Positions 1 through 64,000 of a stretch of 64,000 nucleotides of DNA are shown here, one piece after another. A program made the position numbers and the translations under genes. The notes under the pieces were generated by a model, which made no database searches, had not been told where the DNA came from, and saw nothing but the letters and a program-made list of their open reading frames with translations. Every line of letters starts with the position of its first letter. Position 1 is the first letter of the stretch. Origin of the DNA: a virus; IMG/VR virus record IMGVR_UViG_3300017565_000003; one strand, given 5' to 3'.

Positions 1-1
1 T

Positions 2-352
2 ATTTACTGTCAGATTAAACTTAGTCAACTGGTCAGTCAGCGGATCAAATGTTTTAGTGAATTTAACTTCACCAAATTGCTTATAATGATCTAATACTCT
101 GTTGAAGTCTTTTTCAAGTTTTTTGATTCCCGATGTATCAAATTCAGGTTTAATTGGGGAAGAGGGTGCTTGTAAACCATTTAATTGGTCTTGTATCTTT
201 TTAACCTTCTTAGCAATATCCTCAATTTGAGAATCATTTACGTTGATGTTAAAATTTAATGACTTTCCAATTTCTTTTAGTTGTTTATTTATGGACTTTG
301 TTGTTGATGCTTCATCTAGCATCCCGTTTATAAGTATCCTCAAGTCGGCCAT
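2..352 (-). CDS. Tail tape-measure protein, N-terminus (runs off window)
   Basis: Open frame from ATG at 352 with AAAGGAGTGG RBS: MADLRILINGMLDEASTTKSINKQLKEIGK..., coiled-coil character, at the YomI position of the tail module. Confidence 0.6.
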   Translation of the reverse strand, partial: MADLRILINGMLDEASTTKSINKQLKEIGKSLNFNINVNDSQIEDIAKKVKKIQDQLNGLQAPSSPIKPEFDTSGIKKLEKDFNRVLDHYKQFGEVKFTKTFDPLTDQLTKFNLTVN

Positions 353-380
353 AAAACCACTCCTTTCTAAAATTTACATA

Positions 381-411
381 ATAAAAAGGAGTACCTGATT
401 GGCACTCCTTG
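381..411 (-). terminator. Intrinsic terminator
   Basis: AAAAAGGAGT-acctgattggc-ACTCCTT hairpin with U-tract on minus strand, after the 429..1127 gene. Confidence 0.6.
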
Positions 412-428
412 AGTATCGTTGTATTTAA

Positions 429-1127
429 TTATTGAATTTGTTTTTCTTCCTGTTGCTTGATGATAATTGAAATTGTTTTATGAAGTTCATAAGCAGTATT
501 GTATATTTGCTTGTAGATAGGAGAGTCTTTTTCAAATTCCTCTCTGTCATCCTTAATAGGGAAGGTGAGAACAGGATTATTTAAATCATTCAGCACAATT
601 CTAATATCTATAGATTTAACAGCTTCTTTAGATTTTTGATTACCACTAAGTCCTCCGACAATTGCTCCAACCCCACCTGCTAAAGCACCTCCAACAGCAG
701 CACCGACAACTTGTGAACTTCTTGAAGTCTTGGTTAGGGTACTACCATTTTCCATTAAATGAGATTCAACGATATCTTTATAGTCAATAGCTTTAACATT
801 AAATGAAGGGGAGTTGTTGAATAAATATAGAATTCCTTCACTATGAGAAAAAGTAATATTATTGTAGTTAGTTGTGGAAAAATCACTTCTATCAACTTTA
901 ATTTCATGTTCTTTTAGGTAATCATTTACAGATTTAATGAAATTATCTCGGTTTTCTTCTCCTGTGAATTTGTCGTAACTTAACATAGCAACAAATAAAC
1001 CTAGCGCAATCATTTCGGAATACCAAAATAATGTGTCTAGTTCAATAAGAATAAAGACTATACCTAATATCATAAAGGATAAAAATCCTAATAAAAGTAA
1101 TTTACGAGCTTTTGACAATATTATCAC
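429..1127 (-). CDS. Membrane protein with glycine zipper; possible superinfection-immunity protein (YomJ-like position)
   Basis: Two N-terminal TM segments, GAAVGGALAGGVGAIVGG motif; lies just upstream of tape measure. Confidence 0.5.
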   Translation of the reverse strand: MIILSKARKLLLLGFLSFMILGIVFILIELDTLFWYSEMIALGLFVAMLSYDKFTGEENRDNFIKSVNDYLKEHEIKVDRSDFSTTNYNNITFSHSEGILYLFNNSPSFNVKAIDYKDIVESHLMENGSTLTKTSRSSQVVGAAVGGALAGGVGAIVGGLSGNQKSKEAVKSIDIRIVLNDLNNPVLTFPIKDDREEFEKDSPIYKQIYNTAYELHKTISIIIKQQEEKQIQ

Positions 1128-1181
1128 CTCTTGGTAATTTTAGCTATATTATAGCATATGTACCAAGAGGACTAAAGATAC

Positions 1182-2714
1182 TTATGAAACTTCAATTAAT
1201 TTAATACTACTTTTTATTTTTTCTTTATATTTATTAAATTCATTTATATCTTCTGGATATATTGATATTAAATTGACATTATTTTCTTCACATATCTTAA
1301 TTTTTTCTAATACTTTTCTAGAGTATTTTCCCACCCAAGTATCATGATGAATGTATTTTTCATCAAATAATCCAAAGTACTCAATGCATATATTTGAATT
1401 TGGTAGATACCAGTCAAACCTTTTCTTAGTTTTATCAGTTATAATTAACTCTGAATATGGATATTCTTTAATGTATTTAATTTGGTTATCAATTAAGTAA
1501 TTTGTAATTATCATTTCACTGTATGATCTGCAAACATCACCGTTATTATCTATGCAAGTATAACCCATACCTAGAGAATGAGAAGCTAAGTCTTCTGCAT
1601 AATCTATATCTAATGTATCCCAAACAACTCTCAAATCTCCGAATCTATTTTTATATGTAGCATAATTACAAACAGACTCTTCGTTGTTTAAATCTTCTCT
1701 CAAGGGTATTCTATTTAATTTATCGTAAAGATTTTTATAATCAGCTAATAACTCTTCGTCTGATTTATGTTTTGGTCTTACATAATCTAATTCCCAACCC
1801 AGGTCTTCTAACATTTCTGAAAAAGGCTTATTAAAGGCTCTGGTATACTGTTTAAATTCAGAAAGACCATTTTCAGTTAAATCTTTAATCATGGGCGTTC
1901 TACCGAGTTTTTCCTTTAAATCTATTAATTCCTTAAGCAATAATTCTTTAGACTTTTTAAGTTGATTGGCTTCACCAATATACTCTTTGCAGATTTCCGC
2001 AAACCGTTTTCCTACATTAGATTCTAGTGCTTTTCTGTTTAAAAAAGGAGTTCCTTTGACAATTTCATCATATTGACTCGCTGTTGGAGCTTTACCAATC
2101 TTATTATACAATTCAATTAATCTATTAATTGATTCTTCCATTAACCTTTCTTTTCCATAGGTATATTCCACACCGACTAATCCAGATTCATAGAGAGCAT
2201 TATTAAAATTACCAAACTTAAATAGAAACCAATTCTTATTGATACCGTATTCTTTTTCTATGTATGTTGCTGTTGGAATTTTATTTGTTTTATCATATAA
2301 GTCTTTGATGAACTTTATGCCATCTTCTTTAGTTTTAAGATCGTGCATATTTCTATTTGGTGGAAGATTTAATTCTTTCAACATATCTTCCCAACTACTC
2401 CAGAATTTTCTTATGATACTGCTTTTATATTTAATTTCGTTATAATAAGGCGATCTGTTATGTTTTTGATAAAATTCCATAACAGATTCAACTACATTCT
2501 CTTTTGAAAACTCTCTAATCATGTTTAATTCAAATCCGGACTTCAGTAGAGCATTATTCCAACTTCCGAAATACTTAGCGAAAGTTTTATGTTTCGGAAG
2601 ACTATCACATATTTTTAAATCCTCGACTCTTGGTGTTCTTCCTAGTGATAATCCAAGCTCTTTCAAACCGTTAATTAAGTATTCGTCAGTGTATTTTCTT
2701 CTACTCATCCACAT
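1182..2714 (-). CDS. Homing-endonuclease-associated repeat protein with C-terminal PD-(D/E)xK nuclease
   Basis: Repeated LGRTP...FGSWNNAL-type modules; C-terminus CRSYSE...RFDWYL...IEYFG. Confidence 0.75.
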   Translation of the reverse strand: MWMSRRKYTDEYLINGLKELGLSLGRTPRVEDLKICDSLPKHKTFAKYFGSWNNALLKSGFELNMIREFSKENVVESVMEFYQKHNRSPYYNEIKYKSSIIRKFWSSWEDMLKELNLPPNRNMHDLKTKEDGIKFIKDLYDKTNKIPTATYIEKEYGINKNWFLFKFGNFNNALYESGLVGVEYTYGKERLMEESINRLIELYNKIGKAPTASQYDEIVKGTPFLNRKALESNVGKRFAEICKEYIGEANQLKKSKELLLKELIDLKEKLGRTPMIKDLTENGLSEFKQYTRAFNKPFSEMLEDLGWELDYVRPKHKSDEELLADYKNLYDKLNRIPLREDLNNEESVCNYATYKNRFGDLRVVWDTLDIDYAEDLASHSLGMGYTCIDNNGDVCRSYSEMIITNYLIDNQIKYIKEYPYSELIITDKTKKRFDWYLPNSNICIEYFGLFDEKYIHHDTWVGKYSRKVLEKIKICEENNVNLISIYPEDINEFNKYKEKIKSSIKLIEVS

Positions 2715-2858
2715 TCACTCCCACTACAAAATTTCTCCCCACATACAATTCAAAATCGGCAGACAAAGAGGGTAGGGAGGTGAACATTCTACTTTCTTCA
2801 CAGGTAGCTAATCCATGCCGCATCATCTGCCAAGTTACCGAACAATTAATCTATGTAT

Positions 2859-3059
2859 CTATTCATCATCACCGAAAAACTTATCCCAATCAACATTCAC
2901 ATTATGTATTTTCATCTTATTTAACATTTCTTTGCTAAAGTTATTATCATTCACCTTATAACCAGCTTGCAACATTGCTAATTCCTCTGAATTTTCATTA
3001 GTCACAATAGAAACATCAAGGGTTATCGTTCCGTACACTTCATTTCTCATTTTAACCAT
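2859..3059 (-). CDS. Hypothetical protein
   Basis: 66-aa ORF with AGGAG RBS. Confidence 0.55.
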   Translation of the reverse strand: MVKMRNEVYGTITLDVSIVTNENSEELAMLQAGYKVNDNNFSKEMLNKMKIHNVNVDWDKFFGDDE

Positions 3060-3252
3060 CTCCTAGTATTGTAATCTATGTATTTACCAGTTGTTGTTAA
3101 TTACATACTACATGAAGGTTCATGAACTGTCAATAAGGTTAATGAAAAAATAAATGTAAAAAATTTTATTCACTATTGAATAATGAATAGGGAAATGGTA
3201 AATTTAACTTAGAGAGTTATTGAACGTTCATTATGTTTTAGGGAGAGATTAA

Positions 3253-3438
3253 ATGAGTTTAAAAAATAGATCTCAATTTAGCAGCACATTGGATAATGAA
3301 CTAAAAGATAGATTAAAACAACTATCTGACGAAACTGATGTTCCGATTTCCAAATTATTAGATCAAGCTGTCAAAATGCTTCTAGAAAAAAGAGGAGCAG
3401 GTAGAGATAGCGAACGTACATTAGGTGAAAATAATTAA
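3253..3438 (+). CDS. Ribbon-helix-helix DNA-binding protein
   Basis: RSQFSSTLDNELKDRLKQLSDETDVPISKLLDQAVKMLL is a typical RHH strand-helix-helix; own RBS and downstream terminator. Confidence 0.8.
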   Translation: MSLKNRSQFSSTLDNELKDRLKQLSDETDVPISKLLDQAVKMLLEKRGAGRDSERTLGENN

Positions 3439-3626
3439 TCCTCATAAACACAAGAAGCTGCTCAATTATTCGAGTGGCTTTTTCTATTCACAAAGGTAAA
3501 GAGAGAGGAGAGGTCAAAAAATAAAAAAGGGGAGTACTGTTGTACAGGCAGACACTCCGAATGTTTTGGGCTAATAGTAAACATAATCACTATTAGGTTG
3601 CAACCAAATTATTAATTACGTTTATT

Positions 3627-5015
3627 TTATTTATATAAGAAACTAAATATTTCGTCAAGCGATTTTTCTCTTAAGTCAGAAGGGTAGATGACTAGATAAC
3701 TCAAGTCTGCTAAATCAAGCATATGTATTTTATCATTTAAATCTTTTTTATATTTTTCTCTAATAAAGTCATCTTTATTTTTATTAACCTTTGAATAATC
3801 TAACATTCCTGCAACTTCTATATAGTAAAGCTTATTGTAGTGATTAATTACGTAATCACAATCCTTTAATCCTTCATAGCAATCAATGAAGTCACTGTAT
3901 AAGATATTGCGGTTATAATTGACTTTTTTATCTCTTAAATAATTGCTTACTTCAAATTCAAATTTACTTGTTACTATTTCTCCATCTTCGTATTCATAAA
4001 CCATACCCATTCCTGCTTTATTACACTTAAATCCTATTGATTTTATATAATCGCACAGAGTCATATTTAATTCTTTTTTAAACCATCGGTCATATGTTCC
4101 AGCAGTCAAACACCGTTCACTTACATTGACATCTTCTCTTGAGATAATATCTCTGTTTTCAGTTTCTTTTATATATAAACACAATTTGTCAATATCTTCT
4201 TTTAATTCTTCAATAGATCTAGTCTTGTCTTTCATTATTTCTTGATTTATTTCAAATCCTAAATCCATAAGCATGTTGTTGAAATTTCCCCAGTGATTAT
4301 AAATAGTAGCAATGCCAATCTCATCATCTTTTGGAAATTCAAAGTCTGATTTTTTAAGATTTCTATTAACTTCCTTATGTTTCTTTAAAATGGCTTTAAT
4401 TGTATATTCTTTTGAAACTTTATAGCTAGGTTTTAGTCCTAAGTAGTTAATGAATTGGTTGTAGTCATTAACATTTTCATCAGGACAATATCTTACAAAC
4501 CATCTTCCATTTGGTAATCCATATGTATTATTTATTAAATCATACGAAGTTAAAGCTCTACCAATTTCTTTGCTAATATCTATAAATCTTTTACAATATG
4601 AATCATAGTCATTTTTATCCAATATGTGATTTCTGCCATATTTACTGTAAAACTCTTTAAACTTATCGCCACAAATAATTTTCAATCTGTCCCAAGTTGG
4701 CAGATTGCTGTCTCTTGCACAATCCTCAGCAACGGGATATTTACCGTTTTCTTCAAAATATTTCTCCCATAGTAAACATAGATCATTATAAGTGAAATGT
4801 GCAAACGGAGACTGCTTGTAGATAACCGTAAAACCTTTTCCTTCTAGAAATTCCCGATATCCTGAATATCCATTTTCTCTAAAAATAATTCTCAATGTGG
4901 TTGACGAAGGTAGGGCATTATTATTTTTAATTTGCTCTTGACTTGGTATTTTATTTAATTCTGTTGAAAACTCAATTAATTTTTCACATATTTCTATAAA
5001 GTTATATTCTCTCAC
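3627..5015 (-). CDS. Repeat-containing free-standing endonuclease (PD-(D/E)xK C-terminus)
   Basis: HWGNFNNML-type repeats; C-terminus TSKFE...CDYVI...YIEVAG; same architecture as 1182..2714. Confidence 0.7.
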   Translation of the reverse strand: MREYNFIEICEKLIEFSTELNKIPSQEQIKNNNALPSSTTLRIIFRENGYSGYREFLEGKGFTVIYKQSPFAHFTYNDLCLLWEKYFEENGKYPVAEDCARDSNLPTWDRLKIICGDKFKEFYSKYGRNHILDKNDYDSYCKRFIDISKEIGRALTSYDLINNTYGLPNGRWFVRYCPDENVNDYNQFINYLGLKPSYKVSKEYTIKAILKKHKEVNRNLKKSDFEFPKDDEIGIATIYNHWGNFNNMLMDLGFEINQEIMKDKTRSIEELKEDIDKLCLYIKETENRDIISREDVNVSERCLTAGTYDRWFKKELNMTLCDYIKSIGFKCNKAGMGMVYEYEDGEIVTSKFEFEVSNYLRDKKVNYNRNILYSDFIDCYEGLKDCDYVINHYNKLYYIEVAGMLDYSKVNKNKDDFIREKYKKDLNDKIHMLDLADLSYLVIYPSDLREKSLDEIFSFLYK

Positions 5016-5090
5016 TTAATTACTCCTTTCAAAACACAAAAAGACAACCAGAAGTTCTGATTGTCTAATAACTGTTTAATTTATTTTTAA

Positions 5091-6080
5091 TTACCAATCT
5101 AAATCATCTAACTCATCTTCAAAATCACGTAAATCATATATAGCCGTGGTTTCAAGGCTCTCGTGTTGTGCAAATTTCTTACTAACTATTTCAGGCTTCA
5201 TTCCCGATGATAATAATCTTGTAACCAATGATGACTTAAAACTGTGAGCATTGATACGTCTGCCTACAATATCAGACAATACCTCGTCACAGAAATAACT
5301 AGCCCATGATTCCGACATTTGTTTTGGCTCTCCACCGTACATAGTAGTGAAAACATATTCATGTTCATATCCACGAACTTCTACCCATTGCTTCATGTAT
5401 TTAATCGCTTCAAGGTTAAGATAATAGTTTACTTTCTTTCCCTCACCTTTACCTTTTGCAGTTATTAAATTTGATTTGACATAATTTTTACCATTTGCAT
5501 CTTGGTAAATTGCTGATGTTTTAATTTGAATTAACTCTGCTTTTCTGGCTCCAACATTAAATGCTGTAGCTAACCACGCCATACCAAGATAGTTTTTATC
5601 TTTTTCAAGCGTACTCATCATTAACTCATATTCATCTACGGTAATTTCTTTCTTTTGATAAGTTTGTGTTTTGGGGATTGAAGGAAGGCCGCGTGTAAAG
5701 TTTCGAAACTTTTCAAATCTTTTGTCGTCATCAGCAACGATATTCTCTATATAATTACAAAGACTAGAAACTGTTGCTTTCTTTAGTCCGATTGCACTTG
5801 AAGACATATTTCTATTTTTCAAGAAACTTATGTATCTAAGAAAATCACGCTTACTAATTTCATATAAAGGCTTATCATTCAAAGAGTTATGTACCCACCA
5901 GAAAAATTGCCTCAACGAACTGGTATACTGTTTCCTTGATTTAGGTCTAAAAGAATTTGAATCAAGATATTCGGACAGTAAGTCTCTGTGTTCAGCATCA
6001 ACTTTATTCCACATTTCCTCAGTAACCTCTGGTAATCTTAGGGCACGTTCACGGAGCATGTTCTTTTCAATTTTACTCAA
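5091..6080 (-). CDS. Tyrosine recombinase, YomM-like
   Basis: SAM-like N-terminus; GARKAEL (R), KGKG (K), HSFK (HxxR variant), QHES (H), TAIYD (Y). Confidence 0.85.
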   Translation of the reverse strand: MSKIEKNMLRERALRLPEVTEEMWNKVDAEHRDLLSEYLDSNSFRPKSRKQYTSSLRQFFWWVHNSLNDKPLYEISKRDFLRYISFLKNRNMSSSAIGLKKATVSSLCNYIENIVADDDKRFEKFRNFTRGLPSIPKTQTYQKKEITVDEYELMMSTLEKDKNYLGMAWLATAFNVGARKAELIQIKTSAIYQDANGKNYVKSNLITAKGKGEGKKVNYYLNLEAIKYMKQWVEVRGYEHEYVFTTMYGGEPKQMSESWASYFCDEVLSDIVGRRINAHSFKSSLVTRLLSSGMKPEIVSKKFAQHESLETTAIYDLRDFEDELDDLDW

Positions 6081-6102
6081 TAATCATTCACCACCATTAT
6101 GT

Positions 6103-6528
6103 TTATTTTGTTTTTATGCCTATACTGTTAAGGTCTTTTTCTAAACTCTCAGCTAGTTTATTATTGTTTCTTAGCGCTTCACGAGTATTTTCAACGAAAG
6201 GACGAGGAGTATTACTGTATTCGAATTCATACTCATAATTTCGGCCATACTCAACCGTATCAACAATATCCTTACCTGTGTCCTCATCTCGTCTAGTATT
6301 AAATACAGCAATCCCATTAGGAGTGTTTTCACTTTCCCAGGATTCCTTTAACTGACCAGTACGTTCATATTGAACAGGATCTGGATATACATCGTACACC
6401 GTTTCTTGAACTTGATTTCTACCTTCAGCAATAACAGTTTGCTTAACATTGCTGTTAGATTTCTGCATAGCCTTAGCAGCTAATTTTTCAATCTCTTTAG
6501 CCAATTCCTTCATATTTTTAGCGACCAT
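6103..6528 (-). CDS. Tail completion/neck protein (YomN / HK97-gp10-like)
   Basis: YERTGQLKES and PRPFVENT motifs; synteny. Confidence 0.65.
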   Translation of the reverse strand: MVAKNMKELAKEIEKLAAKAMQKSNSNVKQTVIAEGRNQVQETVYDVYPDPVQYERTGQLKESWESENTPNGIAVFNTRRDEDTGKDIVDTVEYGRNYEYEFEYSNTPRPFVENTREALRNNNKLAESLEKDLNSIGIKTK

Positions 6529-6544
6529 TACATATCAACTCCAA

Positions 6545-7057
6545 TTAGACTTCTGGAATTTGCTTCTGTTTACCAAGAATAATTTCACGATTCTCTAAAG
6601 GTAGCTCCTGAATTTCTTTCTGAACTCGCTTAATCTCATTACTCAACTTATCATCTAATTCAGCAATCTCATAAATTTTGTCATATAAATAGGACATTGA
6701 TTCTTGAGGAAATTGCTTTAAAATAAATTCAGCAACTTTACTGTTTAACACTTCTTTAATTTCTTTATAGATGTAATCTGCTTTTTTACTAGTAGTCATG
6801 CTAACATCAGTAAAGTGCTTGATTACGTAATAACCGATTATATCTGATCCAGCAATCTCAATTTCCACTTTTTCTTTTTTGGCTAAACTTAGGAAAGAGT
6901 AGAAATCATCCCTTAAATCTGCAACTTTTTGCGGAGAGAAAAAGGGATAAATTTTAATTTCATGCGGTTCACCATTTACATCAATATCAATGGAAACCGA
7001 TTCTTTATAACGCTTATTGTCATTTTTAATATGACTAATAGTTAATTTCTTACTCAA
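6545..7057 (-). CDS. Putative tail assembly chaperone (YomO-like)
   Basis: Position downstream of tail tube; size. Confidence 0.45.
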   Translation of the reverse strand: MSKKLTISHIKNDNKRYKESVSIDIDVNGEPHEIKIYPFFSPQKVADLRDDFYSFLSLAKKEKVEIEIAGSDIIGYYVIKHFTDVSMTTSKKADYIYKEIKEVLNSKVAEFILKQFPQESMSYLYDKIYEIAELDDKLSNEIKRVQKEIQELPLENREIILGKQKQIPEV

Positions 7058-7211
7058 ATGTATCTCCTCCTTTTATTCCATGAAACAAGTCTTTTATTGA
7101 AATTTTTTTTAAAAAAAATAGGAGCAGGGGATTAACCTACTCTTGGGTATATTGTTTATTATTTAGTTGCGCATTCTAAATAATAAAAGGAGACACAGAC
7201 GGTCTCCACTA

Positions 7212-7460
7212 TTACTTTAACGGTAATAATTTGATTGAATGAACATCTTCAATCTTACCAGTATATTCAACTATAATTGTACGTCCTTTAGTAAAATGTG
7301 CTTTTTGTTCAATTGTTAGTGATTTATCAAAGTAAGCACGAATTCGCCATCCCTGAATATTAACAATTACACCATTTTCTTCTACTTCATGAACATCTAA
7401 TTCAATTTTATTTACCACAGGTTCTTTTGTAGTAGTTGTAGCCACTTTCCACACCTCCAA
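7212..7460 (-). CDS. Hypothetical phage protein
   Basis: 82-aa ORF in tail module. Confidence 0.5.
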   Translation of the reverse strand: MEVWKVATTTTKEPVVNKIELDVHEVEENGVIVNIQGWRIRAYFDKSLTIEQKAHFTKGRTIIVEYTGKIEDVHSIKLLPLK

Positions 7461-7503
7461 AATAGAGAAGGGGAGAGTGTCCCCTAATTGTTAAGTTTAC
7501 TTA

Positions 7504-8289
7504 TTAAACGATTGCTGAATCATCATAAACCACTAGTTCCCACATGTCTGTGTTTACTGGTGACTTTAGAATTTCCATGTTTAAGTCTAGTGCAGCAGGA
7601 TCTCCGTCTGCTGAGAATGAAAGGTTAAAGTTATCTTCGAACTTAGCATTTGGTACACGTAATTGTCCTTCAAATGCTTCTTTAGTAAACTCATCAACAA
7701 CTAGAACATCCATTACAACACGGAATGATTTACCGAATTGATCAGATGTAACTTTGATTGTTTTAGCATCAGTAGCAGTGTTTGCTTGGTAGTAAACTCT
7801 GAATTGAGTTCCATTTGCTACAGCAGTATTGAAAGTTAAATCTTTACCAGTTACTGAATATTCTTTTGGATTAGAAGCAGGAGTTCCAAGAGTGAATTCT
7901 TCACCATTAGTACCGTCTGGATTTAATTTAAATACAGATACGATTGCACCAGAAGGAGTTTTACTTAGAGTCACTTTATTGGAAGTTACAGATTGCACTT
8001 CATGTAAATCTACTTTTTTAATACCTGCAACAAGGTCGTTACCTGTTAACATTGCAACTGCTTCGTTATCAAAAATAGCGTCTTGTAAAGTTAAACGAGC
8101 TTGACGGTTAGATGAGAAACCGATTAAACGTGCATTACCACGACCACCTTGAGCGTAAACTGTTTCACCAGTTGTTTCTACTCCAGATGTTTTTAAAGTT
8201 GTTAGTGTAACAATTGCTTTGCCAGTTGATAAGTCATAGAATGAAACTTCACCAGCTTCACGAATTGCCCAACGATTAGGTGTAGCCAT
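7504..8289 (-). CDS. Major tail tube protein (YomU-like)
   Basis: Likely start MATPNRW at 8289 (GGAGG RBS); VYAQGGRGNARL and FSADGDPA motifs; highly expressed codon usage. Confidence 0.75.
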   Translation of the reverse strand: MATPNRWAIREAGEVSFYDLSTGKAIVTLTTLKTSGVETTGETVYAQGGRGNARLIGFSSNRQARLTLQDAIFDNEAVAMLTGNDLVAGIKKVDLHEVQSVTSNKVTLSKTPSGAIVSVFKLNPDGTNGEEFTLGTPASNPKEYSVTGKDLTFNTAVANGTQFRVYYQANTATDAKTIKVTSDQFGKSFRVVMDVLVVDEFTKEAFEGQLRVPNAKFEDNFNLSFSADGDPAALDLNMEILKSPVNTDMWELVVYDDSAIV

Positions 8290-8312
8290 ATTATAATCAT
8301 CCTCCAAATTGT

Positions 8313-9044
8313 TTATTTTGCTTTTATGATATTTGCCCAATTGATATCGGACAGTTTAATGCCTTTAGAATCAATGTTTCCTGTGTATATACCTGTAAGT
8401 GTGTAATGATAGTTATCCATGCTTTCTAATCTCATGAATGCATCATATAATTGATATATTGTCAGATTAAGAACATCTTCAATTCCGATTGTCTTCCAAC
8501 CGATAGCAGAAATCATACTATGTAAGTTTTGCTTTGGTTTAATCTTCGGAGCCTGTTCTTTTTTCTTCTTTAACTTTTCCATGAATTTTCTAGCACGTTC
8601 ATTACCAGGTATAATTTCTTCTTCATCTTTCTTTTCCTCTATGAAATTACCAATCTTTACAACTTTCTTAATCAAGTCCCATTTTTCTTCAGATAAAACA
8701 CTATCTTCACTTGGTTCTCCAAAATAAACAATACCATCTTCATAGCTAGGTTTTTCGCCAAACACCATTTCCAAAGCATTTAAAAAAAAATCCCTAAAGG
8801 AATCCTGATGGTAAAGAAACGATATTAAAATTTCGTAATCAGAGTGTCTGTCCATTTCTTCTGAAGTCTCATTAAGACTGTCTTTACTGAATAATAAATA
8901 AGAGAGGTAAGCGCTATGTAAAGATTCATTAATAGATATTATTTGTCTAAGAGAAGGGAGTTGTATATGTCCAATCCCATTTATTTCAATTGGAACATTT
9001 GCCAATAGCTTTAGGTGAATATCATCTCGTGTTATTTCAAACAT
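8313..9044 (-). CDS. Phage tail-region protein (YomV-like)
   Basis: LTIYQLYDAF...GIYTG C-terminal motif; synteny. Confidence 0.55.
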   Translation of the reverse strand: MFEITRDDIHLKLLANVPIEINGIGHIQLPSLRQIISINESLHSAYLSYLLFSKDSLNETSEEMDRHSDYEILISFLYHQDSFRDFFLNALEMVFGEKPSYEDGIVYFGEPSEDSVLSEEKWDLIKKVVKIGNFIEEKKDEEEIIPGNERARKFMEKLKKKKEQAPKIKPKQNLHSMISAIGWKTIGIEDVLNLTIYQLYDAFMRLESMDNYHYTLTGIYTGNIDSKGIKLSDINWANIIKAK

Positions 9045-9055
9045 AATATCACACC

Positions 9056-9547
9056 CTAATGGTTCTCACTTACAAATTCATAAGTATATTTATATCCTAA
9101 GTAACCACTTGGAGGATTACCAATGATAAACATACGATCTGATTTGATATTGCTGAATCCTGTTACATGTTGATTATGTAAGATTTCATTCAACCTATCT
9201 GCAATAAGAAGAGATCGAGCATCATTCATTTCAAATGTATCAATATGAGTATAAATATCAAAAACAACATCTTGAAATGCAAACTTTGTAGCGCTCTTTG
9301 TATTATCTCTATTCCCAAAATACATACAAATCCTACAAATCTTCTTATTAGCTTCACTCTGAATATCATCAGTCTTAGGTGCTCTTAGAATCCTATCTTT
9401 CCTAATTTCATAGAAATTTGGTAAGCTCCTTACATTAGCCTTCTCAGCACTCAATGGATTATCAGCATAATACAACAATCTCAACAATTCCTCATCATTA
9501 GCAATAACCATAAATATATCTACTAAATTCTGTGCTAATCTACTCAA
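9056..9547 (-). CDS. Putative tail terminator / head-tail protein (YomW-like)
   Basis: DEELLRLLYY motif; synteny. Confidence 0.55.
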   Translation of the reverse strand: MSRLAQNLVDIFMVIANDEELLRLLYYADNPLSAEKANVRSLPNFYEIRKDRILRAPKTDDIQSEANKKICRICMYFGNRDNTKSATKFAFQDVVFDIYTHIDTFEMNDARSLLIADRLNEILHNQHVTGFSNIKSDRMFIIGNPPSGYLGYKYTYEFVSENH

Positions 9548-9550
9548 TCA

Positions 9551-10204
9551 TCACACCTTCTTTCCTTTGATAACTAATAAGCCAACACCATTTATGGACT
9601 TTGTGCGATCAATTCCAATAATTTGATACTGCACACCGTACATAGTGAATTCTTTACCTTCATCTATTTCAGCGTGTTCAGTGAATTGAATTGTCGCTTG
9701 CAATTGTCCTTCCGGTAAGTTGATAGCTTCATCAGAATTATCAGAGGTGATAGTAGTTTGTGCAATGCAAGGGAGGAGAGTGGGTTCAGATGTAGTGTAG
9801 CTCCATATTGGTTCTCCGAATTGATTGACTCCGGTTTGAGTTCTTGTAATTTCACCTGGAAGAGGGAAGTATGTGTTGCAAAGTTTTAATTGGCCTTTAG
9901 GGTAAATTTCACTATCTACAAAACTAAGTAGTAGATAATTTTTCCCTTTGTATTCAACAGTTGAGCCAATATTAACTATTGAATCTGCCCTAAAGTGTAT
10001 AATCTTTTCATCATACTCATTATCTTGATTTACAATTGAGTCCGTATCAATCCCATTAACCTTTACAATAGAAAACGATGGGGAAGAGTTGAATTGTTGA
10101 TTAACAATCCTTTTTGACATGTTTTTTGAAGAATCAGTAGGATTATTACCTTTATCATCTAACCTCTGTATATACCTTGTTATAAAATCCAAATCAATCA
10201 CCAA
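9551..10204 (-). CDS. Head-tail joining protein (YomX-like)
   Basis: Beta-rich, position in head-tail cluster. Confidence 0.5.
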   Translation of the reverse strand: MVIDLDFITRYIQRLDDKGNNPTDSSKNMSKRIVNQQFNSSPSFSIVKVNGIDTDSIVNQDNEYDEKIIHFRADSIVNIGSTVEYKGKNYLLLSFVDSEIYPKGQLKLCNTYFPLPGEITRTQTGVNQFGEPIWSYTTSEPTLLPCIAQTTITSDNSDEAINLPEGQLQATIQFTEHAEIDEGKEFTMYGVQYQIIGIDRTKSINGVGLLVIKGKKV

Positions 10205-10490
10205 CCCTCAGTGACTTCTCAATTAAATCCATACAATGAAATACTTCTCGCTTAATCACTTTAATGTCAACTGTTGATTGTAAACTGTCATCGTAAAAAT
10301 GTTCTAAAATACTTATTAGAGTGACAACAGTAGGGATTTGATTTTCTTCGACTAAATACTGTAAACCATATATTTCATAAATAAGAGAGTCAATATTTTG
10401 AGGTAAACCTATATTTTCTTCCTCAAAAAGACAAAGTAATTTGTAAAATTTATTTATTAATGATGTGACATATTCATTTGTAATTTTCAT
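10194..10490 (-). CDS. Hypothetical phage protein (YomY-like)
   Basis: LINKFYKLL...IKREVF motif; coupled to neighbours. Confidence 0.5.
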   Translation of the reverse strand: MKITNEYVTSLINKFYKLLCLFEEENIGLPQNIDSLIYEIYGLQYLVEENQIPTVVTLISILEHFYDDSLQSTVDIKVIKREVFHCMDLIEKSLRVGD

Positions 10491-10492
10491 CC

Positions 10493-10912
10493 CTAAAAAC
10501 CTACCCGATAGTAATACTCAATCATTAAAGTATTTGCTTCATCTTTGAAGGTTTGTCTTAATTCTCTTACTTCTTTAAGTTGATTTGCAGGGGAGAAGAG
10601 TTTGAAATCTTTAGATCCAAGTCTTTCTTCTAATAATTCATCTCGTAGAATTTTAGGGGATAAGTATTCAACAACCATTAAAGTAGAAAGGATTTCTTTT
10701 TCCATTTCTGTGAGAGTGATATTAAATTGTTGTAATAAATCATCTCTGTCAGATAAATCTTTAGTTGAATAGGTGAATTTAGGAATAGATGATTTCAAGA
10801 AATCATAAAGTAATTCTTGTGCAAATTCAAAATCATTCACAATTTTATCTTTAAGTTGATAATCTTCAATCTTACCTAAGAAATAGGCATAAACTTCTTC
10901 ATAAGGTGTCAT
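10493..10912 (-). CDS. Head-tail adaptor (YomZ-like)
   Basis: MTPYEEVY...KDFKLFSPANQL motifs; synteny. Confidence 0.6.
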   Translation of the reverse strand: MTPYEEVYAYFLGKIEDYQLKDKIVNDFEFAQELLYDFLKSSIPKFTYSTKDLSDRDDLLQQFNITLTEMEKEILSTLMVVEYLSPKILRDELLEERLGSKDFKLFSPANQLKEVRELRQTFKDEANTLMIEYYYRVGF

Positions 10913-10926
10913 TTAACACACCTCAC

Positions 10927-11370
10927 TTATTCTTCGTCATCGTAGATTTTCATTTTAGCTTTCTTTTCAATAATATCGATTTTAGCTTTGCTATCAAGTT
11001 TTAGTTCTCTAGCAACTTCGACAAATTGAAGAATAATAGCCTTCTCAGTGATTTCATTTAATTCTTTTTCAAGTTTTTTATAATTACCTTGAACAAGCTC
11101 AATAATCTCTTCATTGCGAACAACATTTGAATTCGTTTTCTCACCAGTTTCAGTTTCAAGACCTAGTTTTACACGAACCTCTTTGTCATCAATCCAAAGC
11201 ATTCCTTTTTGGATAACTTCTTGATTAATGTGAATGTAATCAATTTCCTCTTCATCAATCTTCAAAAATGAACCTTGTTTCGGCAATAGTCTAAATGATT
11301 CAGGTGTTGGATTCAGATAAAAACCTAACCCACTATGAATGTTATTAATAACTTTTACTAGTTTCCCCAT
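10927..11370 (-). CDS. Phage protein (YonA-like)
   Basis: Immediately downstream of capsid; LDSKAKIDII C-terminus. Confidence 0.5.
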   Translation of the reverse strand: MGKLVKVINNIHSGLGFYLNPTPESFRLLPKQGSFLKIDEEEIDYIHINQEVIQKGMLWIDDKEVRVKLGLETETGEKTNSNVVRNEEIIELVQGNYKKLEKELNEITEKAIILQFVEVARELKLDSKAKIDIIEKKAKMKIYDDEE

Positions 11371-11440
11371 GTTTAAATCCTCCTTGTATTCATAAGAATA
11401 AGGAGTCTACAATCAGACTCCTCATGTTAAAATTATTTAA

Positions 11441-12406
11441 TTAAACGATTGTTACTAGACCAAGGTTGTGTACTTGAAGTACGTTTACGCCAACTTTTTG
11501 TAAAGTCTTTTTAGTTACAGAGCCATCATCGAAACTTTGTTGTTCTAACATTTCAGCGTCACCTTCGAATGTAACTTTAACCGGCTTGTCAGCATTTACA
11601 GGAAGAACATAGATAAGATTGTTATCTAATACCCATTGAGTATTAGTTTCATCAGTGAAAGTGTTTGGTAATTGAACAAGAGCTTTACCTTCCCACACAC
11701 CAATAAATCCATCTCTGTTAAATGCGTCTTTCATGTTATCAGACATAGCAGATTTGAAACCAGAGTCAGCAGTAATGTTAGCTAAAGCTACAGATGTACC
11801 AACGATAACTGGACGACCATAAGCTGCAACAGTGTTAGCTACGTTACGTACTTGAGCTAAAGAGAAAGCTCCAGAATATTTGTTAGCAGCAGGAGCAGAA
11901 CCCATACCAGTAACAAAAGTAGTTTGGATAGTTTTCATTACTTCTTCATTGATAGCTTCAGCAATTTCATCAATCATATCAGTGAAAGCTTCTGCACGAC
12001 CAGCAAGAATATCATCGAACTCAGCATAAACAGCAGCACCAAGAGCCTTTGGTTGAGCAGTTACTTTACCTTTGTAAATTTTTTGTCTGCGAATCTCAGA
12101 ACCTAAAGCAACATATTCAACTTTTAAACGACCGTTACGAACGTTATATTCTTTCTTTTCTCCGTGTCCTACATAAGCAACATCAGCGATAACAGAAAGA
12201 GCGTCACCAACTTTAACTTTTAAAACTTCGTTTACGTTTTCTTTGATAATTGCATTGATTTCAACTTTATTGCGATCATAGTCTTTTAATAGAACACTGA
12301 AAAGCTCAACCATTTCTTGTTTACGTTGTTCAACTGTTTGACCTTCAACAGAAGAAGTGTTATTTCTAACATCCATACATAATTCTAAAACTTTATTTTT
12401 ATCCAT
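11441..12406 (-). CDS. Major capsid protein (YonB-like, HK97 fold)
   Basis: 321 aa, strong codon bias, YGRPVIVG and GVWEGKALVQLPN motifs, downstream terminator, synteny. Confidence 0.8.
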   Translation of the reverse strand: MDKNKVLELCMDVRNNTSSVEGQTVEQRKQEMVELFSVLLKDYDRNKVEINAIIKENVNEVLKVKVGDALSVIADVAYVGHGEKKEYNVRNGRLKVEYVALGSEIRRQKIYKGKVTAQPKALGAAVYAEFDDILAGRAEAFTDMIDEIAEAINEEVMKTIQTTFVTGMGSAPAANKYSGAFSLAQVRNVANTVAAYGRPVIVGTSVALANITADSGFKSAMSDNMKDAFNRDGFIGVWEGKALVQLPNTFTDETNTQWVLDNNLIYVLPVNADKPVKVTFEGDAEMLEQQSFDDGSVTKKTLQKVGVNVLQVHNLGLVTIV

Positions 12407-12445
12407 ATTATTTTATCCTCCAATATTAGTTAAGTTTATTTTAAA

Positions 12446-12916
12446 TTAAGCTACTTCAACTTGAAGTACGATTGCATCTTTACCATTTAATTGAGTTTTC
12501 TCAATTACACGGAATTTTTGAGCAGGTGGTGTAGTTCCTGGGAATGTAGAAGCAACAGTGAATTTACCGCCAGCTTTTGCATAAGCGAAGTCACCAACTG
12601 CAACAGCACCAAAGTTAGCACGATCTCCAGTGAAATCAATTTGAGTAGTTGTGAAGATATCTCCTCTTTCTAACTCGTATGTACGTGCTTGCATAGCTCC
12701 AACTTCATTACGGAAATCAGATTCATCAAGTGAATCATATAAGTTAGCAACAGAAGCTACTAATACTTGTTTTTTAGTTGGATCAGCAGTAGCAGCGATC
12801 TTTTTAGTAGCATAGTTGATTTCAGCTAATACTCCATTCTCAATTGCTGCATTAAAATCATAGTGGTAAGCGTGACCTTTCATTAAATCTAAACGTACAA
12901 TACCGTATTGTCCCAT
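12446..12916 (-). CDS. Capsid decoration / structural protein (YonC-like)
   Basis: Between scaffold and capsid; GDIFTT motif; highly expressed codon usage. Confidence 0.6.
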   Translation of the reverse strand: MGQYGIVRLDLMKGHAYHYDFNAAIENGVLAEINYATKKIAATADPTKKQVLVASVANLYDSLDESDFRNEVGAMQARTYELERGDIFTTTQIDFTGDRANFGAVAVGDFAYAKAGGKFTVASTFPGTTPPAQKFRVIEKTQLNGKDAIVLQVEVA

Positions 12917-12966
12917 ATTAATAATTCCTCCTAATAATGTGTTTGTTAAATTTATTTATAAAACTA

Positions 12967-14472
12967 TTAAGCTTCAATTCCGTATTTTTGTAGAATGTTC
13001 TTTGGAATTAAATCTTCTTGCTTTGAAGCAACGATTGTTACAGTTTCATCTTTAGCAGATGCAGTTTCAACTGATGTTTTTTCTTTTGCAATTTCTTCAA
13101 CAACTACAGAGTTTAATTCTGTGCTATTTAATTCCTGAATAGCATTTTGAACTCTTTCAGATTTGAAAGTTTCTTCAGATAACAATTTCTCATAGCGAGA
13201 AGATAGTTCAGCAACTTTCGCTTCTTTTTCAGCAGTCTCAACTTGCTCTTTGTACTTGTTTAATTCTTCAATTGCAGAATTAAGTTCTGTAACTTGACCT
13301 TCTAATTCTTTCTTTGTAGACTCTTGAGAAACAATAGTCTCATTTAATTCTGTTACTTTTGACTCTAATTCTTCTAACTTAGTTTTGAATTCAGCAATTT
13401 CAGTTTCTTTTGTTGATAATTCAGCTTGCAATTCTTCAACAGTTTTTTCCATGCTTAATTCAGCCTCCTTCTTTAATTCTTCTAATTTATTATTTAATTC
13501 AGTTACTTGTATCTGCAACTGATCTAAATTAACACCTTCAGGAATAAATCCTAATTGACCTTTAACCCATTGATCTTGTGAAGAAATAACGACTTGATCA
13601 TTAGAAATTGAATATGGAATTTTCCATAATTCTGTATAGTCGTACTCACTTTCACAAATTACATAATCAACATAAACATCTCTAATGTAATAATTATATT
13701 GACGTTTATTATTTGTTGGATTTAAAGGGTTTAAAATGTTATAAATCTGCCCACCAACATCTTTAAGTTTTAGTGAGTTAACTTCAACTCCATCATGGAA
13801 TCTAATTTCAATCCCTTTGTTAAAAGTATCAGTCATATTTTCAACTCCTTTCATATCTTTATTAATCTCTAAATCTTGTTTTATTGCTTGGGCGACTTCT
13901 TTATCAGTTACACTTAACACACCTGCATCAGAATCTGCTGGAGGGGTAGAAACGCCTAGCAAACAATTAGAAAGATAAACGTAATTTAAAGGATATCTGT
14001 ATTCTTGTGAAGCTTCGTCATTGTATTTACTAATCTCAACTTCAACAGAAGAAGTACAAATGCCATCTGTGAAATTTCTTTCGATAACTTCGAATATCTT
14101 AGGATATTTATAAGACCATATAGTTGCTTTAGCAAATAAGGCTTCAGTATCATCATCTTCACTAATCTTATCAATCCAGACTTCTGTAATAGTACCTATT
14201 GCAATTGTATTTAACTCGACAATCTTGCCGGTTTTAGGATCGACTACTTGTTCGTGACCACCTAAATCATCGATATTTTCATAATAACGACACACAACAG
14301 GCTTGTTGATAAGAGTTTTCATTGCAGTTTCAGTATATTCTTTTAAAAAGTCCAAACCATTAGCGTTAACGTGATTTAATTTATGTACAAGCATAGTTAT
14401 CTCTTTTGCTGTAGAGTCTATAGTTTGAGATATTTCTACTATACTAGTATTAATAGTTTGAATTTTATCCAC
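12967..14472 (-). CDS. Prohead protease-scaffold protein (YonD-like)
   Basis: N-terminal LGGH...SSVEVE...CLLG protease-like region plus long acidic coiled-coil C-terminus. Confidence 0.7.
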   Translation of the reverse strand: MDKIQTINTSIVEISQTIDSTAKEITMLVHKLNHVNANGLDFLKEYTETAMKTLINKPVVCRYYENIDDLGGHEQVVDPKTGKIVELNTIAIGTITEVWIDKISEDDDTEALFAKATIWSYKYPKIFEVIERNFTDGICTSSVEVEISKYNDEASQEYRYPLNYVYLSNCLLGVSTPPADSDAGVLSVTDKEVAQAIKQDLEINKDMKGVENMTDTFNKGIEIRFHDGVEVNSLKLKDVGGQIYNILNPLNPTNNKRQYNYYIRDVYVDYVICESEYDYTELWKIPYSISNDQVVISSQDQWVKGQLGFIPEGVNLDQLQIQVTELNNKLEELKKEAELSMEKTVEELQAELSTKETEIAEFKTKLEELESKVTELNETIVSQESTKKELEGQVTELNSAIEELNKYKEQVETAEKEAKVAELSSRYEKLLSEETFKSERVQNAIQELNSTELNSVVVEEIAKEKTSVETASAKDETVTIVASKQEDLIPKNILQKYGIEA

Positions 14473-14512
14473 TTATTAAATCACCTCCTTTAAGGGGGAG
14501 TTACAGATAAAT

Positions 14513-14650
14513 TTATTTTTGAATACATTCTTCACAGTCACAGTTTTCTTGATGTGATTCTTGTTTAACCCCTAATTCAATAAATTTATTAATGTTCTTA
14601 GAAGATGTTTCTGTATTTTTTTGAGATAGTGGGGGAGTGAAGCCTTTCAT
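14513..14650 (-). CDS. Small protein with C-terminal HxxxCxCxxC motif (45 aa, not in ORF track)
   Basis: MKGFTPPLSQ...HQENCDCEECIQK with AAGGAG RBS. Confidence 0.5.
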   Translation of the reverse strand: MKGFTPPLSQKNTETSSKNINKFIELGVKQESHQENCDCEECIQK

Positions 14651-14669
14651 ATTATCAACTCCTTATGCG

Positions 14670-15842
14670 TTACGCTATGTTAGATAAGTTTACTTTTAAT
14701 ATTTCCTCAATATTGTCAAATTCCCAATAAGGAATACGAAGAAGAGGGATGTTGTTTTCTCCGCAATAATCATTTTTTATTTGGTCGTGCAACTTAGCAA
14801 CTTTCAGATTTTCTATCGCTCTTTCTTCAGATATGCCACCGAATCTTATAGGCTTGTAATGTTGTTCACCATCATATTCGATTAAATAAATTAATTTATC
14901 TGTATTGTTAAATATAGCGAAGTCGAAAGGTAAAGGAAATACATTCCTACAGTCTTGAAACCAATATTGTGATATATTGCTTATATTATACAGGTCTAAA
15001 TATTTAGAAATTTCTTTTTCTCCTTTTGAGGATTTACATCTTGGACATCTATTTCCCTTTAAAAAAGAGTTTGGAGACACCTTGTATTCAAAATGCCCAC
15101 AGTCTTCGCTATTATGCCTCATCATTATACTTGTTTTGTTATTGATATATGTTCCTAAAACACTATATTCATTTTTTGTTAAGTTATAAACATCTCTTGT
15201 GAAATCATCATGTGTTTTATAATGACCTGCACATTTAGGACAGCCATAACCATTTAAAATATTATATGGAAGAACCTTGTATTCATGATATCCGCATGAA
15301 GGGTTGTTATGTTTAACTGCTACATGAATGTCTGAACACTCATATTTTGTTATTATTTCAAATTCATTCCCATATAAATTAAAAATTTCTTCAATAAAAG
15401 TTTCGTGAGATTTTGTTCTTTTTAATATATTCTCTTCTTTTTTACATAAATGGCAATTACCATGTAAAAATATAGATTTTGGCGTAGTGTTAAATTTCCT
15501 CCCACATTTTGTATGAGTAAATGTCATAACAGTGTTTTGATTATAGTATTTATCTTCAGTTGTAAATTCATTGTTGAAAATATCTCGTAATCTAGCTTGA
15601 AACTCATTATCAGAAAATGCTTTCTTTTGCCTCTTTGTTTCTAATGCACATTTTGGACATCTTTGTCCATTTAAGAATGCATTTGGTTTCATTTCAAATT
15701 CATGATTATCACAAAATTTATTATTGTGTCTAAATATTAATTTGTCATGAGATCTTACGTAATTGGTAACTACTGTGAATTCATCTCCAACCAACTCAAA
15801 AACTTTATAGACAAACTCTTCATGTGTTAGTTTTTTAGGCAT
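14670..15842 (-). CDS. Zinc-ribbon repeat endonuclease (Vsr/DUF559-like C-terminus)
   Basis: Four HxxC...GxRCPxC repeats; SKGE...LPFDF...IEYDGEQH nuclease motif; likely start MPKK at 15842 (AAAGGAA RBS). Confidence 0.75.
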   Translation of the reverse strand: MPKKLTHEEFVYKVFELVGDEFTVVTNYVRSHDKLIFRHNNKFCDNHEFEMKPNAFLNGQRCPKCALETKRQKKAFSDNEFQARLRDIFNNEFTTEDKYYNQNTVMTFTHTKCGRKFNTTPKSIFLHGNCHLCKKEENILKRTKSHETFIEEIFNLYGNEFEIITKYECSDIHVAVKHNNPSCGYHEYKVLPYNILNGYGCPKCAGHYKTHDDFTRDVYNLTKNEYSVLGTYINNKTSIMMRHNSEDCGHFEYKVSPNSFLKGNRCPRCKSSKGEKEISKYLDLYNISNISQYWFQDCRNVFPLPFDFAIFNNTDKLIYLIEYDGEQHYKPIRFGGISEERAIENLKVAKLHDQIKNDYCGENNIPLLRIPYWEFDNIEEILKVNLSNIA

Positions 15843-15898
15843 TATTTTCGTTCCTTTCAAAATATGATTCAGGTCAAAATATAAAAAGAGAGTAAGAA

Positions 15899-16069
15899 TT
15901 AAACTTTTCTCACTCTCCATATATCTAACAATCTATTTAATTCAGTAGTACCTTCAAACAAATAACACGTTTTTTGGGTTTTATTATGTATTGATGATGT
16001 AAAATACTTCTGCCCATTGTTTAATAAAAATTTTTTCAAGGGTAAACTATAGCAATAGAAAATTTTCAA
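15899..16069 (-). CDS. Small DUF5659-like protein (56 aa, not in ORF track)
   Basis: TTG start with AAGGTGAT RBS: MKIFYCYSLPLKKFL...YLFEGTTELNRLLDIW; resembles 47297..47491. Confidence 0.6.
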   Translation of the reverse strand: MKIFYCYSLPLKKFLLNNGQKYFTSSIHNKTQKTCYLFEGTTELNRLLDIWRVRKV

Positions 16070-16089
16070 AATATCACCTTCTTAAAATA

Positions 16090-17622
16090 TTAATTAACCG
16101 ATGGCTTTGGATTATTATTCCCACCCGAATCTTTTGCTTTTATTGTATTTGGATTCGTGGGAGTATCAATCTGTTCTCTACCAGGACTTTTATTTTCAAC
16201 TTTCCCACTTTGCGTATAGGCATTTTGAGGCGGATAAAGTATTTCATCGGTTTTTAGGATTTTTCTTTCATACTCAACTTGAGAAATAACATTTTCATAT
16301 GGTAGTCCTGTTACAGCTTCCAACCAGAATTTTGACACTCCGGTCTGTAAAAATAGGTCTTTAAGTTGGTCAATATGCTTATCTCTGTCTAACATTGTAG
16401 TTTTGGAGAATACTAATTCACATGAAACACTGTTAGGTAAAATTTGTTTAATGTACCTATTGATCAATACTTCAAATTTTTCTAGAAGGGTAAATACATA
16501 CCTAAAAAACTTTTGACTATTTAAGGTTGCTGAACTGAAATTACCACTACTACCGCCACCATATATTAAAGCTGGGCTAATACCTAAATTCATGAAAATA
16601 TCATTGTCAATTTTTTCGTAAAATTCTTTTTTAAACATTTCAGTATCAACTTTTAATGTTTCTAGCTTGAAAAAGTGAGGGAGGGCAATCGTCCCAGTTC
16701 CACTGGATTCATTGCTACGTTGATTCATTCCATCCTTTTTTTGCATTAATTTGCTTACTTCATTAAAATAAGCGGTAATAACTTCTCTTGGTACCGGCTT
16801 AGTTCCCTCTTTGTCTAAGGTGGACGCATAGAGTATTATTACTTGTTTTATAATACGGTCAGCAACAGATCTCTCTACTCGATTAATCATCTCTTTTTGA
16901 AGAATTGATCCCCACGCACCAATAGATATTGGCAATCCATAAGGAAAGTTCCTGGGATTATCGGCAGCAATTACATCACAATTCTTTAACTCTACATATC
17001 TATAATCTTCGCCTTTATTCTTATATAAATTAAGTTTGGCAACTGTTACTTCATCAGGTAGAGATTCTATTATTGCTAATTTATCTGAGACAGTTTTATA
17101 TCTCTCAATAGATTTTAAATCATACTCAACTACCCATCGACCATTCCGTTGTTTTATAATTCTAAGGTCGTCTATTTCGAGAAATTGAACGTACCTTCTA
17201 TTTCTAAGGCAAGTAACAATAGTGCCCATTTCTCCAACCTCGTAGTATGCATCACGTAAAAAATTCTTTAATTCTATCTCTCTAAGAAAATCGTGAACCT
17301 TTTTCTCATACTTCTTTAACTTTCTTTCATCGTCAACTTCCGACCAAGATAAAACATAATCGAGAGTTGGAAGAGATTTGAAAGTTCTGAGGACTTCTTT
17401 AACAATCCCGTTTTTATTAGTTAAGTATTTACTTGATTTTTGAATCTCTTTGATATGAGAGTAGGGGTTTTGTAAGTACTTATAAAGATCTGTTAGCTTT
17501 AAATCATTCAGTGATGCACCGGAACCATATTGAGTTATATAATCAGTTAAACCTGCTACTTCTATCCATTGCGAAAAATCGTCTGATGAGGTGGGGGAGG
17601 TGGTTGTGTTTTCTGTTGACAT
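16090..17622 (-). CDS. Portal protein (YonE-like)
   Basis: 510 aa directly after terminase; LGISPALIYG and YPPQNAYTQSG motifs. Confidence 0.75.
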   Translation of the reverse strand: MSTENTTTSPTSSDDFSQWIEVAGLTDYITQYGSGASLNDLKLTDLYKYLQNPYSHIKEIQKSSKYLTNKNGIVKEVLRTFKSLPTLDYVLSWSEVDDERKLKKYEKKVHDFLREIELKNFLRDAYYEVGEMGTIVTCLRNRRYVQFLEIDDLRIIKQRNGRWVVEYDLKSIERYKTVSDKLAIIESLPDEVTVAKLNLYKNKGEDYRYVELKNCDVIAADNPRNFPYGLPISIGAWGSILQKEMINRVERSVADRIIKQVIILYASTLDKEGTKPVPREVITAYFNEVSKLMQKKDGMNQRSNESSGTGTIALPHFFKLETLKVDTEMFKKEFYEKIDNDIFMNLGISPALIYGGGSSGNFSSATLNSQKFFRYVFTLLEKFEVLINRYIKQILPNSVSCELVFSKTTMLDRDKHIDQLKDLFLQTGVSKFWLEAVTGLPYENVISQVEYERKILKTDEILYPPQNAYTQSGKVENKSPGREQIDTPTNPNTIKAKDSGGNNNPKPSVN

Positions 17623-17665
17623 AATATTCCTCCTTTCTTAATTAATGTTTAGTTTATTTGTTAAG

Positions 17666-19459
17666 TTAAAAACCTGATTGCATAAAGAAGAGATAGTCAT
17701 CAGAAGATGAATTATTATCATTTAATCTCTCACCTTCCAAAACCTTGGCTAAATAATTTGAAAATCCAAGACTACTAAATCTATCTTTCCTTTTTCCTGA
17801 TTTTTCTTTAATTTTAATAAATCCACCAACAATTTCATGCTCAAGATTTACTAACTCATTAACAAGTAAGGTAGCTTGAACAAAGGGTAACTCGTAGCTA
17901 ACTTTATCCTCAACTGATGCACTATAATAATATTTTTTATCAGATAAGAAATCTCTTGCTTCAATTTCACTTATTGGTAATTCAATGTTAGAACTTTGTA
18001 GATTGACACGAAGAGAAGTTGCAATTTCATGATTAAGTCTAGCCCCAGCTTTAATTGAGAATACAACAGGTAGTGGGTTAGGGGACTTGGCACGACTTTT
18101 CATCTCTTCATCGTTATAAGCACACCAAGCTTCATACTCAACATCTCGTTGTTCATCATATTGAACTTTAGCTAGTTCATCATAAACCGACATACCGTTC
18201 CCGTGCGTATCAAGCGCAACGTAACTTGCTTGAAAATCTTCAAATATCTGTTTAATTCTTATAGCTTGATCCTCAGAATGCTTGCCCTCAATCGATTCAA
18301 TATAAGAAACTTTTCTAAGATACTTGTCACCGTTTGGTATCAATCTCATACAAGTTATAATAGTATTATCGTTTGCATTACCTCCCATTAAGGCAACGTC
18401 AACCCCCATGATACGAATCTCTCCGTCACGTAATTTCTCTTTACGCTTATTTTTTTGAGTAGAGTAATCAATATTCTTTATAGGGTAGAAAGGATTCTTT
18501 AGTTTTCTATTCTTTGTTATATCCTCAAGAGCGAATATAGCGTTCGCATTCTGACCATACATGAGATTTTCGTACTCCATTAGAAAGCTGATCTCGTCAA
18601 AATCAGAGCTTTCACGTTCCTTTTGGATACGCTTTTTACTTAGCAATCCATGATGAATAGATGTTAAGTAGTCCAATGAAAATATAGCAACATCTTTTCC
18701 TTTTAACATCATGTCTCTGGCTGATTGCATTGATTTCCACATCCAGTGGGAAGTGTAATATGCAGATGAAATATATAGTTCAATGTTTTCTTCGGCTAAA
18801 TGTTTATATTTTTCCTTTTTTAGAAACGGAGGTTGTCTATAAACGTTTAGAAAGGGCTTTAAAACTGTATTGAGGATAGTTTCATCAATCATACGAAATT
18901 CTTCCAAAATTAAGATGTTCCCGCGATACCCTCTTGAGTTTTCTGAAGAGGTGACAGCTTCAATTGTTGAACCATTATGAAATACTACACTTGCCTCGTT
19001 AGAAGATGATTTAATCTGTTTTATTTCTCTTGCTAAGTTAGGATATTGCATTAACTCTTTTTCAATTTTTTCGGTTATGATTAATTTCGCTTGTTTCTTT
19101 ACGCCTGATGCTATAATTACTTTCGTTCCAGGGTAGAGTACACAGCGAGCACAAGCAAAAATACTTATCATGAACGATTTTGAGAGGCCACGAGCTGCTA
19201 CAATCATTACGAAAGTATTAAAGTTCATAAAGAAAAGTAAAATCTTTTGAAAGAAAAACAGCTCAATACCAAAATAATGATCTATAAATCTATGCATATT
19301 GAGTCTATAAAATGTTGTCCATTTCTTTATCTGTAATCTCATACGTTCGTCTTTGCTCATATTATCTTTAACTTTACTAACGCTTTTAACTTTATTGAGT
19401 TGGTTCTGACCTTTTGAATTTTTATTTCGATCTACTTGATAATTCGGAATTCCAGCCAT
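17666..19459 (-). CDS. Terminase large subunit (YonF-like)
   Basis: Walker A ARGLSKS, RGYR, Walker B LILEE, RNase H-like nuclease GVDVA...KDRFSS. Confidence 0.9.
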   Translation of the reverse strand: MAGIPNYQVDRNKNSKGQNQLNKVKSVSKVKDNMSKDERMRLQIKKWTTFYRLNMHRFIDHYFGIELFFFQKILLFFMNFNTFVMIVAARGLSKSFMISIFACARCVLYPGTKVIIASGVKKQAKLIITEKIEKELMQYPNLAREIKQIKSSSNEASVVFHNGSTIEAVTSSENSRGYRGNILILEEFRMIDETILNTVLKPFLNVYRQPPFLKKEKYKHLAEENIELYISSAYYTSHWMWKSMQSARDMMLKGKDVAIFSLDYLTSIHHGLLSKKRIQKERESSDFDEISFLMEYENLMYGQNANAIFALEDITKNRKLKNPFYPIKNIDYSTQKNKRKEKLRDGEIRIMGVDVALMGGNANDNTIITCMRLIPNGDKYLRKVSYIESIEGKHSEDQAIRIKQIFEDFQASYVALDTHGNGMSVYDELAKVQYDEQRDVEYEAWCAYNDEEMKSRAKSPNPLPVVFSIKAGARLNHEIATSLRVNLQSSNIELPISEIEARDFLSDKKYYYSASVEDKVSYELPFVQATLLVNELVNLEHEIVGGFIKIKEKSGKRKDRFSSLGFSNYLAKVLEGERLNDNNSSSDDYLFFMQSGF

Positions 19460-20293
19460 TTAGTCATCATCCTTAACATTAAAATCCTTGGAAATGTTAA
19501 AGATATTCTTAAATGGTCGAACGAACCAATTCTCAATATATTGCTTCAACTTGTCAAAATCTTCGTATATTGACTTGGATTCAAAGTGCTCACAAGGTTC
19601 ATCTTGTTCAACTGTCTTAATCCAAAGCCCATAGGTAGATAATCCTTTATCATCATTTGCACCAGTCGATTGTATTGGTTTAATATTCCCGTCATTATGT
19701 AGCTTTGATGACAGTTCCATTAAATCTTTAAATTCTTTGATATTACCATTAGCCAATGCCTTTTCAGCTTGTAAATGGACTTTGCCGATATTCTTATATA
19801 AGTTAACTTGAACGGGAGTTTCTGTTGCATAGTTATGGGAATACTCGAAAAAGAAATTCTCCAGATATTCTAGTTCGCTGTCACTATAACCTCGACCCCA
19901 TTTTTTCACCAATTCTTCATTATCTGAAACGATTGTACCCTCTTCATTTCCGATTGGTATATTTGTAGAGTCACTATCTTTCCATGTTAACTCTCTATTT
20001 TGGCGCAATCCTAAGTTTTTCATATAGATACGAAAGTTTGACTTATTAGCTTTTTCAGCTTCTTGAACAGATGAATCCCATAGATCTTGTAGGAAGGGCT
20101 TATCAACCATTCGCAAAGCATTCTTTATTTGATTTAAATTATCTCCATCACGTTCAGCATAACTGCAATAACAATCTTTGCAAATATGCATTTTACCGGT
20201 ACGACTATGAAAAGGGGAGGATGAAGCATAAAATTCATTTATACTCTTCTCTTTACCACAGTCGCCCGAACAAGTTTGTCTGTCCTTTTGCAT
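19460..20293 (-). CDS. YonG-like zinc-finger protein, possible terminase small subunit
   Basis: CxxxC...CKDC zinc finger, KWG motif; abuts terminase. Confidence 0.55.
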   Translation of the reverse strand: MQKDRQTCSGDCGKEKSINEFYASSSPFHSRTGKMHICKDCYCSYAERDGDNLNQIKNALRMVDKPFLQDLWDSSVQEAEKANKSNFRIYMKNLGLRQNRELTWKDSDSTNIPIGNEEGTIVSDNEELVKKWGRGYSDSELEYLENFFFEYSHNYATETPVQVNLYKNIGKVHLQAEKALANGNIKEFKDLMELSSKLHNDGNIKPIQSTGANDDKGLSTYGLWIKTVEQDEPCEHFESKSIYEDFDKLKQYIENWFVRPFKNIFNISKDFNVKDDD

Positions 20294-20411
20294 AATCTTT
20301 CACCACCTTATTGTTAAAAACCCTTTAGTTAAGAATCAATAGTAGAGAGGGGAGGACTACTATTGATTCTTATAAAAAGATTCTTGAGGGGATATAGATA
20401 AAATTGATCTT

Positions 20412-21056
20412 TTAAATCAATTCATCGACAATTTTTAATTTGATACCTTCATCATCAGCAAACATATACCATTCTTCATCTTCTTTTTCTTCATATAAAT
20501 CTGCTGAAATATCTGTATTATCAACTATGAAATTCTTAATACGTTCATCTAAACGATCATAGAAATTCATAGTGTTTTTAGCTTTCTTAGAAGTAGAAGA
20601 TACAGCCATAGAACCATCATGAATAAGAATTACTGTATTAGGATAAGCGACTCTATGATGTCCACTAATCAATAGAAGAGCACCCATAGAAGCACAAACG
20701 CCAATTCCTTTTGTGATAACTTTAGTTTTACTTTTCTTAATGGCATCAATGGCTGCAAATCCTGCAATCACATCTCCGCCATTAGAAGTAATCTGGATTT
20801 CAATTTGAGGACGATCATCGCCAACTAAACCTTTACGATCATCTTCTTCGTTCCACATTTGAATCCAGTAAACAATTTTATTAATAATAAAGGAATCTAC
20901 TTCACAATTAAAATAGATTTTACGCTCTTTTAATCCTAGCCAATATTGATATTCATCAAGTGAATCAGGTAAATTCTGTACTAACTCAAGATATTCTTTA
21001 TCAAAATCTATTTTTTCCATATGTAAAACCTCCAAATATTTATTATTCAGAGGCAT
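20412..21056 (-). CDS. clpP: ClpP-family protease
   Basis: SNGGDV, CASMG (catalytic Ser), ILIHDG (His); true start probably ~21021 (GGAGG RBS). Confidence 0.8.
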   Translation of the reverse strand: MPLNNKYLEVLHMEKIDFDKEYLELVQNLPDSLDEYQYWLGLKERKIYFNCEVDSFIINKIVYWIQMWNEEDDRKGLVGDDRPQIEIQITSNGGDVIAGFAAIDAIKKSKTKVITKGIGVCASMGALLLISGHHRVAYPNTVILIHDGSMAVSSTSKKAKNTMNFYDRLDERIKNFIVDNTDISADLYEEKEDEEWYMFADDEGIKLKIVDELI

Positions 21057-21111
21057 CGGATGAGTGATTACCTCATCATACCTAAATTATGTATAGTTTA
21101 TTTATAAAAAA

Positions 21112-21381
21112 TTATGATTCACAATCCTCATTACAACATTCTTCACAGCAATCACGTTCACCATCAAGAACTTCTAACAACTCAATCTTACGATTAATAT
21201 CGTTAACTAAAGCCTCTTTGAATCCTAAATCAGTTGCCTCATCAATTAACTGACGAACAAAGAATTCTAATTCATCAACTGTATTTGATTGTAGAATAAG
21301 TTCCATAAACTTTTCAGCTAGATCACAAGTTGGACATTCACAAGGCTCTTCGGTTTGTTGAAATTTTAGAATAGACATCAA
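21112..21381 (-). CDS. Cys-rich acidic hypothetical protein
   Basis: CECPTC and CCEECC motifs. Confidence 0.55.
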   Translation of the reverse strand: MMSILKFQQTEEPCECPTCDLAEKFMELILQSNTVDELEFFVRQLIDEATDLGFKEALVNDINRKIELLEVLDGERDCCEECCNEDCES

Positions 21382-21395
21382 TAATCTCCTTCAAA

Positions 21396-22445
21396 TTAAG
21401 ATAGTAATTTTTCATATGTATCATTTATTACGTGTTTTCGCAATATCGCATAAGATAATAAATTCCCAAAATCATATTTTTCTATATTGTCTTTTATTCT
21501 CACATGTGATTTATCAATATTGAATTCTATATGACTGTTGTTCTCTAATTTTTTCTTTGCATATTTAAACATATTAATGATTTGATCTTGTAAAGGAATA
21601 TAATCTTTATTAGATATTATTTCTATCATTTTCCAACCTTTGTTTCTAAGAAAGTAATATCTACTTCTTTCACGTTTTAAAAATTCTTCCTCTGTCATTT
21701 TTCCTAATTTCACATCTAGATTATGTCCAGATCCCTGGTACTCAATGTATAATTTCTCTTTAGGAAATGCGATGTCTAACATTAATTTACCTACTGGATA
21801 ATTTAATTCACCGCCAAGAATATCGTGGAAATATTGTTGTTGTCTAGAAGTAGGAGCAGTTTTATTTTCATACATTGTTTTAACGTATTTCTCAACTGAT
21901 TTTCCCTTTATTTCTGGAGATTGTGTAGCGATCTTAAATCCATATTTACGAAAATTTGTTTCGTAAATTTTTTCTTGTATTTCTTTATTAGCAAACACAT
22001 TTTCCACTCCATATTTTTCTAAGTTACCTCTTGCGATTTTGTCTTTAATTTCTTGAGAAGCTAAAGGGCTTTCTACTCCATAACGCTCTAGATTGGTTCG
22101 TTTTTTCTTATTAATAACATCTTCAACATGTGCTACACTCTCGACACCATAGATAATAAGATTGCTTTCTTTTGTTTTTAATCCTCGACACTCATTACAA
22201 GCGTCCTTTTTGACAGGTGATTTTTCAGCAAATTTTAAATGATCACGGTACACTCTATCGAAAGGTGTTTCACAATAGTCGCATTTAATTTTAATCTTTT
22301 TATGACTGTTTACAGGTAAATCATTTACATCTACAAAAATAGTCATCTTACATTTAATGTTTTCGTAACCTTTATTGATAAAATGCTCTATATTTTTATA
22401 GTTTATACCTATTTCAATCTTTTGTTCTGGTATCATATTATTCAC
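21396..22445 (-). CDS. Free-standing endonuclease with TNLERYGV repeats and Vsr-like C-terminus
   Basis: CDYC zinc site, repeated (K)YGVE motifs, LDIA...IEYQGSGH. Confidence 0.7.
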   Translation of the reverse strand: MNNMIPEQKIEIGINYKNIEHFINKGYENIKCKMTIFVDVNDLPVNSHKKIKIKCDYCETPFDRVYRDHLKFAEKSPVKKDACNECRGLKTKESNLIIYGVESVAHVEDVINKKKRTNLERYGVESPLASQEIKDKIARGNLEKYGVENVFANKEIQEKIYETNFRKYGFKIATQSPEIKGKSVEKYVKTMYENKTAPTSRQQQYFHDILGGELNYPVGKLMLDIAFPKEKLYIEYQGSGHNLDVKLGKMTEEEFLKRERSRYYFLRNKGWKMIEIISNKDYIPLQDQIINMFKYAKKKLENNSHIEFNIDKSHVRIKDNIEKYDFGNLLSYAILRKHVINDTYEKLLS

Positions 22446-22532
22446 CTTTCTTTGAAATGAAGAAAGGGCAGTAGGAGCATACCCTACTATTCGTCACCCG
22501 AAACACTGATTATGTATAATTTATTTTAAATG

Positions 22533-23753
22533 CTATTTCAATTTAAAGTCATATACAGTTGTTTTACCTAAACCACGTTCAAATATCATCATATTAGAAC
22601 CGGCATTAGCCGTTTTCTTTAACTTAACACTATATTCATCAATTCCACAGATGGAAGGTGACTGATAGAACTCAATATTCTGCAATCCATCCATTCCAAC
22701 TGTTTTATTATGGGTATTATGTAAGTGACCAGTTTTCAGCATATGTATTGGTTTGCCATAAACATTTATGTAATCTTTAATTGAATTCTCTAAGTTTTTC
22801 TCATCTTGACCATGAGTAGCTAATATCTTAGTACCAACAATATCAACATAAACTAGACTTCTATTATCATGAATCGTGATATTAGGATTATCTTTTAAAC
22901 TAGTTCTTAAAAACCACGTAACAATCCTCTCCATGTTTTCATGAGGGAAGTCACCTTTACTTGAACCGAGTGGTCTAATTTCTGTATGATTGCCTTGACA
23001 AGAATAATAATCAACATAAACATGTTTAGATAATTCATTTAGCCAAGCTGACATAAACTCAGCAAATCCCATTGCAGAATCTAAAATTCCTAATTGAAGA
23101 ACTTGTAGTTGAGACATCCTTAAAATACCATCAAGAGAATCGGAAAGATTGAAGACATTTAAATGTTTAAGATTCTCCTTTTTAACCTTTTGCAAGATTT
23201 GATTAAGTAAATCCCACATACGTCTTTCAAATATCTCAATATTATATTCATTGATAATTTCGCCTTCAAAGCCTTCAATACGAACTTCTTTTCCATAATG
23301 AGCATCTGCAATATCAACAGTAGCGTCAATGTCACCGATTGTTCTTTCAATCCTATACTCTGGAACTTTGACTGTTTTTCTGTTTTCTAATGAAATAAGC
23401 AATTTCTCGTAAAAGTTTTCAGTCCGACCTTGTTCACGAATCCATTTATTAATCTCATTCTTTTCGGCTTGAAGCTTAGTTCTCTCTAGTTGCAACTCTA
23501 ATTTTCTCTGAGTCATCTTATCAAGAACATCATTATCTGAAATATTCTCAGTTAATTTCTCACCATAGTGTTCAGTAATTTCCTTATAAGCATAAGAAAG
23601 TTTACGTAGATGGTCAGGGGAGCAATCCAAGCTTAGCAAGTCACGAATTTCGATCCAGTCTAAATCTAACTCTTTGTTGAGTTTAGCTATACACAAGCGC
23701 ACCTTATAATCAAAATCTGTCTCACTGTCCTGTCTTTTAAGAATAGAACTCAT
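22533..23753 (-). CDS. Metallophosphoesterase (YonJ-like)
   Basis: DAHYG, GNH, THG, GHLH calcineurin-like motifs; next to yonK. Confidence 0.8.
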   Translation of the reverse strand: MSSILKRQDSETDFDYKVRLCIAKLNKELDLDWIEIRDLLSLDCSPDHLRKLSYAYKEITEHYGEKLTENISDNDVLDKMTQRKLELQLERTKLQAEKNEINKWIREQGRTENFYEKLLISLENRKTVKVPEYRIERTIGDIDATVDIADAHYGKEVRIEGFEGEIINEYNIEIFERRMWDLLNQILQKVKKENLKHLNVFNLSDSLDGILRMSQLQVLQLGILDSAMGFAEFMSAWLNELSKHVYVDYYSCQGNHTEIRPLGSSKGDFPHENMERIVTWFLRTSLKDNPNITIHDNRSLVYVDIVGTKILATHGQDEKNLENSIKDYINVYGKPIHMLKTGHLHNTHNKTVGMDGLQNIEFYQSPSICGIDEYSVKLKKTANAGSNMMIFERGLGKTTVYDFKLK

Positions 23754-23765
23754 TCAATCACCATC

Positions 23766-23978
23766 CTATTCTTTAATAGGTAATTCATTTTCTTCTTTAA
23801 TAGTAATTGAAACGTTTTTACCATTAAAGTCTGATAAGATTTCTTTAAAGTCGTAGACAAACTCTGCTTCTTTAGTTTGTTCAGTTATTTCCATAACGTC
23901 CATATCAAAAATACCTTTTAAGTTAACTTGATTCACCTTTTTGCTTGCCATTGGTAAAACATCTCCTTTTTTCTCCAT
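23766..23978 (-). CDS. yonK: YonK-family protein
   Basis: MASKKVNQVNLKG...EITEQTKEAEFVYDF...FNGKNVSITIKEENELP closely matches SPbeta YonK as recalled. Confidence 0.8.
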   Translation of the reverse strand: MEKKGDVLPMASKKVNQVNLKGIFDMDVMEITEQTKEAEFVYDFKEILSDFNGKNVSITIKEENELPIKE

Positions 23979-24329
23979 ATAAAATAACCCTCCTAGATAA
24001 CTAAGAGGGGAGTTGGTCTGCGACTAGACAGACAATGTATTTGCACTCAGTCGTGCGGTACGCAAGGTACAAAAATAATGAATACTAAAGTAGGTGGGGC
24101 GGTCTCATGACTTTTCAGCAATGGTTCCCACATCTCCTACCAATCTTTCGAAAGGGCGATAGCTACCTGTTCTATCCTCTACTTTAGGGAATCGTGTAAT
24201 GTTAAATTCCTGGTCTACAATAGACAAATCTTAATAAATTACCGGATCACAATTGATCAATTGTTTAATTTATTTGTGAGAGTAGTATGTTGCTTGGGTA
24301 AGTATAGTTTTTGCTATACTTGTCTTACA

Positions 24330-25586
24330 TTAAATTAACTCTGAAAGTGAGGCTATGTCCGATCTTTCAGTCTTATCAAGTGTCACTACACCGAACAATG
24401 AATTACCTTTTAACTTTTTAAGTGTGTTAATTGCAGAATTATGTTTATTGTAGTCACTATCACTTTGTTTGATATCACCATTTAAGTAGATAAATGATTT
24501 TTCTCCAATACGAGAAAGTAATACTCTAGCATGATAGTCAGACATGGATTGTATCTCTGTACAATATACTCCACATCTATTGAAGCTTCTTCCACGTATA
24601 GATTCAAAGTGTTGAATTTCTATTTTACCTTTTTCAACCAACATTTCTAATGCTTCTATACCACCAAGCTGATCAGCAAGTGGCAGACTCCATGTTAGCA
24701 TTTTCGAGAAAAGATCACCTTTCAGGAATCCAACTTCACCTGAATCTTTAAGTTTTTGAATATTTCTAACAAAAACAATCTTATCAATTTCTTCTCTTTG
24801 GAGTGCTTGCATCATGTGGGCAGCCATCAAATGATCCTTTCCACTACCTGCTCCTCCTAGAACAAGATTCACTCCGATATTCTTATTTTGAAGCATATCA
24901 AAAGCAAGTTGTTGTTTTACATTAATCGGCTTTGTCTTGCCCATGAATAAATCTTCTGTAGGCTTAAATTTCAATTTAACTAATTTCTCACCGTCATAAC
25001 GGAAAGTATCAATTGCTTCATACCCATTAACTTCACCAGAAGTACGATGATATGTAGGTTTAGTTTTATCCCAAACAACAAGATACTCATTTTCAGCCAT
25101 ATTAAGATAGTTGTCATCAGAGTTTTGGTATATTTTAGCAAGCATTGCCTGACTTTCTACATCTTCACCTATGTATAAATCTCTAATTCCGGTATATGTT
25201 GAGTAATCGTTAATTTTATCATTATCTAAACTGACAACCTCAAGTCCAAAACCTTCTGCTTTATAAGTTAGTAGAATATCATTTGAAATGAGGGAGTATT
25301 GATTTTGCACACATGCAGCAAGAATATTGTTGTCTTGGTATGCGTCGTCATAGTCCTTACCTAATTCAAATCCATTATAATCTTTAGCATCAAATGTGAA
25401 CTTTTCTTTATTATTCTTTATGTATCTAGTTGCTTTTCTTGCTCTAAATGCTAACTCATCATTATGTGAGGACTTATGTTTATCCAATTCTCTTAAAGTA
25501 TGACTGAGTAGTACAATATTATAATCAGCTAGACTTTCAATATTGTCTAAGAGAATATTGGTATCTGCTACAAATAGTTTAGTCAT
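24330..25586 (-). CDS. phoH: PIN-PhoH (PhoH2-like) protein
   Basis: N-terminal PIN (DTNIL, ELD, DN) plus PhoH ATPase (GAGSGK, RGRSF, GDIKQSD). Confidence 0.85.
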   Translation of the reverse strand: MTKLFVADTNILLDNIESLADYNIVLLSHTLRELDKHKSSHNDELAFRARKATRYIKNNKEKFTFDAKDYNGFELGKDYDDAYQDNNILAACVQNQYSLISNDILLTYKAEGFGLEVVSLDNDKINDYSTYTGIRDLYIGEDVESQAMLAKIYQNSDDNYLNMAENEYLVVWDKTKPTYHRTSGEVNGYEAIDTFRYDGEKLVKLKFKPTEDLFMGKTKPINVKQQLAFDMLQNKNIGVNLVLGGAGSGKDHLMAAHMMQALQREEIDKIVFVRNIQKLKDSGEVGFLKGDLFSKMLTWSLPLADQLGGIEALEMLVEKGKIEIQHFESIRGRSFNRCGVYCTEIQSMSDYHARVLLSRIGEKSFIYLNGDIKQSDSDYNKHNSAINTLKKLKGNSLFGVVTLDKTERSDIASLSELI

Positions 25587-25844
25587 AATAATTACCCCTT
25601 ATTTTATGATGTATTTCAGGTAGGGAAGGTAACGAGGGGTGGAGACAACCTACCTTTATATAGAAGGGAAGAGGTAAACTCAACCCTTCATAACTTTTAA
25701 ACTTCGCATTTATGGTAGCGAAACACCAACTTATAGCATTCACCCTTAAAGGTGGTGAGACACCTGTTTTATCGGTCACGTTTAATGGCAGTGAAACGCC
25801 TATGTTAATATATATCCTTATTAATAGTTAAGTTTATTTATAAA

Positions 25845-26153
25845 TTATAAAGCAACAGTTTCTTTAAATGTCTTACCTGGTTTAAACGCAGGAACACGCT
25901 TTTCGGGAATTTCAATCTCAACTGTTGGATCTTGTGGGTTATGACCTTTACGTGCTTTACGAGTACGGGCTTCAAAGTTTCCAAAACCAACAATTTGTAA
26001 TTTACCTTGCTCGTTAGTTAAATCAACAATGCTATCTAAAACTGCATCTACAATAGCACTAGATTCTTTCTTATTAATAGAAACTTCCTTTTCTGATAAT
26101 ACTTCCTCAACTAATCCTTGTACTGCGTTTACTAAATCTGTTTTGTTTGCCAT
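25845..26153 (-). CDS. HU-like histone-like DNA-binding protein (YonN-like)
   Basis: GFGNFE, ARKGHNP, PAFKPGK. Confidence 0.9.
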   Translation of the reverse strand: MANKTDLVNAVQGLVEEVLSEKEVSINKKESSAIVDAVLDSIVDLTNEQGKLQIVGFGNFEARTRKARKGHNPQDPTVEIEIPEKRVPAFKPGKTFKETVAL

Positions 26154-26317
26154 AATGACAACTCCTCCTTTTAATTCTATATGATAAATTTATTTATTAT
26201 TAATCTCAGATAGAAAATTCCCAATTTTACTGTGTTTTCTCTATCATAGTAACAGAAAAACAAAAAAACGCTGAAACCCTTGGTGTAACTGAGTTTGGAG
26301 TATTTTTCTAATGGTGG

Positions 26318-27121
26318 TTAACTTCTTTTTTTGTTGTATTTCTTATATTTTTCGAGCTTCTTATCTCTACTACATGCCTCACAAAAGTTTTGTCGATTGC
26401 TTTTTGCTTTTATAGGTATCCTACAACTTTCGCATTCTTTCACTCTATTTTCTCCACAATATAAATCATAGAAGAATCCAATTACACTGTAATCATTTAC
26501 CGAAAAAACAATGTCATCATCTTCTTCAATACCATACATAAACAGTAATTTGATTTTACCATTTCCAGTAATTTCCACAATTCCTTTTTCATCCAAGACT
26601 CGAATAAGATCATGAATATTCTTTACAATAGATTTCTTTGTCTTATTGAAAGTAATCTTCGATGTTGCAACTAACTCTCTGTAATTTTTATGACCCCCAA
26701 AGTTAAAGTCACTACTTTTAATCTCACCATTTTTAATCTTTCCGAAATCTTTATTCAACTTTGTTAAAGCTAACAATGTGAATACGACTCGCTTATAATC
26801 ATGGGGAATATCCATTGCTTCTATAATACTTAATTCATTCTTTATGATATCCACTTTATCTATTTGTATCAGTTTGTTCTTTGGATTTAAGCTATGTTTA
26901 ACCGCAGTATTGATTATTTTGAAGTGAATTGCTTGATTAAAGCCTTTAAGATTGCTTTTGCAAAAATCAATTAGCACTTGTTTAATCTCATCCTCATTCT
27001 TACCTAAAGATTTATAATACTTAGCAATAATATTTAATTCAGTTGCAATGTATTTTGAAGTAAATCCATTTGAAATAATCTCCTCAGCATAATCCATTTC
27101 TTTGTAATGAAATTTATTCAT
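26318..27121 (-). CDS. Conserved phage protein coupled to the RNA polymerase gene, C-terminal zinc ribbon
   Basis: Overlaps YonO stop; CESC...CEAC. Confidence 0.6.
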   Translation of the reverse strand: MNKFHYKEMDYAEEIISNGFTSKYIATELNIIAKYYKSLGKNEDEIKQVLIDFCKSNLKGFNQAIHFKIINTAVKHSLNPKNKLIQIDKVDIIKNELSIIEAMDIPHDYKRVVFTLLALTKLNKDFGKIKNGEIKSSDFNFGGHKNYRELVATSKITFNKTKKSIVKNIHDLIRVLDEKGIVEITGNGKIKLLFMYGIEEDDDIVFSVNDYSVIGFFYDLYCGENRVKECESCRIPIKAKSNRQNFCEACSRDKKLEKYKKYNKKRS

Positions 27122-29903
27122 TAATTAGCGACACCTCTTTTAATGTGTATTTTGTATCCAAATATGTATATTCTCCATTTTTGCAAGGAATAGGGAGTGT
27201 TATTTTGTTTATTTTACTTTTAATATTTTCAACTATGTATTCACCATACAATTTCCAAAGTAGATCCTTATTTGATTCAGTTTTTTCAATGTAAAACATA
27301 TGTATTAAATAATCCACAAGTTCATCAATATTTGAACAAACCTTCAATAAAGACTCGTTTAAATTATCATAAACAATTTCTACATTTGCTTCAATCTCAT
27401 CGTCAATGTCATTTTTAGCAGACAACGAATTTGAAGTCGTAGAGGCTAATGAACTGCTATGTGCTTTAAAATCTTGGTAAGACTTTTTAACTTTGCTATA
27501 TTTTTTCTCGTCAATTGAAAGGGAAGGGTTACTCATTAAACTCTTATAATAGACAACTTCTTCATCTTGTTTAACAATGTTTCTTATACCAAAATCAATT
27601 GATTCTATATATCTACAAATCTTATTCATCACACAATTGCTATTAATGACCGGGGAATATTTATTGAATGTATTTATAAAGTCTAATTGCTCAGGTGTTT
27701 TCCTGTTTAATTTCTTTAAATCCTCAATTCCTACTCCAAACAACTGACGACAAGTGGCATCTTGATTATTGTAATAGTTCTTATATCTTCTTTTAGTTCC
27801 TTTATATAAATATGTAAAGAAATAAGGATGTTTATCAAGAAGGGTTTTATTTAAGGACTCCTTTTGCTGCTTAATTTTCTCTGAATCCCCAACTTCATCG
27901 ATCTTGTTATAATTCATCCATATCTTAGGGATTGATTTAACTTTCCTTCCAATTTTAGCTTTATCTATCTGAGCTGATTGTAATTTTGTACACATTTTTA
28001 TGCGATTCATAGTTGTTGTATATTCCTCACTTGTTTCATCTAGTTCAGCAAGAAGGGCATAACCACTTGTGCTTTTATTGGTAATCTGACCAATCTCAGA
28101 ACCAAAAGAATGTATATCAGCATTATAAAGCTTTCTTTCAGTCAGTTTTGTTTTATCAGATTTAGGTGGGATATAAGCAATAGGTAACTCATCCCTATAT
28201 ACACCTTTAATTATTGACTCATCACTTGTAGTAGCAATAATATCCATATCAAAATCACTACCAGCCCAATTCATTGTTTCATGACCGTGAACATTAACAA
28301 TTATCCCTGTGTTATTATATTTATACCATTTGTCCAACTCTTCATTTTGTTTCAAGTCTAATACAACATGTTCACTTCGGTAGGTGAGGGGAGCCCTCAT
28401 GGAATCAACTGTTTTTACACCTTTTTTATTCCAGTAATTAGAGTAGTATTCCTTTTTACCTAGTAAACCAGTGACTTCTAAACCACAAACATGCTGCATC
28501 ATAGCAAAAGGGTCTGAAACGATTACCTGGAAGTTCCCTTCCACTAAAATTTGTCCAAGACACCCGTTCTTAATTTTCTTTTTTACTAAATCATAAATCT
28601 TTCGCTTAATCCATTTATCATGAATAAGATTATGATCCAACATTAAAGCTTTAACCCAATGATTATCACTATTTTCTATGTATGAAGTAATCTTATCTTC
28701 GTCAATTTCTGTTCCAAGTAAGAAGAGGAGGGTGTAATGGATGTCTTTTGATGTCACACCACTAATCCAATCGACAAACTTACTACAAACTTTTTCAATA
28801 TTCCCCTCTAGCCTCAACGTCTGTAGAAATTGGTAGTTCATCTTCAAAATATCTTTATCTTTCTTGGGACTAATAAGTGAAACTCCCCATTGTAGTTGAT
28901 TCTTTTCACAATTTTCTTGATAAACCTCAAGACTAGGGAATGAATCCCAAAGTTTAAATTGGCTTTCAGAAATTATTACATCAGTGTTTAGTAGGTTTGC
29001 CAATTTTGGTTCACCGTTCTCATCTTTATATGATGTTTTAATCATGTAGTCACCATTGTTTATTTCTCTACAGAAGGCTTTTATATCAAATGTTGAAAGC
29101 ATTCCTTTTATGTAATTTTGTCGTATACACCACTGAGCAGGGACATAATCCAATCCGAGTTCATCTGCCCATTGTCTAGCCTTTTCAATACTAATAATAC
29201 CTTGACCATCAAAACGATTAAACAACTCAGTTATAGTTTTAACTTCAATTTCATCATCTTCGTTTAAATCTTTCTCGGTTACAAAATTAACTTTAACTTC
29301 TGTTTCACTTTCGTAATCTGGAACTAAGCAAAATCTAGGAGTAGATACTACGGATGTAGAACTCGTAATAAGACCTTTGTAAGCATTGAACTTGGAAGGA
29401 ACTAGTTTTTTACTTTTATCCCTTCCGTTATCAAATATCTCATCTAGTTTATCGGCCATTTCTGTCTCGCAGTACAAAACGGTCGATGACCTCGCTTGGC
29501 CGGCAGAAGAAGAGAACCTTCTAAAAATTTTTCCATTTAAGCTTAATTTATTTTTAAATAAATATCTGTAATGACTCTTGTTTTCTATTACAATACTAAT
29601 AACTTCGGGAACAAAGAGAATGTTATCAATTTTACGCTGAGTTTCAATAATTTTACTTGAATTCTCTTTTGAATGTTCTTGTTTCTTTAGCTTTTCAAGT
29701 TCATGTTTAAGTTTGTCTAATAACTGATAATCAACTTCTTCACCTTTAACGAATCTAATTGATCTAAGCAATTGACTATCAAACATTGATATAACTTCTT
29801 TATTTTCTTTTGCTTCTTCAAAAGTTAAATCTTGAATATCGTAATTGAATTCAGCCAATCGAGAAGACTTGAATTTGTATGTATAGAATATTTGTTTCTG
29901 CAA
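27114..29903 (-). CDS. yonO: YonO-like single-subunit double-psi-beta-barrel RNA polymerase
   Basis: 929 aa; SSAGQAR, FDGQG, RAPLT, catalytic GSDFDMD, IDKAK motifs; upstream of late genes as in SPbeta. Confidence 0.8.
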   Translation of the reverse strand: MQKQIFYTYKFKSSRLAEFNYDIQDLTFEEAKENKEVISMFDSQLLRSIRFVKGEEVDYQLLDKLKHELEKLKKQEHSKENSSKIIETQRKIDNILFVPEVISIVIENKSHYRYLFKNKLSLNGKIFRRFSSSAGQARSSTVLYCETEMADKLDEIFDNGRDKSKKLVPSKFNAYKGLITSSTSVVSTPRFCLVPDYESETEVKVNFVTEKDLNEDDEIEVKTITELFNRFDGQGIISIEKARQWADELGLDYVPAQWCIRQNYIKGMLSTFDIKAFCREINNGDYMIKTSYKDENGEPKLANLLNTDVIISESQFKLWDSFPSLEVYQENCEKNQLQWGVSLISPKKDKDILKMNYQFLQTLRLEGNIEKVCSKFVDWISGVTSKDIHYTLLFLLGTEIDEDKITSYIENSDNHWVKALMLDHNLIHDKWIKRKIYDLVKKKIKNGCLGQILVEGNFQVIVSDPFAMMQHVCGLEVTGLLGKKEYYSNYWNKKGVKTVDSMRAPLTYRSEHVVLDLKQNEELDKWYKYNNTGIIVNVHGHETMNWAGSDFDMDIIATTSDESIIKGVYRDELPIAYIPPKSDKTKLTERKLYNADIHSFGSEIGQITNKSTSGYALLAELDETSEEYTTTMNRIKMCTKLQSAQIDKAKIGRKVKSIPKIWMNYNKIDEVGDSEKIKQQKESLNKTLLDKHPYFFTYLYKGTKRRYKNYYNNQDATCRQLFGVGIEDLKKLNRKTPEQLDFINTFNKYSPVINSNCVMNKICRYIESIDFGIRNIVKQDEEVVYYKSLMSNPSLSIDEKKYSKVKKSYQDFKAHSSSLASTTSNSLSAKNDIDDEIEANVEIVYDNLNESLLKVCSNIDELVDYLIHMFYIEKTESNKDLLWKLYGEYIVENIKSKINKITLPIPCKNGEYTYLDTKYTLKEVSLINE

Positions 29904-29915
29904 TAATTAGACCTC

Positions 29916-31121
29916 CTATTTTCTTACTTTCAAACCAACTTTACATCTTACTAATCTAGTCTGTTTAACGTCCTGGTATTCTGAATGTGATTTAACCTTG
30001 CCTGTTAATTCAATAAAATCACCTTCTTTTATGTTTGGATAAGTAGCCGTCATCCATGATAAGGCGTTCCCTTTTTCATCAAGAAACTTATACAAAGATG
30101 AGTCATAGGTCGAAAAGTATATTCTTTCAATCATCAATAGATTAAGAGTAATTTCCTCACCAATTGTTCCTACATACTCACTAATTACTTCCTTAATATT
30201 TAAACTATCTTTAATTTTTTGAATCTTCAGCTCCATTTCTCGCGCTTGTCTTTCTAACTCTTTTATTTTTTCATCGTATCTTGCTTGTTGCATTGCTTTT
30301 TCTTGTTCAACTCTTTTACTTTCTCGCATATAGTAATTTCTAATATATTCTAATGAATCAACAATTTCTTTATGTGGTTTAATATAGTCTTCATTGAAGA
30401 TGAAATTTTCTAATCGTTCAATAAACATAAAATCCTTATGAAATAAATCGAAATTGTATAGATCAAATCTTTTTACATCTTTTTCATAACGAAGATCTTC
30501 GGTTAATTGAAATATCTCATTATTCATTGGGAGGATCAGTGAATTAGCATATAATAATTTATTTTTTACATCGAAATAAATTATACAATCATTTTTTGAT
30601 TTTTTCTCAATTGTTTTATATCTACTACCATGTATAAGATTGCCTTTTTTATCTATAGAGATACTATATTTTTCTGTGCCTAAAATCCAAATATCATTAA
30701 TTCCTGATAATTTGTATAATTCTCTCCTTAACAGATACTCACTGGCAATAGGAGAACATTGAAATTCAATTACAAATTTTTTACCTTCATACTCAAAATA
30801 AATATCTGGTCTCTGTTTAGTTTCAGGTATCCAATGCTCTAGTCTACAATTTACTACTCCTTCTTGCTTACTTATCCAGTCAAACAATATTTTCTTTCCA
30901 TTTCTATGCTCTTCTGTTTCTGATTCAGAGTAATACCCATTACATTCTTTCCCAACATGTCTAAAATAAGGATGAATAATTTCTCCATGACAGTATTCAT
31001 AATCTCCACCACATATAGGACACTTTAGTATCTTTTTGTTAGACCATTGTTTTAATCTGTATCTGTCATATTTTCCATCAAAACAATTTATAATGTCTCT
31101 TCCGACTTTTGCTGTTAACAA
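29916..31121 (-). CDS. CoiA-like nuclease with C-terminal OB fold
   Basis: CPIC...YFRH, ETEEH, QRPDI...IEFQCS; C-terminal GKVKSHSEY..KQTRL. Confidence 0.7.
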   Translation of the reverse strand: MLTAKVGRDIINCFDGKYDRYRLKQWSNKKILKCPICGGDYEYCHGEIIHPYFRHVGKECNGYYSESETEEHRNGKKILFDWISKQEGVVNCRLEHWIPETKQRPDIYFEYEGKKFVIEFQCSPIASEYLLRRELYKLSGINDIWILGTEKYSISIDKKGNLIHGSRYKTIEKKSKNDCIIYFDVKNKLLYANSLILPMNNEIFQLTEDLRYEKDVKRFDLYNFDLFHKDFMFIERLENFIFNEDYIKPHKEIVDSLEYIRNYYMRESKRVEQEKAMQQARYDEKIKELERQAREMELKIQKIKDSLNIKEVISEYVGTIGEEITLNLLMIERIYFSTYDSSLYKFLDEKGNALSWMTATYPNIKEGDFIELTGKVKSHSEYQDVKQTRLVRCKVGLKVRK

Positions 31122-31194
31122 TTAATAGCCTCCTTTAAGTTTATTTGAAAAGGGGTTATTAAAACCCCTTGTTTATATGTATAATTTATTTATA

Positions 31195-31401
31195 TTAAAA
31201 CTTTTCACTGTATAATTCTCTCATTTCTCTAATTAAACATTTCCAAGCATATGTATTTCGGTCAATCTTGTTATCCCATTTATAATCTTGGTAAATAACT
31301 TCTTCTTCCTCAGTTGCAACACCCATTTGGATTTTTTCTTCCAAATAAGCGATCACTTCAGATTTTCTCCAAGTCAATTTCGTCACGATGCTCACCTCCA
31401 A
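31195..31401 (-). CDS. Hypothetical protein
   Basis: 68-aa ORF with sigmaA promoter upstream. Confidence 0.5.
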   Translation of the reverse strand: MEVSIVTKLTWRKSEVIAYLEEKIQMGVATEEEEVIYQDYKWDNKIDRNTYAWKCLIREMRELYSEKF

Positions 31402-31487
31402 ACCTATTAAGATACCAATCTATGTATTAAATAAAACGAACAATTTATTTAATTGTCATTTGCACCACTTGTTTAAGTGATACTTTT

Positions 31488-31516
31488 ATTATAATAGATA
31501 AATTTATTTATGTAAA
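31488..31516 (-). promoter_or_regulatory. sigmaA promoter with operator-like spacer
   Basis: TTTACA-17 bp-TATAAT on minus strand; spacer contains ATAAATTTATC. Confidence 0.6.
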
Positions 31517-31561
31517 TAGTAAAATTAGATAATTTTATCTTTATTTAAATTTAAACTGGAA

Positions 31562-31792
31562 TCAGCTATCCAGTTCAGTTATCTTATATAAATCTTCATC
31601 TGTACAGTTAAGTATTCTCTTCATATGTATTAGATATTGAGCAGAAGGGACTGTATGAGCCTGTCCGTTTTCATTTTTACACCACTTGGTTATGTATGAG
31701 TTGTGTACATCTAATTGTTCAGCAAGCCAGGACTTCATTATCCCTCGACTTTTTAAGTAGCCTTCTATTTCACTTTCCAATATGATCTTCAA
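31562..31792 (-). CDS. XRE-family HTH regulator
   Basis: GIMKSWLAEQLDVHNSYITKWC HTH; divergent from tubRZ. Confidence 0.75.
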   Translation of the reverse strand: MKIILESEIEGYLKSRGIMKSWLAEQLDVHNSYITKWCKNENGQAHTVPSAQYLIHMKRILNCTDEDLYKITELDS

Positions 31793-31878
31793 GATTCCAC
31801 CTCCTAGTTAACAAATTACAATATAATAGGAAAATTTTCAACATTATAAAATTTATTTAAACAATTTCATTAATATAA

Positions 31879-31908
31879 TTGACTAATTAGTAAAATGGAG
31901 CATATACT
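31879..31908 (+). promoter_or_regulatory. Promoter of tubRZ
   Basis: TTGACT-18 bp-TATACT. Confidence 0.55.
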
Positions 31909-31982
31909 TATACCAAGATATTCAAATATTTTTAAATATATTTGTAAATTCACAATTATTTTCAAATATAAAGGAGGTTTAT

Positions 31983-32264
31983 ATGAACGACTATTTTTCC
32001 TACATCTTATCCAATTTATCTCTCAACGAAATGAAAGTTCTAGGAATCCTCTCAGATAATCAAGCAAACATGGTGTTTAAGGCCATGAAAAAGAAAACAA
32101 TCCAAGACTTATCACAACTATCTACAGCTAAATTACGTAAATCATTGGATCGTCTTGAAGCAAATAGATTCATTGACTTTGTGACTAGCGAAAAGGAGCA
32201 CAAAATTTACATTACTGACTATGGGCAAGTTGCATTAAATCAATCATTGAAGGAGGAATTTTAA
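31983..32264 (+). CDS. tubR: TubR-like winged-helix centromere-binding protein
   Basis: Small wHTH (LRKSLDRLE...IYITDYG) 1 bp upstream of tubulin-like gene. Confidence 0.65.
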   Translation: MNDYFSYILSNLSLNEMKVLGILSDNQANMVFKAMKKKTIQDLSQLSTAKLRKSLDRLEANRFIDFVTSEKEHKIYITDYGQVALNQSLKEEF

Positions 32265-32265
32265 T

Positions 32266-33369
32266 ATGTTTTTAGGAATTATCGGAATTGGAGCTGCTGG
32301 AGGTAACGTGGCAGACGAAGCAGCATTAAGAGGTATTCCAAGTGTAGCAATTAACTTTTCTAAACAGGACTTAGACTCACTTATGCATGTAGAAGAAGAA
32401 AATAAGCTTCATTTCGTAGGCTCAGAAGGAATTGGAAAGGTTAGAGATAATGCAATTATGCTTATGAGAAACAATTGGGAATTAGCAGTTAACTTTATCA
32501 AAACTAAAATGTCAGCACCTTCTATAGAAGTAATCTTAGTTTGCTTTTCTACAGCAGGTGGGAGCGGGGGAGGGAGTAGTCCTGTACTATTAGAAATACT
32601 TCAACAAGAGTTTCCTGATAAGGTCTTTGTCGGTGTACCCATTCTCCCTTCGAGAAATGAGGTAATAATTAACCAAATCAATTGTTTGGAGACAATGAGC
32701 GAACTGTCTAATCAAGATATAGCAATATTCCCAATTGACAATGAAAAAGTAAGAACAACCCATGAACAATTCTCAAAAAACAAGTTATACAACTTTGCTA
32801 ATACACAATTTATAGAAATATTATCAAAAATTATCTCTTATACAGGTAAATACTCCAAACTTGGCGTTTTAGATCAAAAAGACCTCTTACAGCTTTTCAG
32901 TCAGCCTGGTGTTTCAGTGATATCTAGGCTTACAATCAATGAAATCACTAATGCGAAACAAATAAACGAATACATCCAACGGTCATGGAAGAAGTCTATA
33001 TTTGCACCAATTGACTATACACAAGTAATCAGAGCTGGAATCATTTCAGATGGGACTGAACAATTAATTGAAAATATTAACCACGAGGAGTTGTTCAAAG
33101 CCTTCAAGAATGGGATGCCAGTGGATCTCTTTGAGGGCACATTTCTCGAATCTGATGGTCTTGTACTGTCTATTCTCAGTGGACTCCCTTGGATTAATGA
33201 ACGCTTGTCAGAGATAGAGGATATTATCAGTAACGGTAGGGTTGACCTTGAAATTACAGCTAAAACTTTTACCCCTAAGACAAACTATAAAAACTTTAGA
33301 CAAAAGCCTGTTCAAAAGACACCTACTAGTGGCAATGCTTTGGATATCCTAAAGAAATACCAGAGGTAG
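32266..33369 (+). CDS. tubZ: Tubulin/FtsZ-family GTPase, TubZ-like
   Basis: GIGAAGGN, GSEGIGK, AGGSGGG tubulin signature, IDN, LDQKD; basic C-terminal tail. Confidence 0.8.
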   Translation: MFLGIIGIGAAGGNVADEAALRGIPSVAINFSKQDLDSLMHVEEENKLHFVGSEGIGKVRDNAIMLMRNNWELAVNFIKTKMSAPSIEVILVCFSTAGGSGGGSSPVLLEILQQEFPDKVFVGVPILPSRNEVIINQINCLETMSELSNQDIAIFPIDNEKVRTTHEQFSKNKLYNFANTQFIEILSKIISYTGKYSKLGVLDQKDLLQLFSQPGVSVISRLTINEITNAKQINEYIQRSWKKSIFAPIDYTQVIRAGIISDGTEQLIENINHEELFKAFKNGMPVDLFEGTFLESDGLVLSILSGLPWINERLSEIEDIISNGRVDLEITAKTFTPKTNYKNFRQKPVQKTPTSGNALDILKKYQR

Positions 33370-33397
33370 TTTACTATATTGATAAACTAAAAGTTCG

Positions 33398-33492
33398 TTA
33401 CCCGTGTAGTTACCCTATAGCATGTTTTATATTACCGATCATCTTACCGCAGCTAATTACCGCCCTTGGGTAACTTACCGAGGGTTTGGTAA
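33398..33492 (+). repeat. TTACC(C/G) short-repeat cluster, candidate tubC centromere
   Basis: TTACC at 33398, 33410, 33432, 33444, 33457, 33475; inverted GGTAA at 33469, 33488. Confidence 0.55.
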
Positions 33493-33538
33493 TTAGAAAA
33501 TGGGTGTATTTGCAAAGTGGATAATTAAACCTTAAATT

Positions 33539-34159
33539 TTGTTTATCAGAAAAATATTTATTAGGAGAGAAAAGATAATGAGTTATAAAATAACATCAAG
33601 ATATTTGCAGCAGGAAGCATTTAGAAATTCACCGCACAGAGGGATTGATTTTCGAATGGAAATTGGTGAGCCACTTCGAGCAATAAAGAGTGGAATTATA
33701 CATGTTCGAGATTTCGGCAATGTCAACGCAGGAAAGACAATTCTAATTGAAGCAGAAGATGGAAAGACATATATCTACGGTCATCTTTCTGAATTTGCGG
33801 TTAAAGAGGGTCAAAAAATTGAAACTGGGCAATTACTTGGCTATTCAGGGAATACAGGCCACTCAACCGGAGCACATCTTCATTTCTCTGTCCGTGAGGG
33901 GAGTAAGTATTTAGATCCGTCCCCTCATATAGAATTTATCCAAAATATGAATAATCCACAATTCCTAGCTAAAGTCCAAGCTAAAGCAGAATCCATCCAA
34001 CAATCCTCATATTCATTTGCCGATTTATTCAAAGAATCATCTAACATGTACTCTGACTTGTTCCAAAACCTAAAAATCAATTTAATTTACTTATTAAAAT
34101 CATTTGATTACGTTAGCTTCATACATTACTTCCAGAACTTGTTTCAGTTTTTCTCTTGA
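33539..34159 (+). CDS. M23-family peptidoglycan endopeptidase
   Basis: HRGID, YGHLS, GNTGHSTGAHLHF; likely start ATG 33578. Confidence 0.85.
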   Translation: MFIRKIFIRREKIMSYKITSRYLQQEAFRNSPHRGIDFRMEIGEPLRAIKSGIIHVRDFGNVNAGKTILIEAEDGKTYIYGHLSEFAVKEGQKIETGQLLGYSGNTGHSTGAHLHFSVREGSKYLDPSPHIEFIQNMNNPQFLAKVQAKAESIQQSSYSFADLFKESSNMYSDLFQNLKINLIYLLKSFDYVSFIHYFQNLFQFFS

Positions 34160-34255
34160 TAAACCAGTTTCATCCACTATACGCTGACTTAAATCCTCTA
34201 ATTTAACTTCCCATTGTGGTTTCTCATATGCTGTAAATCCAAAGTTCATTGGCAT
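34100..34255 (-). CDS. Small helical protein (51 aa, not in ORF track)
   Basis: GGAG RBS; MPMNFGFTAYEKPQWEVKLEDLSQRIVDETGLSREKLKQVLEVMYEANVIK. Confidence 0.5.
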   Translation of the reverse strand: MPMNFGFTAYEKPQWEVKLEDLSQRIVDETGLSREKLKQVLEVMYEANVIK

Positions 34256-34421
34256 AGAATCAACTCCAATTCAATATATTTTAAGCATCTCGACCTTTAT
34301 CTGCTGTATCACGTATATAAGAGTCTACATCTTTTTTGTCTGAGTTGTCTTTTTTATATAGTTGCATCGACTATTTCTCCTTTTGTTGTGTTGTTAATAA
34401 TATATTGTCCCTTGAAAGAAG

Positions 34422-34877
34422 GTGTTATACATGGAAGATAATTATATAGAAGTTAGAATTAGGTTCAAACAGTCAACAATTGACTCATTAGAGAAAATTG
34501 TTAAGTATTTCAACACAAGGCAAAAATTAATCAATAGTGAGCGACAAAACGACATTATTACTGTAGAAGAAATGATACGTGGTGCAGTAGTTAGAGAGAT
34601 AGAGACCATTGAAACATTTAATCATTTAATCACTTATGATGGTGATAAGTCACTAGGTCATAGAAAGTACGTATTAAAGAATAGATTAAAAGAAATATTG
34701 AAAGAAAAAGGCATGAAGCAATTGGATTTAGTTGAATTAACAGGTATTGATCGTTCGAATATGAGTTTCATAGTAAACAACCGTAATCAGCCAACAGCAG
34801 ACTTCTTATTAAGAATTTGGGTTGCTCTAGACTTTTATCCTTTGGAAAAGATTTTCTATAGGGTTGAGTCAGAGTAA
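34422..34877 (+). CDS. Regulator with C-terminal XRE HTH
   Basis: LKNRLKEILKEKGMKQLDLVELTGIDRSNMSFIVNNRNQP. Confidence 0.75.
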   Translation: MLYMEDNYIEVRIRFKQSTIDSLEKIVKYFNTRQKLINSERQNDIITVEEMIRGAVVREIETIETFNHLITYDGDKSLGHRKYVLKNRLKEILKEKGMKQLDLVELTGIDRSNMSFIVNNRNQPTADFLLRIWVALDFYPLEKIFYRVESE

Positions 34878-35013
34878 CCCTTTTTTCTTAGGTCGATTTA
34901 CAAATTACAAACTTTTTTAATTTTTGTCATAGGACAATTTTCAATCTACGTAAGATTGAGTATAGATATATTAAACCAAAACAAAAAAGAGAAATCATTA
35001 GGAGGTAATTGTT

Positions 35014-35157
35014 ATGATTGGTGCTTTACTGGCAGTGCAAACAATTTGTATAGGAGTTTCAGGATACTTAACCTATAAAACTAAAAAGAAATCTTCTAAA
35101 ATTAAACTTTCCTCGAACACTAAGGGTTATAAATACTACAAAGCAGGGGGATTTTAA
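35014..35157 (+). CDS. Small membrane peptide (47 aa, not in ORF track)
   Basis: AGGAGG RBS; MIGALLAVQTICIGVSGYLTY followed by Lys-rich tail. Confidence 0.55.
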   Translation: MIGALLAVQTICIGVSGYLTYKTKKKSSKIKLSSNTKGYKYYKAGGF

Positions 35158-35159
35158 CA

Positions 35160-35345
35160 ATGGAAGCTACTGCATTAGCATTATCAATATTGAAGATTAC
35201 TACATTCTTAGCAGTTACAACTGGTTTAATTACAGGAGTTTACTACTTTAATACAGCAGAATTTAATGGTAAGAAGAAGGGAGGACGTATTGGTGAGTCA
35301 GATGAAATTAAATCTCTCCGTGAGAAACTTGGATCAAGAAGTTAA
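35160..35345 (+). CDS. Small membrane protein
   Basis: N-terminal TM segment, basic tail. Confidence 0.55.
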   Translation: MEATALALSILKITTFLAVTTGLITGVYYFNTAEFNGKKKGGRIGESDEIKSLREKLGSRS

Positions 35346-35832
35346 TTATATTAATCCACATAAAGAAATTAATCTTAATGAGCAAGTTAAAAACCAATCT
35401 TTTTTAATAAGAACTATAGAAAAGGAGGTGAAAAGCTTACCAAAAAAGAAGAAAAAAGTACTTCTAACAATAGTAAAAGCAACTCTAACAGCATCAATAT
35501 CAAGTTTAATACTAGTGAATCCAGTATTCGCAGCAACTCCTCTAGCAGTTCCAGTAACAACAGGTTCAGCAATCATGCCAACAGACATAATGAAAATAGG
35601 AATGTACTTAATAGGGATATGCGCAACGGTGTCAACCATTCTAGCGATGATCTTAATGCAACTAGCCGGGGGATACAGAATGCTAAGAAAGTCAAAGGAA
35701 GCAACTTTGTGGATGAACGATATTCTCAAGGGGTATGCTGTCACAATCATAGCGCCAATTCTAATAATAACGATAGCATTCCTAGCATACCTATTGTTCG
35801 GAGAATCACAATTCTTCATCAAACCCTTCTAA
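35266..35832 (+). CDS. VirB2/TrbC pilin-like membrane protein
   Basis: Basic stretch + signal-like VNPVFAA, then two TM helices separated by GYRMLRKSKEATLWMNDILKGY; likely start ATG 35302. Confidence 0.55.
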   Translation: MVRRREDVLVSQMKLNLSVRNLDQEVNYINPHKEINLNEQVKNQSFLIRTIEKEVKSLPKKKKKVLLTIVKATLTASISSLILVNPVFAATPLAVPVTTGSAIMPTDIMKIGMYLIGICATVSTILAMILMQLAGGYRMLRKSKEATLWMNDILKGYAVTIIAPILIITIAFLAYLLFGESQFFIKPF

Positions 35833-37013
35833 GCACAATAAAGAAAATGACAATTCCATTTGGAGTAGCATCAACAGCTTTCCTATTCACATCGATTAAT
35901 AAGGCTAGGGCAGCATCAATTGGTGAAATCATTACACAAAAAAGAGGTATCTTATTTAACAAAAAAGTCATTGAGGGTGGTGGTTCATGGGAGGGAACAA
36001 AGGAATTCTTCGAGGTTTGGGGTCAAATAGGGGACATTCTAACCGCAATAATTGACTGGTTATATAAATTACCTGAAAATCTTCCACAATATTCAGTTGA
36101 TCTACTATCTAAAATCTACGAATTATTAACTGTAACTGTTCTACACACACCACTTTTCTTATTCAACAATTCATTTATTAAAGACACATCATTAGTTTTT
36201 GCAGGAGTTTCAATTCTAATTGTAACAATCCTTACAATGATTGAAGGTATTAAGAAGATGCTTAAAAAGAAAAATACAGACATTAAGCAAATAGTGAAGA
36301 GATACTCTCTGTCAATCATTGGAGCTGGATTTGCACCTTTCTTATTTGAAAAATCATTTGAATTAATAAATCAACTAACCAATGCAATATCTAAAATAGG
36401 AGTGAGTGAAATATCTAACTTTAAATTATTTAGCAAAGTACAAATACCACTTACAAATATAAGCTTCTTAGATACAATCCTACTTCTAGGTTTTGATGTA
36501 GTTGTTATTGCATTATTAATTCCAATCATATTGCAAACAGGTAGACGTTATTGGGATTTAATGTGTCTGTCAGCATTAACACCACTTAGTTTAACTGCCT
36601 GGATATTTGATGACTATAAACATTATTTTAGTAAATGGTGGTCAAATGTAAAACTATTAGCACAAACTCAACTAATCTATGCAATTTACATCTGTCTAAT
36701 GGGAGTATTTATTTTTGGAACTGCAAACATTGTTACTGGCGCAGGGTTAATCGCCAAATTCCTTGTGATCGTAGGCGGCCTCGCTAGAATGACAAATGTC
36801 CCCCAATTTGTAAAATCTAGAGTGGATACAGGAAATGACATTGAAGACTCGTGGCTTGGAGCATTGAAAAGCTATAAGAATATTTATGATACTTTCACAT
36901 TTAAAAAGTTAAAAACTACTGCATTTCTTACTAAAAAGAGCGAAGAAAACCTAAAAAACATCCAAAAACTACGCAAAAAACATGGTCAACGCTATGTTAA
37001 AGGCTTATCTTAA
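35619..37013 (+). CDS. VirB6/TrbL-like polytopic membrane protein
   Basis: Multiple TM helices; RRYWDL...LTPL...W...YFSKWW...Q motif typical of Gram-positive VirB6-like proteins; true start uncertain (possibly 35847). Confidence 0.55.
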   Translation: MRNGVNHSSDDLNATSRGIQNAKKVKGSNFVDERYSQGVCCHNHSANSNNNDSIPSIPIVRRITILHQTLLSTIKKMTIPFGVASTAFLFTSINKARAASIGEIITQKRGILFNKKVIEGGGSWEGTKEFFEVWGQIGDILTAIIDWLYKLPENLPQYSVDLLSKIYELLTVTVLHTPLFLFNNSFIKDTSLVFAGVSILIVTILTMIEGIKKMLKKKNTDIKQIVKRYSLSIIGAGFAPFLFEKSFELINQLTNAISKIGVSEISNFKLFSKVQIPLTNISFLDTILLLGFDVVVIALLIPIILQTGRRYWDLMCLSALTPLSLTAWIFDDYKHYFSKWWSNVKLLAQTQLIYAIYICLMGVFIFGTANIVTGAGLIAKFLVIVGGLARMTNVPQFVKSRVDTGNDIEDSWLGALKSYKNIYDTFTFKKLKTTAFLTKKSEENLKNIQKLRKKHGQRYVKGLS

Positions 37014-37024
37014 GGAGTGATTCT

Positions 37025-37210
37025 ATGCTAACCAAAGAATATATCCTATTAAACTGGGAGCAAGATTTCAATGAAGTTATCTACTTTACTATGACAACTG
37101 AAGGCGATTCAATCATATACGATATTGAAATTGACCAATTTTACTTTAATAATTACAAAAACGAAATATCATTCAGAGAAGCTTGTGCATTATTGGAATT
37201 AACAGCTTAA
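37025..37210 (+). CDS. Small acidic hypothetical protein
   Basis: AAGGAGTG RBS. Confidence 0.55.
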   Translation: MLTKEYILLNWEQDFNEVIYFTMTTEGDSIIYDIEIDQFYFNNYKNEISFREACALLELTA

Positions 37211-37235
37211 TAAACTTAAAAGGGAGCGATTTATT

Positions 37236-37373
37236 ATGACAACTGAACAAAAATTACGCATGGAATTAGCTGAAGAGGTAATGGAGTTAATGTATGAAGG
37301 ATCTGTTTTTCTAACTGAAGAAGGATTGCAATATATTCTCAACATTAAAAACGGTAAAGAGGAGATGGTGTAA
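37236..37373 (+). CDS. Small hypothetical protein (45 aa, not in ORF track)
   Basis: AGGGAG RBS; MTTEQKLRMELAEEVMEL... Confidence 0.5.
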   Translation: MTTEQKLRMELAEEVMELMYEGSVFLTEEGLQYILNIKNGKEEMV

Positions 37374-37486
37374 TGGGTATCCTGGAAACTGTCATCTTGT
37401 TAAACACTGGAATTGTAATTGCAAACACAATTATCTTATTCATCAACACGAAAACAATCACTAAGGTTATAGATGAATATGCTTAA
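37373..37486 (+). CDS. Small hydrophobic peptide coupled to FtsK (37 aa, not in ORF track)
   Basis: TAATG overlap, GAGGAG RBS; MGILETVILLNTGIVIANTIILFINTK... Confidence 0.5.
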   Translation: MGILETVILLNTGIVIANTIILFINTKTITKVIDEYA

Positions 37487-39749
37487 TGTATTCAAAAGTA
37501 AACTAAATAAAACAATACAATATAATTCATCTAATATTATCCGACTGGTTGACTCATTTAATGAAGATGTCACTCTTCCTCTCTTAACATCTGATTTGTT
37601 AGGAGAGGGAGTATTCTCCTTTGAGATTGTTGTAAATGACACTGATGCAGAAAATTACATTGTCACTCCACCATTTTTTCGTGAGCAGATAGGAGCAGAA
37701 TGTTATAGAGATTTCTCATATCTAAACAACAGTTTAAATGAGTTAAATTGCTACTCTATAGAACTGACTAACCCATCTTTCTTACCAATATTTACTGAAA
37801 GTGAAGGTTCACTTTTACAAGACTTATCTCTTATGTGCCAAAAAGGGAGTGAACTATTCATACAGTTGCTTATAACTCTACGTCAAGACAACTGGAAGGA
37901 AGGGTATGTTGACCAATATCAAGAGTATTTATACGGTAATGATTATCCTAGTGCCAAACGAGCACAAAGAGCAATGCAACGATCCATATTGAATGTGTTG
38001 AATAAGATTAGTGGATTTAGCACAGAGAGAAAAGAGGTAAAGGATATTAGCAATAAGATATTACAAGATGGATATAGATTTGAACTGAGATTGATTACTA
38101 ATGCGGAAGATGCTAATACATTTGAATCTGAATTAACCGGAGTGCTAAAGGAATACGACTTTTTTAACAGCTTAAGATTCTTTGGGGATAAGAATAAGAA
38201 GCAGTTCGTGGATAATTTCTTAAATAGAAAATTCTCGCCTGTATCAAAAGAGCAGTTATTATGTGAATCTGAGTTACTAAGCATTCTAAATGGTGAACAA
38301 GTATTCACAGAATCGAAAACAATCACAGAAAAACTAGAAGACATGAGAAAATCCGTTACAAAGGTGAGTAATTTTAATTTACTGCCATTAGGTGAGAAGA
38401 AGGATAGGGATTTAGATCATGAAATTATTGCACAAATACCTGGAGCACTAAAGAAAGCTAGAGCAACTAAAACGGATAAAATTGAAATCACTGATGTAGA
38501 ATTAGGTGCAACAGTTCAACGTATTACATTTAAAATACCAAATGGTGAGGTTTATTCGAATATCAAAGGGAAAATAGAGGACATTCAATCGTCATTAGGT
38601 GCATCACTTAGTATTATTCAAGGTCAAGAAGCAGAAACAGTTACATTTCTAATACCTTGTAGTCAACGTGAAATAATTTATCTTAAAGAAGTGTTAACTA
38701 GCGAAGAGTTTCAACAGTTTGCAAATGAACATGAACTCCCATTTGTATGTGGTATAGATATGAATAATAATCCTGTATTTAAATGCTTAACAGAAGCCCC
38801 TCATCTATTGGTGGCTGGAGCTACAAACTCAGGGAAATCAGTATTCCTCAATGCATTGCTTATCACATTAATACTACTAAAGAGTCCAAATGAGTTGAGA
38901 TTATTCCTTATTGATCCTAAGTATGTTGAGTTTACAGACTATGAAGGAATGTCACATGTTGAAAAGTTGACATCTGATATGAAGAGAGCAGCAGGAATAC
39001 TTGAATCATTGGTCAATGAAATGGAAAACAGATACCAACTATTTGCAAAATATAAAGGAGTTAAAAAGCTCACTCAATACAACTCGAAAGCTGATAAAAA
39101 ACTTCCCTATATTGTATGTGCAATAGACGAATACAATGATTTAGTCATGGTTCATAAAGAAGTTGAACAATACATTGAACGCTTAGGACAAAAAGCAAGG
39201 GGAGCCGGTATTCATCTAATTATAGCTACACAAAGACCTGATAAAGATGTAATGAGTGGAGTCATCAAGTCTAATCTACCTTCAAGGATCTCATTTTCAC
39301 TAAGTAATAATAATGAATATAGGACAGTGTTCGGAGTAGGAATCCCATATAAGAATCTATTAGGAATGGGAGATGGGGTAGTTAAGTATATGGGGCAGAC
39401 TGAGGATTTTATAAGGTTCCAAGCCCCCGTCATTACATTGGATAGTGAAGAGGAAGAGAGAACGTTTGATAATATTAAGAAATTATATAAAGGTGAGCAG
39501 ATAGATGAGTTAGATTTAGCGGAAGTTGAAGTGGAAAGTGATTTAGACAAGTTAAAGAGGATAATTTCGTCAACGGGTGAATGTAGAATTGGGGAATTAC
39601 GTAAAGAAATGGGAATAAGGATTAACACTGTGCAAGATTTAATGCAGCAATTAGTTGAGGAAGGCTGGTTAGAGAAACCAGAAAGCAAGAATAAAGGATA
39701 TCAGTTGATAGCTGATGAGGATGAGTTGGAGAAGTGGAGGTCACACTAG
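37473..39749 (+). CDS. FtsK/SpoIIIE-family DNA translocase with C-terminal winged helix
   Basis: PHLLVAGATNSGKS (Walker A), IDPK, IVCAIDE (Walker B), ARGAGIH, ATQRP, LLGMGDG; gamma-like wHTH at C-terminus. Confidence 0.9.
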   Translation: MNMLNVFKSKLNKTIQYNSSNIIRLVDSFNEDVTLPLLTSDLLGEGVFSFEIVVNDTDAENYIVTPPFFREQIGAECYRDFSYLNNSLNELNCYSIELTNPSFLPIFTESEGSLLQDLSLMCQKGSELFIQLLITLRQDNWKEGYVDQYQEYLYGNDYPSAKRAQRAMQRSILNVLNKISGFSTERKEVKDISNKILQDGYRFELRLITNAEDANTFESELTGVLKEYDFFNSLRFFGDKNKKQFVDNFLNRKFSPVSKEQLLCESELLSILNGEQVFTESKTITEKLEDMRKSVTKVSNFNLLPLGEKKDRDLDHEIIAQIPGALKKARATKTDKIEITDVELGATVQRITFKIPNGEVYSNIKGKIEDIQSSLGASLSIIQGQEAETVTFLIPCSQREIIYLKEVLTSEEFQQFANEHELPFVCGIDMNNNPVFKCLTEAPHLLVAGATNSGKSVFLNALLITLILLKSPNELRLFLIDPKYVEFTDYEGMSHVEKLTSDMKRAAGILESLVNEMENRYQLFAKYKGVKKLTQYNSKADKKLPYIVCAIDEYNDLVMVHKEVEQYIERLGQKARGAGIHLIIATQRPDKDVMSGVIKSNLPSRISFSLSNNNEYRTVFGVGIPYKNLLGMGDGVVKYMGQTEDFIRFQAPVITLDSEEEERTFDNIKKLYKGEQIDELDLAEVEVESDLDKLKRIISSTGECRIGELRKEMGIRINTVQDLMQQLVEEGWLEKPESKNKGYQLIADEDELEKWRSH

Positions 39750-39913
39750 GTTGTGGCCTTTTAAACTGCCTAGAATCCATTTTAAGGCTGTTCACGCTTT
39801 GATATGGACGAGATAGATGTGGGTTATGATAAATTACATTAGGAGAGGGTAAAGTTACTAGAAAACGATTTTAAGAGGCTGATAATAAAATAATAGATAA
39901 ATTTATTTATTTA

Positions 39914-39942
39914 TTGCAATAAAAGTAAACTTATCATATACT
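39914..39942 (+). promoter_or_regulatory. sigmaA promoter with AAAGTAAACTTATC operator-like spacer
   Basis: TTGCAA-17 bp-TATACT. Confidence 0.65.
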
Positions 39943-39972
39943 GTAAATAAGTTAACAAAAGGAGGTGTGAAC

Positions 39973-40146
39973 GTGTCAGGGTTGGAATTGAAGATTAAGC
40001 GTATTACATTAAACATAAAAGCACAAGAGATAGCAGATAGATTGAAAGTTAGTAAAGCATACATAAGCATGATGGAAAGTGGTAAGAGGGCGATTCCAAG
40101 TGGAATATATAAGAAGTGGTTAGATGTTTTAGAATTAAATAAGTAA
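39973..40146 (+). CDS. Cro-like XRE HTH protein (57 aa, not in ORF track)
   Basis: GGAGGTG RBS, GTG start; IKAQEIADRLKVSKAYISMMESGKR. Confidence 0.75.
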   Translation: MSGLELKIKRITLNIKAQEIADRLKVSKAYISMMESGKRAIPSGIYKKWLDVLELNK

Positions 40147-40176
40147 ACTAAATTATTATATAAGGGGAAATTTGAA

Positions 40177-40848
40177 ATGTCATTTAAAATACAAATTGCT
40201 TCTGAGGTGATAAAAAACCCTAAATTAACTCATGAGTCTTTTTTAGTTTATTGTAAATTGATTCAGCACTATTACGTAAATAAAGGGAAAACAAATATCA
40301 TACAAATCGATCATAAGAAGTTTATGTATTTCAGTAATATAAAAAGTAATCAGACATTTAAGAAATGTATAAATCAATTGTATGAATTTGAATTAGTGGA
40401 AAACAAGATTGATACATTACCAAGAGTGGGATTGATTAGGATTGCATTGAATAAAAAATATTTATGTAAAATAAAGAATTTCTCCTTCGCACAATTACCT
40501 TATAAATTTTTAGATAAATGTGTAATTGATGCGATTGGAAGTGAAGGATTCAGGCTAATGTATTATTTTAAAAGTTACATAAATAACGGCAGGGAGTTTT
40601 GTTTCAGTTCAAGAGAAACAATTGCTAAAGAAATAGGAAGTAACCCTAAGACGATAGATAAATACATAAGGTTGTTAAAGAAACATAAATTCATAAAAAT
40701 AGATCGACATCAGATAGAAGATACTGGAAGATACATAACAAATGAATTCGGAAAAGAAAAAGTTGAATTTAGAAAATATAATAATCACTATCATTTACGT
40801 TTTGACAAATTTGACGACATATACGACAAACTGAGAACAGAGATGTAA
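40177..40848 (+). CDS. Putative replication initiator (tandem wHTH)
   Basis: FCFSSRETIAKEIGSNPKTIDKYIRLL HTH, NNHYHL; followed by iterons. Confidence 0.6.
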   Translation: MSFKIQIASEVIKNPKLTHESFLVYCKLIQHYYVNKGKTNIIQIDHKKFMYFSNIKSNQTFKKCINQLYEFELVENKIDTLPRVGLIRIALNKKYLCKIKNFSFAQLPYKFLDKCVIDAIGSEGFRLMYYFKSYINNGREFCFSSRETIAKEIGSNPKTIDKYIRLLKKHKFIKIDRHQIEDTGRYITNEFGKEKVEFRKYNNHYHLRFDKFDDIYDKLRTEM

Positions 40849-40879
40849 AGGTGAATTTTCAAACTTGTTTTGGAAATTT

Positions 40880-41002
40880 AAATACTGGTTCTTTTATATC
40901 TTTTAATATCTTTTATCTATAATCTATATAGAGTGGATTTCATGTTAGATAAAATACAGTTACATCTTAAATGAAATACAGTATCATCCTCAATGAAATA
41001 CA
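40880..41002 (+). repeat. Iteron-like 22-bp direct repeats plus TCTTTTA repeats (candidate origin)
   Basis: AAATACA at 40952, 40974, 40996 (period 22); three TCTTTTA upstream. Confidence 0.6.
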
Positions 41003-41076
41003 CTTAGGTAGAAACGTTGATTTAATAGGGTTTAATTATACAGGTAAATTTAACTAAAAGGAGAATTTGTTAAACA

Positions 41077-42105
41077 ATGTATTTTGATACTAATGAAAGT
41101 AAAAGTCACCTTGAAGCAAAAGAAAAGTTATTTGACCTGATTACTTCAAAAAGGGTTAAAATTGCAGATCAAGATGGAAATGTGTACGATGTCTTTAGTG
41201 GTAAACATGATGATGAGTTTTTACATATGGAAAGTTTTATTATGAATTATAGTTCAGATGCGATATTCAGTAATAAGGAGTCACCTTGTAAAAAGTTTAT
41301 GGAAAATAAAAATCCTGGTTGCAACATGGAAGGGTACTTTGGTGCTTTTAAGGAGTTACCGTGCGAGAAATGCATAGTAAAGAATTTCAGGAAATACATA
41401 GAAGGTTCATCAAAGTATGCAAGCTATAGACCTGACGTTTCTTTCGGCTACGAGGGTAAGCATAAGATATGGTTGGAAATTAAGAATGAAAGCCCATGTT
41501 CAAAAAATAAAATTGAGTTTTGTAAAAGTAATGGAATAGTACTGTTGGAGATTGACAGTACGGATATAAATGGATTTAAAAGTCATAACGGTAAACTACT
41601 ATTTAATAGATTGGAAGAATACGTTCATACTCCAAGTATATATGAAGATACTGAAAATATTTTAAAATTCATACGTGAAAAGTTAAATGAAGAAAAGTTT
41701 ATTCCATATGAACAAGTAGTCGAGAAATTTGCGGATGCACCATCTAACTCTGAATTTGTTACGGCTAGGAATATAATTAAATTTAAAGAGAGGTTAGAAA
41801 AAGAATTTAATATAATTCTTATTGAGGGGTCTGATTTAAAAAGATATTTCAATGTTAAGAGAAAACAAAAGGCTTTAATAAGTAAAATAGAATACGATAA
41901 GCTCATTGAAAATAAGTACATAAATGAAATAACGCAGTCTAAAGATGGAATTAAAATAATCGAAAAAAGCGATAGTATAAAATCGGTAAGATGCTATAAA
42001 TGCAAACAAAAAGATGAAGCAAGGAACTTTATTAAAACCGAGGTTACTAAAAAGGATAATAAGAAACTATATAGGTATTATCATGAGGATTGTTTATACA
42101 AATAA
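41077..42105 (+). CDS. Putative PD-(D/E)xK nuclease-like protein
   Basis: ESKSH, YRPDV...WLEIK motif; Cys clusters. Confidence 0.5.
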   Translation: MYFDTNESKSHLEAKEKLFDLITSKRVKIADQDGNVYDVFSGKHDDEFLHMESFIMNYSSDAIFSNKESPCKKFMENKNPGCNMEGYFGAFKELPCEKCIVKNFRKYIEGSSKYASYRPDVSFGYEGKHKIWLEIKNESPCSKNKIEFCKSNGIVLLEIDSTDINGFKSHNGKLLFNRLEEYVHTPSIYEDTENILKFIREKLNEEKFIPYEQVVEKFADAPSNSEFVTARNIIKFKERLEKEFNIILIEGSDLKRYFNVKRKQKALISKIEYDKLIENKYINEITQSKDGIKIIEKSDSIKSVRCYKCKQKDEARNFIKTEVTKKDNKKLYRYYHEDCLYK

Positions 42106-42129
42106 ATTAAATACAAGGAGCGTATATAA

Positions 42130-43920
42130 ATGACTAAATTCAACGAAAATCAACTATTAGCTATAAATTTTTACAAAGGAGCATGTGGTGTCATTGCAGG
42201 AGCTGGAAGTGGAAAGTCTACAGTATTAATAAACCGGATTAAAACACTGGTCAATACACATGATGTAAATGAGCATGATATTCTTGCTATTAGCTTTACA
42301 AAGAACACGGCAGATGAGTTGAAAAGTAAACTAAACAAAATGGGATTAAAGGATGTTAACATTGGAACATTTCATGCTATCTGCTCAAGGATACTAGCAG
42401 CCGAAGGAATCTTTATCAATGGTCAGAATTTGATTAAGGAATGGCAAGTTGAAAATTTATTCAAGTCTATGCTAGAGAAACCGGATATCAATGATATTGT
42501 CAGCTATATTAGTTATCAGAAGAATTATATGAGATATCCAACAGATGAGTTTGTATATAAAGAAAGTATTTACACTGAGGAAGAATTAAGACGATTATAT
42601 AAGGCTTATGAGGAATACAAACAGAAACATACTTTATATGACTTTGATGATTATCTGTTACTTGCATATGAGGTATTAAATAATAATCCAGGCAAATATA
42701 CATATGATTTTATTTTAGTTGATGAGCATCAGGATTCTAACCTTGTACAGAATTTATTACTTAAAGAATTATGTCAAAGTGGGAATCTGTTTGTTGTGTT
42801 TGATTACCGACAGGCTATTTATTCATTTAGAGGTGGTAATCCTGATTATGCGATGAACTTTGAAAAGGATTGGGAAAATGCAACATTGATTAATTTAGAT
42901 ATTAATTATAGATCCGTAAGCAATATTGTAGATAATGCAAATGGATTTATTAAGAAATATTACGGTACATATGAACATTATGCAGATGCTATTCCTTTTA
43001 ACAAGAATAAAGGTGAGATTAAAGGGAGTACATATATCAACAGAGATATTGAAGGAGAAAAGATTGTTGAAGAAATTGAGCATAAGTTAAAGAGTGGTGT
43101 TAGTCCTAGTCAAATTTGTGTATTGTATAGATTGAATTCTCATTCATTTAATGTGGAGTGTGAGTTGAAGCGAAAAGGAATAGAATATGAGATTACGAAT
43201 GATAGTAGTTTCTTTAAACGTAAAGAGATTACTGGATTGTTAGGTTATTTAAGATTGATTCATAATCCGTTTGATGATGCAGCATTTGAGGATATATTTA
43301 AATTGAGAAATTATCCATTGGCCTATTTTAGTAATAATGTACTGAATGATATTAAGAAGTATTCTGGAGAGAATGATTTGTCACTGTACGAAAGTTTAAT
43401 TAGCATGAAGTTTGATAAACCTTGGCAGAATAAAAATGTTGAGGTATTTGAAAATGGGATTAATAAACTTAGATTGCAGAATGAGAAGGGAACAACTGTA
43501 ACAAGATTGATTGAGAATATTGTAAGAACATTTCAGGTTGATAAGTTTATTCAGAGTAAATACACCAATGCTGAAGAGTTAGAAGATAGAATGAATTCAA
43601 TTGATGTGTTAAAGAGTTTTGTTAAAGGCAACAACTTAGAACAGTTTATAGCTTATGTGTACAGTAGTAATACGAAAAAGAAGAGTAAGAAGAATAGTGT
43701 TAAGTTGATGAGTTTACATGCGAGTAAAGGATTAGAGTTTGATCATGTGTATATGATTGGAATTGAGGATGGTAAGTTCCCACATTGTAAGAGTGACTTG
43801 CTGGATGAAGCTAGGTTATTTTATGTTGGAGTGACTAGAAGTAAGGAAAACTTATATGTGAGTGAAATAGGGGAAGGTAATCAATTTGTGAATGAGTATT
43901 TTGGTAAGAAGGTAATATAA
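42130..43920 (+). CDS. UvrD/PcrA-family SF1 helicase
   Basis: AGAGSGKS, FTK, GTFH, VDEHQD, QAIYSFRG, NYRS, HASKGLEFD, RLFYVGVTR. Confidence 0.92.
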   Translation: MTKFNENQLLAINFYKGACGVIAGAGSGKSTVLINRIKTLVNTHDVNEHDILAISFTKNTADELKSKLNKMGLKDVNIGTFHAICSRILAAEGIFINGQNLIKEWQVENLFKSMLEKPDINDIVSYISYQKNYMRYPTDEFVYKESIYTEEELRRLYKAYEEYKQKHTLYDFDDYLLLAYEVLNNNPGKYTYDFILVDEHQDSNLVQNLLLKELCQSGNLFVVFDYRQAIYSFRGGNPDYAMNFEKDWENATLINLDINYRSVSNIVDNANGFIKKYYGTYEHYADAIPFNKNKGEIKGSTYINRDIEGEKIVEEIEHKLKSGVSPSQICVLYRLNSHSFNVECELKRKGIEYEITNDSSFFKRKEITGLLGYLRLIHNPFDDAAFEDIFKLRNYPLAYFSNNVLNDIKKYSGENDLSLYESLISMKFDKPWQNKNVEVFENGINKLRLQNEKGTTVTRLIENIVRTFQVDKFIQSKYTNAEELEDRMNSIDVLKSFVKGNNLEQFIAYVYSSNTKKKSKKNSVKLMSLHASKGLEFDHVYMIGIEDGKFPHCKSDLLDEARLFYVGVTRSKENLYVSEIGEGNQFVNEYFGKKVI

Positions 43921-44337
43921 GTAAATTATACATATTGCTAGGGTAGTCTAAATAAACAGGCTACCTTTTTCTGTAGTTGTAAAATACGCCCCCTCCTCTA
44001 AGTCGATAGATGTGATCGTAAGGGTGAAAATTAGGTGTCGTGAATATAGGGTAGAATGAGTGGAAAATGTAGATGGGATAAGGGTTTGAGGCTTGCTGAG
44101 TGGGTTGAAATGGTGAGTTGTATCGATTAAATGTAGATGTAGCAAGGGTTTTCTAAGAATGGAAGTCGTAAATAGGGTAAATTAGGCTGGAATTGAGGTG
44201 GATTTAGAGTAGGGTAAAAATTGAAAATGTTGATATATGGGGATTTGCTCGATAGAGTTTTCGATAGGTGAGTTAATTTCTATCGAGTTGTGGTCAGGAA
44301 TATTCGATGAGAGTATGTGCTCGGCCTTCAAATAGGG

Positions 44338-44349
44338 GAACAAAGGTTC
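44338..44349. promoter_or_regulatory. LexA/DinR (Cheo) box
   Basis: GAAC-AAAG-GTTC. Confidence 0.4.
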
Positions 44350-44797
44350 GTATAAATGTTTAACTAGCCCCCTCTATTACCCTTTGAATCAGTGGTATAA
44401 TATTAGTTATATCCTCAACTCCTCAGCCTAACCTATTTCACCTCATATTTGCAGCGTTTTTCAAAAGTCAAGTATAATCTAATAAAAAATCAAAAAAAAT
44501 CCTTGTTCACTATATTATACATTTGTTTAATATTTCAGTCGGTGCATAACATGAAACGGCTAGCCAAAGACTTACAAACAATTAAATTGTGCACAATCTA
44601 GTTTTACTCAATCTATTATCGTTATCCACAACTTATCAACAACTAACTGTTAATAACTATTAATTTTACTTTTATTATATATATTATATTAATCAGCTCA
44701 CTATATCCACTATATCTTTCTTGATCAACTCACTAAAAGCACCATCATATTTTTCTCAACTTTTTACAAATAAACTTTACTATTTTAGTCATTTTCC

Positions 44798-44826
44798 TTG
44801 TATCTCATCATATAATATAGTATAAT
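44798..44826 (+). promoter_or_regulatory. Strong sigmaA early promoter
   Basis: TTGTAT-17 bp-TATAAT upstream of small acidic ORF cluster. Confidence 0.65.
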
Positions 44827-44881
44827 AAAGATAGTTAATGAAGAGGAAAACAATATCAGCTACAACTAAAACTTATCAAAG

Positions 44882-45133
44882 GTGGAATATAAAATGAACA
44901 TAACTAAACTTGAAAACGCATGTAAATACTTACAAAGAAACGATTCAAACGGTGACTATCTTGACATGATTAAAGAATATCATGAAGGAGAAATTGAACT
45001 AGAAACTATTCAAGAAGTTTGTAACAACGTCCTAAACGATTGGAAAACAGACTTGGAAACTATCTCACAACCTACTCAAAGCGACTTGAAAGACATTGCA
45101 ACTTTACAAGAATGGATTGAATATATTAACTAA
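44882..45133 (+). CDS. Small acidic early protein
   Basis: ORF, likely start ATG 44894; NNC-rich codons. Confidence 0.6.
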   Translation: MEYKMNITKLENACKYLQRNDSNGDYLDMIKEYHEGEIELETIQEVCNNVLNDWKTDLETISQPTQSDLKDIATLQEWIEYIN

Positions 45134-45147
45134 TCGGAGGTTATCAC

Positions 45148-45360
45148 ATGAACTATCTAACAGACGAACAACTTAAACAATACTTATCAGAAGGTTACGA
45201 ACTATCCAAGTCATACGATGAAGAAGAGGAAGCTTTACAATACGTATCATACCTTAAAGAACTAGATAAAGACCCTTCTTATATTGTATCAATTGTAGGC
45301 TTATACGCTCACTTAGACCACTATCCACAAGTAGTATATAAAGTTAGAACAACTAATTAA
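45148..45360 (+). CDS. Small acidic early protein
   Basis: GGAGG RBS; DEEEE tract. Confidence 0.6.
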   Translation: MNYLTDEQLKQYLSEGYELSKSYDEEEEALQYVSYLKELDKDPSYIVSIVGLYAHLDHYPQVVYKVRTTN

Positions 45361-45445
45361 TATTTGTTAGTATCTCATTAATAAGTTAGTGAGGTACGAT
45401 AGAAATATTAATAAACTAACTCAACTCAAAGGAGATTGATTACAT

Positions 45446-45670
45446 ATGAACACTACTGACTTAAACAAACTCACTAAGCAACTTGAAACGGAGCTTATCA
45501 ACTATCTAGATGTTAACGACTTAGACGAATATTCTTGGATTGTATCCGATTATGTTTCATCAACTCTTCACGAATTAAACATAGAAGACAACGACGATTC
45601 AGACATTTTCTATGCTATTGTTAACTCATTAGATGACAATAAAATTAAAAGTGAGGTACTAAACAAATGA
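45446..45670 (+). CDS. Small acidic early protein
   Basis: AAAGGAG RBS; 17 D/E versus 5 K in 74 aa. Confidence 0.6.
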   Translation: MNTTDLNKLTKQLETELINYLDVNDLDEYSWIVSDYVSSTLHELNIEDNDDSDIFYAIVNSLDDNKIKSEVLNK

Positions 45671-45927
45671 ATAATCCTTTTCAATCCTCAGTAGAAAAAA
45701 TCTTATCCTTAGTCATGAAAGACTTAGACATTGACAACTATCAAGACGCTTCTTACATCTCAGAAGTTGAGACTGTTTTAATCCATCACACAAGTAACTA
45801 TACACAAATAAGCGAACACAATTACACATTTAAACTTAATCCAATGTTATCAGACTTAGAAAGCTTAGATAAAGCATACTACGACAATCATCTTTACAAC
45901 TATGTTATTAACAATCTACACGCTTAA
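45667..45927 (+). CDS. Small acidic early protein
   Basis: Overlaps previous stop; GAGG RBS. Confidence 0.6.
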   Translation: MNNPFQSSVEKILSLVMKDLDIDNYQDASYISEVETVLIHHTSNYTQISEHNYTFKLNPMLSDLESLDKAYYDNHLYNYVINNLHA

Positions 45928-46015
45928 TATTTGCTACTCTTCATTATCTCACTTGATAGTGAAGGGAATGGAAATATTAAAACTAAACTATACATACTAA
46001 GGAGATGTTTATATT

Positions 46016-46387
46016 ATGACTCAAACTATTCAAATATCAGAAGAAACTATTGTTAAGACTCCAATCAAAGATATTAAAAAAGGTGATATCTTAGCATATG
46101 AAAATGATACAACTAAAAAAGTAAGAATCTTATCGATTGAATTCAAAGATTGGAACGGTAAAAAAGCATTCTTTAAAACAATTGAACTAGATGACACAAT
46201 GAGAGTAAGAACATATCAATTTATAGATGCTGATAAAGAATTCAATCAAGTATTAGGATATGAAAGCATTGAAGAAACTTCTTTACGTTGTGAGTCATGT
46301 AATAAATTATTAGGTAAAGCAACATTCAAAGGTTTGATATCTCTTAAGTGTCCAAAGTGTAAAACAGTTAATGAATTCACTAATTAA
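46016..46387 (+). CDS. SH3-like domain fused to Mu Com-type zinc ribbon
   Basis: C-terminal LRCESCNKLLGK...LKCPKCKTVN. Confidence 0.7.
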   Translation: MTQTIQISEETIVKTPIKDIKKGDILAYENDTTKKVRILSIEFKDWNGKKAFFKTIELDDTMRVRTYQFIDADKEFNQVLGYESIEETSLRCESCNKLLGKATFKGLISLKCPKCKTVNEFTN

Positions 46388-46414
46388 GCTAAACTAAATA
46401 CAATTAGAACGTCT

Positions 46415-46470
46415 AGAACGTCAATCATATTCAACTCTTATCAATAGGGTTATATGTTGACGTTCTTTTT
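46415..46470 (+). terminator. Long hairpin terminator after Com-like gene
   Basis: AGAACGTCAA...TTGACGTTCT followed by T-tract. Confidence 0.65.
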
Positions 46471-46875
46471 ATTTGTCTCATAATCCTAACTATATCTAAT
46501 AACTATCAGCTTACACAACCACATTATCACTATTCATTTAGTGTTTATATAGATATATCTTATTAAAACCTTAGTCATTCAGACGTTTATATTCTCTCAT
46601 ATTCAACTCAATACACAACCTAATACACTTACACAACACTAATATTAAACGTCTTATAATCAATCCTAAGCATTCTCAACATTATACTTTTTAACGATTC
46701 ATTTTCCATTCTAAGCGACTCTTTATACTCATAGTATCCTTACATTACTTATCAATTTCAGCTATCTCATAAGCTAATATAAACAGTCTTATCTATATAT
46801 TTTACCTATATTAATCCTACAATTTTTAAGATTTTACATATATTTTAAATTCAAAAATGAAAAAATTGAAATTAT

Positions 46876-47164
46876 CATATAACAGAAGTCCCACAATAGA
46901 ACATGGAATTTTTCATATAACAGCGACCACGGAAACGAACGGCAGCATTTTAGAAATTTTTATATAACAGATTGTTGAAAATAGAACTGGCCTTTTTAAG
47001 AAAAATATATAACAGCTCACCATTAAGCAACCTGGACTTTTTCAAATTAACATATAACAGCAGCCTAACTAATGAACTGGATCAAATTTATCTATAACAA
47101 TCTCACCAACTAAACACCAGCACATTGAAATTAATATATAACAACCAACTCCTGATCAATTCAG
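46876..47164 (+). repeat. Seven-unit bipartite repeat array, ATAACAR-N13-(GAA)CYRG
   Basis: ATAACAR at 46879, 46917, 46964, 47009, 47054, 47094, 47138. Confidence 0.8.
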
Positions 47165-47296
47165 CAAACTTTACAAACAAATTTAATTATTTACAAATAA
47201 ACTATATACATCTTATCCATATCATGTTATACTAGAAGTAACTCTTTAAAGGGTTGCTTTATTAGCATACAACTAAATTTAACAGGAGGTTAAACA

Positions 47297-47491
47297 ATGC
47301 AAGCAACTAAACAAGAAAAGTTTTTCTTTTGTTACAATTCAACCTTGGCCAAGTATTTAAAATTAAAAGGGTTTGACTATGTAACCAGGGCAAAGCATTA
47401 CAGATCCAACAAAGAATTTACACTATACACAATTACAAAGGAGCTAGAAAAATGTATTCAAGAATGGAACACTAACAATAAAACTAGATAA
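47297..47491 (+). CDS. DUF5659-like small protein
   Basis: FFCYNSTLAKYL...HYRSNKEFTLY...W pattern. Confidence 0.6.
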   Translation: MQATKQEKFFFCYNSTLAKYLKLKGFDYVTRAKHYRSNKEFTLYTITKELEKCIQEWNTNNKTR

Positions 47492-47501
47492 GGAGAATTA
47501 A

Positions 47502-48998
47502 ATGAAATTAAGTAGTCAATTAGAAGATAAAATTATTCAGCGTTTTTTCGATTTATACATAACTGCACAATATAAATATCTATCTTTAAAACCTAATGGA
47601 ATCTATATTACATACAACTCACAAGAAAATGAAAATCATCAACCTTTAAAAAGATGGCACATAAGAGAGCACCTACAAGACAAACATACAATAGGAATCT
47701 TTGCACCTGACTTTGTAGCTAAATTTATATGTTTTGATATTGATGTTAACGATAAACTTAATGCAAAATGGACTACATACAAGTTAGTTGATAGATTGAT
47801 AGAAATAGGAATTCCAGCGGATTATATTTACATTTCTACCAGTGGAAACAAGGGTTATCATGTAGACATATATTTCAATGATCTTGTTTTAATTGAAGTT
47901 GTTCACGACTTTTATAATATTGTTATGTCTGACTTTGATATGAATCATGTTAAAGGTGAAATAGAATTAAGACCAACAACTCAAGGTGTCAAGCTTCCAC
48001 TAGGTAGAAACTTTAAGAATAAGAATAAATCTAATAATAAATGTTGGTATGTTAATTATAATGAAGGTTTAAAGCCTATACGCTCATACAAATACATATT
48101 GAATATTAAACAAATTGACACCACGATAATTAAAAATATTATTGAAAAGTATGAAGAGATTGAAGTATTAAAACATACTGTAGATGAATATGAAGGTGTT
48201 CAAGTTGAAACAACTAAGGGTTATCTAGACGGAAAATATAAAACTTTACCAGTGTATAAAAAGAATATTGATCACAAAGCTACTATAGAAGAGATACAAA
48301 GGATTGAACTAGAAGGAATCAAAGCACCTGGAACAAGACATAATTTATTATATGATTTATGTAGGTATTATAAACATAATGGATTATCAATAGAAGACAA
48401 TCAAAACGAATTAATCGATTGGATGAATAGTCAAGATCCTAATACATATAGAACACCTTTAAAAGACTGTATGAAGGATATTAAAGGAATTGTTAAACAT
48501 ATTTATGAAAATGATGTTACACTAACAATTGAAACAAAAGAAATTGTGAAAGTTACATATGATGAAATGCTACAAATTTTAAATATAAAAAATAAAAATG
48601 AAAAACTTTTAACTTATTCAATGTTAATACATAGCAAACGTTATGCAGCTCAAAACGGTACATTTTACATGACATATAAACAAATGAATGAAACTACGGG
48701 ATTAAGTGATAGGACGGTTAAACGTCTTGTAAATAAGTTAGAAGAGAATGGAATCATAGAAATAATTGAAAGGAATAGAAAAGTTATATCTAACAATAAA
48801 CTAATCACTAAGAAGCCTAATATTTATAAAATGTTAATTGAAGTTGATATAGAAGAGGAAATAGAATCAAACTACATAACTATAGATAATGATATTGATT
48901 TAAATAATGCTATGTTATCACTATTTGAATTAAATGTATTAAAGAAAGTATTACCTGATAGACATTACCGTGAAATTTACAGTGTTTCAAATATATAA
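47502..48998 (+). CDS. Archaeo-eukaryotic primase-domain protein with PriCT-like and wHTH domains (Rep-like)
   Basis: HL...TIGIF, FDID, SGNKGYH, VKLPLG; GTRHN; C-terminal TGLSDRTVKR HTH. Confidence 0.75.
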   Translation: MKLSSQLEDKIIQRFFDLYITAQYKYLSLKPNGIYITYNSQENENHQPLKRWHIREHLQDKHTIGIFAPDFVAKFICFDIDVNDKLNAKWTTYKLVDRLIEIGIPADYIYISTSGNKGYHVDIYFNDLVLIEVVHDFYNIVMSDFDMNHVKGEIELRPTTQGVKLPLGRNFKNKNKSNNKCWYVNYNEGLKPIRSYKYILNIKQIDTTIIKNIIEKYEEIEVLKHTVDEYEGVQVETTKGYLDGKYKTLPVYKKNIDHKATIEEIQRIELEGIKAPGTRHNLLYDLCRYYKHNGLSIEDNQNELIDWMNSQDPNTYRTPLKDCMKDIKGIVKHIYENDVTLTIETKEIVKVTYDEMLQILNIKNKNEKLLTYSMLIHSKRYAAQNGTFYMTYKQMNETTGLSDRTVKRLVNKLEENGIIEIIERNRKVISNNKLITKKPNIYKMLIEVDIEEEIESNYITIDNDIDLNNAMLSLFELNVLKKVLPDRHYREIYSVSNI

Positions 48999-49255
48999 GT
49001 AAACTATACATAATATACCTATTTATGTGTCAAAACGTACACGATAGGTGAGGGAGTGAGGCTGGTTTACTTGATCAGTCTTTTTCCTTTATTGGAAACA
49101 CGGACAAATTTACAAACTTTTAAAAATAAACTTAATTATTTTACGTTAAACTATTTACATTTCCTCTATTCACCTGTATAATACTAAATATAAAGAAGTT
49201 AACCAATAAGCAACCAACAATACAAACAAACCTTATCTAATAGGAGGCAACCAAA

Positions 49256-49435
49256 ATGACAACATTATTATTCTTCACACTTATCATTATCACTGTATCA
49301 GCTCTAACTATCTTCACTACATACCACATGATCAAAGCAGCATTCGAATACAACATGGATCAATTCACTAATGAAATTAAATATCAACAAATTTCACTAA
49401 AAGGAAAATTCAGAGGTCTTAAAGCTGAAATGTAA
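49256..49435 (+). CDS. Small membrane protein (59 aa, not in ORF track)
   Basis: AGGAGG RBS; MTTLLFFTLIIITVSALTIFTTY... Confidence 0.6.
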   Translation: MTTLLFFTLIIITVSALTIFTTYHMIKAAFEYNMDQFTNEIKYQQISLKGKFRGLKAEM

Positions 49436-49485
49436 GGGAGGTTATAAACTTTCCTTATTATCCTAAAAGAAAGGAGGCCTTCCAC

Positions 49486-49572
49486 ATGTCACTACCTGCA
49501 ATCTATTGTATTATAGTCGTACTAGTATTTTCAGCTATTACATACTATTCAGTACATAAGGAGTATAAGTAA
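49486..49572 (+). CDS. 28-aa hydrophobic peptide (not in ORF track)
   Basis: AAAGGAGG RBS; MSLPAIYCIIVVLVFSAITYYSVHKEYK. Confidence 0.55.
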   Translation: MSLPAIYCIIVVLVFSAITYYSVHKEYK

Positions 49573-49597
49573 ACTTATTATAAAGGAGTGTACCAAC

Positions 49598-49771
49598 ATG
49601 CACCAATTCACATTAAAAACTGCTTATCTAGCTATGATGTACGTAGCAAGAAATGAAGGTATTAAACTAGATGAAAAGTATTATGACTTAGAAGATGATC
49701 TAAACGAAAATTTTGAATTAGCTGATATGATCCACAATATAGAAAAAATGTATCAAGCGATTAAAAAATAA
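49598..49771 (+). CDS. Small protein (57 aa, not in ORF track)
   Basis: AAAGGAG RBS; MHQFTLKTAYLAMMYVARNEGIKL... Confidence 0.55.
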   Translation: MHQFTLKTAYLAMMYVARNEGIKLDEKYYDLEDDLNENFELADMIHNIEKMYQAIKK

Positions 49772-49807
49772 TATGTAAACTAATTATAATATTAAGGAGC
49801 GTATACA

Positions 49808-50047
49808 ATGACACTTACTAATACATACATCAAACTAACAGCTAATAAAATGCTAAACGAATATAAAGAAAATGGAAGCTTTAATATTGATAATTTAGAT
49901 ACACTCTTATATTTTGCGGAAAATGCTTCAAATGAAATATATCATTTAATCCATAAGTTTTATGATATTGTGGTCAATGTTGCATCAAATGGAGGCGCAC
50001 CGGTATTAAAAAGTATCTTAGCACAATTAGAAAGTGAGGAAAATTAA
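49808..50047 (+). CDS. Hypothetical protein
   Basis: AAGGAG RBS. Confidence 0.55.
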   Translation: MTLTNTYIKLTANKMLNEYKENGSFNIDNLDTLLYFAENASNEIYHLIHKFYDIVVNVASNGGAPVLKSILAQLESEEN

Positions 50048-50345
50048 GATGACTGTATTAATAAACGAATATCAACTTTCAGCAACTTATAATTATGTCA
50101 AAGATCCAATTGACAACATGCATTATGCAAACAATTTGAATTATAAATTAGGCTTAAGTACAAACAACGATAATTATTTTGATACTGAATTGAATAAACT
50201 TGTTAACGCTGGAATATTAACTAAGGTTTATGACTTTATAGAAAATGGATATAGAGAAGGATTATACAACTTTGCAGATGGTAAAGGGCAGCTAAGTTTT
50301 AATGGATTGGATCACATGGGATTGAGCTTATCATACTGTTATTAA
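50034..50345 (+). CDS. Hypothetical protein
   Basis: ORF; likely start ATG 50049. Confidence 0.55.
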   Translation: MRKIKMTVLINEYQLSATYNYVKDPIDNMHYANNLNYKLGLSTNNDNYFDTELNKLVNAGILTKVYDFIENGYREGLYNFADGKGQLSFNGLDHMGLSLSYCY

Positions 50346-50363
50346 TAAATTAAACTATAAGGA

Positions 50364-50708
50364 GTGTTCAGAATGAAAAAGATTACTAAAAAAGAAATGA
50401 AAACATTTTACAATGATACATTAAATTTAATTAAATCTTTTGGAGCAGTAGAAAGTAATTACTATTTATCAAACGGTTATGAAATCAACACAAGATTAGG
50501 AAAACTATACATTAAAATTGATAATGAACCTAGTTCAGTTTTTACAGTATTCGCACGTTTTGAAGATGTTGAAAAAGCTTCTAAAATGCTACCATGTAAT
50601 CCATATAGCGGTAAATATAACTTTCATTCATACAATAGGGAATCAGTCATAAGAGGCTTAGAAACACTATTAGAATGTTATGCTTATGAAATTGAACCAG
50701 CTTTCTAA
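50364..50708 (+). CDS. Hypothetical protein
   Basis: ORF with NPYSGKYNFH motif. Confidence 0.6.
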   Translation: MFRMKKITKKEMKTFYNDTLNLIKSFGAVESNYYLSNGYEINTRLGKLYIKIDNEPSSVFTVFARFEDVEKASKMLPCNPYSGKYNFHSYNRESVIRGLETLLECYAYEIEPAF

Positions 50709-50774
50709 GTTGAGTTAAAAGAGGAGTTTTATACGAATGAATTTAATATATTTTGGTTAAAAAGAAAATAATAC

Positions 50775-50803
50775 TTGATAAAAGTAAACTTATCATATAT
50801 AAT
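50775..50803 (+). promoter_or_regulatory. sigmaA promoter with AAAGTAAACTTATC operator-like spacer
   Basis: TTGATA-17 bp-TATAAT. Confidence 0.7.
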
Positions 50804-50858
50804 ATAGATATAAGGTTAAGAAATACAAAAACAGCTACATAAAAAGGAGAATGTTAAA

Positions 50859-51557
50859 ATGGAAATTAAACATGATCAAAGCTATTTATCAGAAAACAAT
50901 ACTTTAGTTGAAGCTGGACTTGCAAATGATATGATTTGGAAAATTTGTATCCAAGGTAATCTTAAAGAAAATGAATATAAATTAATTAAACAAATTGCAG
51001 ATTATTTAGAAGAGAATTTTAGAATGTATCAATATAAAAAAGATAATGGAGTTAAATTCAAAACGGAAGATTTATATTTCTGGACTAATGAGGAAAGAGA
51101 AAAGATGTTATATTTTGACGTAAGTGTAAAAGCTGATACACCAGAAAAACACAATCAAATTGTTAATTCTATAGTTAAATACCTAGAGGAAAATTATTCA
51201 GACAGTCAAATTTATGTTAGATTGCAATATAAAAGGCTTGTCAATTGGAATAAAGTAAATGAGTATTTAAAACAAGATTTTGACTTGAATAAGATGCCTG
51301 TTAACGTGCTACAATTACTACACAATGATAGTAATTATGTTGGTCATGGATTAACTTTAGAAAGTATTAATAAATTGAATGAACTATCTAATGCTTATCT
51401 AGATCAATTTGTTGATAAAAAAGTATTATGGAATGGAGAAATTAAGGGAACAGTTAGAAAGTTTGAAGAGGGTAGATACGGTTTATTTAAACCTAGAGCA
51501 AGAAAGACATATTTTCCAATTGAATTAGGGAAAATTAAATCTTTAGTATTTGCATAA
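50859..51557 (+). CDS. Hypothetical protein
   Basis: 232-aa ORF with AAAGGAG RBS. Confidence 0.65.
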   Translation: MEIKHDQSYLSENNTLVEAGLANDMIWKICIQGNLKENEYKLIKQIADYLEENFRMYQYKKDNGVKFKTEDLYFWTNEEREKMLYFDVSVKADTPEKHNQIVNSIVKYLEENYSDSQIYVRLQYKRLVNWNKVNEYLKQDFDLNKMPVNVLQLLHNDSNYVGHGLTLESINKLNELSNAYLDQFVDKKVLWNGEIKGTVRKFEEGRYGLFKPRARKTYFPIELGKIKSLVFA

Positions 51558-51645
51558 AGTTTCCGTAAATTATTGAATTGATTCAGAATTAAAAGTAAAA
51601 TAAATGAATCTAATATATTAAATAAATCATTAGGAGCGTGTTAAA

Positions 51646-51879
51646 ATGGCAACAATTACATTAAACGCAATACAGGCCGATATAATTTACAAAGCTTTAT
51701 TCTATACAGCAAAAAGCGAAGGCGTTCACATTTCAGAAGAGCTTGAAGAAGTATTTACAGTAGTAGCAGATCATAACCCTAATGAAACTAATGTAAGTGA
51801 TACAGTAGACGTTATGGAAATGTTAGTAGATGTTATTAAAAATAGCAATCCATATGCGGAATATTTTGAAGAAGAATAG
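51646..51879 (+). CDS. Small acidic protein
   Basis: AGGAG RBS; followed by terminator. Confidence 0.6.
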   Translation: MATITLNAIQADIIYKALFYTAKSEGVHISEELEEVFTVVADHNPNETNVSDTVDVMEMLVDVIKNSNPYAEYFEEE

Positions 51880-51998
51880 CAGCCTTTAACGGGCTGTTTT
51901 TATTTCTGTAAATTTCACTTTTTATGTTAAATAATTGATTAATTTACTTGTGTAAAGTCAATGAAAATGATATAATTTATTTATAAATTATATAAGGA

Positions 51999-52403
51999 GT
52001 GGCTAAAGTGGAGTTGATCACACAAACAATTTTAAATTTAAGAAATGAATTTATTATAAATGACATTGTAAATAATTATAAAGAAATTAATAGCGGATAT
52101 TGTCCAGAATTTGCGGAAGAAGTTTCTTCAATAGTAAATAATGACAATGTTTATGAAATTAGCATAGAATCATTTATGCAGGATCAAGAATGGAATGGAG
52201 ACGGAAATGACAAATGGTGTCATGAGTCTTTAGAAGAATATAATATCAATATCCCTTATAATTTATCAATTGATGATATAAATAAAATAGTCTTTCCTTA
52301 TCATGTTTGGATTACAGATGGTATAAAACACTATGACGCTGAATGTCCAGAAGGAGTAGAAAACATTTTTGATTTACCTATATTTAAAGCATATTTGAAA
52401 TAA
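51999..52403 (+). CDS. Papain-like-fold protein (Cys-His-Asp pattern)
   Basis: INSGYCPEFA...HVWI...HYDAECPEG. Confidence 0.45.
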   Translation: MAKVELITQTILNLRNEFIINDIVNNYKEINSGYCPEFAEEVSSIVNNDNVYEISIESFMQDQEWNGDGNDKWCHESLEEYNINIPYNLSIDDINKIVFPYHVWITDGIKHYDAECPEGVENIFDLPIFKAYLK

Positions 52404-52646
52404 ATTAAACACTTCTATATATTGAAGGTGTTTTTTTTCTTTTTCTTGGCCTTCTAAAACCCTTATATACCAAGGTTGTAAACTTCCATATTTTCTATAA
52501 AATCAGGGTTTCATACAATCGTGATCCAGCTTAAAATAATTTAAAAATATCTATAAATAATAGTATAATTTACTTGTAAAATCCCTTTTAATCCTTTATA
52601 ATAGGTTTATAAGATAAGTTAATAAATAATAACTTAAAGGGAGCGG

Positions 52647-54545
52647 ATGAAAATGACAGCAGTTTTAAAATTAAACGAAGAATTAAAAGGAATCGAATTA
52701 TACTTTGACACTAAGCCACAAAGCGAAGTTTTAACAAATTTAAAATCAAATGGTTTTCGCTGGTCAGGATTTAAAAAATGTTGGTACACTAAGCAATCTG
52801 ATAAAGCTTTTCAAGTTGCTAACAGCTTAGTAAATAGCACTGAAGAAGTTAAAACAGAAGCAGCACAAAAAACAACTAAAATACATACTAAGAAATCTAA
52901 AACAGTAAAAGAAACATTAAGCTTATGGGATGCTACACAATGGGAAGGCCTAGAAATTTCTCAAAATGTTAAAGATCAAGACTGTAAAGAAATTGCAAAA
53001 GAAATTCGTTCACATGTTAGAAAAAGATTTCCTCAATGTAAATTTTCTGTTAGAGTGCCTTATTACGGTAAAATTGATTTTGATATCAAATCTAGTCCAT
53101 ATGAAAAAGATTCAGCTTATTTAAACGCAATTAAAAAATATTGTGATGAATTAGTTAACGCTTATAAACATTGCTATAGAGAAGGAGATCCATACACTGA
53201 TTTAGCAGCAAGTTATAACTTTTATTTCTTTGGTGTAGATGTTTCTTACGATTATACGCAAACAGAAGCTACAAAAGAAATTAAAAAAGATATGATTGAT
53301 TTTAATTCTAAATTAACTGAATTTGAAAAAGCTGAAGAGGAAAGAAAAGAAGCAGAATTTCAGGAGTACATGAAGCAACAAGAATTAAGAGACATTGAAT
53401 ATAAAAAGCAACGTGAAGAGGAAAAGAAACAAGTAGAAGACATTTACAACAGTATTGAAGTTAATGAACTAGAAGAAAGTAAACAGTATTTTGTAATTGG
53501 TTCAGAGTTTGCAAACTTAAATAAAAATAACACATTAGAACAATATCAAGAAGAAGTAAACAAAGGAAAGTTTACACTTGAAAATGTAAGAATTGAAAAA
53601 GAAATACATTTCAATAACTTAGAAGCGTTAGAAAATTTCTCTAATATGTTATTGAATGACTTTGACTTTTTAACTAACACTGGTGGAAGTTATACGGATG
53701 ACAATAGACTCAATTCAATGATTGATTTCTATAATATGGATGAAGAAGAAAAAAGCACAGTGAAATGGAATTTAAGAGGAGTAGCAATCTATTTCAATAA
53801 CGAATTACAGTTTGTTGTAGATGCTCAAGGCTATTCATATGCTCGCTATGTAGGCCTAACAGATAATGCAACAATTGAAAGAACATTCGTATATGATCAA
53901 TTACTAAATGATGAAGAAATAACAGAGTTAAAACAACAAGCTGACCAACTGGAAGACATTTCAACAACTGTTATAGAAGAATTAAACATCTTTGATAGTT
54001 GGGAAAAAGAAAACTGGAAAGAGTATAAAGAAGGTATTAAAGATAAACTAAATAAATATAGTTTAAAATTAACCAAAGAGATTATACAACAATTAGAAAT
54101 TGAAAACCTAAAAGCACATATGTATAAAATCTTAACAGAAGTAGATGGAATTCAAGAACAATTTAAAGAAGCAGCAATAGAACAAGGTGAAAAAGTAACA
54201 CTGTTTTATATTTCTGATTTTGGATCAATTGTAACTAGTCGTATAACATTTGACAGTGTTACAAATCAATCCTACGCACAATATGACAATGCGGTTAAAT
54301 TAACATTTAAACCGGAAAATAAAAGGAAGTTACACTATAAGCATTTTTATTCTACTTTGTTAGTGTTCAAGGGCTGGCATGAGCTTCCACAATCAGTATT
54401 ATATAACGTTGAGCATAAAAACGGATTTATAGTAACTAGCAGTAAATACCATTCATGCGACAACAGACAGTATGACGAGATTCTAGAGCATTTTGAACAG
54501 CAAGGTATTAAACCAGTAGTAAACACCTACAAGCCAAGATTCTAA
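52647..54545 (+). CDS. Large polyvalent-type protein with LPD29-like domain
   Basis: N-terminal GIELYF..KP...LKSNGFRW...WY, then EIAKEIRSHVRKRFPQCKFSVR. Confidence 0.6.
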   Translation: MKMTAVLKLNEELKGIELYFDTKPQSEVLTNLKSNGFRWSGFKKCWYTKQSDKAFQVANSLVNSTEEVKTEAAQKTTKIHTKKSKTVKETLSLWDATQWEGLEISQNVKDQDCKEIAKEIRSHVRKRFPQCKFSVRVPYYGKIDFDIKSSPYEKDSAYLNAIKKYCDELVNAYKHCYREGDPYTDLAASYNFYFFGVDVSYDYTQTEATKEIKKDMIDFNSKLTEFEKAEEERKEAEFQEYMKQQELRDIEYKKQREEEKKQVEDIYNSIEVNELEESKQYFVIGSEFANLNKNNTLEQYQEEVNKGKFTLENVRIEKEIHFNNLEALENFSNMLLNDFDFLTNTGGSYTDDNRLNSMIDFYNMDEEEKSTVKWNLRGVAIYFNNELQFVVDAQGYSYARYVGLTDNATIERTFVYDQLLNDEEITELKQQADQLEDISTTVIEELNIFDSWEKENWKEYKEGIKDKLNKYSLKLTKEIIQQLEIENLKAHMYKILTEVDGIQEQFKEAAIEQGEKVTLFYISDFGSIVTSRITFDSVTNQSYAQYDNAVKLTFKPENKRKLHYKHFYSTLLVFKGWHELPQSVLYNVEHKNGFIVTSSKYHSCDNRQYDEILEHFEQQGIKPVVNTYKPRF

Positions 54546-54613
54546 ATAACAGGCAGTTTACAAGGGTTCTGCATATAACAAAAACCCTTTAATATTTCCA
54601 GGAGGTTATAAGA

Positions 54614-56221
54614 ATGTTTAAAAGTAATCCTGATTTTTTTCCAACTCCTTTAACACTTCAAAGAAAGATGTTAAATAAAATAGATTTCCGATATATTCAA
54701 AGTTGTTTAGAGCCAAGTGCCGGGAAAGGTGATCTTATTGAAGGGATCATAAAACAATTTGAATATACTAAGAACTATCACAGATCAAATAAATATGATA
54801 TTGACGCAATAGAACAAGATTCTAACCTTATTCATATATTAAAGGGTAAAAACTATAGAGTAATTTCCGATGATTTTTTAAACTTTCATACATACAAACA
54901 ATATGATCTAATAGTCATGAATCCTCCTTATAGTAACGGTGATAAGCATTTACTCAAGGCAGTTAACTTAATTGAGTCACAAAATAAGTCATGCCAGATA
55001 GTGAGTTTGTTAAACGCTGAGACTCTTAAAAATCCATATACTAACACTAGGAAAGAATTAGTAAGAAAACTTGAAGAATATAACGCAGAAGTTGAATATA
55101 TTGAGAATGCTTTTATAGATAGTGAAAGAAAAACGGGAGTAGAAACGGCACTTATTTACATCAATATAGAGAAAAAAACATATAACAGCTTGTTATTAGA
55201 CGAACTGAAAAAAGAAGAGCAGCACAAAGAAAATACAACTTATGAAAGTACTAGTTTAATAAATTCAGATTTTATAAAAGGAATTGTTGAGCAGTATAAT
55301 CATGAGGTTAGAGCCGGATTAAAATTGATAAATGAATATAACAGCTTGCGTCCACTAATGCTACAGAGTTTTAACGATAACAGCAGCCCAGTATTAAAGT
55401 TGACACTTGATAATGAAGATAAAGAGGGAAGCAGTATAGAAAACGCATATATTAAACAGATACGCATGAAATACTGGAGCGCATTATTCAACAATGATCA
55501 ATTTATGGGATTGTTTACAAGCAATCTAAAACAAAAGTATATGCAGCATGTGCAGGAGTTAAAAGACTTTGACTTTTCTTTATATAACATTTATACATTA
55601 CGAATTGAGATATCTAAAGAAATGGTTCAAGGCGTAGAGGATACAATTTTAAATTTGTTTGAGGAATTTAGTTATAAACACTATTACGATGAGCAGAGCA
55701 AGAATATACACTTGTTTAATGGCTGGAAAACAAATAAGGCTTATAAGATTAACAAAAAGATTATTATTCCTTTAAACGGCTTTAACGGTTGGTTTGATAG
55801 TGCATATCGTCCTACAGATTACAAAGTACTAGACAAATTAAAAGACATTGAAAAAGTGTTTAATTACCTAGACAACGGACTCACAGAAGAAATAGACATA
55901 ACAGACACTTTAAAAATGGCTGAACACTATCAGGAAACTAGAAAGATAGAGTTAAAATATTTTTATATAACATTTTATAAAAAAGGCACATGTCACATTG
56001 AATTTAAAAATATGGAACTTTTGCAGAAATTTAACTTATACGGAAGTCAGAAACGAGGGTGGATTCCTCCAAGCTACGGAAAAGTAAGATACAAGGATAT
56101 GACAAGGGAAGAGAAAGAAGTAATTGATAATTTTGAAGGTGAACAATCTTATAACAAAGTAATGAAAAATAAATCATATTACATAGTTGATACAAATGAT
56201 CTACTTCGATTAACATCATAA
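54614..56221 (+). CDS. N6-adenine methyltransferase with DUF4942-like C-terminus
   Basis: DFFPTP, LEPSAGKG (SAM binding), NPPY (catalytic), FYKKGTCHIEF. Confidence 0.8.
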   Translation: MFKSNPDFFPTPLTLQRKMLNKIDFRYIQSCLEPSAGKGDLIEGIIKQFEYTKNYHRSNKYDIDAIEQDSNLIHILKGKNYRVISDDFLNFHTYKQYDLIVMNPPYSNGDKHLLKAVNLIESQNKSCQIVSLLNAETLKNPYTNTRKELVRKLEEYNAEVEYIENAFIDSERKTGVETALIYINIEKKTYNSLLLDELKKEEQHKENTTYESTSLINSDFIKGIVEQYNHEVRAGLKLINEYNSLRPLMLQSFNDNSSPVLKLTLDNEDKEGSSIENAYIKQIRMKYWSALFNNDQFMGLFTSNLKQKYMQHVQELKDFDFSLYNIYTLRIEISKEMVQGVEDTILNLFEEFSYKHYYDEQSKNIHLFNGWKTNKAYKINKKIIIPLNGFNGWFDSAYRPTDYKVLDKLKDIEKVFNYLDNGLTEEIDITDTLKMAEHYQETRKIELKYFYITFYKKGTCHIEFKNMELLQKFNLYGSQKRGWIPPSYGKVRYKDMTREEKEVIDNFEGEQSYNKVMKNKSYYIVDTNDLLRLTS

Positions 56222-56351
56222 CAGAAAATTATATATAACAGTGGGTTAGTTTTCGAGCTGGCTCACTAGAGGTTTTTATATAACAGATTCAAATTGTACG
56301 AACCGGGCTTATTAAGATTTTTGCATAACAGAAATCTTTGTATAACACCAG
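56218..56351 (+). repeat. Second bipartite repeat array (same unit as 46876..47164)
   Basis: ATAACAG at 56235, 56280, 56325 (period 45) each followed after 13 nt by GAGCTGG, GAACCGG, ACACCAG; extra copy at 56218. Confidence 0.75.

Positions 56352-64000: not shown

Follow-up and report, generated by a model that had tools for sequence, protein, structure and literature searches.

The 64,000-nucleotide stretch of viral DNA analysed here (hereafter, the window) raises the question of why a phage would place parts resembling a type IV secretion system (T4SS), together with an FtsK-type motor, next to its partition genes. The carrier is a large phage from soil that infects a spore-forming bacterium, and this DNA is known only from soil metagenomes. 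All genes of the block in question, at 33.5-39.7 kb, are co-oriented on the plus strand directly after tubR and tubZ, and they encode an M23 peptidase, an XRE regulator, three small membrane peptides, a TrbC/VirB2-like protein, a VirB6/TrbL-fold protein and an FtsK-type motor. The initial annotation had read the same run of genes, from a wall hydrolase and an XRE regulator through several small membrane peptides and VirB2- and VirB6-like proteins to a full FtsK motor lacking transmembrane segments and ending in a winged helix. This reading was confirmed: family searches, translations and motif inspection indicated that every part is present and apparently intact.

A conserved block adjoining a partition system

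The tubulin-like GTPase TubZ (32266..33369, plus strand, as are all genes described below) matches the Pfam Tubulin family (E 1.9e-14; 54.8 bits, cut-off 33). Directly upstream of it, 31983..32264 codes for a TubR-like small DNA-binding protein with weak winged-helix matches, and TubR homologues are found at the equivalent place in loci L005, L007, L010, L011, L015 and L017. Between tubZ and the M23 gene lies an array of eight TTACC/GGTAA repeats (33398..33492, no strand assigned), i.e. eight copies in 95 bp as compared with 2.4 per kb over the whole window. Similar arrays follow tubZ in L005, L010, L011, L015 and L017, and the L007 array has a different unit, AGTTCC. The array is a candidate centromere (tubC) or a candidate loading site for the winged helix of the motor. 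The module here also adjoins a plasmid-like replicon, and a tyrosine recombinase gene is present in the window at 5091-6080.

The block is common to approximately 160 Bacillus phages and some large plasmids. We compared 37 loci from lytic Bastillevirinae, SPbeta-like prophages and Bacillus megaplasmids. The gene order is strict in all of them, and the co-occurrence with tubZ that had been put forward as a check was found in the form of a TubZ/TubR or actin-like partition pair always adjoining the module. An actin-like ALP/Alp7A protein replaces TubZ in the lytic Bastillevirinae. The module is peculiar neither to the present phage nor to temperate phages, as it is also found in strictly lytic Bastillevirinae and in megaplasmids.

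A soluble FtsK-type motor with a VirB4-like head

The last gene of the block (37473..39749) codes for a soluble FtsK/SpoIIIE-type motor (Pfam FtsK_SpoIIIE, E 1.3e-45; PHROG 3551, E 2e-218; FtsK in the PDB, E 3e-55). It comprises a VirB4-N-terminal-like domain (residues 19-274), an alpha/beta motor domain (~295-660) with invariant Walker A, Walker B and conserved arginines, and a winged helix (~690-758). No hydrophobic or membrane segment was found in its sequence. The predicted model of the N-terminal domain (pLDDT 87) superimposes on TrwK/VirB4 with a Z score of 13.0 (rmsd 3.3, 214 residues aligned), the next chains scoring 9.7 and 6.9; in this model, the domain has the fold of the VirB4 N-terminal, or docking, domain. 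At the other end of the protein, the winged helix had been described as gamma-like, which fits its position. However, the C-terminal profile matches DtxR/MntR/MarR winged helices and not FtsK gamma, so that by sequence it is not a gamma domain. Given this lack of resemblance, directional reading of DNA by the motor is an assumption.

The initial annotation had seen no relaxase or VirB4. At the gene level this stands: neither family was found among the 40 larger open reading frames (ORFs) of the window, and neither VirB4 (PF12846, PF03135) nor a relaxase (PF13814, PF03432, PF02486) was detected in the complete phage Goe3 or in three SPbeta-like proviruses of 96-100% completeness. At the level of folds it needs a caveat, given the VirB4-like N-terminal domain of the motor. 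In the plasmid pBFR_2, a VirB4-like gene distinct from the module and a Replic_Relax gene are located 50-80 kb away from it. The proposed anatomy, T4SS-like membrane parts and an FtsK motor beside tubRZ with neither relaxase nor VirB4 gene, was confirmed; it extends to the 37 loci and to the four complete relatives, which have neither gene.

A VirB6-fold protein probably extended by frameshifting

The polytopic membrane protein encoded at 35847..37013 has a core of 388 residues and belongs to PHROG 3750 (E 7.7e-80), and no Pfam family matched its sequence. Its predicted model (pLDDT 70) was aligned with VIA-align to TrwI/VirB6 (7o3v_F) with a Z score of 10.4 (rmsd 5.6, 225 residues aligned) and to DotA with a Z score of 8.5, as compared with 5.9 for the next unrelated chain. 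Similarly, the top seven Foldseek rows are VirB6-containing entries of the R388 stalk, and the top ESM Atlas clusters are TrbL/VirB6 proteins (TM 0.52-0.57). These model-based comparisons support a VirB6/TrbL fold.

The preceding gene (35302..35832; PHROG 3528, E 2.7e-29) codes for the TrbC/VirB2-like protein. The alignment shows a cytoplasmic head of ~45 residues, a Lys-rich stretch, a signal-like helix ending in AxA, and two hydrophobic helices with a basic connecting loop. A Niallia plasmid protein sharing 31% identity with the protein encoded here (E 4e-17) scores above the Pfam TrbC/VirB2 threshold (31 bits, cut-off 27.9). Because only two of 24 family members reach TrbC, the assignment to VirB2 by sequence is weak.

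In all 37 loci, the VirB6-like gene is in the -1 frame relative to the VirB2-like gene, and that frame is open over 139-164 codons; here, the open stretch (35391..35846) covers part of the VirB2-like gene and continues into the VirB6-like one. In the portion that precedes the sole conserved start in this frame, the 21 non-redundant loci contain no stop codon at all, where 1.1-5.6 per locus would be expected (Fisher combined p 4e-16). The ATG at 35847 is not preceded by a Shine-Dalgarno sequence. Close to the upstream stop, 18 of the 37 loci offer no start codon in the VirB6 frame, and the starts present in the others lack a Shine-Dalgarno sequence. As the -1 frame stays open, usually without a usable start, a programmed -1 frameshift out of the VirB2-like gene is likely, which would yield an N-terminally extended VirB6-fold protein. 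Candidate recoding signals are found at 35400..35448, namely the heptamers T_TTT_TTA (35400-35406) and A_AAA_AAG (35442-35448), both in the 0 frame, with the Shine-Dalgarno-like AAGGAGGTG (35422-35430) between them; the T-run and the A-run are able to pair. All loci compared for this feature share an in-frame T_TTT with GAG GTG seven codons downstream of it, and the opening of the -1 frame always precedes this T_TTT by 2-13 codons.

Other genes of the block and a promoter-like motif

The first gene (33578..34159) codes for an M23 (LytM-type) peptidoglycan endopeptidase (Pfam Peptidase_M23, E 3.5e-27; PHROG 7767, E 3.7e-56) with intact HxxxD and HxH catalytic motifs. Its true start is the ATG at 33578, behind AGGAGAG, and a start at TTG 33539 was rejected. 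Neither a signal peptide nor a hydrophobic or membrane segment was found in its sequence. The gene is present in 26 of the 37 loci; the 11 loci that lack it include both plasmids with an annotated region as well as Bastille-type phages. The 75-residue ORF at 34214-34441, which lacks a ribosome-binding site, is unlikely to be a gene. The XRE-family regulator (34431..34877) has a C-terminal helix-turn-helix (HTH_26, E 6.7e-8; HTH_3, E 7.7e-6) and is probably the module's own repressor. Its gene, which is followed by a terminator-like hairpin (34860-34881), is kept at the equivalent position in SPbeta-like prophages and plasmids and is absent from Bastillevirinae.

A two-part promoter-like motif (34927..34956, plus strand) precedes the operon of membrane protein and FtsK genes. 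In most loci of the SPbeta type, its pattern, kmATAgGACAAt, a fixed gap and (c/a)ATAyAnT, precedes the first small ORF by 60-90 nt. The motif is not a sigma-A consensus; it appears to resemble the sigma-E consensus and is at most reminiscent of a sporulation promoter.

A small membrane ORF is the first operon gene in all SPbeta-type loci. Here, it codes for a single-pass peptide of 47 residues (35014..35157; hydrophobic residues 1-19; ribosome-binding site AGGAGG) with homologues in L006 and L012. A second single-pass peptide, of 61 residues (35160..35345; hydrophobic residues 6-24), has homologues in L005 and L010. The third, of 37 residues (37373..37486; hydrophobic residues 6-24), overlaps the FtsK start with its end and has counterparts of 37-45 residues at the equivalent place in Goe3, Bastille, L005 and L006; by position only, it is VirB3-like. 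All three have good ribosome-binding sites, as do two small soluble ORFs located before the third (37025-37210 and 37236-37373). The latter two are partly duplicated (an 18-nt repeat at 37085 and 37230), gave no Pfam or PHROG match and are specific to the window, not being conserved at the equivalent place in the compared loci.

Possible roles of the block

Our preferred reading, which we put forward tentatively, is that of a T4SS-derived, relaxase-free conduit that pumps dsDNA across a septum, most likely for spore inheritance. An FtsK-type dsDNA pump would occupy the place usually taken by the VirB4 and VirD4 ATPases. The XRE regulator would keep its own operon off; once the operon is on, the VirB2-like and VirB6-fold proteins, the latter probably lengthened when ribosomes shift into the -1 frame within the VirB2-like gene, would build a membrane platform together with the small peptides. 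The soluble motor could then dock on this platform through its VirB4-like domain and select the element's own DNA through its winged helix. TubZ/TubR filaments, or actin-like ParM/ParR in lytic phages, would bring the DNA to the site, and the M23 peptidase would open the thin septal wall. Intact dsDNA would be pumped across without nicking, so no relaxase would be needed. The septum would most likely be that of sporulation, with transfer from the mother cell to the forespore. If so, the spore would inherit the phage or plasmid, giving a 'virospore'.

Circumstantial support for a spore role, which the initial annotation had suggested alongside cell-to-cell transfer, comes from the hosts, the constant filament partition neighbour and a plasmid gene for a SASP. 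All named hosts are endospore formers (Bacillus, Metabacillus, Priestia, Fictibacillus, Peribacillus and Niallia); the sole 'Arthrobacter' plasmid has 32.6% GC and carries the SASP gene ~550 nt beyond the motor gene, from which a single small ORF separates it. According to surveys, the motor occurs only in the Bacillus-infecting branch of these myoviruses, and phage sigma-F/G-like genes share its 20-60 kb accessory region (PMC4528723; PMC3601020). Translocation of lytic phage genomes into forespores is established, and the motor behind it is unknown (PMC12991052). However, common descent within the Bacillaceae could by itself account for the confinement to spore formers. The lack of an export signal in the M23 peptidase, its absence from 11 of the 37 loci, the weak VirB2 assignment and the dissimilarity of the winged helix to FtsK gamma count against this explanation.

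The same anatomy could serve conjugation-like spread, in which dsDNA is pumped across a cross-wall into a vegetative sister cell, in a chain or a biofilm, as with Streptomyces TraB and Spd; a relaxase-free FtsK-type motor with a C-terminal winged helix is the TraB design. Virion-free biofilm spread has been proposed for the related operon of 0305phi8-36 by Pathria et al. (PMC3357382), and transfer of an enterococcal linear plasmid relies on no more than VirB4-, VirD4- and VirB6-like genes (PMC13492992). We nevertheless consider this rather unlikely: module-bearing plasmids are typed as non-mobilizable, the distant VirB4-like and Replic_Relax genes of pBFR_2 would be redundant, the block contains no adhesin or aggregation gene, the motor scores 49 bits against a cut-off of 800 for NCBIfam plasmid_TraB, and the advantage for a lytic phage that kills its cell is unclear.

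It is likewise improbable that the block is an in-cell segregation aid, with a motor acting like SftA or FtsK at the division septum to clear or resolve copies of a large episome moved by TubZ or ParM, the membrane proteins merely tethering it and no DNA leaving the cell. The ever-present partition system, the plasmid-like replicon, the tyrosine recombinase gene, the occurrence on megaplasmids and an SftA-like solubility of the motor would fit. Yet the VirB2-like and VirB6-fold partners, the VirB4-like docking domain and the wall hydrolase would be left unexplained, and strictly lytic phages with no episomal life also carry the module.

A protein-export or envelope device moving no DNA, its ATPase acting like EssC/EccC of type VII systems (e.g. 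to export the M23 peptidase, to exclude superinfecting phages or to assist genome entry), is very doubtful: the motor also matches EssC/EccC models (E 3e-27), its N-terminal domain has an ESX-3 complex chain as second-best structural match (Z 9.7) and the M23 peptidase has no export signal, but FtsK is matched far more strongly (E 9e-59 and 3e-55), the motor has one ATPase domain as compared with several in EssC and ends in a DNA-binding-type winged helix, no WXG-like substrate gene is among the ORFs listed for the block, and plasmid versions lack the M23 peptidase.

Relationship to known systems

The idea that such a phage operon translocates DNA without virions dates from 2012, when Pathria et al. 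put it forward for the related 'DNA translocation operon' of the Bacillus thuringiensis phage 0305phi8-36 (PMC3357382). Its VirB6 homologue, orf203, is 25.8% identical (E 3e-14) to the VirB6-like protein described here, and the operon also has a conjugation-type ATPase devoid of membrane segments and an actin-like gene. In contrast, that ATPase is of the VirD4/AAA_10 type and is accompanied by a MobC/Replic_Relax-type relaxase, whereas the motor of the present block is of the FtsK/SpoIIIE type and bears a winged helix, and the block's complete relatives lack a relaxase. Deletion of the operon, with its VirB6 homologue, VirD4-like ATPase and actin-like gene, gave no laboratory phenotype (PMC3357382), a result that neither supports nor locates a role. 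A VirB2-like gene, a frameshift and a VirB4-like docking domain were not reported in the 2012 paper (PMC3357382).

The 'FtsK/SpoIIIE homologue' of Bastille-like phages (pham 473; PHROG 3551) is a full-length homologue of the motor, 37-40% identical, and the neighbouring genes are shared; these phages have an actin-like partner and no XRE regulator, in contrast with the tubulin-like partner and XRE regulator found here. It has been treated in print as a single sporulation-related gene or as a biosafety flag (PMC4528723; PMC3601020).

The best structural matches for two parts are in the inner-membrane complex of the R388 T4SS (TrwM/VirB3, TrwK/VirB4, TrwI/VirB6), with Z scores of 10.4 for VirB6 and 13.0 for the VirB4 N-terminal domain. 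A small membrane peptide is encoded just before the ATPase, as VirB3 is before VirB4. Unlike in R388, there is no sequence-level membership, an FtsK-type motor follows the VirB4-like head, and the block contains no gene for VirB5, B7, B8, B9, B10, B11, D4 or a relaxase.

Streptomyces TraB, a hexameric motor of FtsK-like type whose C-terminus is a winged helix, moves dsDNA without a relaxase and is accompanied by small membrane proteins. The block would share this design with the TraB/clt/Spd system, but TraB has neither a VirB4-like head nor VirB2/VirB6 partners; the counterpart of clt would be the TTACC array, as a candidate only. SpoIIIE, which pumps DNA into the forespore, is anchored by four membrane segments and reads the chromosome via its gamma domain, and SftA of Bacillus subtilis is soluble. 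The motor described here belongs to the same family and is soluble like SftA; unlike SpoIIIE, it has by sequence no membrane anchor or gamma domain, and it has membrane partners of its own.

The module and its element

The reading best supported by our analyses is that the module codes for a putative relaxase-free conduit for dsDNA, composed of T4SS membrane parts and an FtsK pump and fed by a filament partition system. All the genes listed for it in the initial annotation were confirmed to be present. On the plus strand, TubR-like and TubZ genes (31983-33369; Pfam Tubulin, E 1.9e-14) precede an M23 endopeptidase gene whose true start is the ATG at 33578, and an XRE regulator gene (34431-34877) with a terminator-like hairpin behind it. 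Two small single-pass membrane peptides (35014-35157 and 35160-35345) come next, then the VirB2-like protein (176 residues, 35302-35832), with a long leader and two hydrophobic helices, and the VirB6-like polytopic membrane protein (388 residues, 35847-37013). A 37-residue membrane peptide (37373-37486) and the FtsK/SpoIIIE-type motor (758 residues, 37473-39749), devoid of membrane segments, complete the series. Two small soluble ORFs between the VirB6-like gene and the 37-residue peptide are found in this window alone. The M23 endopeptidase is the dedicated peptidoglycan hydrolase of the module; both its metal-binding motifs are intact, and no export signal was found in it.

The left half of the window harbours genes for phage head and packaging functions (minus strand), together with PhoH, ClpP and capsid genes, and plus-strand genes begin at 31.9 kb. 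The G+C content is 30%. The terminase has 70% identity to that of Lysinibacillus phage LC76P1 and 42% to YonF of SPbeta, and the closest named proteins to those of the window are from Metabacillus (86% identity). Based on gene content, terminase and these nearest named proteins, the element is predicted to be an SPbeta-like phage or prophage of a spore-forming Bacillaceae host. Among public runs, its DNA is present in soil metagenomes only, and no RNA run with it is listed. Downstream of the motor gene are a Cro-like gene, a winged-helix Rep-like gene, a UvrD helicase gene and an AEP primase gene, in agreement with a plasmid-like maintenance region. Right behind the Rep-like gene, at 40890-41006, three 22-bp repeats and TCTTTTAATA repeats form an iteron-like array.

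Distribution and gene order

Megablast searches of phage and plasmid collections with the 7-kb block gave zero matches, and relatives are visible at the protein level only. Full-length homologues of the motor, with 37-40% identity, occur in about 160 Bacillus phages, the majority of them strictly lytic Bastillevirinae (Bastille, Goe3 and SBSphiJ, for example). The VirB6-like protein is found in 160 Bacillus phage records and in 12 large plasmids typed as non-mobilizable. We compared 37 loci from annotated phages and plasmids, one Bacillus chromosome, two GTDB genomes and 30 IMG/VR contigs. All 37 have the same gene order, i.e. the partition pair, the M23 and XRE genes, both optional, and then the VirB2-like, VirB6-like and FtsK genes. 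The M23 gene is missing from 11 of these loci and is absent from the plasmid versions of the module in the annotated plasmid regions, and the XRE regulator is confined to the prophage and plasmid versions.

Some SPbeta-like loci have TubR/TubZ as the partition pair; in the lytic myoviruses, the pair consists of an actin-like ALP/Alp7A protein and a small partner. That two unrelated filament systems occupy the same position next to the module speaks for a functional connection and not for chance adjacency. The module is also encoded on a 250-kb plasmid deposited as 'Arthrobacter citreus NEB 577' (CP053689.1). The stretch analysed has a G+C content of 32.6% and carries the FtsK module as well as a SASP gene about 550 nt beyond the motor gene; the label, that of a high-G+C actinobacterium, looks wrong for this replicon.

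The motor and its VirB4-like head

The alpha/beta domain of the motor matches PF01580 with 156 bits (cut-off 24; E 1.3e-45) and PDB FtsK 2ius with an E-value of 3e-55 in an alignment that starts at residue 295. The Walker A, Walker B and arginine residues G449, G454, K455, S456, D552, E553 and R576 are invariant in 20 homologues. By these sequence features, the protein is a true FtsK-type alpha/beta engine. That it has no obvious transmembrane segments was upheld, as no N-terminal membrane anchor was detected (no 19-residue window reaches a hydropathy of 1.6) and the N-terminal domain is predicted to be a soluble alpha/beta domain. The C-terminal 70 residues form a winged helix that had been described as gamma-like. 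This description is right for its position but not for its sequence: PF09397 (FtsK gamma) has no hit in the motor, and in sequence-level comparisons, a 20-sequence profile of the winged helix retrieved DtxR, MntR and MarR domains (E 1e-4) and no FtsK gamma chain.

Residues 1-275 of the motor, hereafter the head, fold confidently (pLDDT 87, pTM 0.83). In structure comparisons they come closest to the N-terminal domain of TrwK/VirB4 (Z 13.0, rmsd 3.3 Å), with 214 residues aligned to residues 37-397 of VirB4, and rows 1-11 of the Foldseek results are all R388 entries containing VirB4. A chain of the ESX-3 secretion complex comes second (Z 9.7), and unrelated folds reach 6.9 at most; we give a T7SS reading of the motor a low probability. 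At the sequence level, the head has no match to PF03135, which we take to be the Pfam model for the N-terminal part of VirB4. A profile of the head run against 1.84 billion representatives collected 114 proteins, nearly all of 700-800 residues and of the same design, with no sequence bridge to true VirB4 proteins among them.

Known T4SS structures show the ATPase anchored by this VirB4 domain to VirB3 and the inner-membrane complex. Because the head has the fold of that domain, the soluble FtsK motor would dock on the VirB6-like platform and the small peptides in the manner of VirB4. According to the structural model, a machine without a VirB4 gene would yet have kept the VirB4 docking module.

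Search for VirB4 and relaxase genes

The initial annotation reported that neither a relaxase nor VirB4 was visible. This holds for genes, as VirB4 and relaxase families have no match among the 40 larger ORFs of the window, but not for folds, given the VirB4-like head of the motor. The search was extended to complete relatives, namely the complete genome of Goe3 and three SPbeta-like proviruses rated 96-100% complete. In these four, no AAA_10 (PF12846) or CagE/VirB4 (PF03135) match is over the cut-off, all weak VirB4-type matches fall inside the motor gene itself, and Replic_Relax, MOB-type Relaxase and Rep_trans (PF13814, PF03432 and PF02486) are absent. A complete T4SS with a relaxase elsewhere on the element was thus found in none of the four complete relatives, nor among the larger ORFs in the 64 kb covered of the element itself. 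On the Bacillus cereus plasmid pBFR_2, genes of both kinds (VirB4-like and Replic_Relax) are present, at a distance of 50-80 kb from the module. The motor also differs from Streptomyces TraB, scoring 49 bits on the plasmid_TraB model NF041214 against a cut-off of 800.

The VirB6-like and VirB2-like membrane proteins

The VirB6-like protein has no match in Pfam, TrbL included. We built a model on 42 homologues, which is of moderate quality (pLDDT 70). VIA-align ranked TrwI/VirB6 of the R388 T4SS first (Z 10.4, rmsd 5.6 Å, 225 residues aligned) and DotA second (Z 8.5), and the next unrelated chain scored 5.9. Rows 1-7 of the Foldseek results are R388 stalk entries containing VirB6, with weak E-values, and the nearest ESM Atlas clusters are of the TrbL/VirB6 families (TM 0.52-0.57). 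For a helical membrane protein, these matches give the modelled VirB6/TrbL assignment support at the level of the fold, not proof of family membership.

The VirB2-like protein belongs to PHROG 3528 and has no Pfam hit itself. It shares 31% identity (E 4e-17) with a Niallia plasmid protein that passes the Pfam TrbC/VirB2 threshold (31 bits versus 27.9), and 2 of 24 members of its family reach Pfam TrbC (E 0.01). The family profile found nothing meaningful among PDB sequences. The protein comprises a cytoplasmic head, a Lys-rich stretch, a signal-like helix ending in AxA and two helices with a basic loop. This predicted layout of leader and two helices fits a pilin-like protein; the putative assignment to VirB2 is weak.

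A conserved -1 frame overlap

At each of the 37 loci, the VirB6-like gene is read in the -1 frame relative to the VirB2-like gene, and that frame extends upstream as 139-164 stop-free codons, spanning nearly all of the VirB2-like gene. Synonymous-codon shuffles, in which the protein and the codon usage are preserved, gave probabilities of 0.0003-0.12 per locus for the open -1 frame. Eighteen loci lack any ATG, GTG or TTG in the VirB6 frame in the interval from -60 to +100 nt relative to the upstream stop. Where VirB6-like starts are present, they are devoid of Shine-Dalgarno sequences (about +1 to -3 kcal/mol); for comparison, most motor-gene starts have Shine-Dalgarno free energies of -5 to -14 kcal/mol.

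Internal initiation was considered as the cause of the overlap and rejected. The common start at -123 relative to the upstream stop stems from a conserved Trp codon and is of middling Shine-Dalgarno strength, and initiation there cannot account for the ~105 further open codons upstream. These codons include no stops in any of 21 non-redundant loci, where 1.1-5.6 are expected per locus, and the combined Fisher p for the stop-free stretch upstream of any conserved start is 4e-16 (21 loci).

At every locus, the -1 frame opens 2-13 codons ahead of a conserved in-frame T_TTT, which is followed after seven codons by a conserved GAG GTG and then by a Lys run. The GAG GTG pair (GGAGGTG) is Shine-Dalgarno-like, contrary to the local codon bias. 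The candidate slippery sites in the window are T_TTT_TTA (35400-35406) and A_AAA_AAG (35442-35448), both on the plus strand. The latter is located 11 nt after AAGGAGGTG, which is the arrangement of dnaX, and the T-run and A-run of the overlap are able to pair. As a general mechanism, the dnaX-type layout was discarded, since it suits the window but fails at the Bastille-type loci; T_TTT and the Shine-Dalgarno-like GAG GTG are all that is conserved across loci, and their order is unlike that of dnaX.

The simplest reading is a predicted -1 frameshift, which would join the VirB2-like cytoplasmic head, a hydrophilic linker and the VirB6-like protein. Database proteins of 490-611 residues were rejected as natural fusions, as they are gene calls of the extended -1 frame. 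Judging from the sequences, about 160 sequenced phages probably share in this overlap an instance of programmed frameshifting that is new and that annotators have overlooked. In Bacillus phage Bastille (NC_018856.1), the VirB6-like gene (positions 6671-7891 of the compared locus) is annotated from 7247 only (gp105, 214 residues). Homology begins near 6803, where there is no start codon, in agreement with the frameshift reading. The VirB6-like gene is probably truncated or missed in many phage records.

Putative site of action and significance

We tentatively rank the sporulation septum first among the putative sites of action of the conduit, because its hosts form spores, a SASP gene is a neighbour on one plasmid, the motor is limited to Bacillus phages among related myoviruses and entrapment in forespores is documented. 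All identifiable hosts of the module are endospore formers. Among related myoviruses, the motor is present only in those infecting Bacillus, and phage sigma-F/G-like genes are found in the same accessory region (PMC4528723, PMC3601020). This restriction to spore formers may be mere descent. The entrapment of lytic-phage genomes in forespores is well documented, and the motor for it is not known (PMC12991052). The entry of lytic and episomal phage genomes into spores, which gives virospores, was observed decades ago, and the module represents a concrete and deletable candidate for its motor.

Cell-to-cell transfer in chains or biofilms, the other route envisaged initially, was proposed in 2012 for the related DNA translocation operon of Bacillus thuringiensis phage 0305phi8-36 (Pathria et al. 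2012); we regard it as unlikely. A module that serves purely as an aid to segregation inside the cell appears to us no more probable than such transfer, and export of something other than DNA, or a role in the envelope, is very improbable. Deletion of the 0305phi8-36 operon gave no laboratory phenotype (PMC3357382).

Returning to the dsDNA conduit, its parts can be assembled into a joint reading, doubtful as a whole, of a hybrid machine made of VirB2- and VirB6-like parts, an FtsK pump on a VirB4-like head and a wall peptidase. The filament system would feed it, and the -1 frameshift would set the ratio of pilin-like protein to channel. The parts and the general idea have precedents in the 0305phi8-36 operon (Pathria et al. 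2012), Streptomyces TraB and the 'SpoIIIE homologue' of Bastille-like phages. We did not find in print the VirB4-like head of an FtsK motor, the conserved -1 frame overlap, or the unity of the module as a conserved machine of five to eight genes that lytic phages, prophages and plasmids share.

In bacteria, DNA moves between compartments as ssDNA through a T4SS with a relaxase, or as dsDNA by means of FtsK, SpoIIIE or TraB. If the hybrid machine is real, it bridges these routes and is the first secretion-type machine with an FtsK dsDNA pump bearing a VirB4 docking domain. The carriage of phages and large plasmids in spores bears on the persistence of elements in the Bacillus cereus group and on the use of phages in biocontrol. 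Experimental access is good, as the module is present in the easily handled Bacillus subtilis phages Goe3 and SBSphiJ.

Regulatory features and other observations

Eight TTACC/GGTAA repeats lie between tubZ and the M23 gene (33398-33492), the window-wide density being 2.4 per kb. Comparable arrays lie behind tubZ at five other loci, and the unit differs at a sixth. The array may be a candidate centromere for TubR or a clt-like loading site for the winged helix of the motor. Most SPbeta-type loci have a two-part motif of fixed spacing ahead of the operon, which is not sigma-A-like and, in our view, recalls the mother-cell sigma-E consensus.

A box, ATAGGAnAATTTTCAA, with ACAAATTACAA just upstream, is present at 31826-31841 and 34929-34944, before tubR and before the membrane-protein/FtsK operon, which hints at co-regulation of tubR and the module. 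As a shared promoter box it was rejected, being borderline against shuffles in the window and not conserved in six other TubZ-type loci. The 19-nt near-palindrome AATAGATAAATTTATTTAT has 13 sites with up to 3 mismatches, versus 0.75 expected; perfect copies at 31493-31511 and 39892-39910 flank the tubRZ-to-FtsK block, and the 11 others are weaker. The sites examined, at 31.5 and 39.9 kb, are at promoters between genes, and AATAGATAAATTTATTTAT is probably an operator or promoter element of the main regulator of the phage.

Between the M23 and XRE genes, the minus strand carries a 51-codon ORF (34100-34255) with a GGAG ribosome-binding site. It shares 60 nt with the end of the M23 gene and matches no family, and another TubZ-type locus (L005) has a minus-strand gene for 50 residues at the same place. 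Together with the XRE regulator, this ORF may make up a small divergent switch.

The phage-borne SASP reported initially proved to be a genuine alpha/beta-type gene (60833-61067, minus strand; Pfam SASP, E 1.6e-13). Since its C-terminal part carries on in a second overlapping frame (ORFs 60870-61067 and 60833-60970), it appears to be frameshifted or to contain an assembly indel at that spot. A gene at 27114-29903 on the minus strand, adjacent to one for a CoiA-like nuclease, encodes a 929-residue protein without a Pfam family. Judging from its length and its position within an SPbeta-like genome, this protein is a candidate single-subunit RNA polymerase of the YonO type. Finally, the structural genes are interspersed, on the minus strand, with genes for two large proteins that have homing-endonuclease-associated HNH repeats (1182-2714 and 3627-5015) and for a tyrosine recombinase (5091-6080).

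Follow-up and report, generated by a model that had tools for sequence, protein, structure and literature searches.

To our knowledge, the temporal control of SPbeta-type phages is known only in outline (arbitrium, MrpR with its SPBRE element, and a single YonO late promoter). The RNA-binding antiterminator and attenuator systems of Bacillus (HutP, LicT/SacY with their RAT sites, TRAP and PyrR) rely on known proteins and on single leader sites in cellular operons, the RNase III sites of T7 early mRNA are long double-stranded hairpins, T4 PeSL cassettes contain a sigma-70 early promoter, and iterons are tied to an initiator and show neither sense polarity nor placement at ribosome-binding sites. 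The stoperators of cluster A mycobacteriophages (bound in L5 by the gp71 repressor) are short asymmetric motifs, present in tens of copies per genome, whose orientation follows transcription (PMC9283540). SPBRE measures 15 bp and occurs about ten times, as single copies in promoter regions (PMC10516654), whereas for YonO the recognised promoter has yet to be defined (PMC5467207).

We describe here TATAACAG, a hitherto undescribed 8-base signal in a clade of large SPbeta-like Bacillaceae phages, of which a tandem array (array A) is the densest local form. The window (i.e. the whole stretch of 64,000 nucleotides analysed, from IMG/VR virus record IMGVR_UViG_3300017565_000003) belongs to a soil-metagenome contig of 162.7 kb that represents an SPbeta-like phage; among the sequencing runs listed as containing it, all are soil-metagenome DNA and none is RNA. 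The late genes (minus strand, 1-31121) include those of terminase, portal, head protein and a YonO-type RNA polymerase of 929 aa, and the early genes (plus strand, from 31983 on) include those of TubR/TubZ, FtsK, UvrD, a Com-type zinc ribbon, an AEP primase with HTH, LPD29 and a Dam/DUF4942 methyltransferase. Like L5 stoperators, the copies of the signal belong to a temperate phage and are placed in its promoter regions and short intergenic spaces; unlike them, they lie in one early region, form tandem arrays of 3-7 units and possess a fixed tail (13 variable bases, N13, then a second box, box2, and a T-run) that is sometimes a real terminator, the host and the phage lineage being unrelated. 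As with SPBRE (the operator of MrpR), a repeated intergenic element is found in the early part of an SPbeta-type genome of the same broad lineage, but the SPbeta-group phages SPR and BUCT082 show no enrichment of TATAACAG (a comparison by length, copy number and location). The Bacillus antiterminators resemble the arrangement that we propose in that a short single-stranded RNA tag is positioned at the 5' foot of an intrinsic terminator, or overlaps that foot, and a bound protein decides whether the terminator forms, and differ from it in that the tag is here dispersed over a phage early region, occurs in tandem and is mostly followed by tails devoid of a stable stem. T7 RNase III sites and T4 PeSLs are also repeated, sense-only regulatory modules that separate nearly all small early genes from one another; neither has the TATAACAG 8-mer or the tandem-array form.

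Array A (46878-47164) is confirmed as real and non-random. The seven co-oriented units that a preliminary description had reported are all present on the plus strand (ATAACAR starts at 46879, 46917, 46964, 47009, 47054, 47094 and 47138), with the periods that it gave (38, 47, 45, 45, 40 and 44) and with exactly 13 unlike bases between ATAACAR and its listed second box in each of the seven. It was likewise right that the array is no plain tandem duplication: Tandem Repeats Finder makes no array call there, because the N13 stretches differ. The matrix scan that it had proposed was performed with 44 columns derived from the array units and with 20 shuffled windows as control, and the units of array A stood out on the plus strand only (28-42 bits, versus a top score of 17 bits in the shuffled windows), while no site on the minus strand of the window exceeded 8 bits. 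Besides the seven units, the matrix matched positions 56235, 56280 and 56325 together with two weak coding sites, the three positions being those of the units of a second array (array B, 56234-56351) that had gone unreported; the rest of the window holds no site comparable to those of the two arrays. The boxes and the N13 stretch were correctly delimited, but the unit itself is longer than had been claimed, and runs from an A/T block through TATAACAG (box1), N13 and box2 to a T-run. Only 15 of its ~45 positions are common to the units, and the composition of N13 is biased by position (no G at +8; AATA at +17 to +20). As the array-bearing stretch of the contig is 100% identical in four data sets (over 5-21 kb), comparing spacers between strains is uninformative. 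The coordinates of the units and of the neighbouring features are collected in Table 1.

Table 1. Features of the two arrays and their surroundings (positions within the window; scores from the 44-column matrix)
Feature	Coordinates	Strand	Score (bits)	Remark
G-poor non-coding leader holding array A, 909 bases	46388..47296	+		between Com-type zinc-ribbon gene and 64-aa ORF + primase
Sigma-A-like promoter match 5' of array A	46457..46484	+		10/12 positions; consensus match only
Array A unit 1, TATAACAG-N13-GAACATG	46878..46905	+	38.7	
Array A unit 2	46916..46943	+	39.3	box2 GAACGGC
Array A unit 3	46963..46990	+	39.2	box2 GAACTGG, then T-run
Array A unit 4	47008..47035	+	32.0	box2 AACCTGG, then T-run
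Array A unit 5	47053..47080	+	41.7	box2 GAACTGG
Array A unit 6, variant TATAACAA	47093..47120	+	28.2	box2 ACACCAG (as in array B unit 3)
Array A unit 7, variant TATAACAA	47137..47164	+	33.0	box2 AATTCAG
Sigma-A-like promoter match with TG extension	47205..47233	+		consensus match only
Operon 3' of array A: 64-aa DUF5659-like ORF, AEP primase with C-terminal HTH_36 domain	47297..48998	+		
Motif doublet in methyltransferase leader	54545..54601	+		ATAACAR starts 54546 and 54575
Dam-like/DUF4942 methyltransferase gene	54614..56221	+		between doublet and array B
Array B unit 1	56234..56277	+		13 bases 3' of methyltransferase stop
Array B unit 2	56279..56306	+	38.9	box2 GAACCGG
Array B unit 3	56324..56351	+	30.6	box2 ACACCAG, then T-run

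The statement that array A lies upstream of the primase gene holds as far as position is concerned, with the qualification that a 64-aa ORF (47297-47491) intervenes. Of the two sigma-A-like promoter matches in the leader, the upstream one has its -35 hexamer within a 10-base inverted repeat and, if active, would cause array A to be transcribed as a leader; the downstream one is found 41 bases 3' of the array and 5' of the 64-aa ORF and primase. The RNA of array A is predicted to be no more structured than shuffled sequence (z = +1.0). Just 3' of the Com-type gene (46405-46484), the -35 hexamer is flanked by a tandem 9-mer (TAGAACGTC, twice) and the 10-base inverted repeat, with 32 bases between the two; they resemble a dimeric repressor operator and are distinct from the array motif. 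The part of the leader 5' of array A (46510-46637) also contains a 13-mer present twice (172 bases apart), and 9- and 10-mers present twice (100-118 bases apart).

The methyltransferase gene is bracketed by the motif. In the doublet that precedes it, the first copy begins on the stop codon of the upstream gene, and the second (54574-54581) is situated within the loop of a 7-bp stem (54562-54568 with 54583-54589), directly 5' of the ribosome-binding site; this stem shows one compensatory G-C to U-A change relative to a related contig, G001 (thin evidence, coming from two sequences only). In unit 1 of array B, N13 and box2 together form a terminator-like hairpin (56240-56267, -9.2 kcal/mol) that is followed by a T-run. 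The arrangement of two copies 5' and three copies 3' of the methyltransferase gene is shared by G001 and the window, all but box1 having diverged. Some 570 bases of non-coding DNA (56380-56950) follow array B. On its minus strand this segment has a strong terminator-like hairpin of 14 pairs (56442 to 56411), and it also contains a palindrome of 16 bases (56494-56509); it has no Rfam match and may be an antisense or small-RNA gene. Beyond it (56950-59646) are encoded an ANT/P22_AR_N antirepressor-like protein, an MT-A70 methyltransferase (annotation of the record) and an RNase H-like ORF (59269-59646).

Outside the window, TATAACAG recurs in five distant phage records and in one isolate, Psychrobacillus phage Perkons, and is thus dispersed family-wide, a point absent from the preliminary description. 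A three-box pattern scan of IMG/VR identified G001-G004 as true analogues, in which the spacers differ and the N13 geometry is retained, the remaining matches being mostly ordinary coding tandem repeats; G001 is a 52.5-kb contig that shares YonO (74%) and the methyltransferase (73%) with the window, and G002-G004 are records of 130-138 kb. The corresponding metagenome scan added, among the matches listed, one further short contig. The exact single-unit pattern gave 84 IMG/VR matches that belong almost entirely to one unrelated coding sequence family or to chance, and the two-box pattern gave no IMG/VR locus with at least two matrix matches above 18 bits. In L202, whose primase is 62% identical to that of the window, 15 copies of TATAACAG occur (1.6 expected), all on the gene strand, and motif doublets flank the primase gene on both sides; Perkons (isolated and temperate) carries 15 forward copies and 1 reverse. 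Neither by DNA nor by primase protein was a match obtained among known phages. By single proteins, the closest isolated relatives are BUCT082 (YonO 61% identical) and SPR (methyltransferase 72% identical), two Bacillus (B. subtilis) phages of the SPbeta group in which TATAACAG does not rise above background and in which k-mer enrichment yielded no analogous motif. In SPR (L264, 10630-10790), a 15-base word containing AAACAG and the ribosome-binding site precedes two successive small genes 3' of the homologous methyltransferase; the junction motif may have a distant counterpart in this word.

Of the 126 copies in seven sequences (from six phages, L202 being represented by a 21-kb part of its contig), 119 have the sense orientation relative to the local genes, 5 the antisense orientation and 2 an ambiguous one, as opposed to a 34:24 split for a reversed control word. 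This polarity contradicts the proposal, made in the preliminary description, that the units are tandem leftward promoters, and many copies furthermore abut ribosome-binding sites on the same strand. More than half of the copies (59/112, 53%) lie outside ORFs of at least 50 aa, although only ~12% of the DNA is non-coding (by crude ORF masks), and within each genome they are concentrated in one early region (roughly 4-17 kb) of small co-oriented genes. Box1 is invariant among phages whose shared proteins are 21-45% identical (few and deeply diverged relatives), and the 13-base gap and the T at +31 to +34 are constant, while box2 varies by phage (GAACYGG or ACACCAG in the window, TYRCNAG in G001, GTTGACG in G002-G004); upstream of the 8-mer, the cross-phage comparison revealed no conservation beyond the A/T block.

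Solitary copies are located on or just after stop codons, or directly 5' of ribosome-binding sites, and some fall between the ribosome-binding site and the start codon, with a second copy upstream. Only ~20% of copies stand 20-50 nt from a start codon provided with a ribosome-binding site; in G003, copies are found 38-61 nt 5' of most small genes. The arrays follow a recurrent order (G003, G002 and G004, by a crude promoter scan), in which the stop codon of one operon is succeeded by the array and then by the sigma-A-like promoter of the next. In G002-G004 the box2 of the last unit doubles as the -35 hexamer; a sigma-A-like promoter match was also recorded in L258 (3160-3189), and we found no fixed register between the motif and such promoters. 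No association of the motif with tRNAs was found. At six sites (unit 1 of array B; L202 9537, 11568 and 15229; G002 63120; G003 95960) a hairpin with T-run starts no more than 3 nt from the CAG of the motif. Most units have no hairpin (mean folding energy -2.5 kcal/mol versus -1.9 for shuffles), and a terminator scan returned none of the array A units as an intrinsic terminator. The predicted unpaired probability of the motif (0.60) exceeds that of nearby 8-mers of the same composition (0.54, p = 2e-4), an effect that is small and confounded by AT-rich intergenic DNA. In about 5 of 112 copies (G003 and the methyltransferase leader among them) the motif is the exact loop of a 6-8 bp stem, the stem sequences being unrelated.

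Taken together, strict sense polarity, placement at junctions, terminator-type tails and the tendency to be single-stranded point towards transcription units as the level at which the signal acts, and TATAACAG most likely controls transcripts that cross operon boundaries. As to how it does so, we tentatively favour, at clearly less than even probability, a tag that is read at the RNA level on early transcripts, the arrays being tandem attenuator or boundary modules; the reading of RNA in place of DNA, control at the step of termination and the existence of a dedicated factor are the parts of this that we infer. Early transcripts would then carry the tag as single-stranded UAUAACAG, to be recognised by an RNA-binding factor with sequence specificity, which may be a regulator or an endoribonuclease and may come from the phage or from the host. 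In the basic module, the tag would stand at the 5' foot of a terminator-type tail (~20 nt of N13 and box2, then a U-run), and single tags would be displayed at gene junctions, on stop codons, before ribosome-binding sites and in hairpin loops. With array A in the leader between the upstream promoter and the replication operon, and array B at the end of the methyltransferase operon, the arrays would serve as multi-step attenuators or insulators, at which transcripts arriving from upstream would end unless a tag-bound factor blocked or reshaped the tail; at solitary tags, the same factor would act on single early genes, by setting their translation or their processing. This reading covers three sub-versions alike, namely antitermination through an occluded stem foot, processing by an endonuclease and control of translation. 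Several observations weigh against an RNA tag: no reader protein was found, most units have no hairpin, the single-strandedness effect is small, display in a loop concerns only about 5 of 112 copies and only ~20% of copies stand at the above distance from a start codon; in addition, the box2 sequence itself is conserved within a phage (GAACYGG, and ACACCAG in both arrays), which suggests direct recognition and not a mere stem arm, and the doubling of box2 as a -35 hexamer in G002-G004 suits a DNA operator equally well. An RNA read from upstream had been put forward in the preliminary description together with a guide function; the RNA-level part of that proposal fits best, and the part concerning guides or processed spacers is left unsupported, since the composition of N13 is constrained and no cas-like partner is present.

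A more specific proposition, which we regard as rather doubtful, is that the early programme of the clade depends on a single RNA-binding factor, which reads UAUAACAG at dozens of junctions and sets termination, processing or translation, the arrays acting as graded multi-terminator gates or as a sponge for the factor (in the manner in which CsrB is a sponge for CsrA). A search for a protein that reads the motif gave none. The Com-type zinc ribbon has no homologue or Pfam match in the other motif-bearing phages, the DUF5659 and HTH_36 proteins are patchily distributed and do not adjoin the arrays, and a 342-aa ORF looks weakly CoiA_N-like and not MrpR-like. Apart from four replication or nuclease-type ORFs that are themselves absent from the window, BLAST profiling detected no protein common to all motif-bearing phages yet absent from SPR and BUCT082. 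A single-factor UAUAACAG regulon, if true, would constitute phage-wide post-initiation control of a kind not known from phages of Gram-positive bacteria. The arrays might also find use as compact orientation-dependent insulators in Bacillus engineering. Even if the RNA-tag reading is wrong, the motif is well defined, family-wide and currently missed by annotation pipelines; as a conserved polar 8-mer it is a concrete cis element that marks early junctions in several distant phages, of which Perkons is culturable. Depending on which explanation is correct, it may turn out to be a Gram-positive counterpart of stoperators, a new regulon of RNA-level antitermination or processing, or the missing promoter of a non-canonical RNA polymerase.

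The main rival explanation, albeit a fairly unlikely one, is that the copies are stoperator-like DNA sites, i.e. an asymmetric operator for a lysogeny or temporal repressor, with solitary sites blocking the elongating host RNA polymerase in an orientation-dependent manner and arrays functioning as stacked roadblocks and operators, placed ahead of the replication operon and behind that of the methyltransferase. The sense polarity, the short intergenic sites, the many copies and the temperate lifestyle all match mycobacteriophage L5 (PMC9283540), and orientation follows transcription here as it does there (119 sense versus 5 antisense copies). SPbeta itself has a multi-site master-repressor element (SPBRE/MrpR; PMC10516654), the arrays abut or overlap sigma-A-like promoters, and a two-part site could fit a two-domain repressor. 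Nevertheless, no candidate repressor was identified (no MrpR-like protein was recognised in the window), the sites keep no fixed register to the sigma-A-like promoters, and the exact 8-mer is retained in distant phages, with proteins of only 25-40% identity, yet missing from two closer SPbeta relatives. Furthermore, an operator leaves unexplained the fixed N13-box2-T-run tail, the coupling to terminators, the display in loops and the single-strandedness.

We consider it unlikely that a phage-specific RNA polymerase or sigma-like factor uses the motif as a short promoter and starts at or near its AG; every array unit would in that case consist of a promoter with a terminator-like tail and yield an RNA of ~30 nt, and solitary copies would drive individual early or middle genes. 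The sense-oriented, intergenic copies and their spacing of 38-61 nt to most small genes of G003 speak in its favour, as does the lack of enrichment of sigma-A-like promoters beside the motif. A YonO-type polymerase is encoded in the window, in G001 and in Perkons (the match in G003 is weak, ~70 residues at 30% identity), but SPR and BUCT082 also have YonO and are devoid of the motif, and no copy is found 5' of the late minus-strand genes, which are the targets of YonO in SPbeta. Copies between ribosome-binding site and start codon, or on stop codons ahead of terminators, are equally hard to reconcile with a promoter; a -10-type reading would put the start site within the ribosome-binding site, and beyond the A/T block the flank upstream of the 8-mer is unconserved. 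No link with the YonO promoter was found: the SPbeta start site lies ~1.2-1.4 kb upstream of yonK (from the primers in PMC5467207), in a stretch that does not contain TATAACAG. On the minus strand of the window, a 10-mer (ATAGAACAGG, 24166-24175) that resembles ATA plus the box2 part of array units 1 and 3 is found 195 nt upstream of the yonK-like gene, and AGAACWRGG-type words precede yonK in SPR and BUCT082, at distances of 221 and 240 nt; the ATAGAACAGG site lies within the long yonK leader, away from the mapped YonO start region. An array of sigma-A promoters was rejected, for TATAAC has a C at -7 (where T is expected), the distance from box2 to box1 is 17 bp (16-18 bp being expected) only in units with a 45-bp period and not in the 37-39 bp arrays, and promoter matches are fewer than in shuffles.

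Iterons or clt-like sites for the AEP/Rep protein or FtsK had also been suggested, an idea that is weakened by the motif not being tied to the primase and that retains a DnaA-box cluster in a Priestia relative as its support. In the form that we considered, and hold to be distinctly unlikely, the arrays are origin iterons for the AEP primase with its HTH or for a neighbouring small winged-helix protein, array A being the origin and array B a second cis site (cf. P4 ori/crr and P1 incC/incA). As in P4 and P1, short direct repeats stand beside a primase or initiator gene and a second array is found kilobases away; unlike there, the motif occurs without the primase and the primase without the motif. 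Array A is situated in a 0.9-kb A/T-rich non-coding region directly 5' of the primase module, the L202 primase gene has doublets on either side, the matching region of the Priestia relative (L430) has seven co-oriented DnaA-box-like sites, two of them perfect, and the phage may live as a plasmid, given that it carries TubZ/TubR. On the other hand, the expected co-occurrence with an initiator gene was not seen in the relatives: there are 15-24 copies in each of G002-G004 and Perkons, for which BLAST returned no homologue of the primase, and the motif is absent beside primases of 32-49% identity (L001, L088, L429 and L430). Moreover, strict polarity, placement at ribosome-binding sites and stop codons, and the bracketing of the methyltransferase gene are not properties of iterons, and a period of 37-47 bp does not correspond to an integral number of turns of the helix.

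The Priestia prophage L430 (primase 49% identical) has its DnaA-box-like cluster within 145 bases (6899-7043) of a 2-kb non-coding region 5' of a small ORF and the primase, and this cluster is likely an origin or a DnaA-controlled region in that relative. No such cluster exists in the window, which has one perfect DnaA box (44622); three one-mismatch boxes correspond to the background rate. In the Paenibacillus prophage L088 (5108-5435; primase 34% identical), four copies of a ~20-base element starting with TTAGTTAC are found in the 500 bases 5' of an XRE gene, a small ORF and the primase, i.e. a different repeat in a matching position.

A guide or small-RNA array with informative 13-nt spacers, or a DNA decoy that titrates a host defence protein, is very improbable, for although the N13 stretches all differ and the array RNA would be unstructured and accessible, the composition of N13 depends on position, the arrays have no conserved effector gene next to them, Rfam gives no match and neither model accounts for the solitary junction copies. 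The absence of a CRISPR system, already noted in the preliminary description, is upheld by conserved boxes of only 8 and 7 nt (CRISPR repeats have 23-50 nt) and by Pfam/PHROG scans of 49 of the larger ORFs of the window, which disclosed no cas domain. A type III toxin-antitoxin (ToxI-type) array, in which near-identical repeats of ~36 nt adjoin the gene of a ToxN-like endoribonuclease, was discarded because the units share 15 of ~45 positions and are not near-identical, and Pfam scans showed no toxin-like neighbour of the arrays; the array has no match in Rfam. DnaA, LexA and ComK boxes, IHF sites, ECF/sigma-54 promoters, T7 class II terminators, RTP/Ter sites, Chi and KOPS were considered as resemblances and rejected on inspection.

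At the start of the early region (31983-33369), a TubR-like winged-helix gene accompanies TubZ (a tubulin/FtsZ GTPase, Pfam E = 2e-14), a pair that suggests a type III partition system, through which the phage may persist as a plasmid prophage in the manner of Clostridium phage c-st; the YonO-type polymerase of the latter is 31% identical to that encoded in the window.
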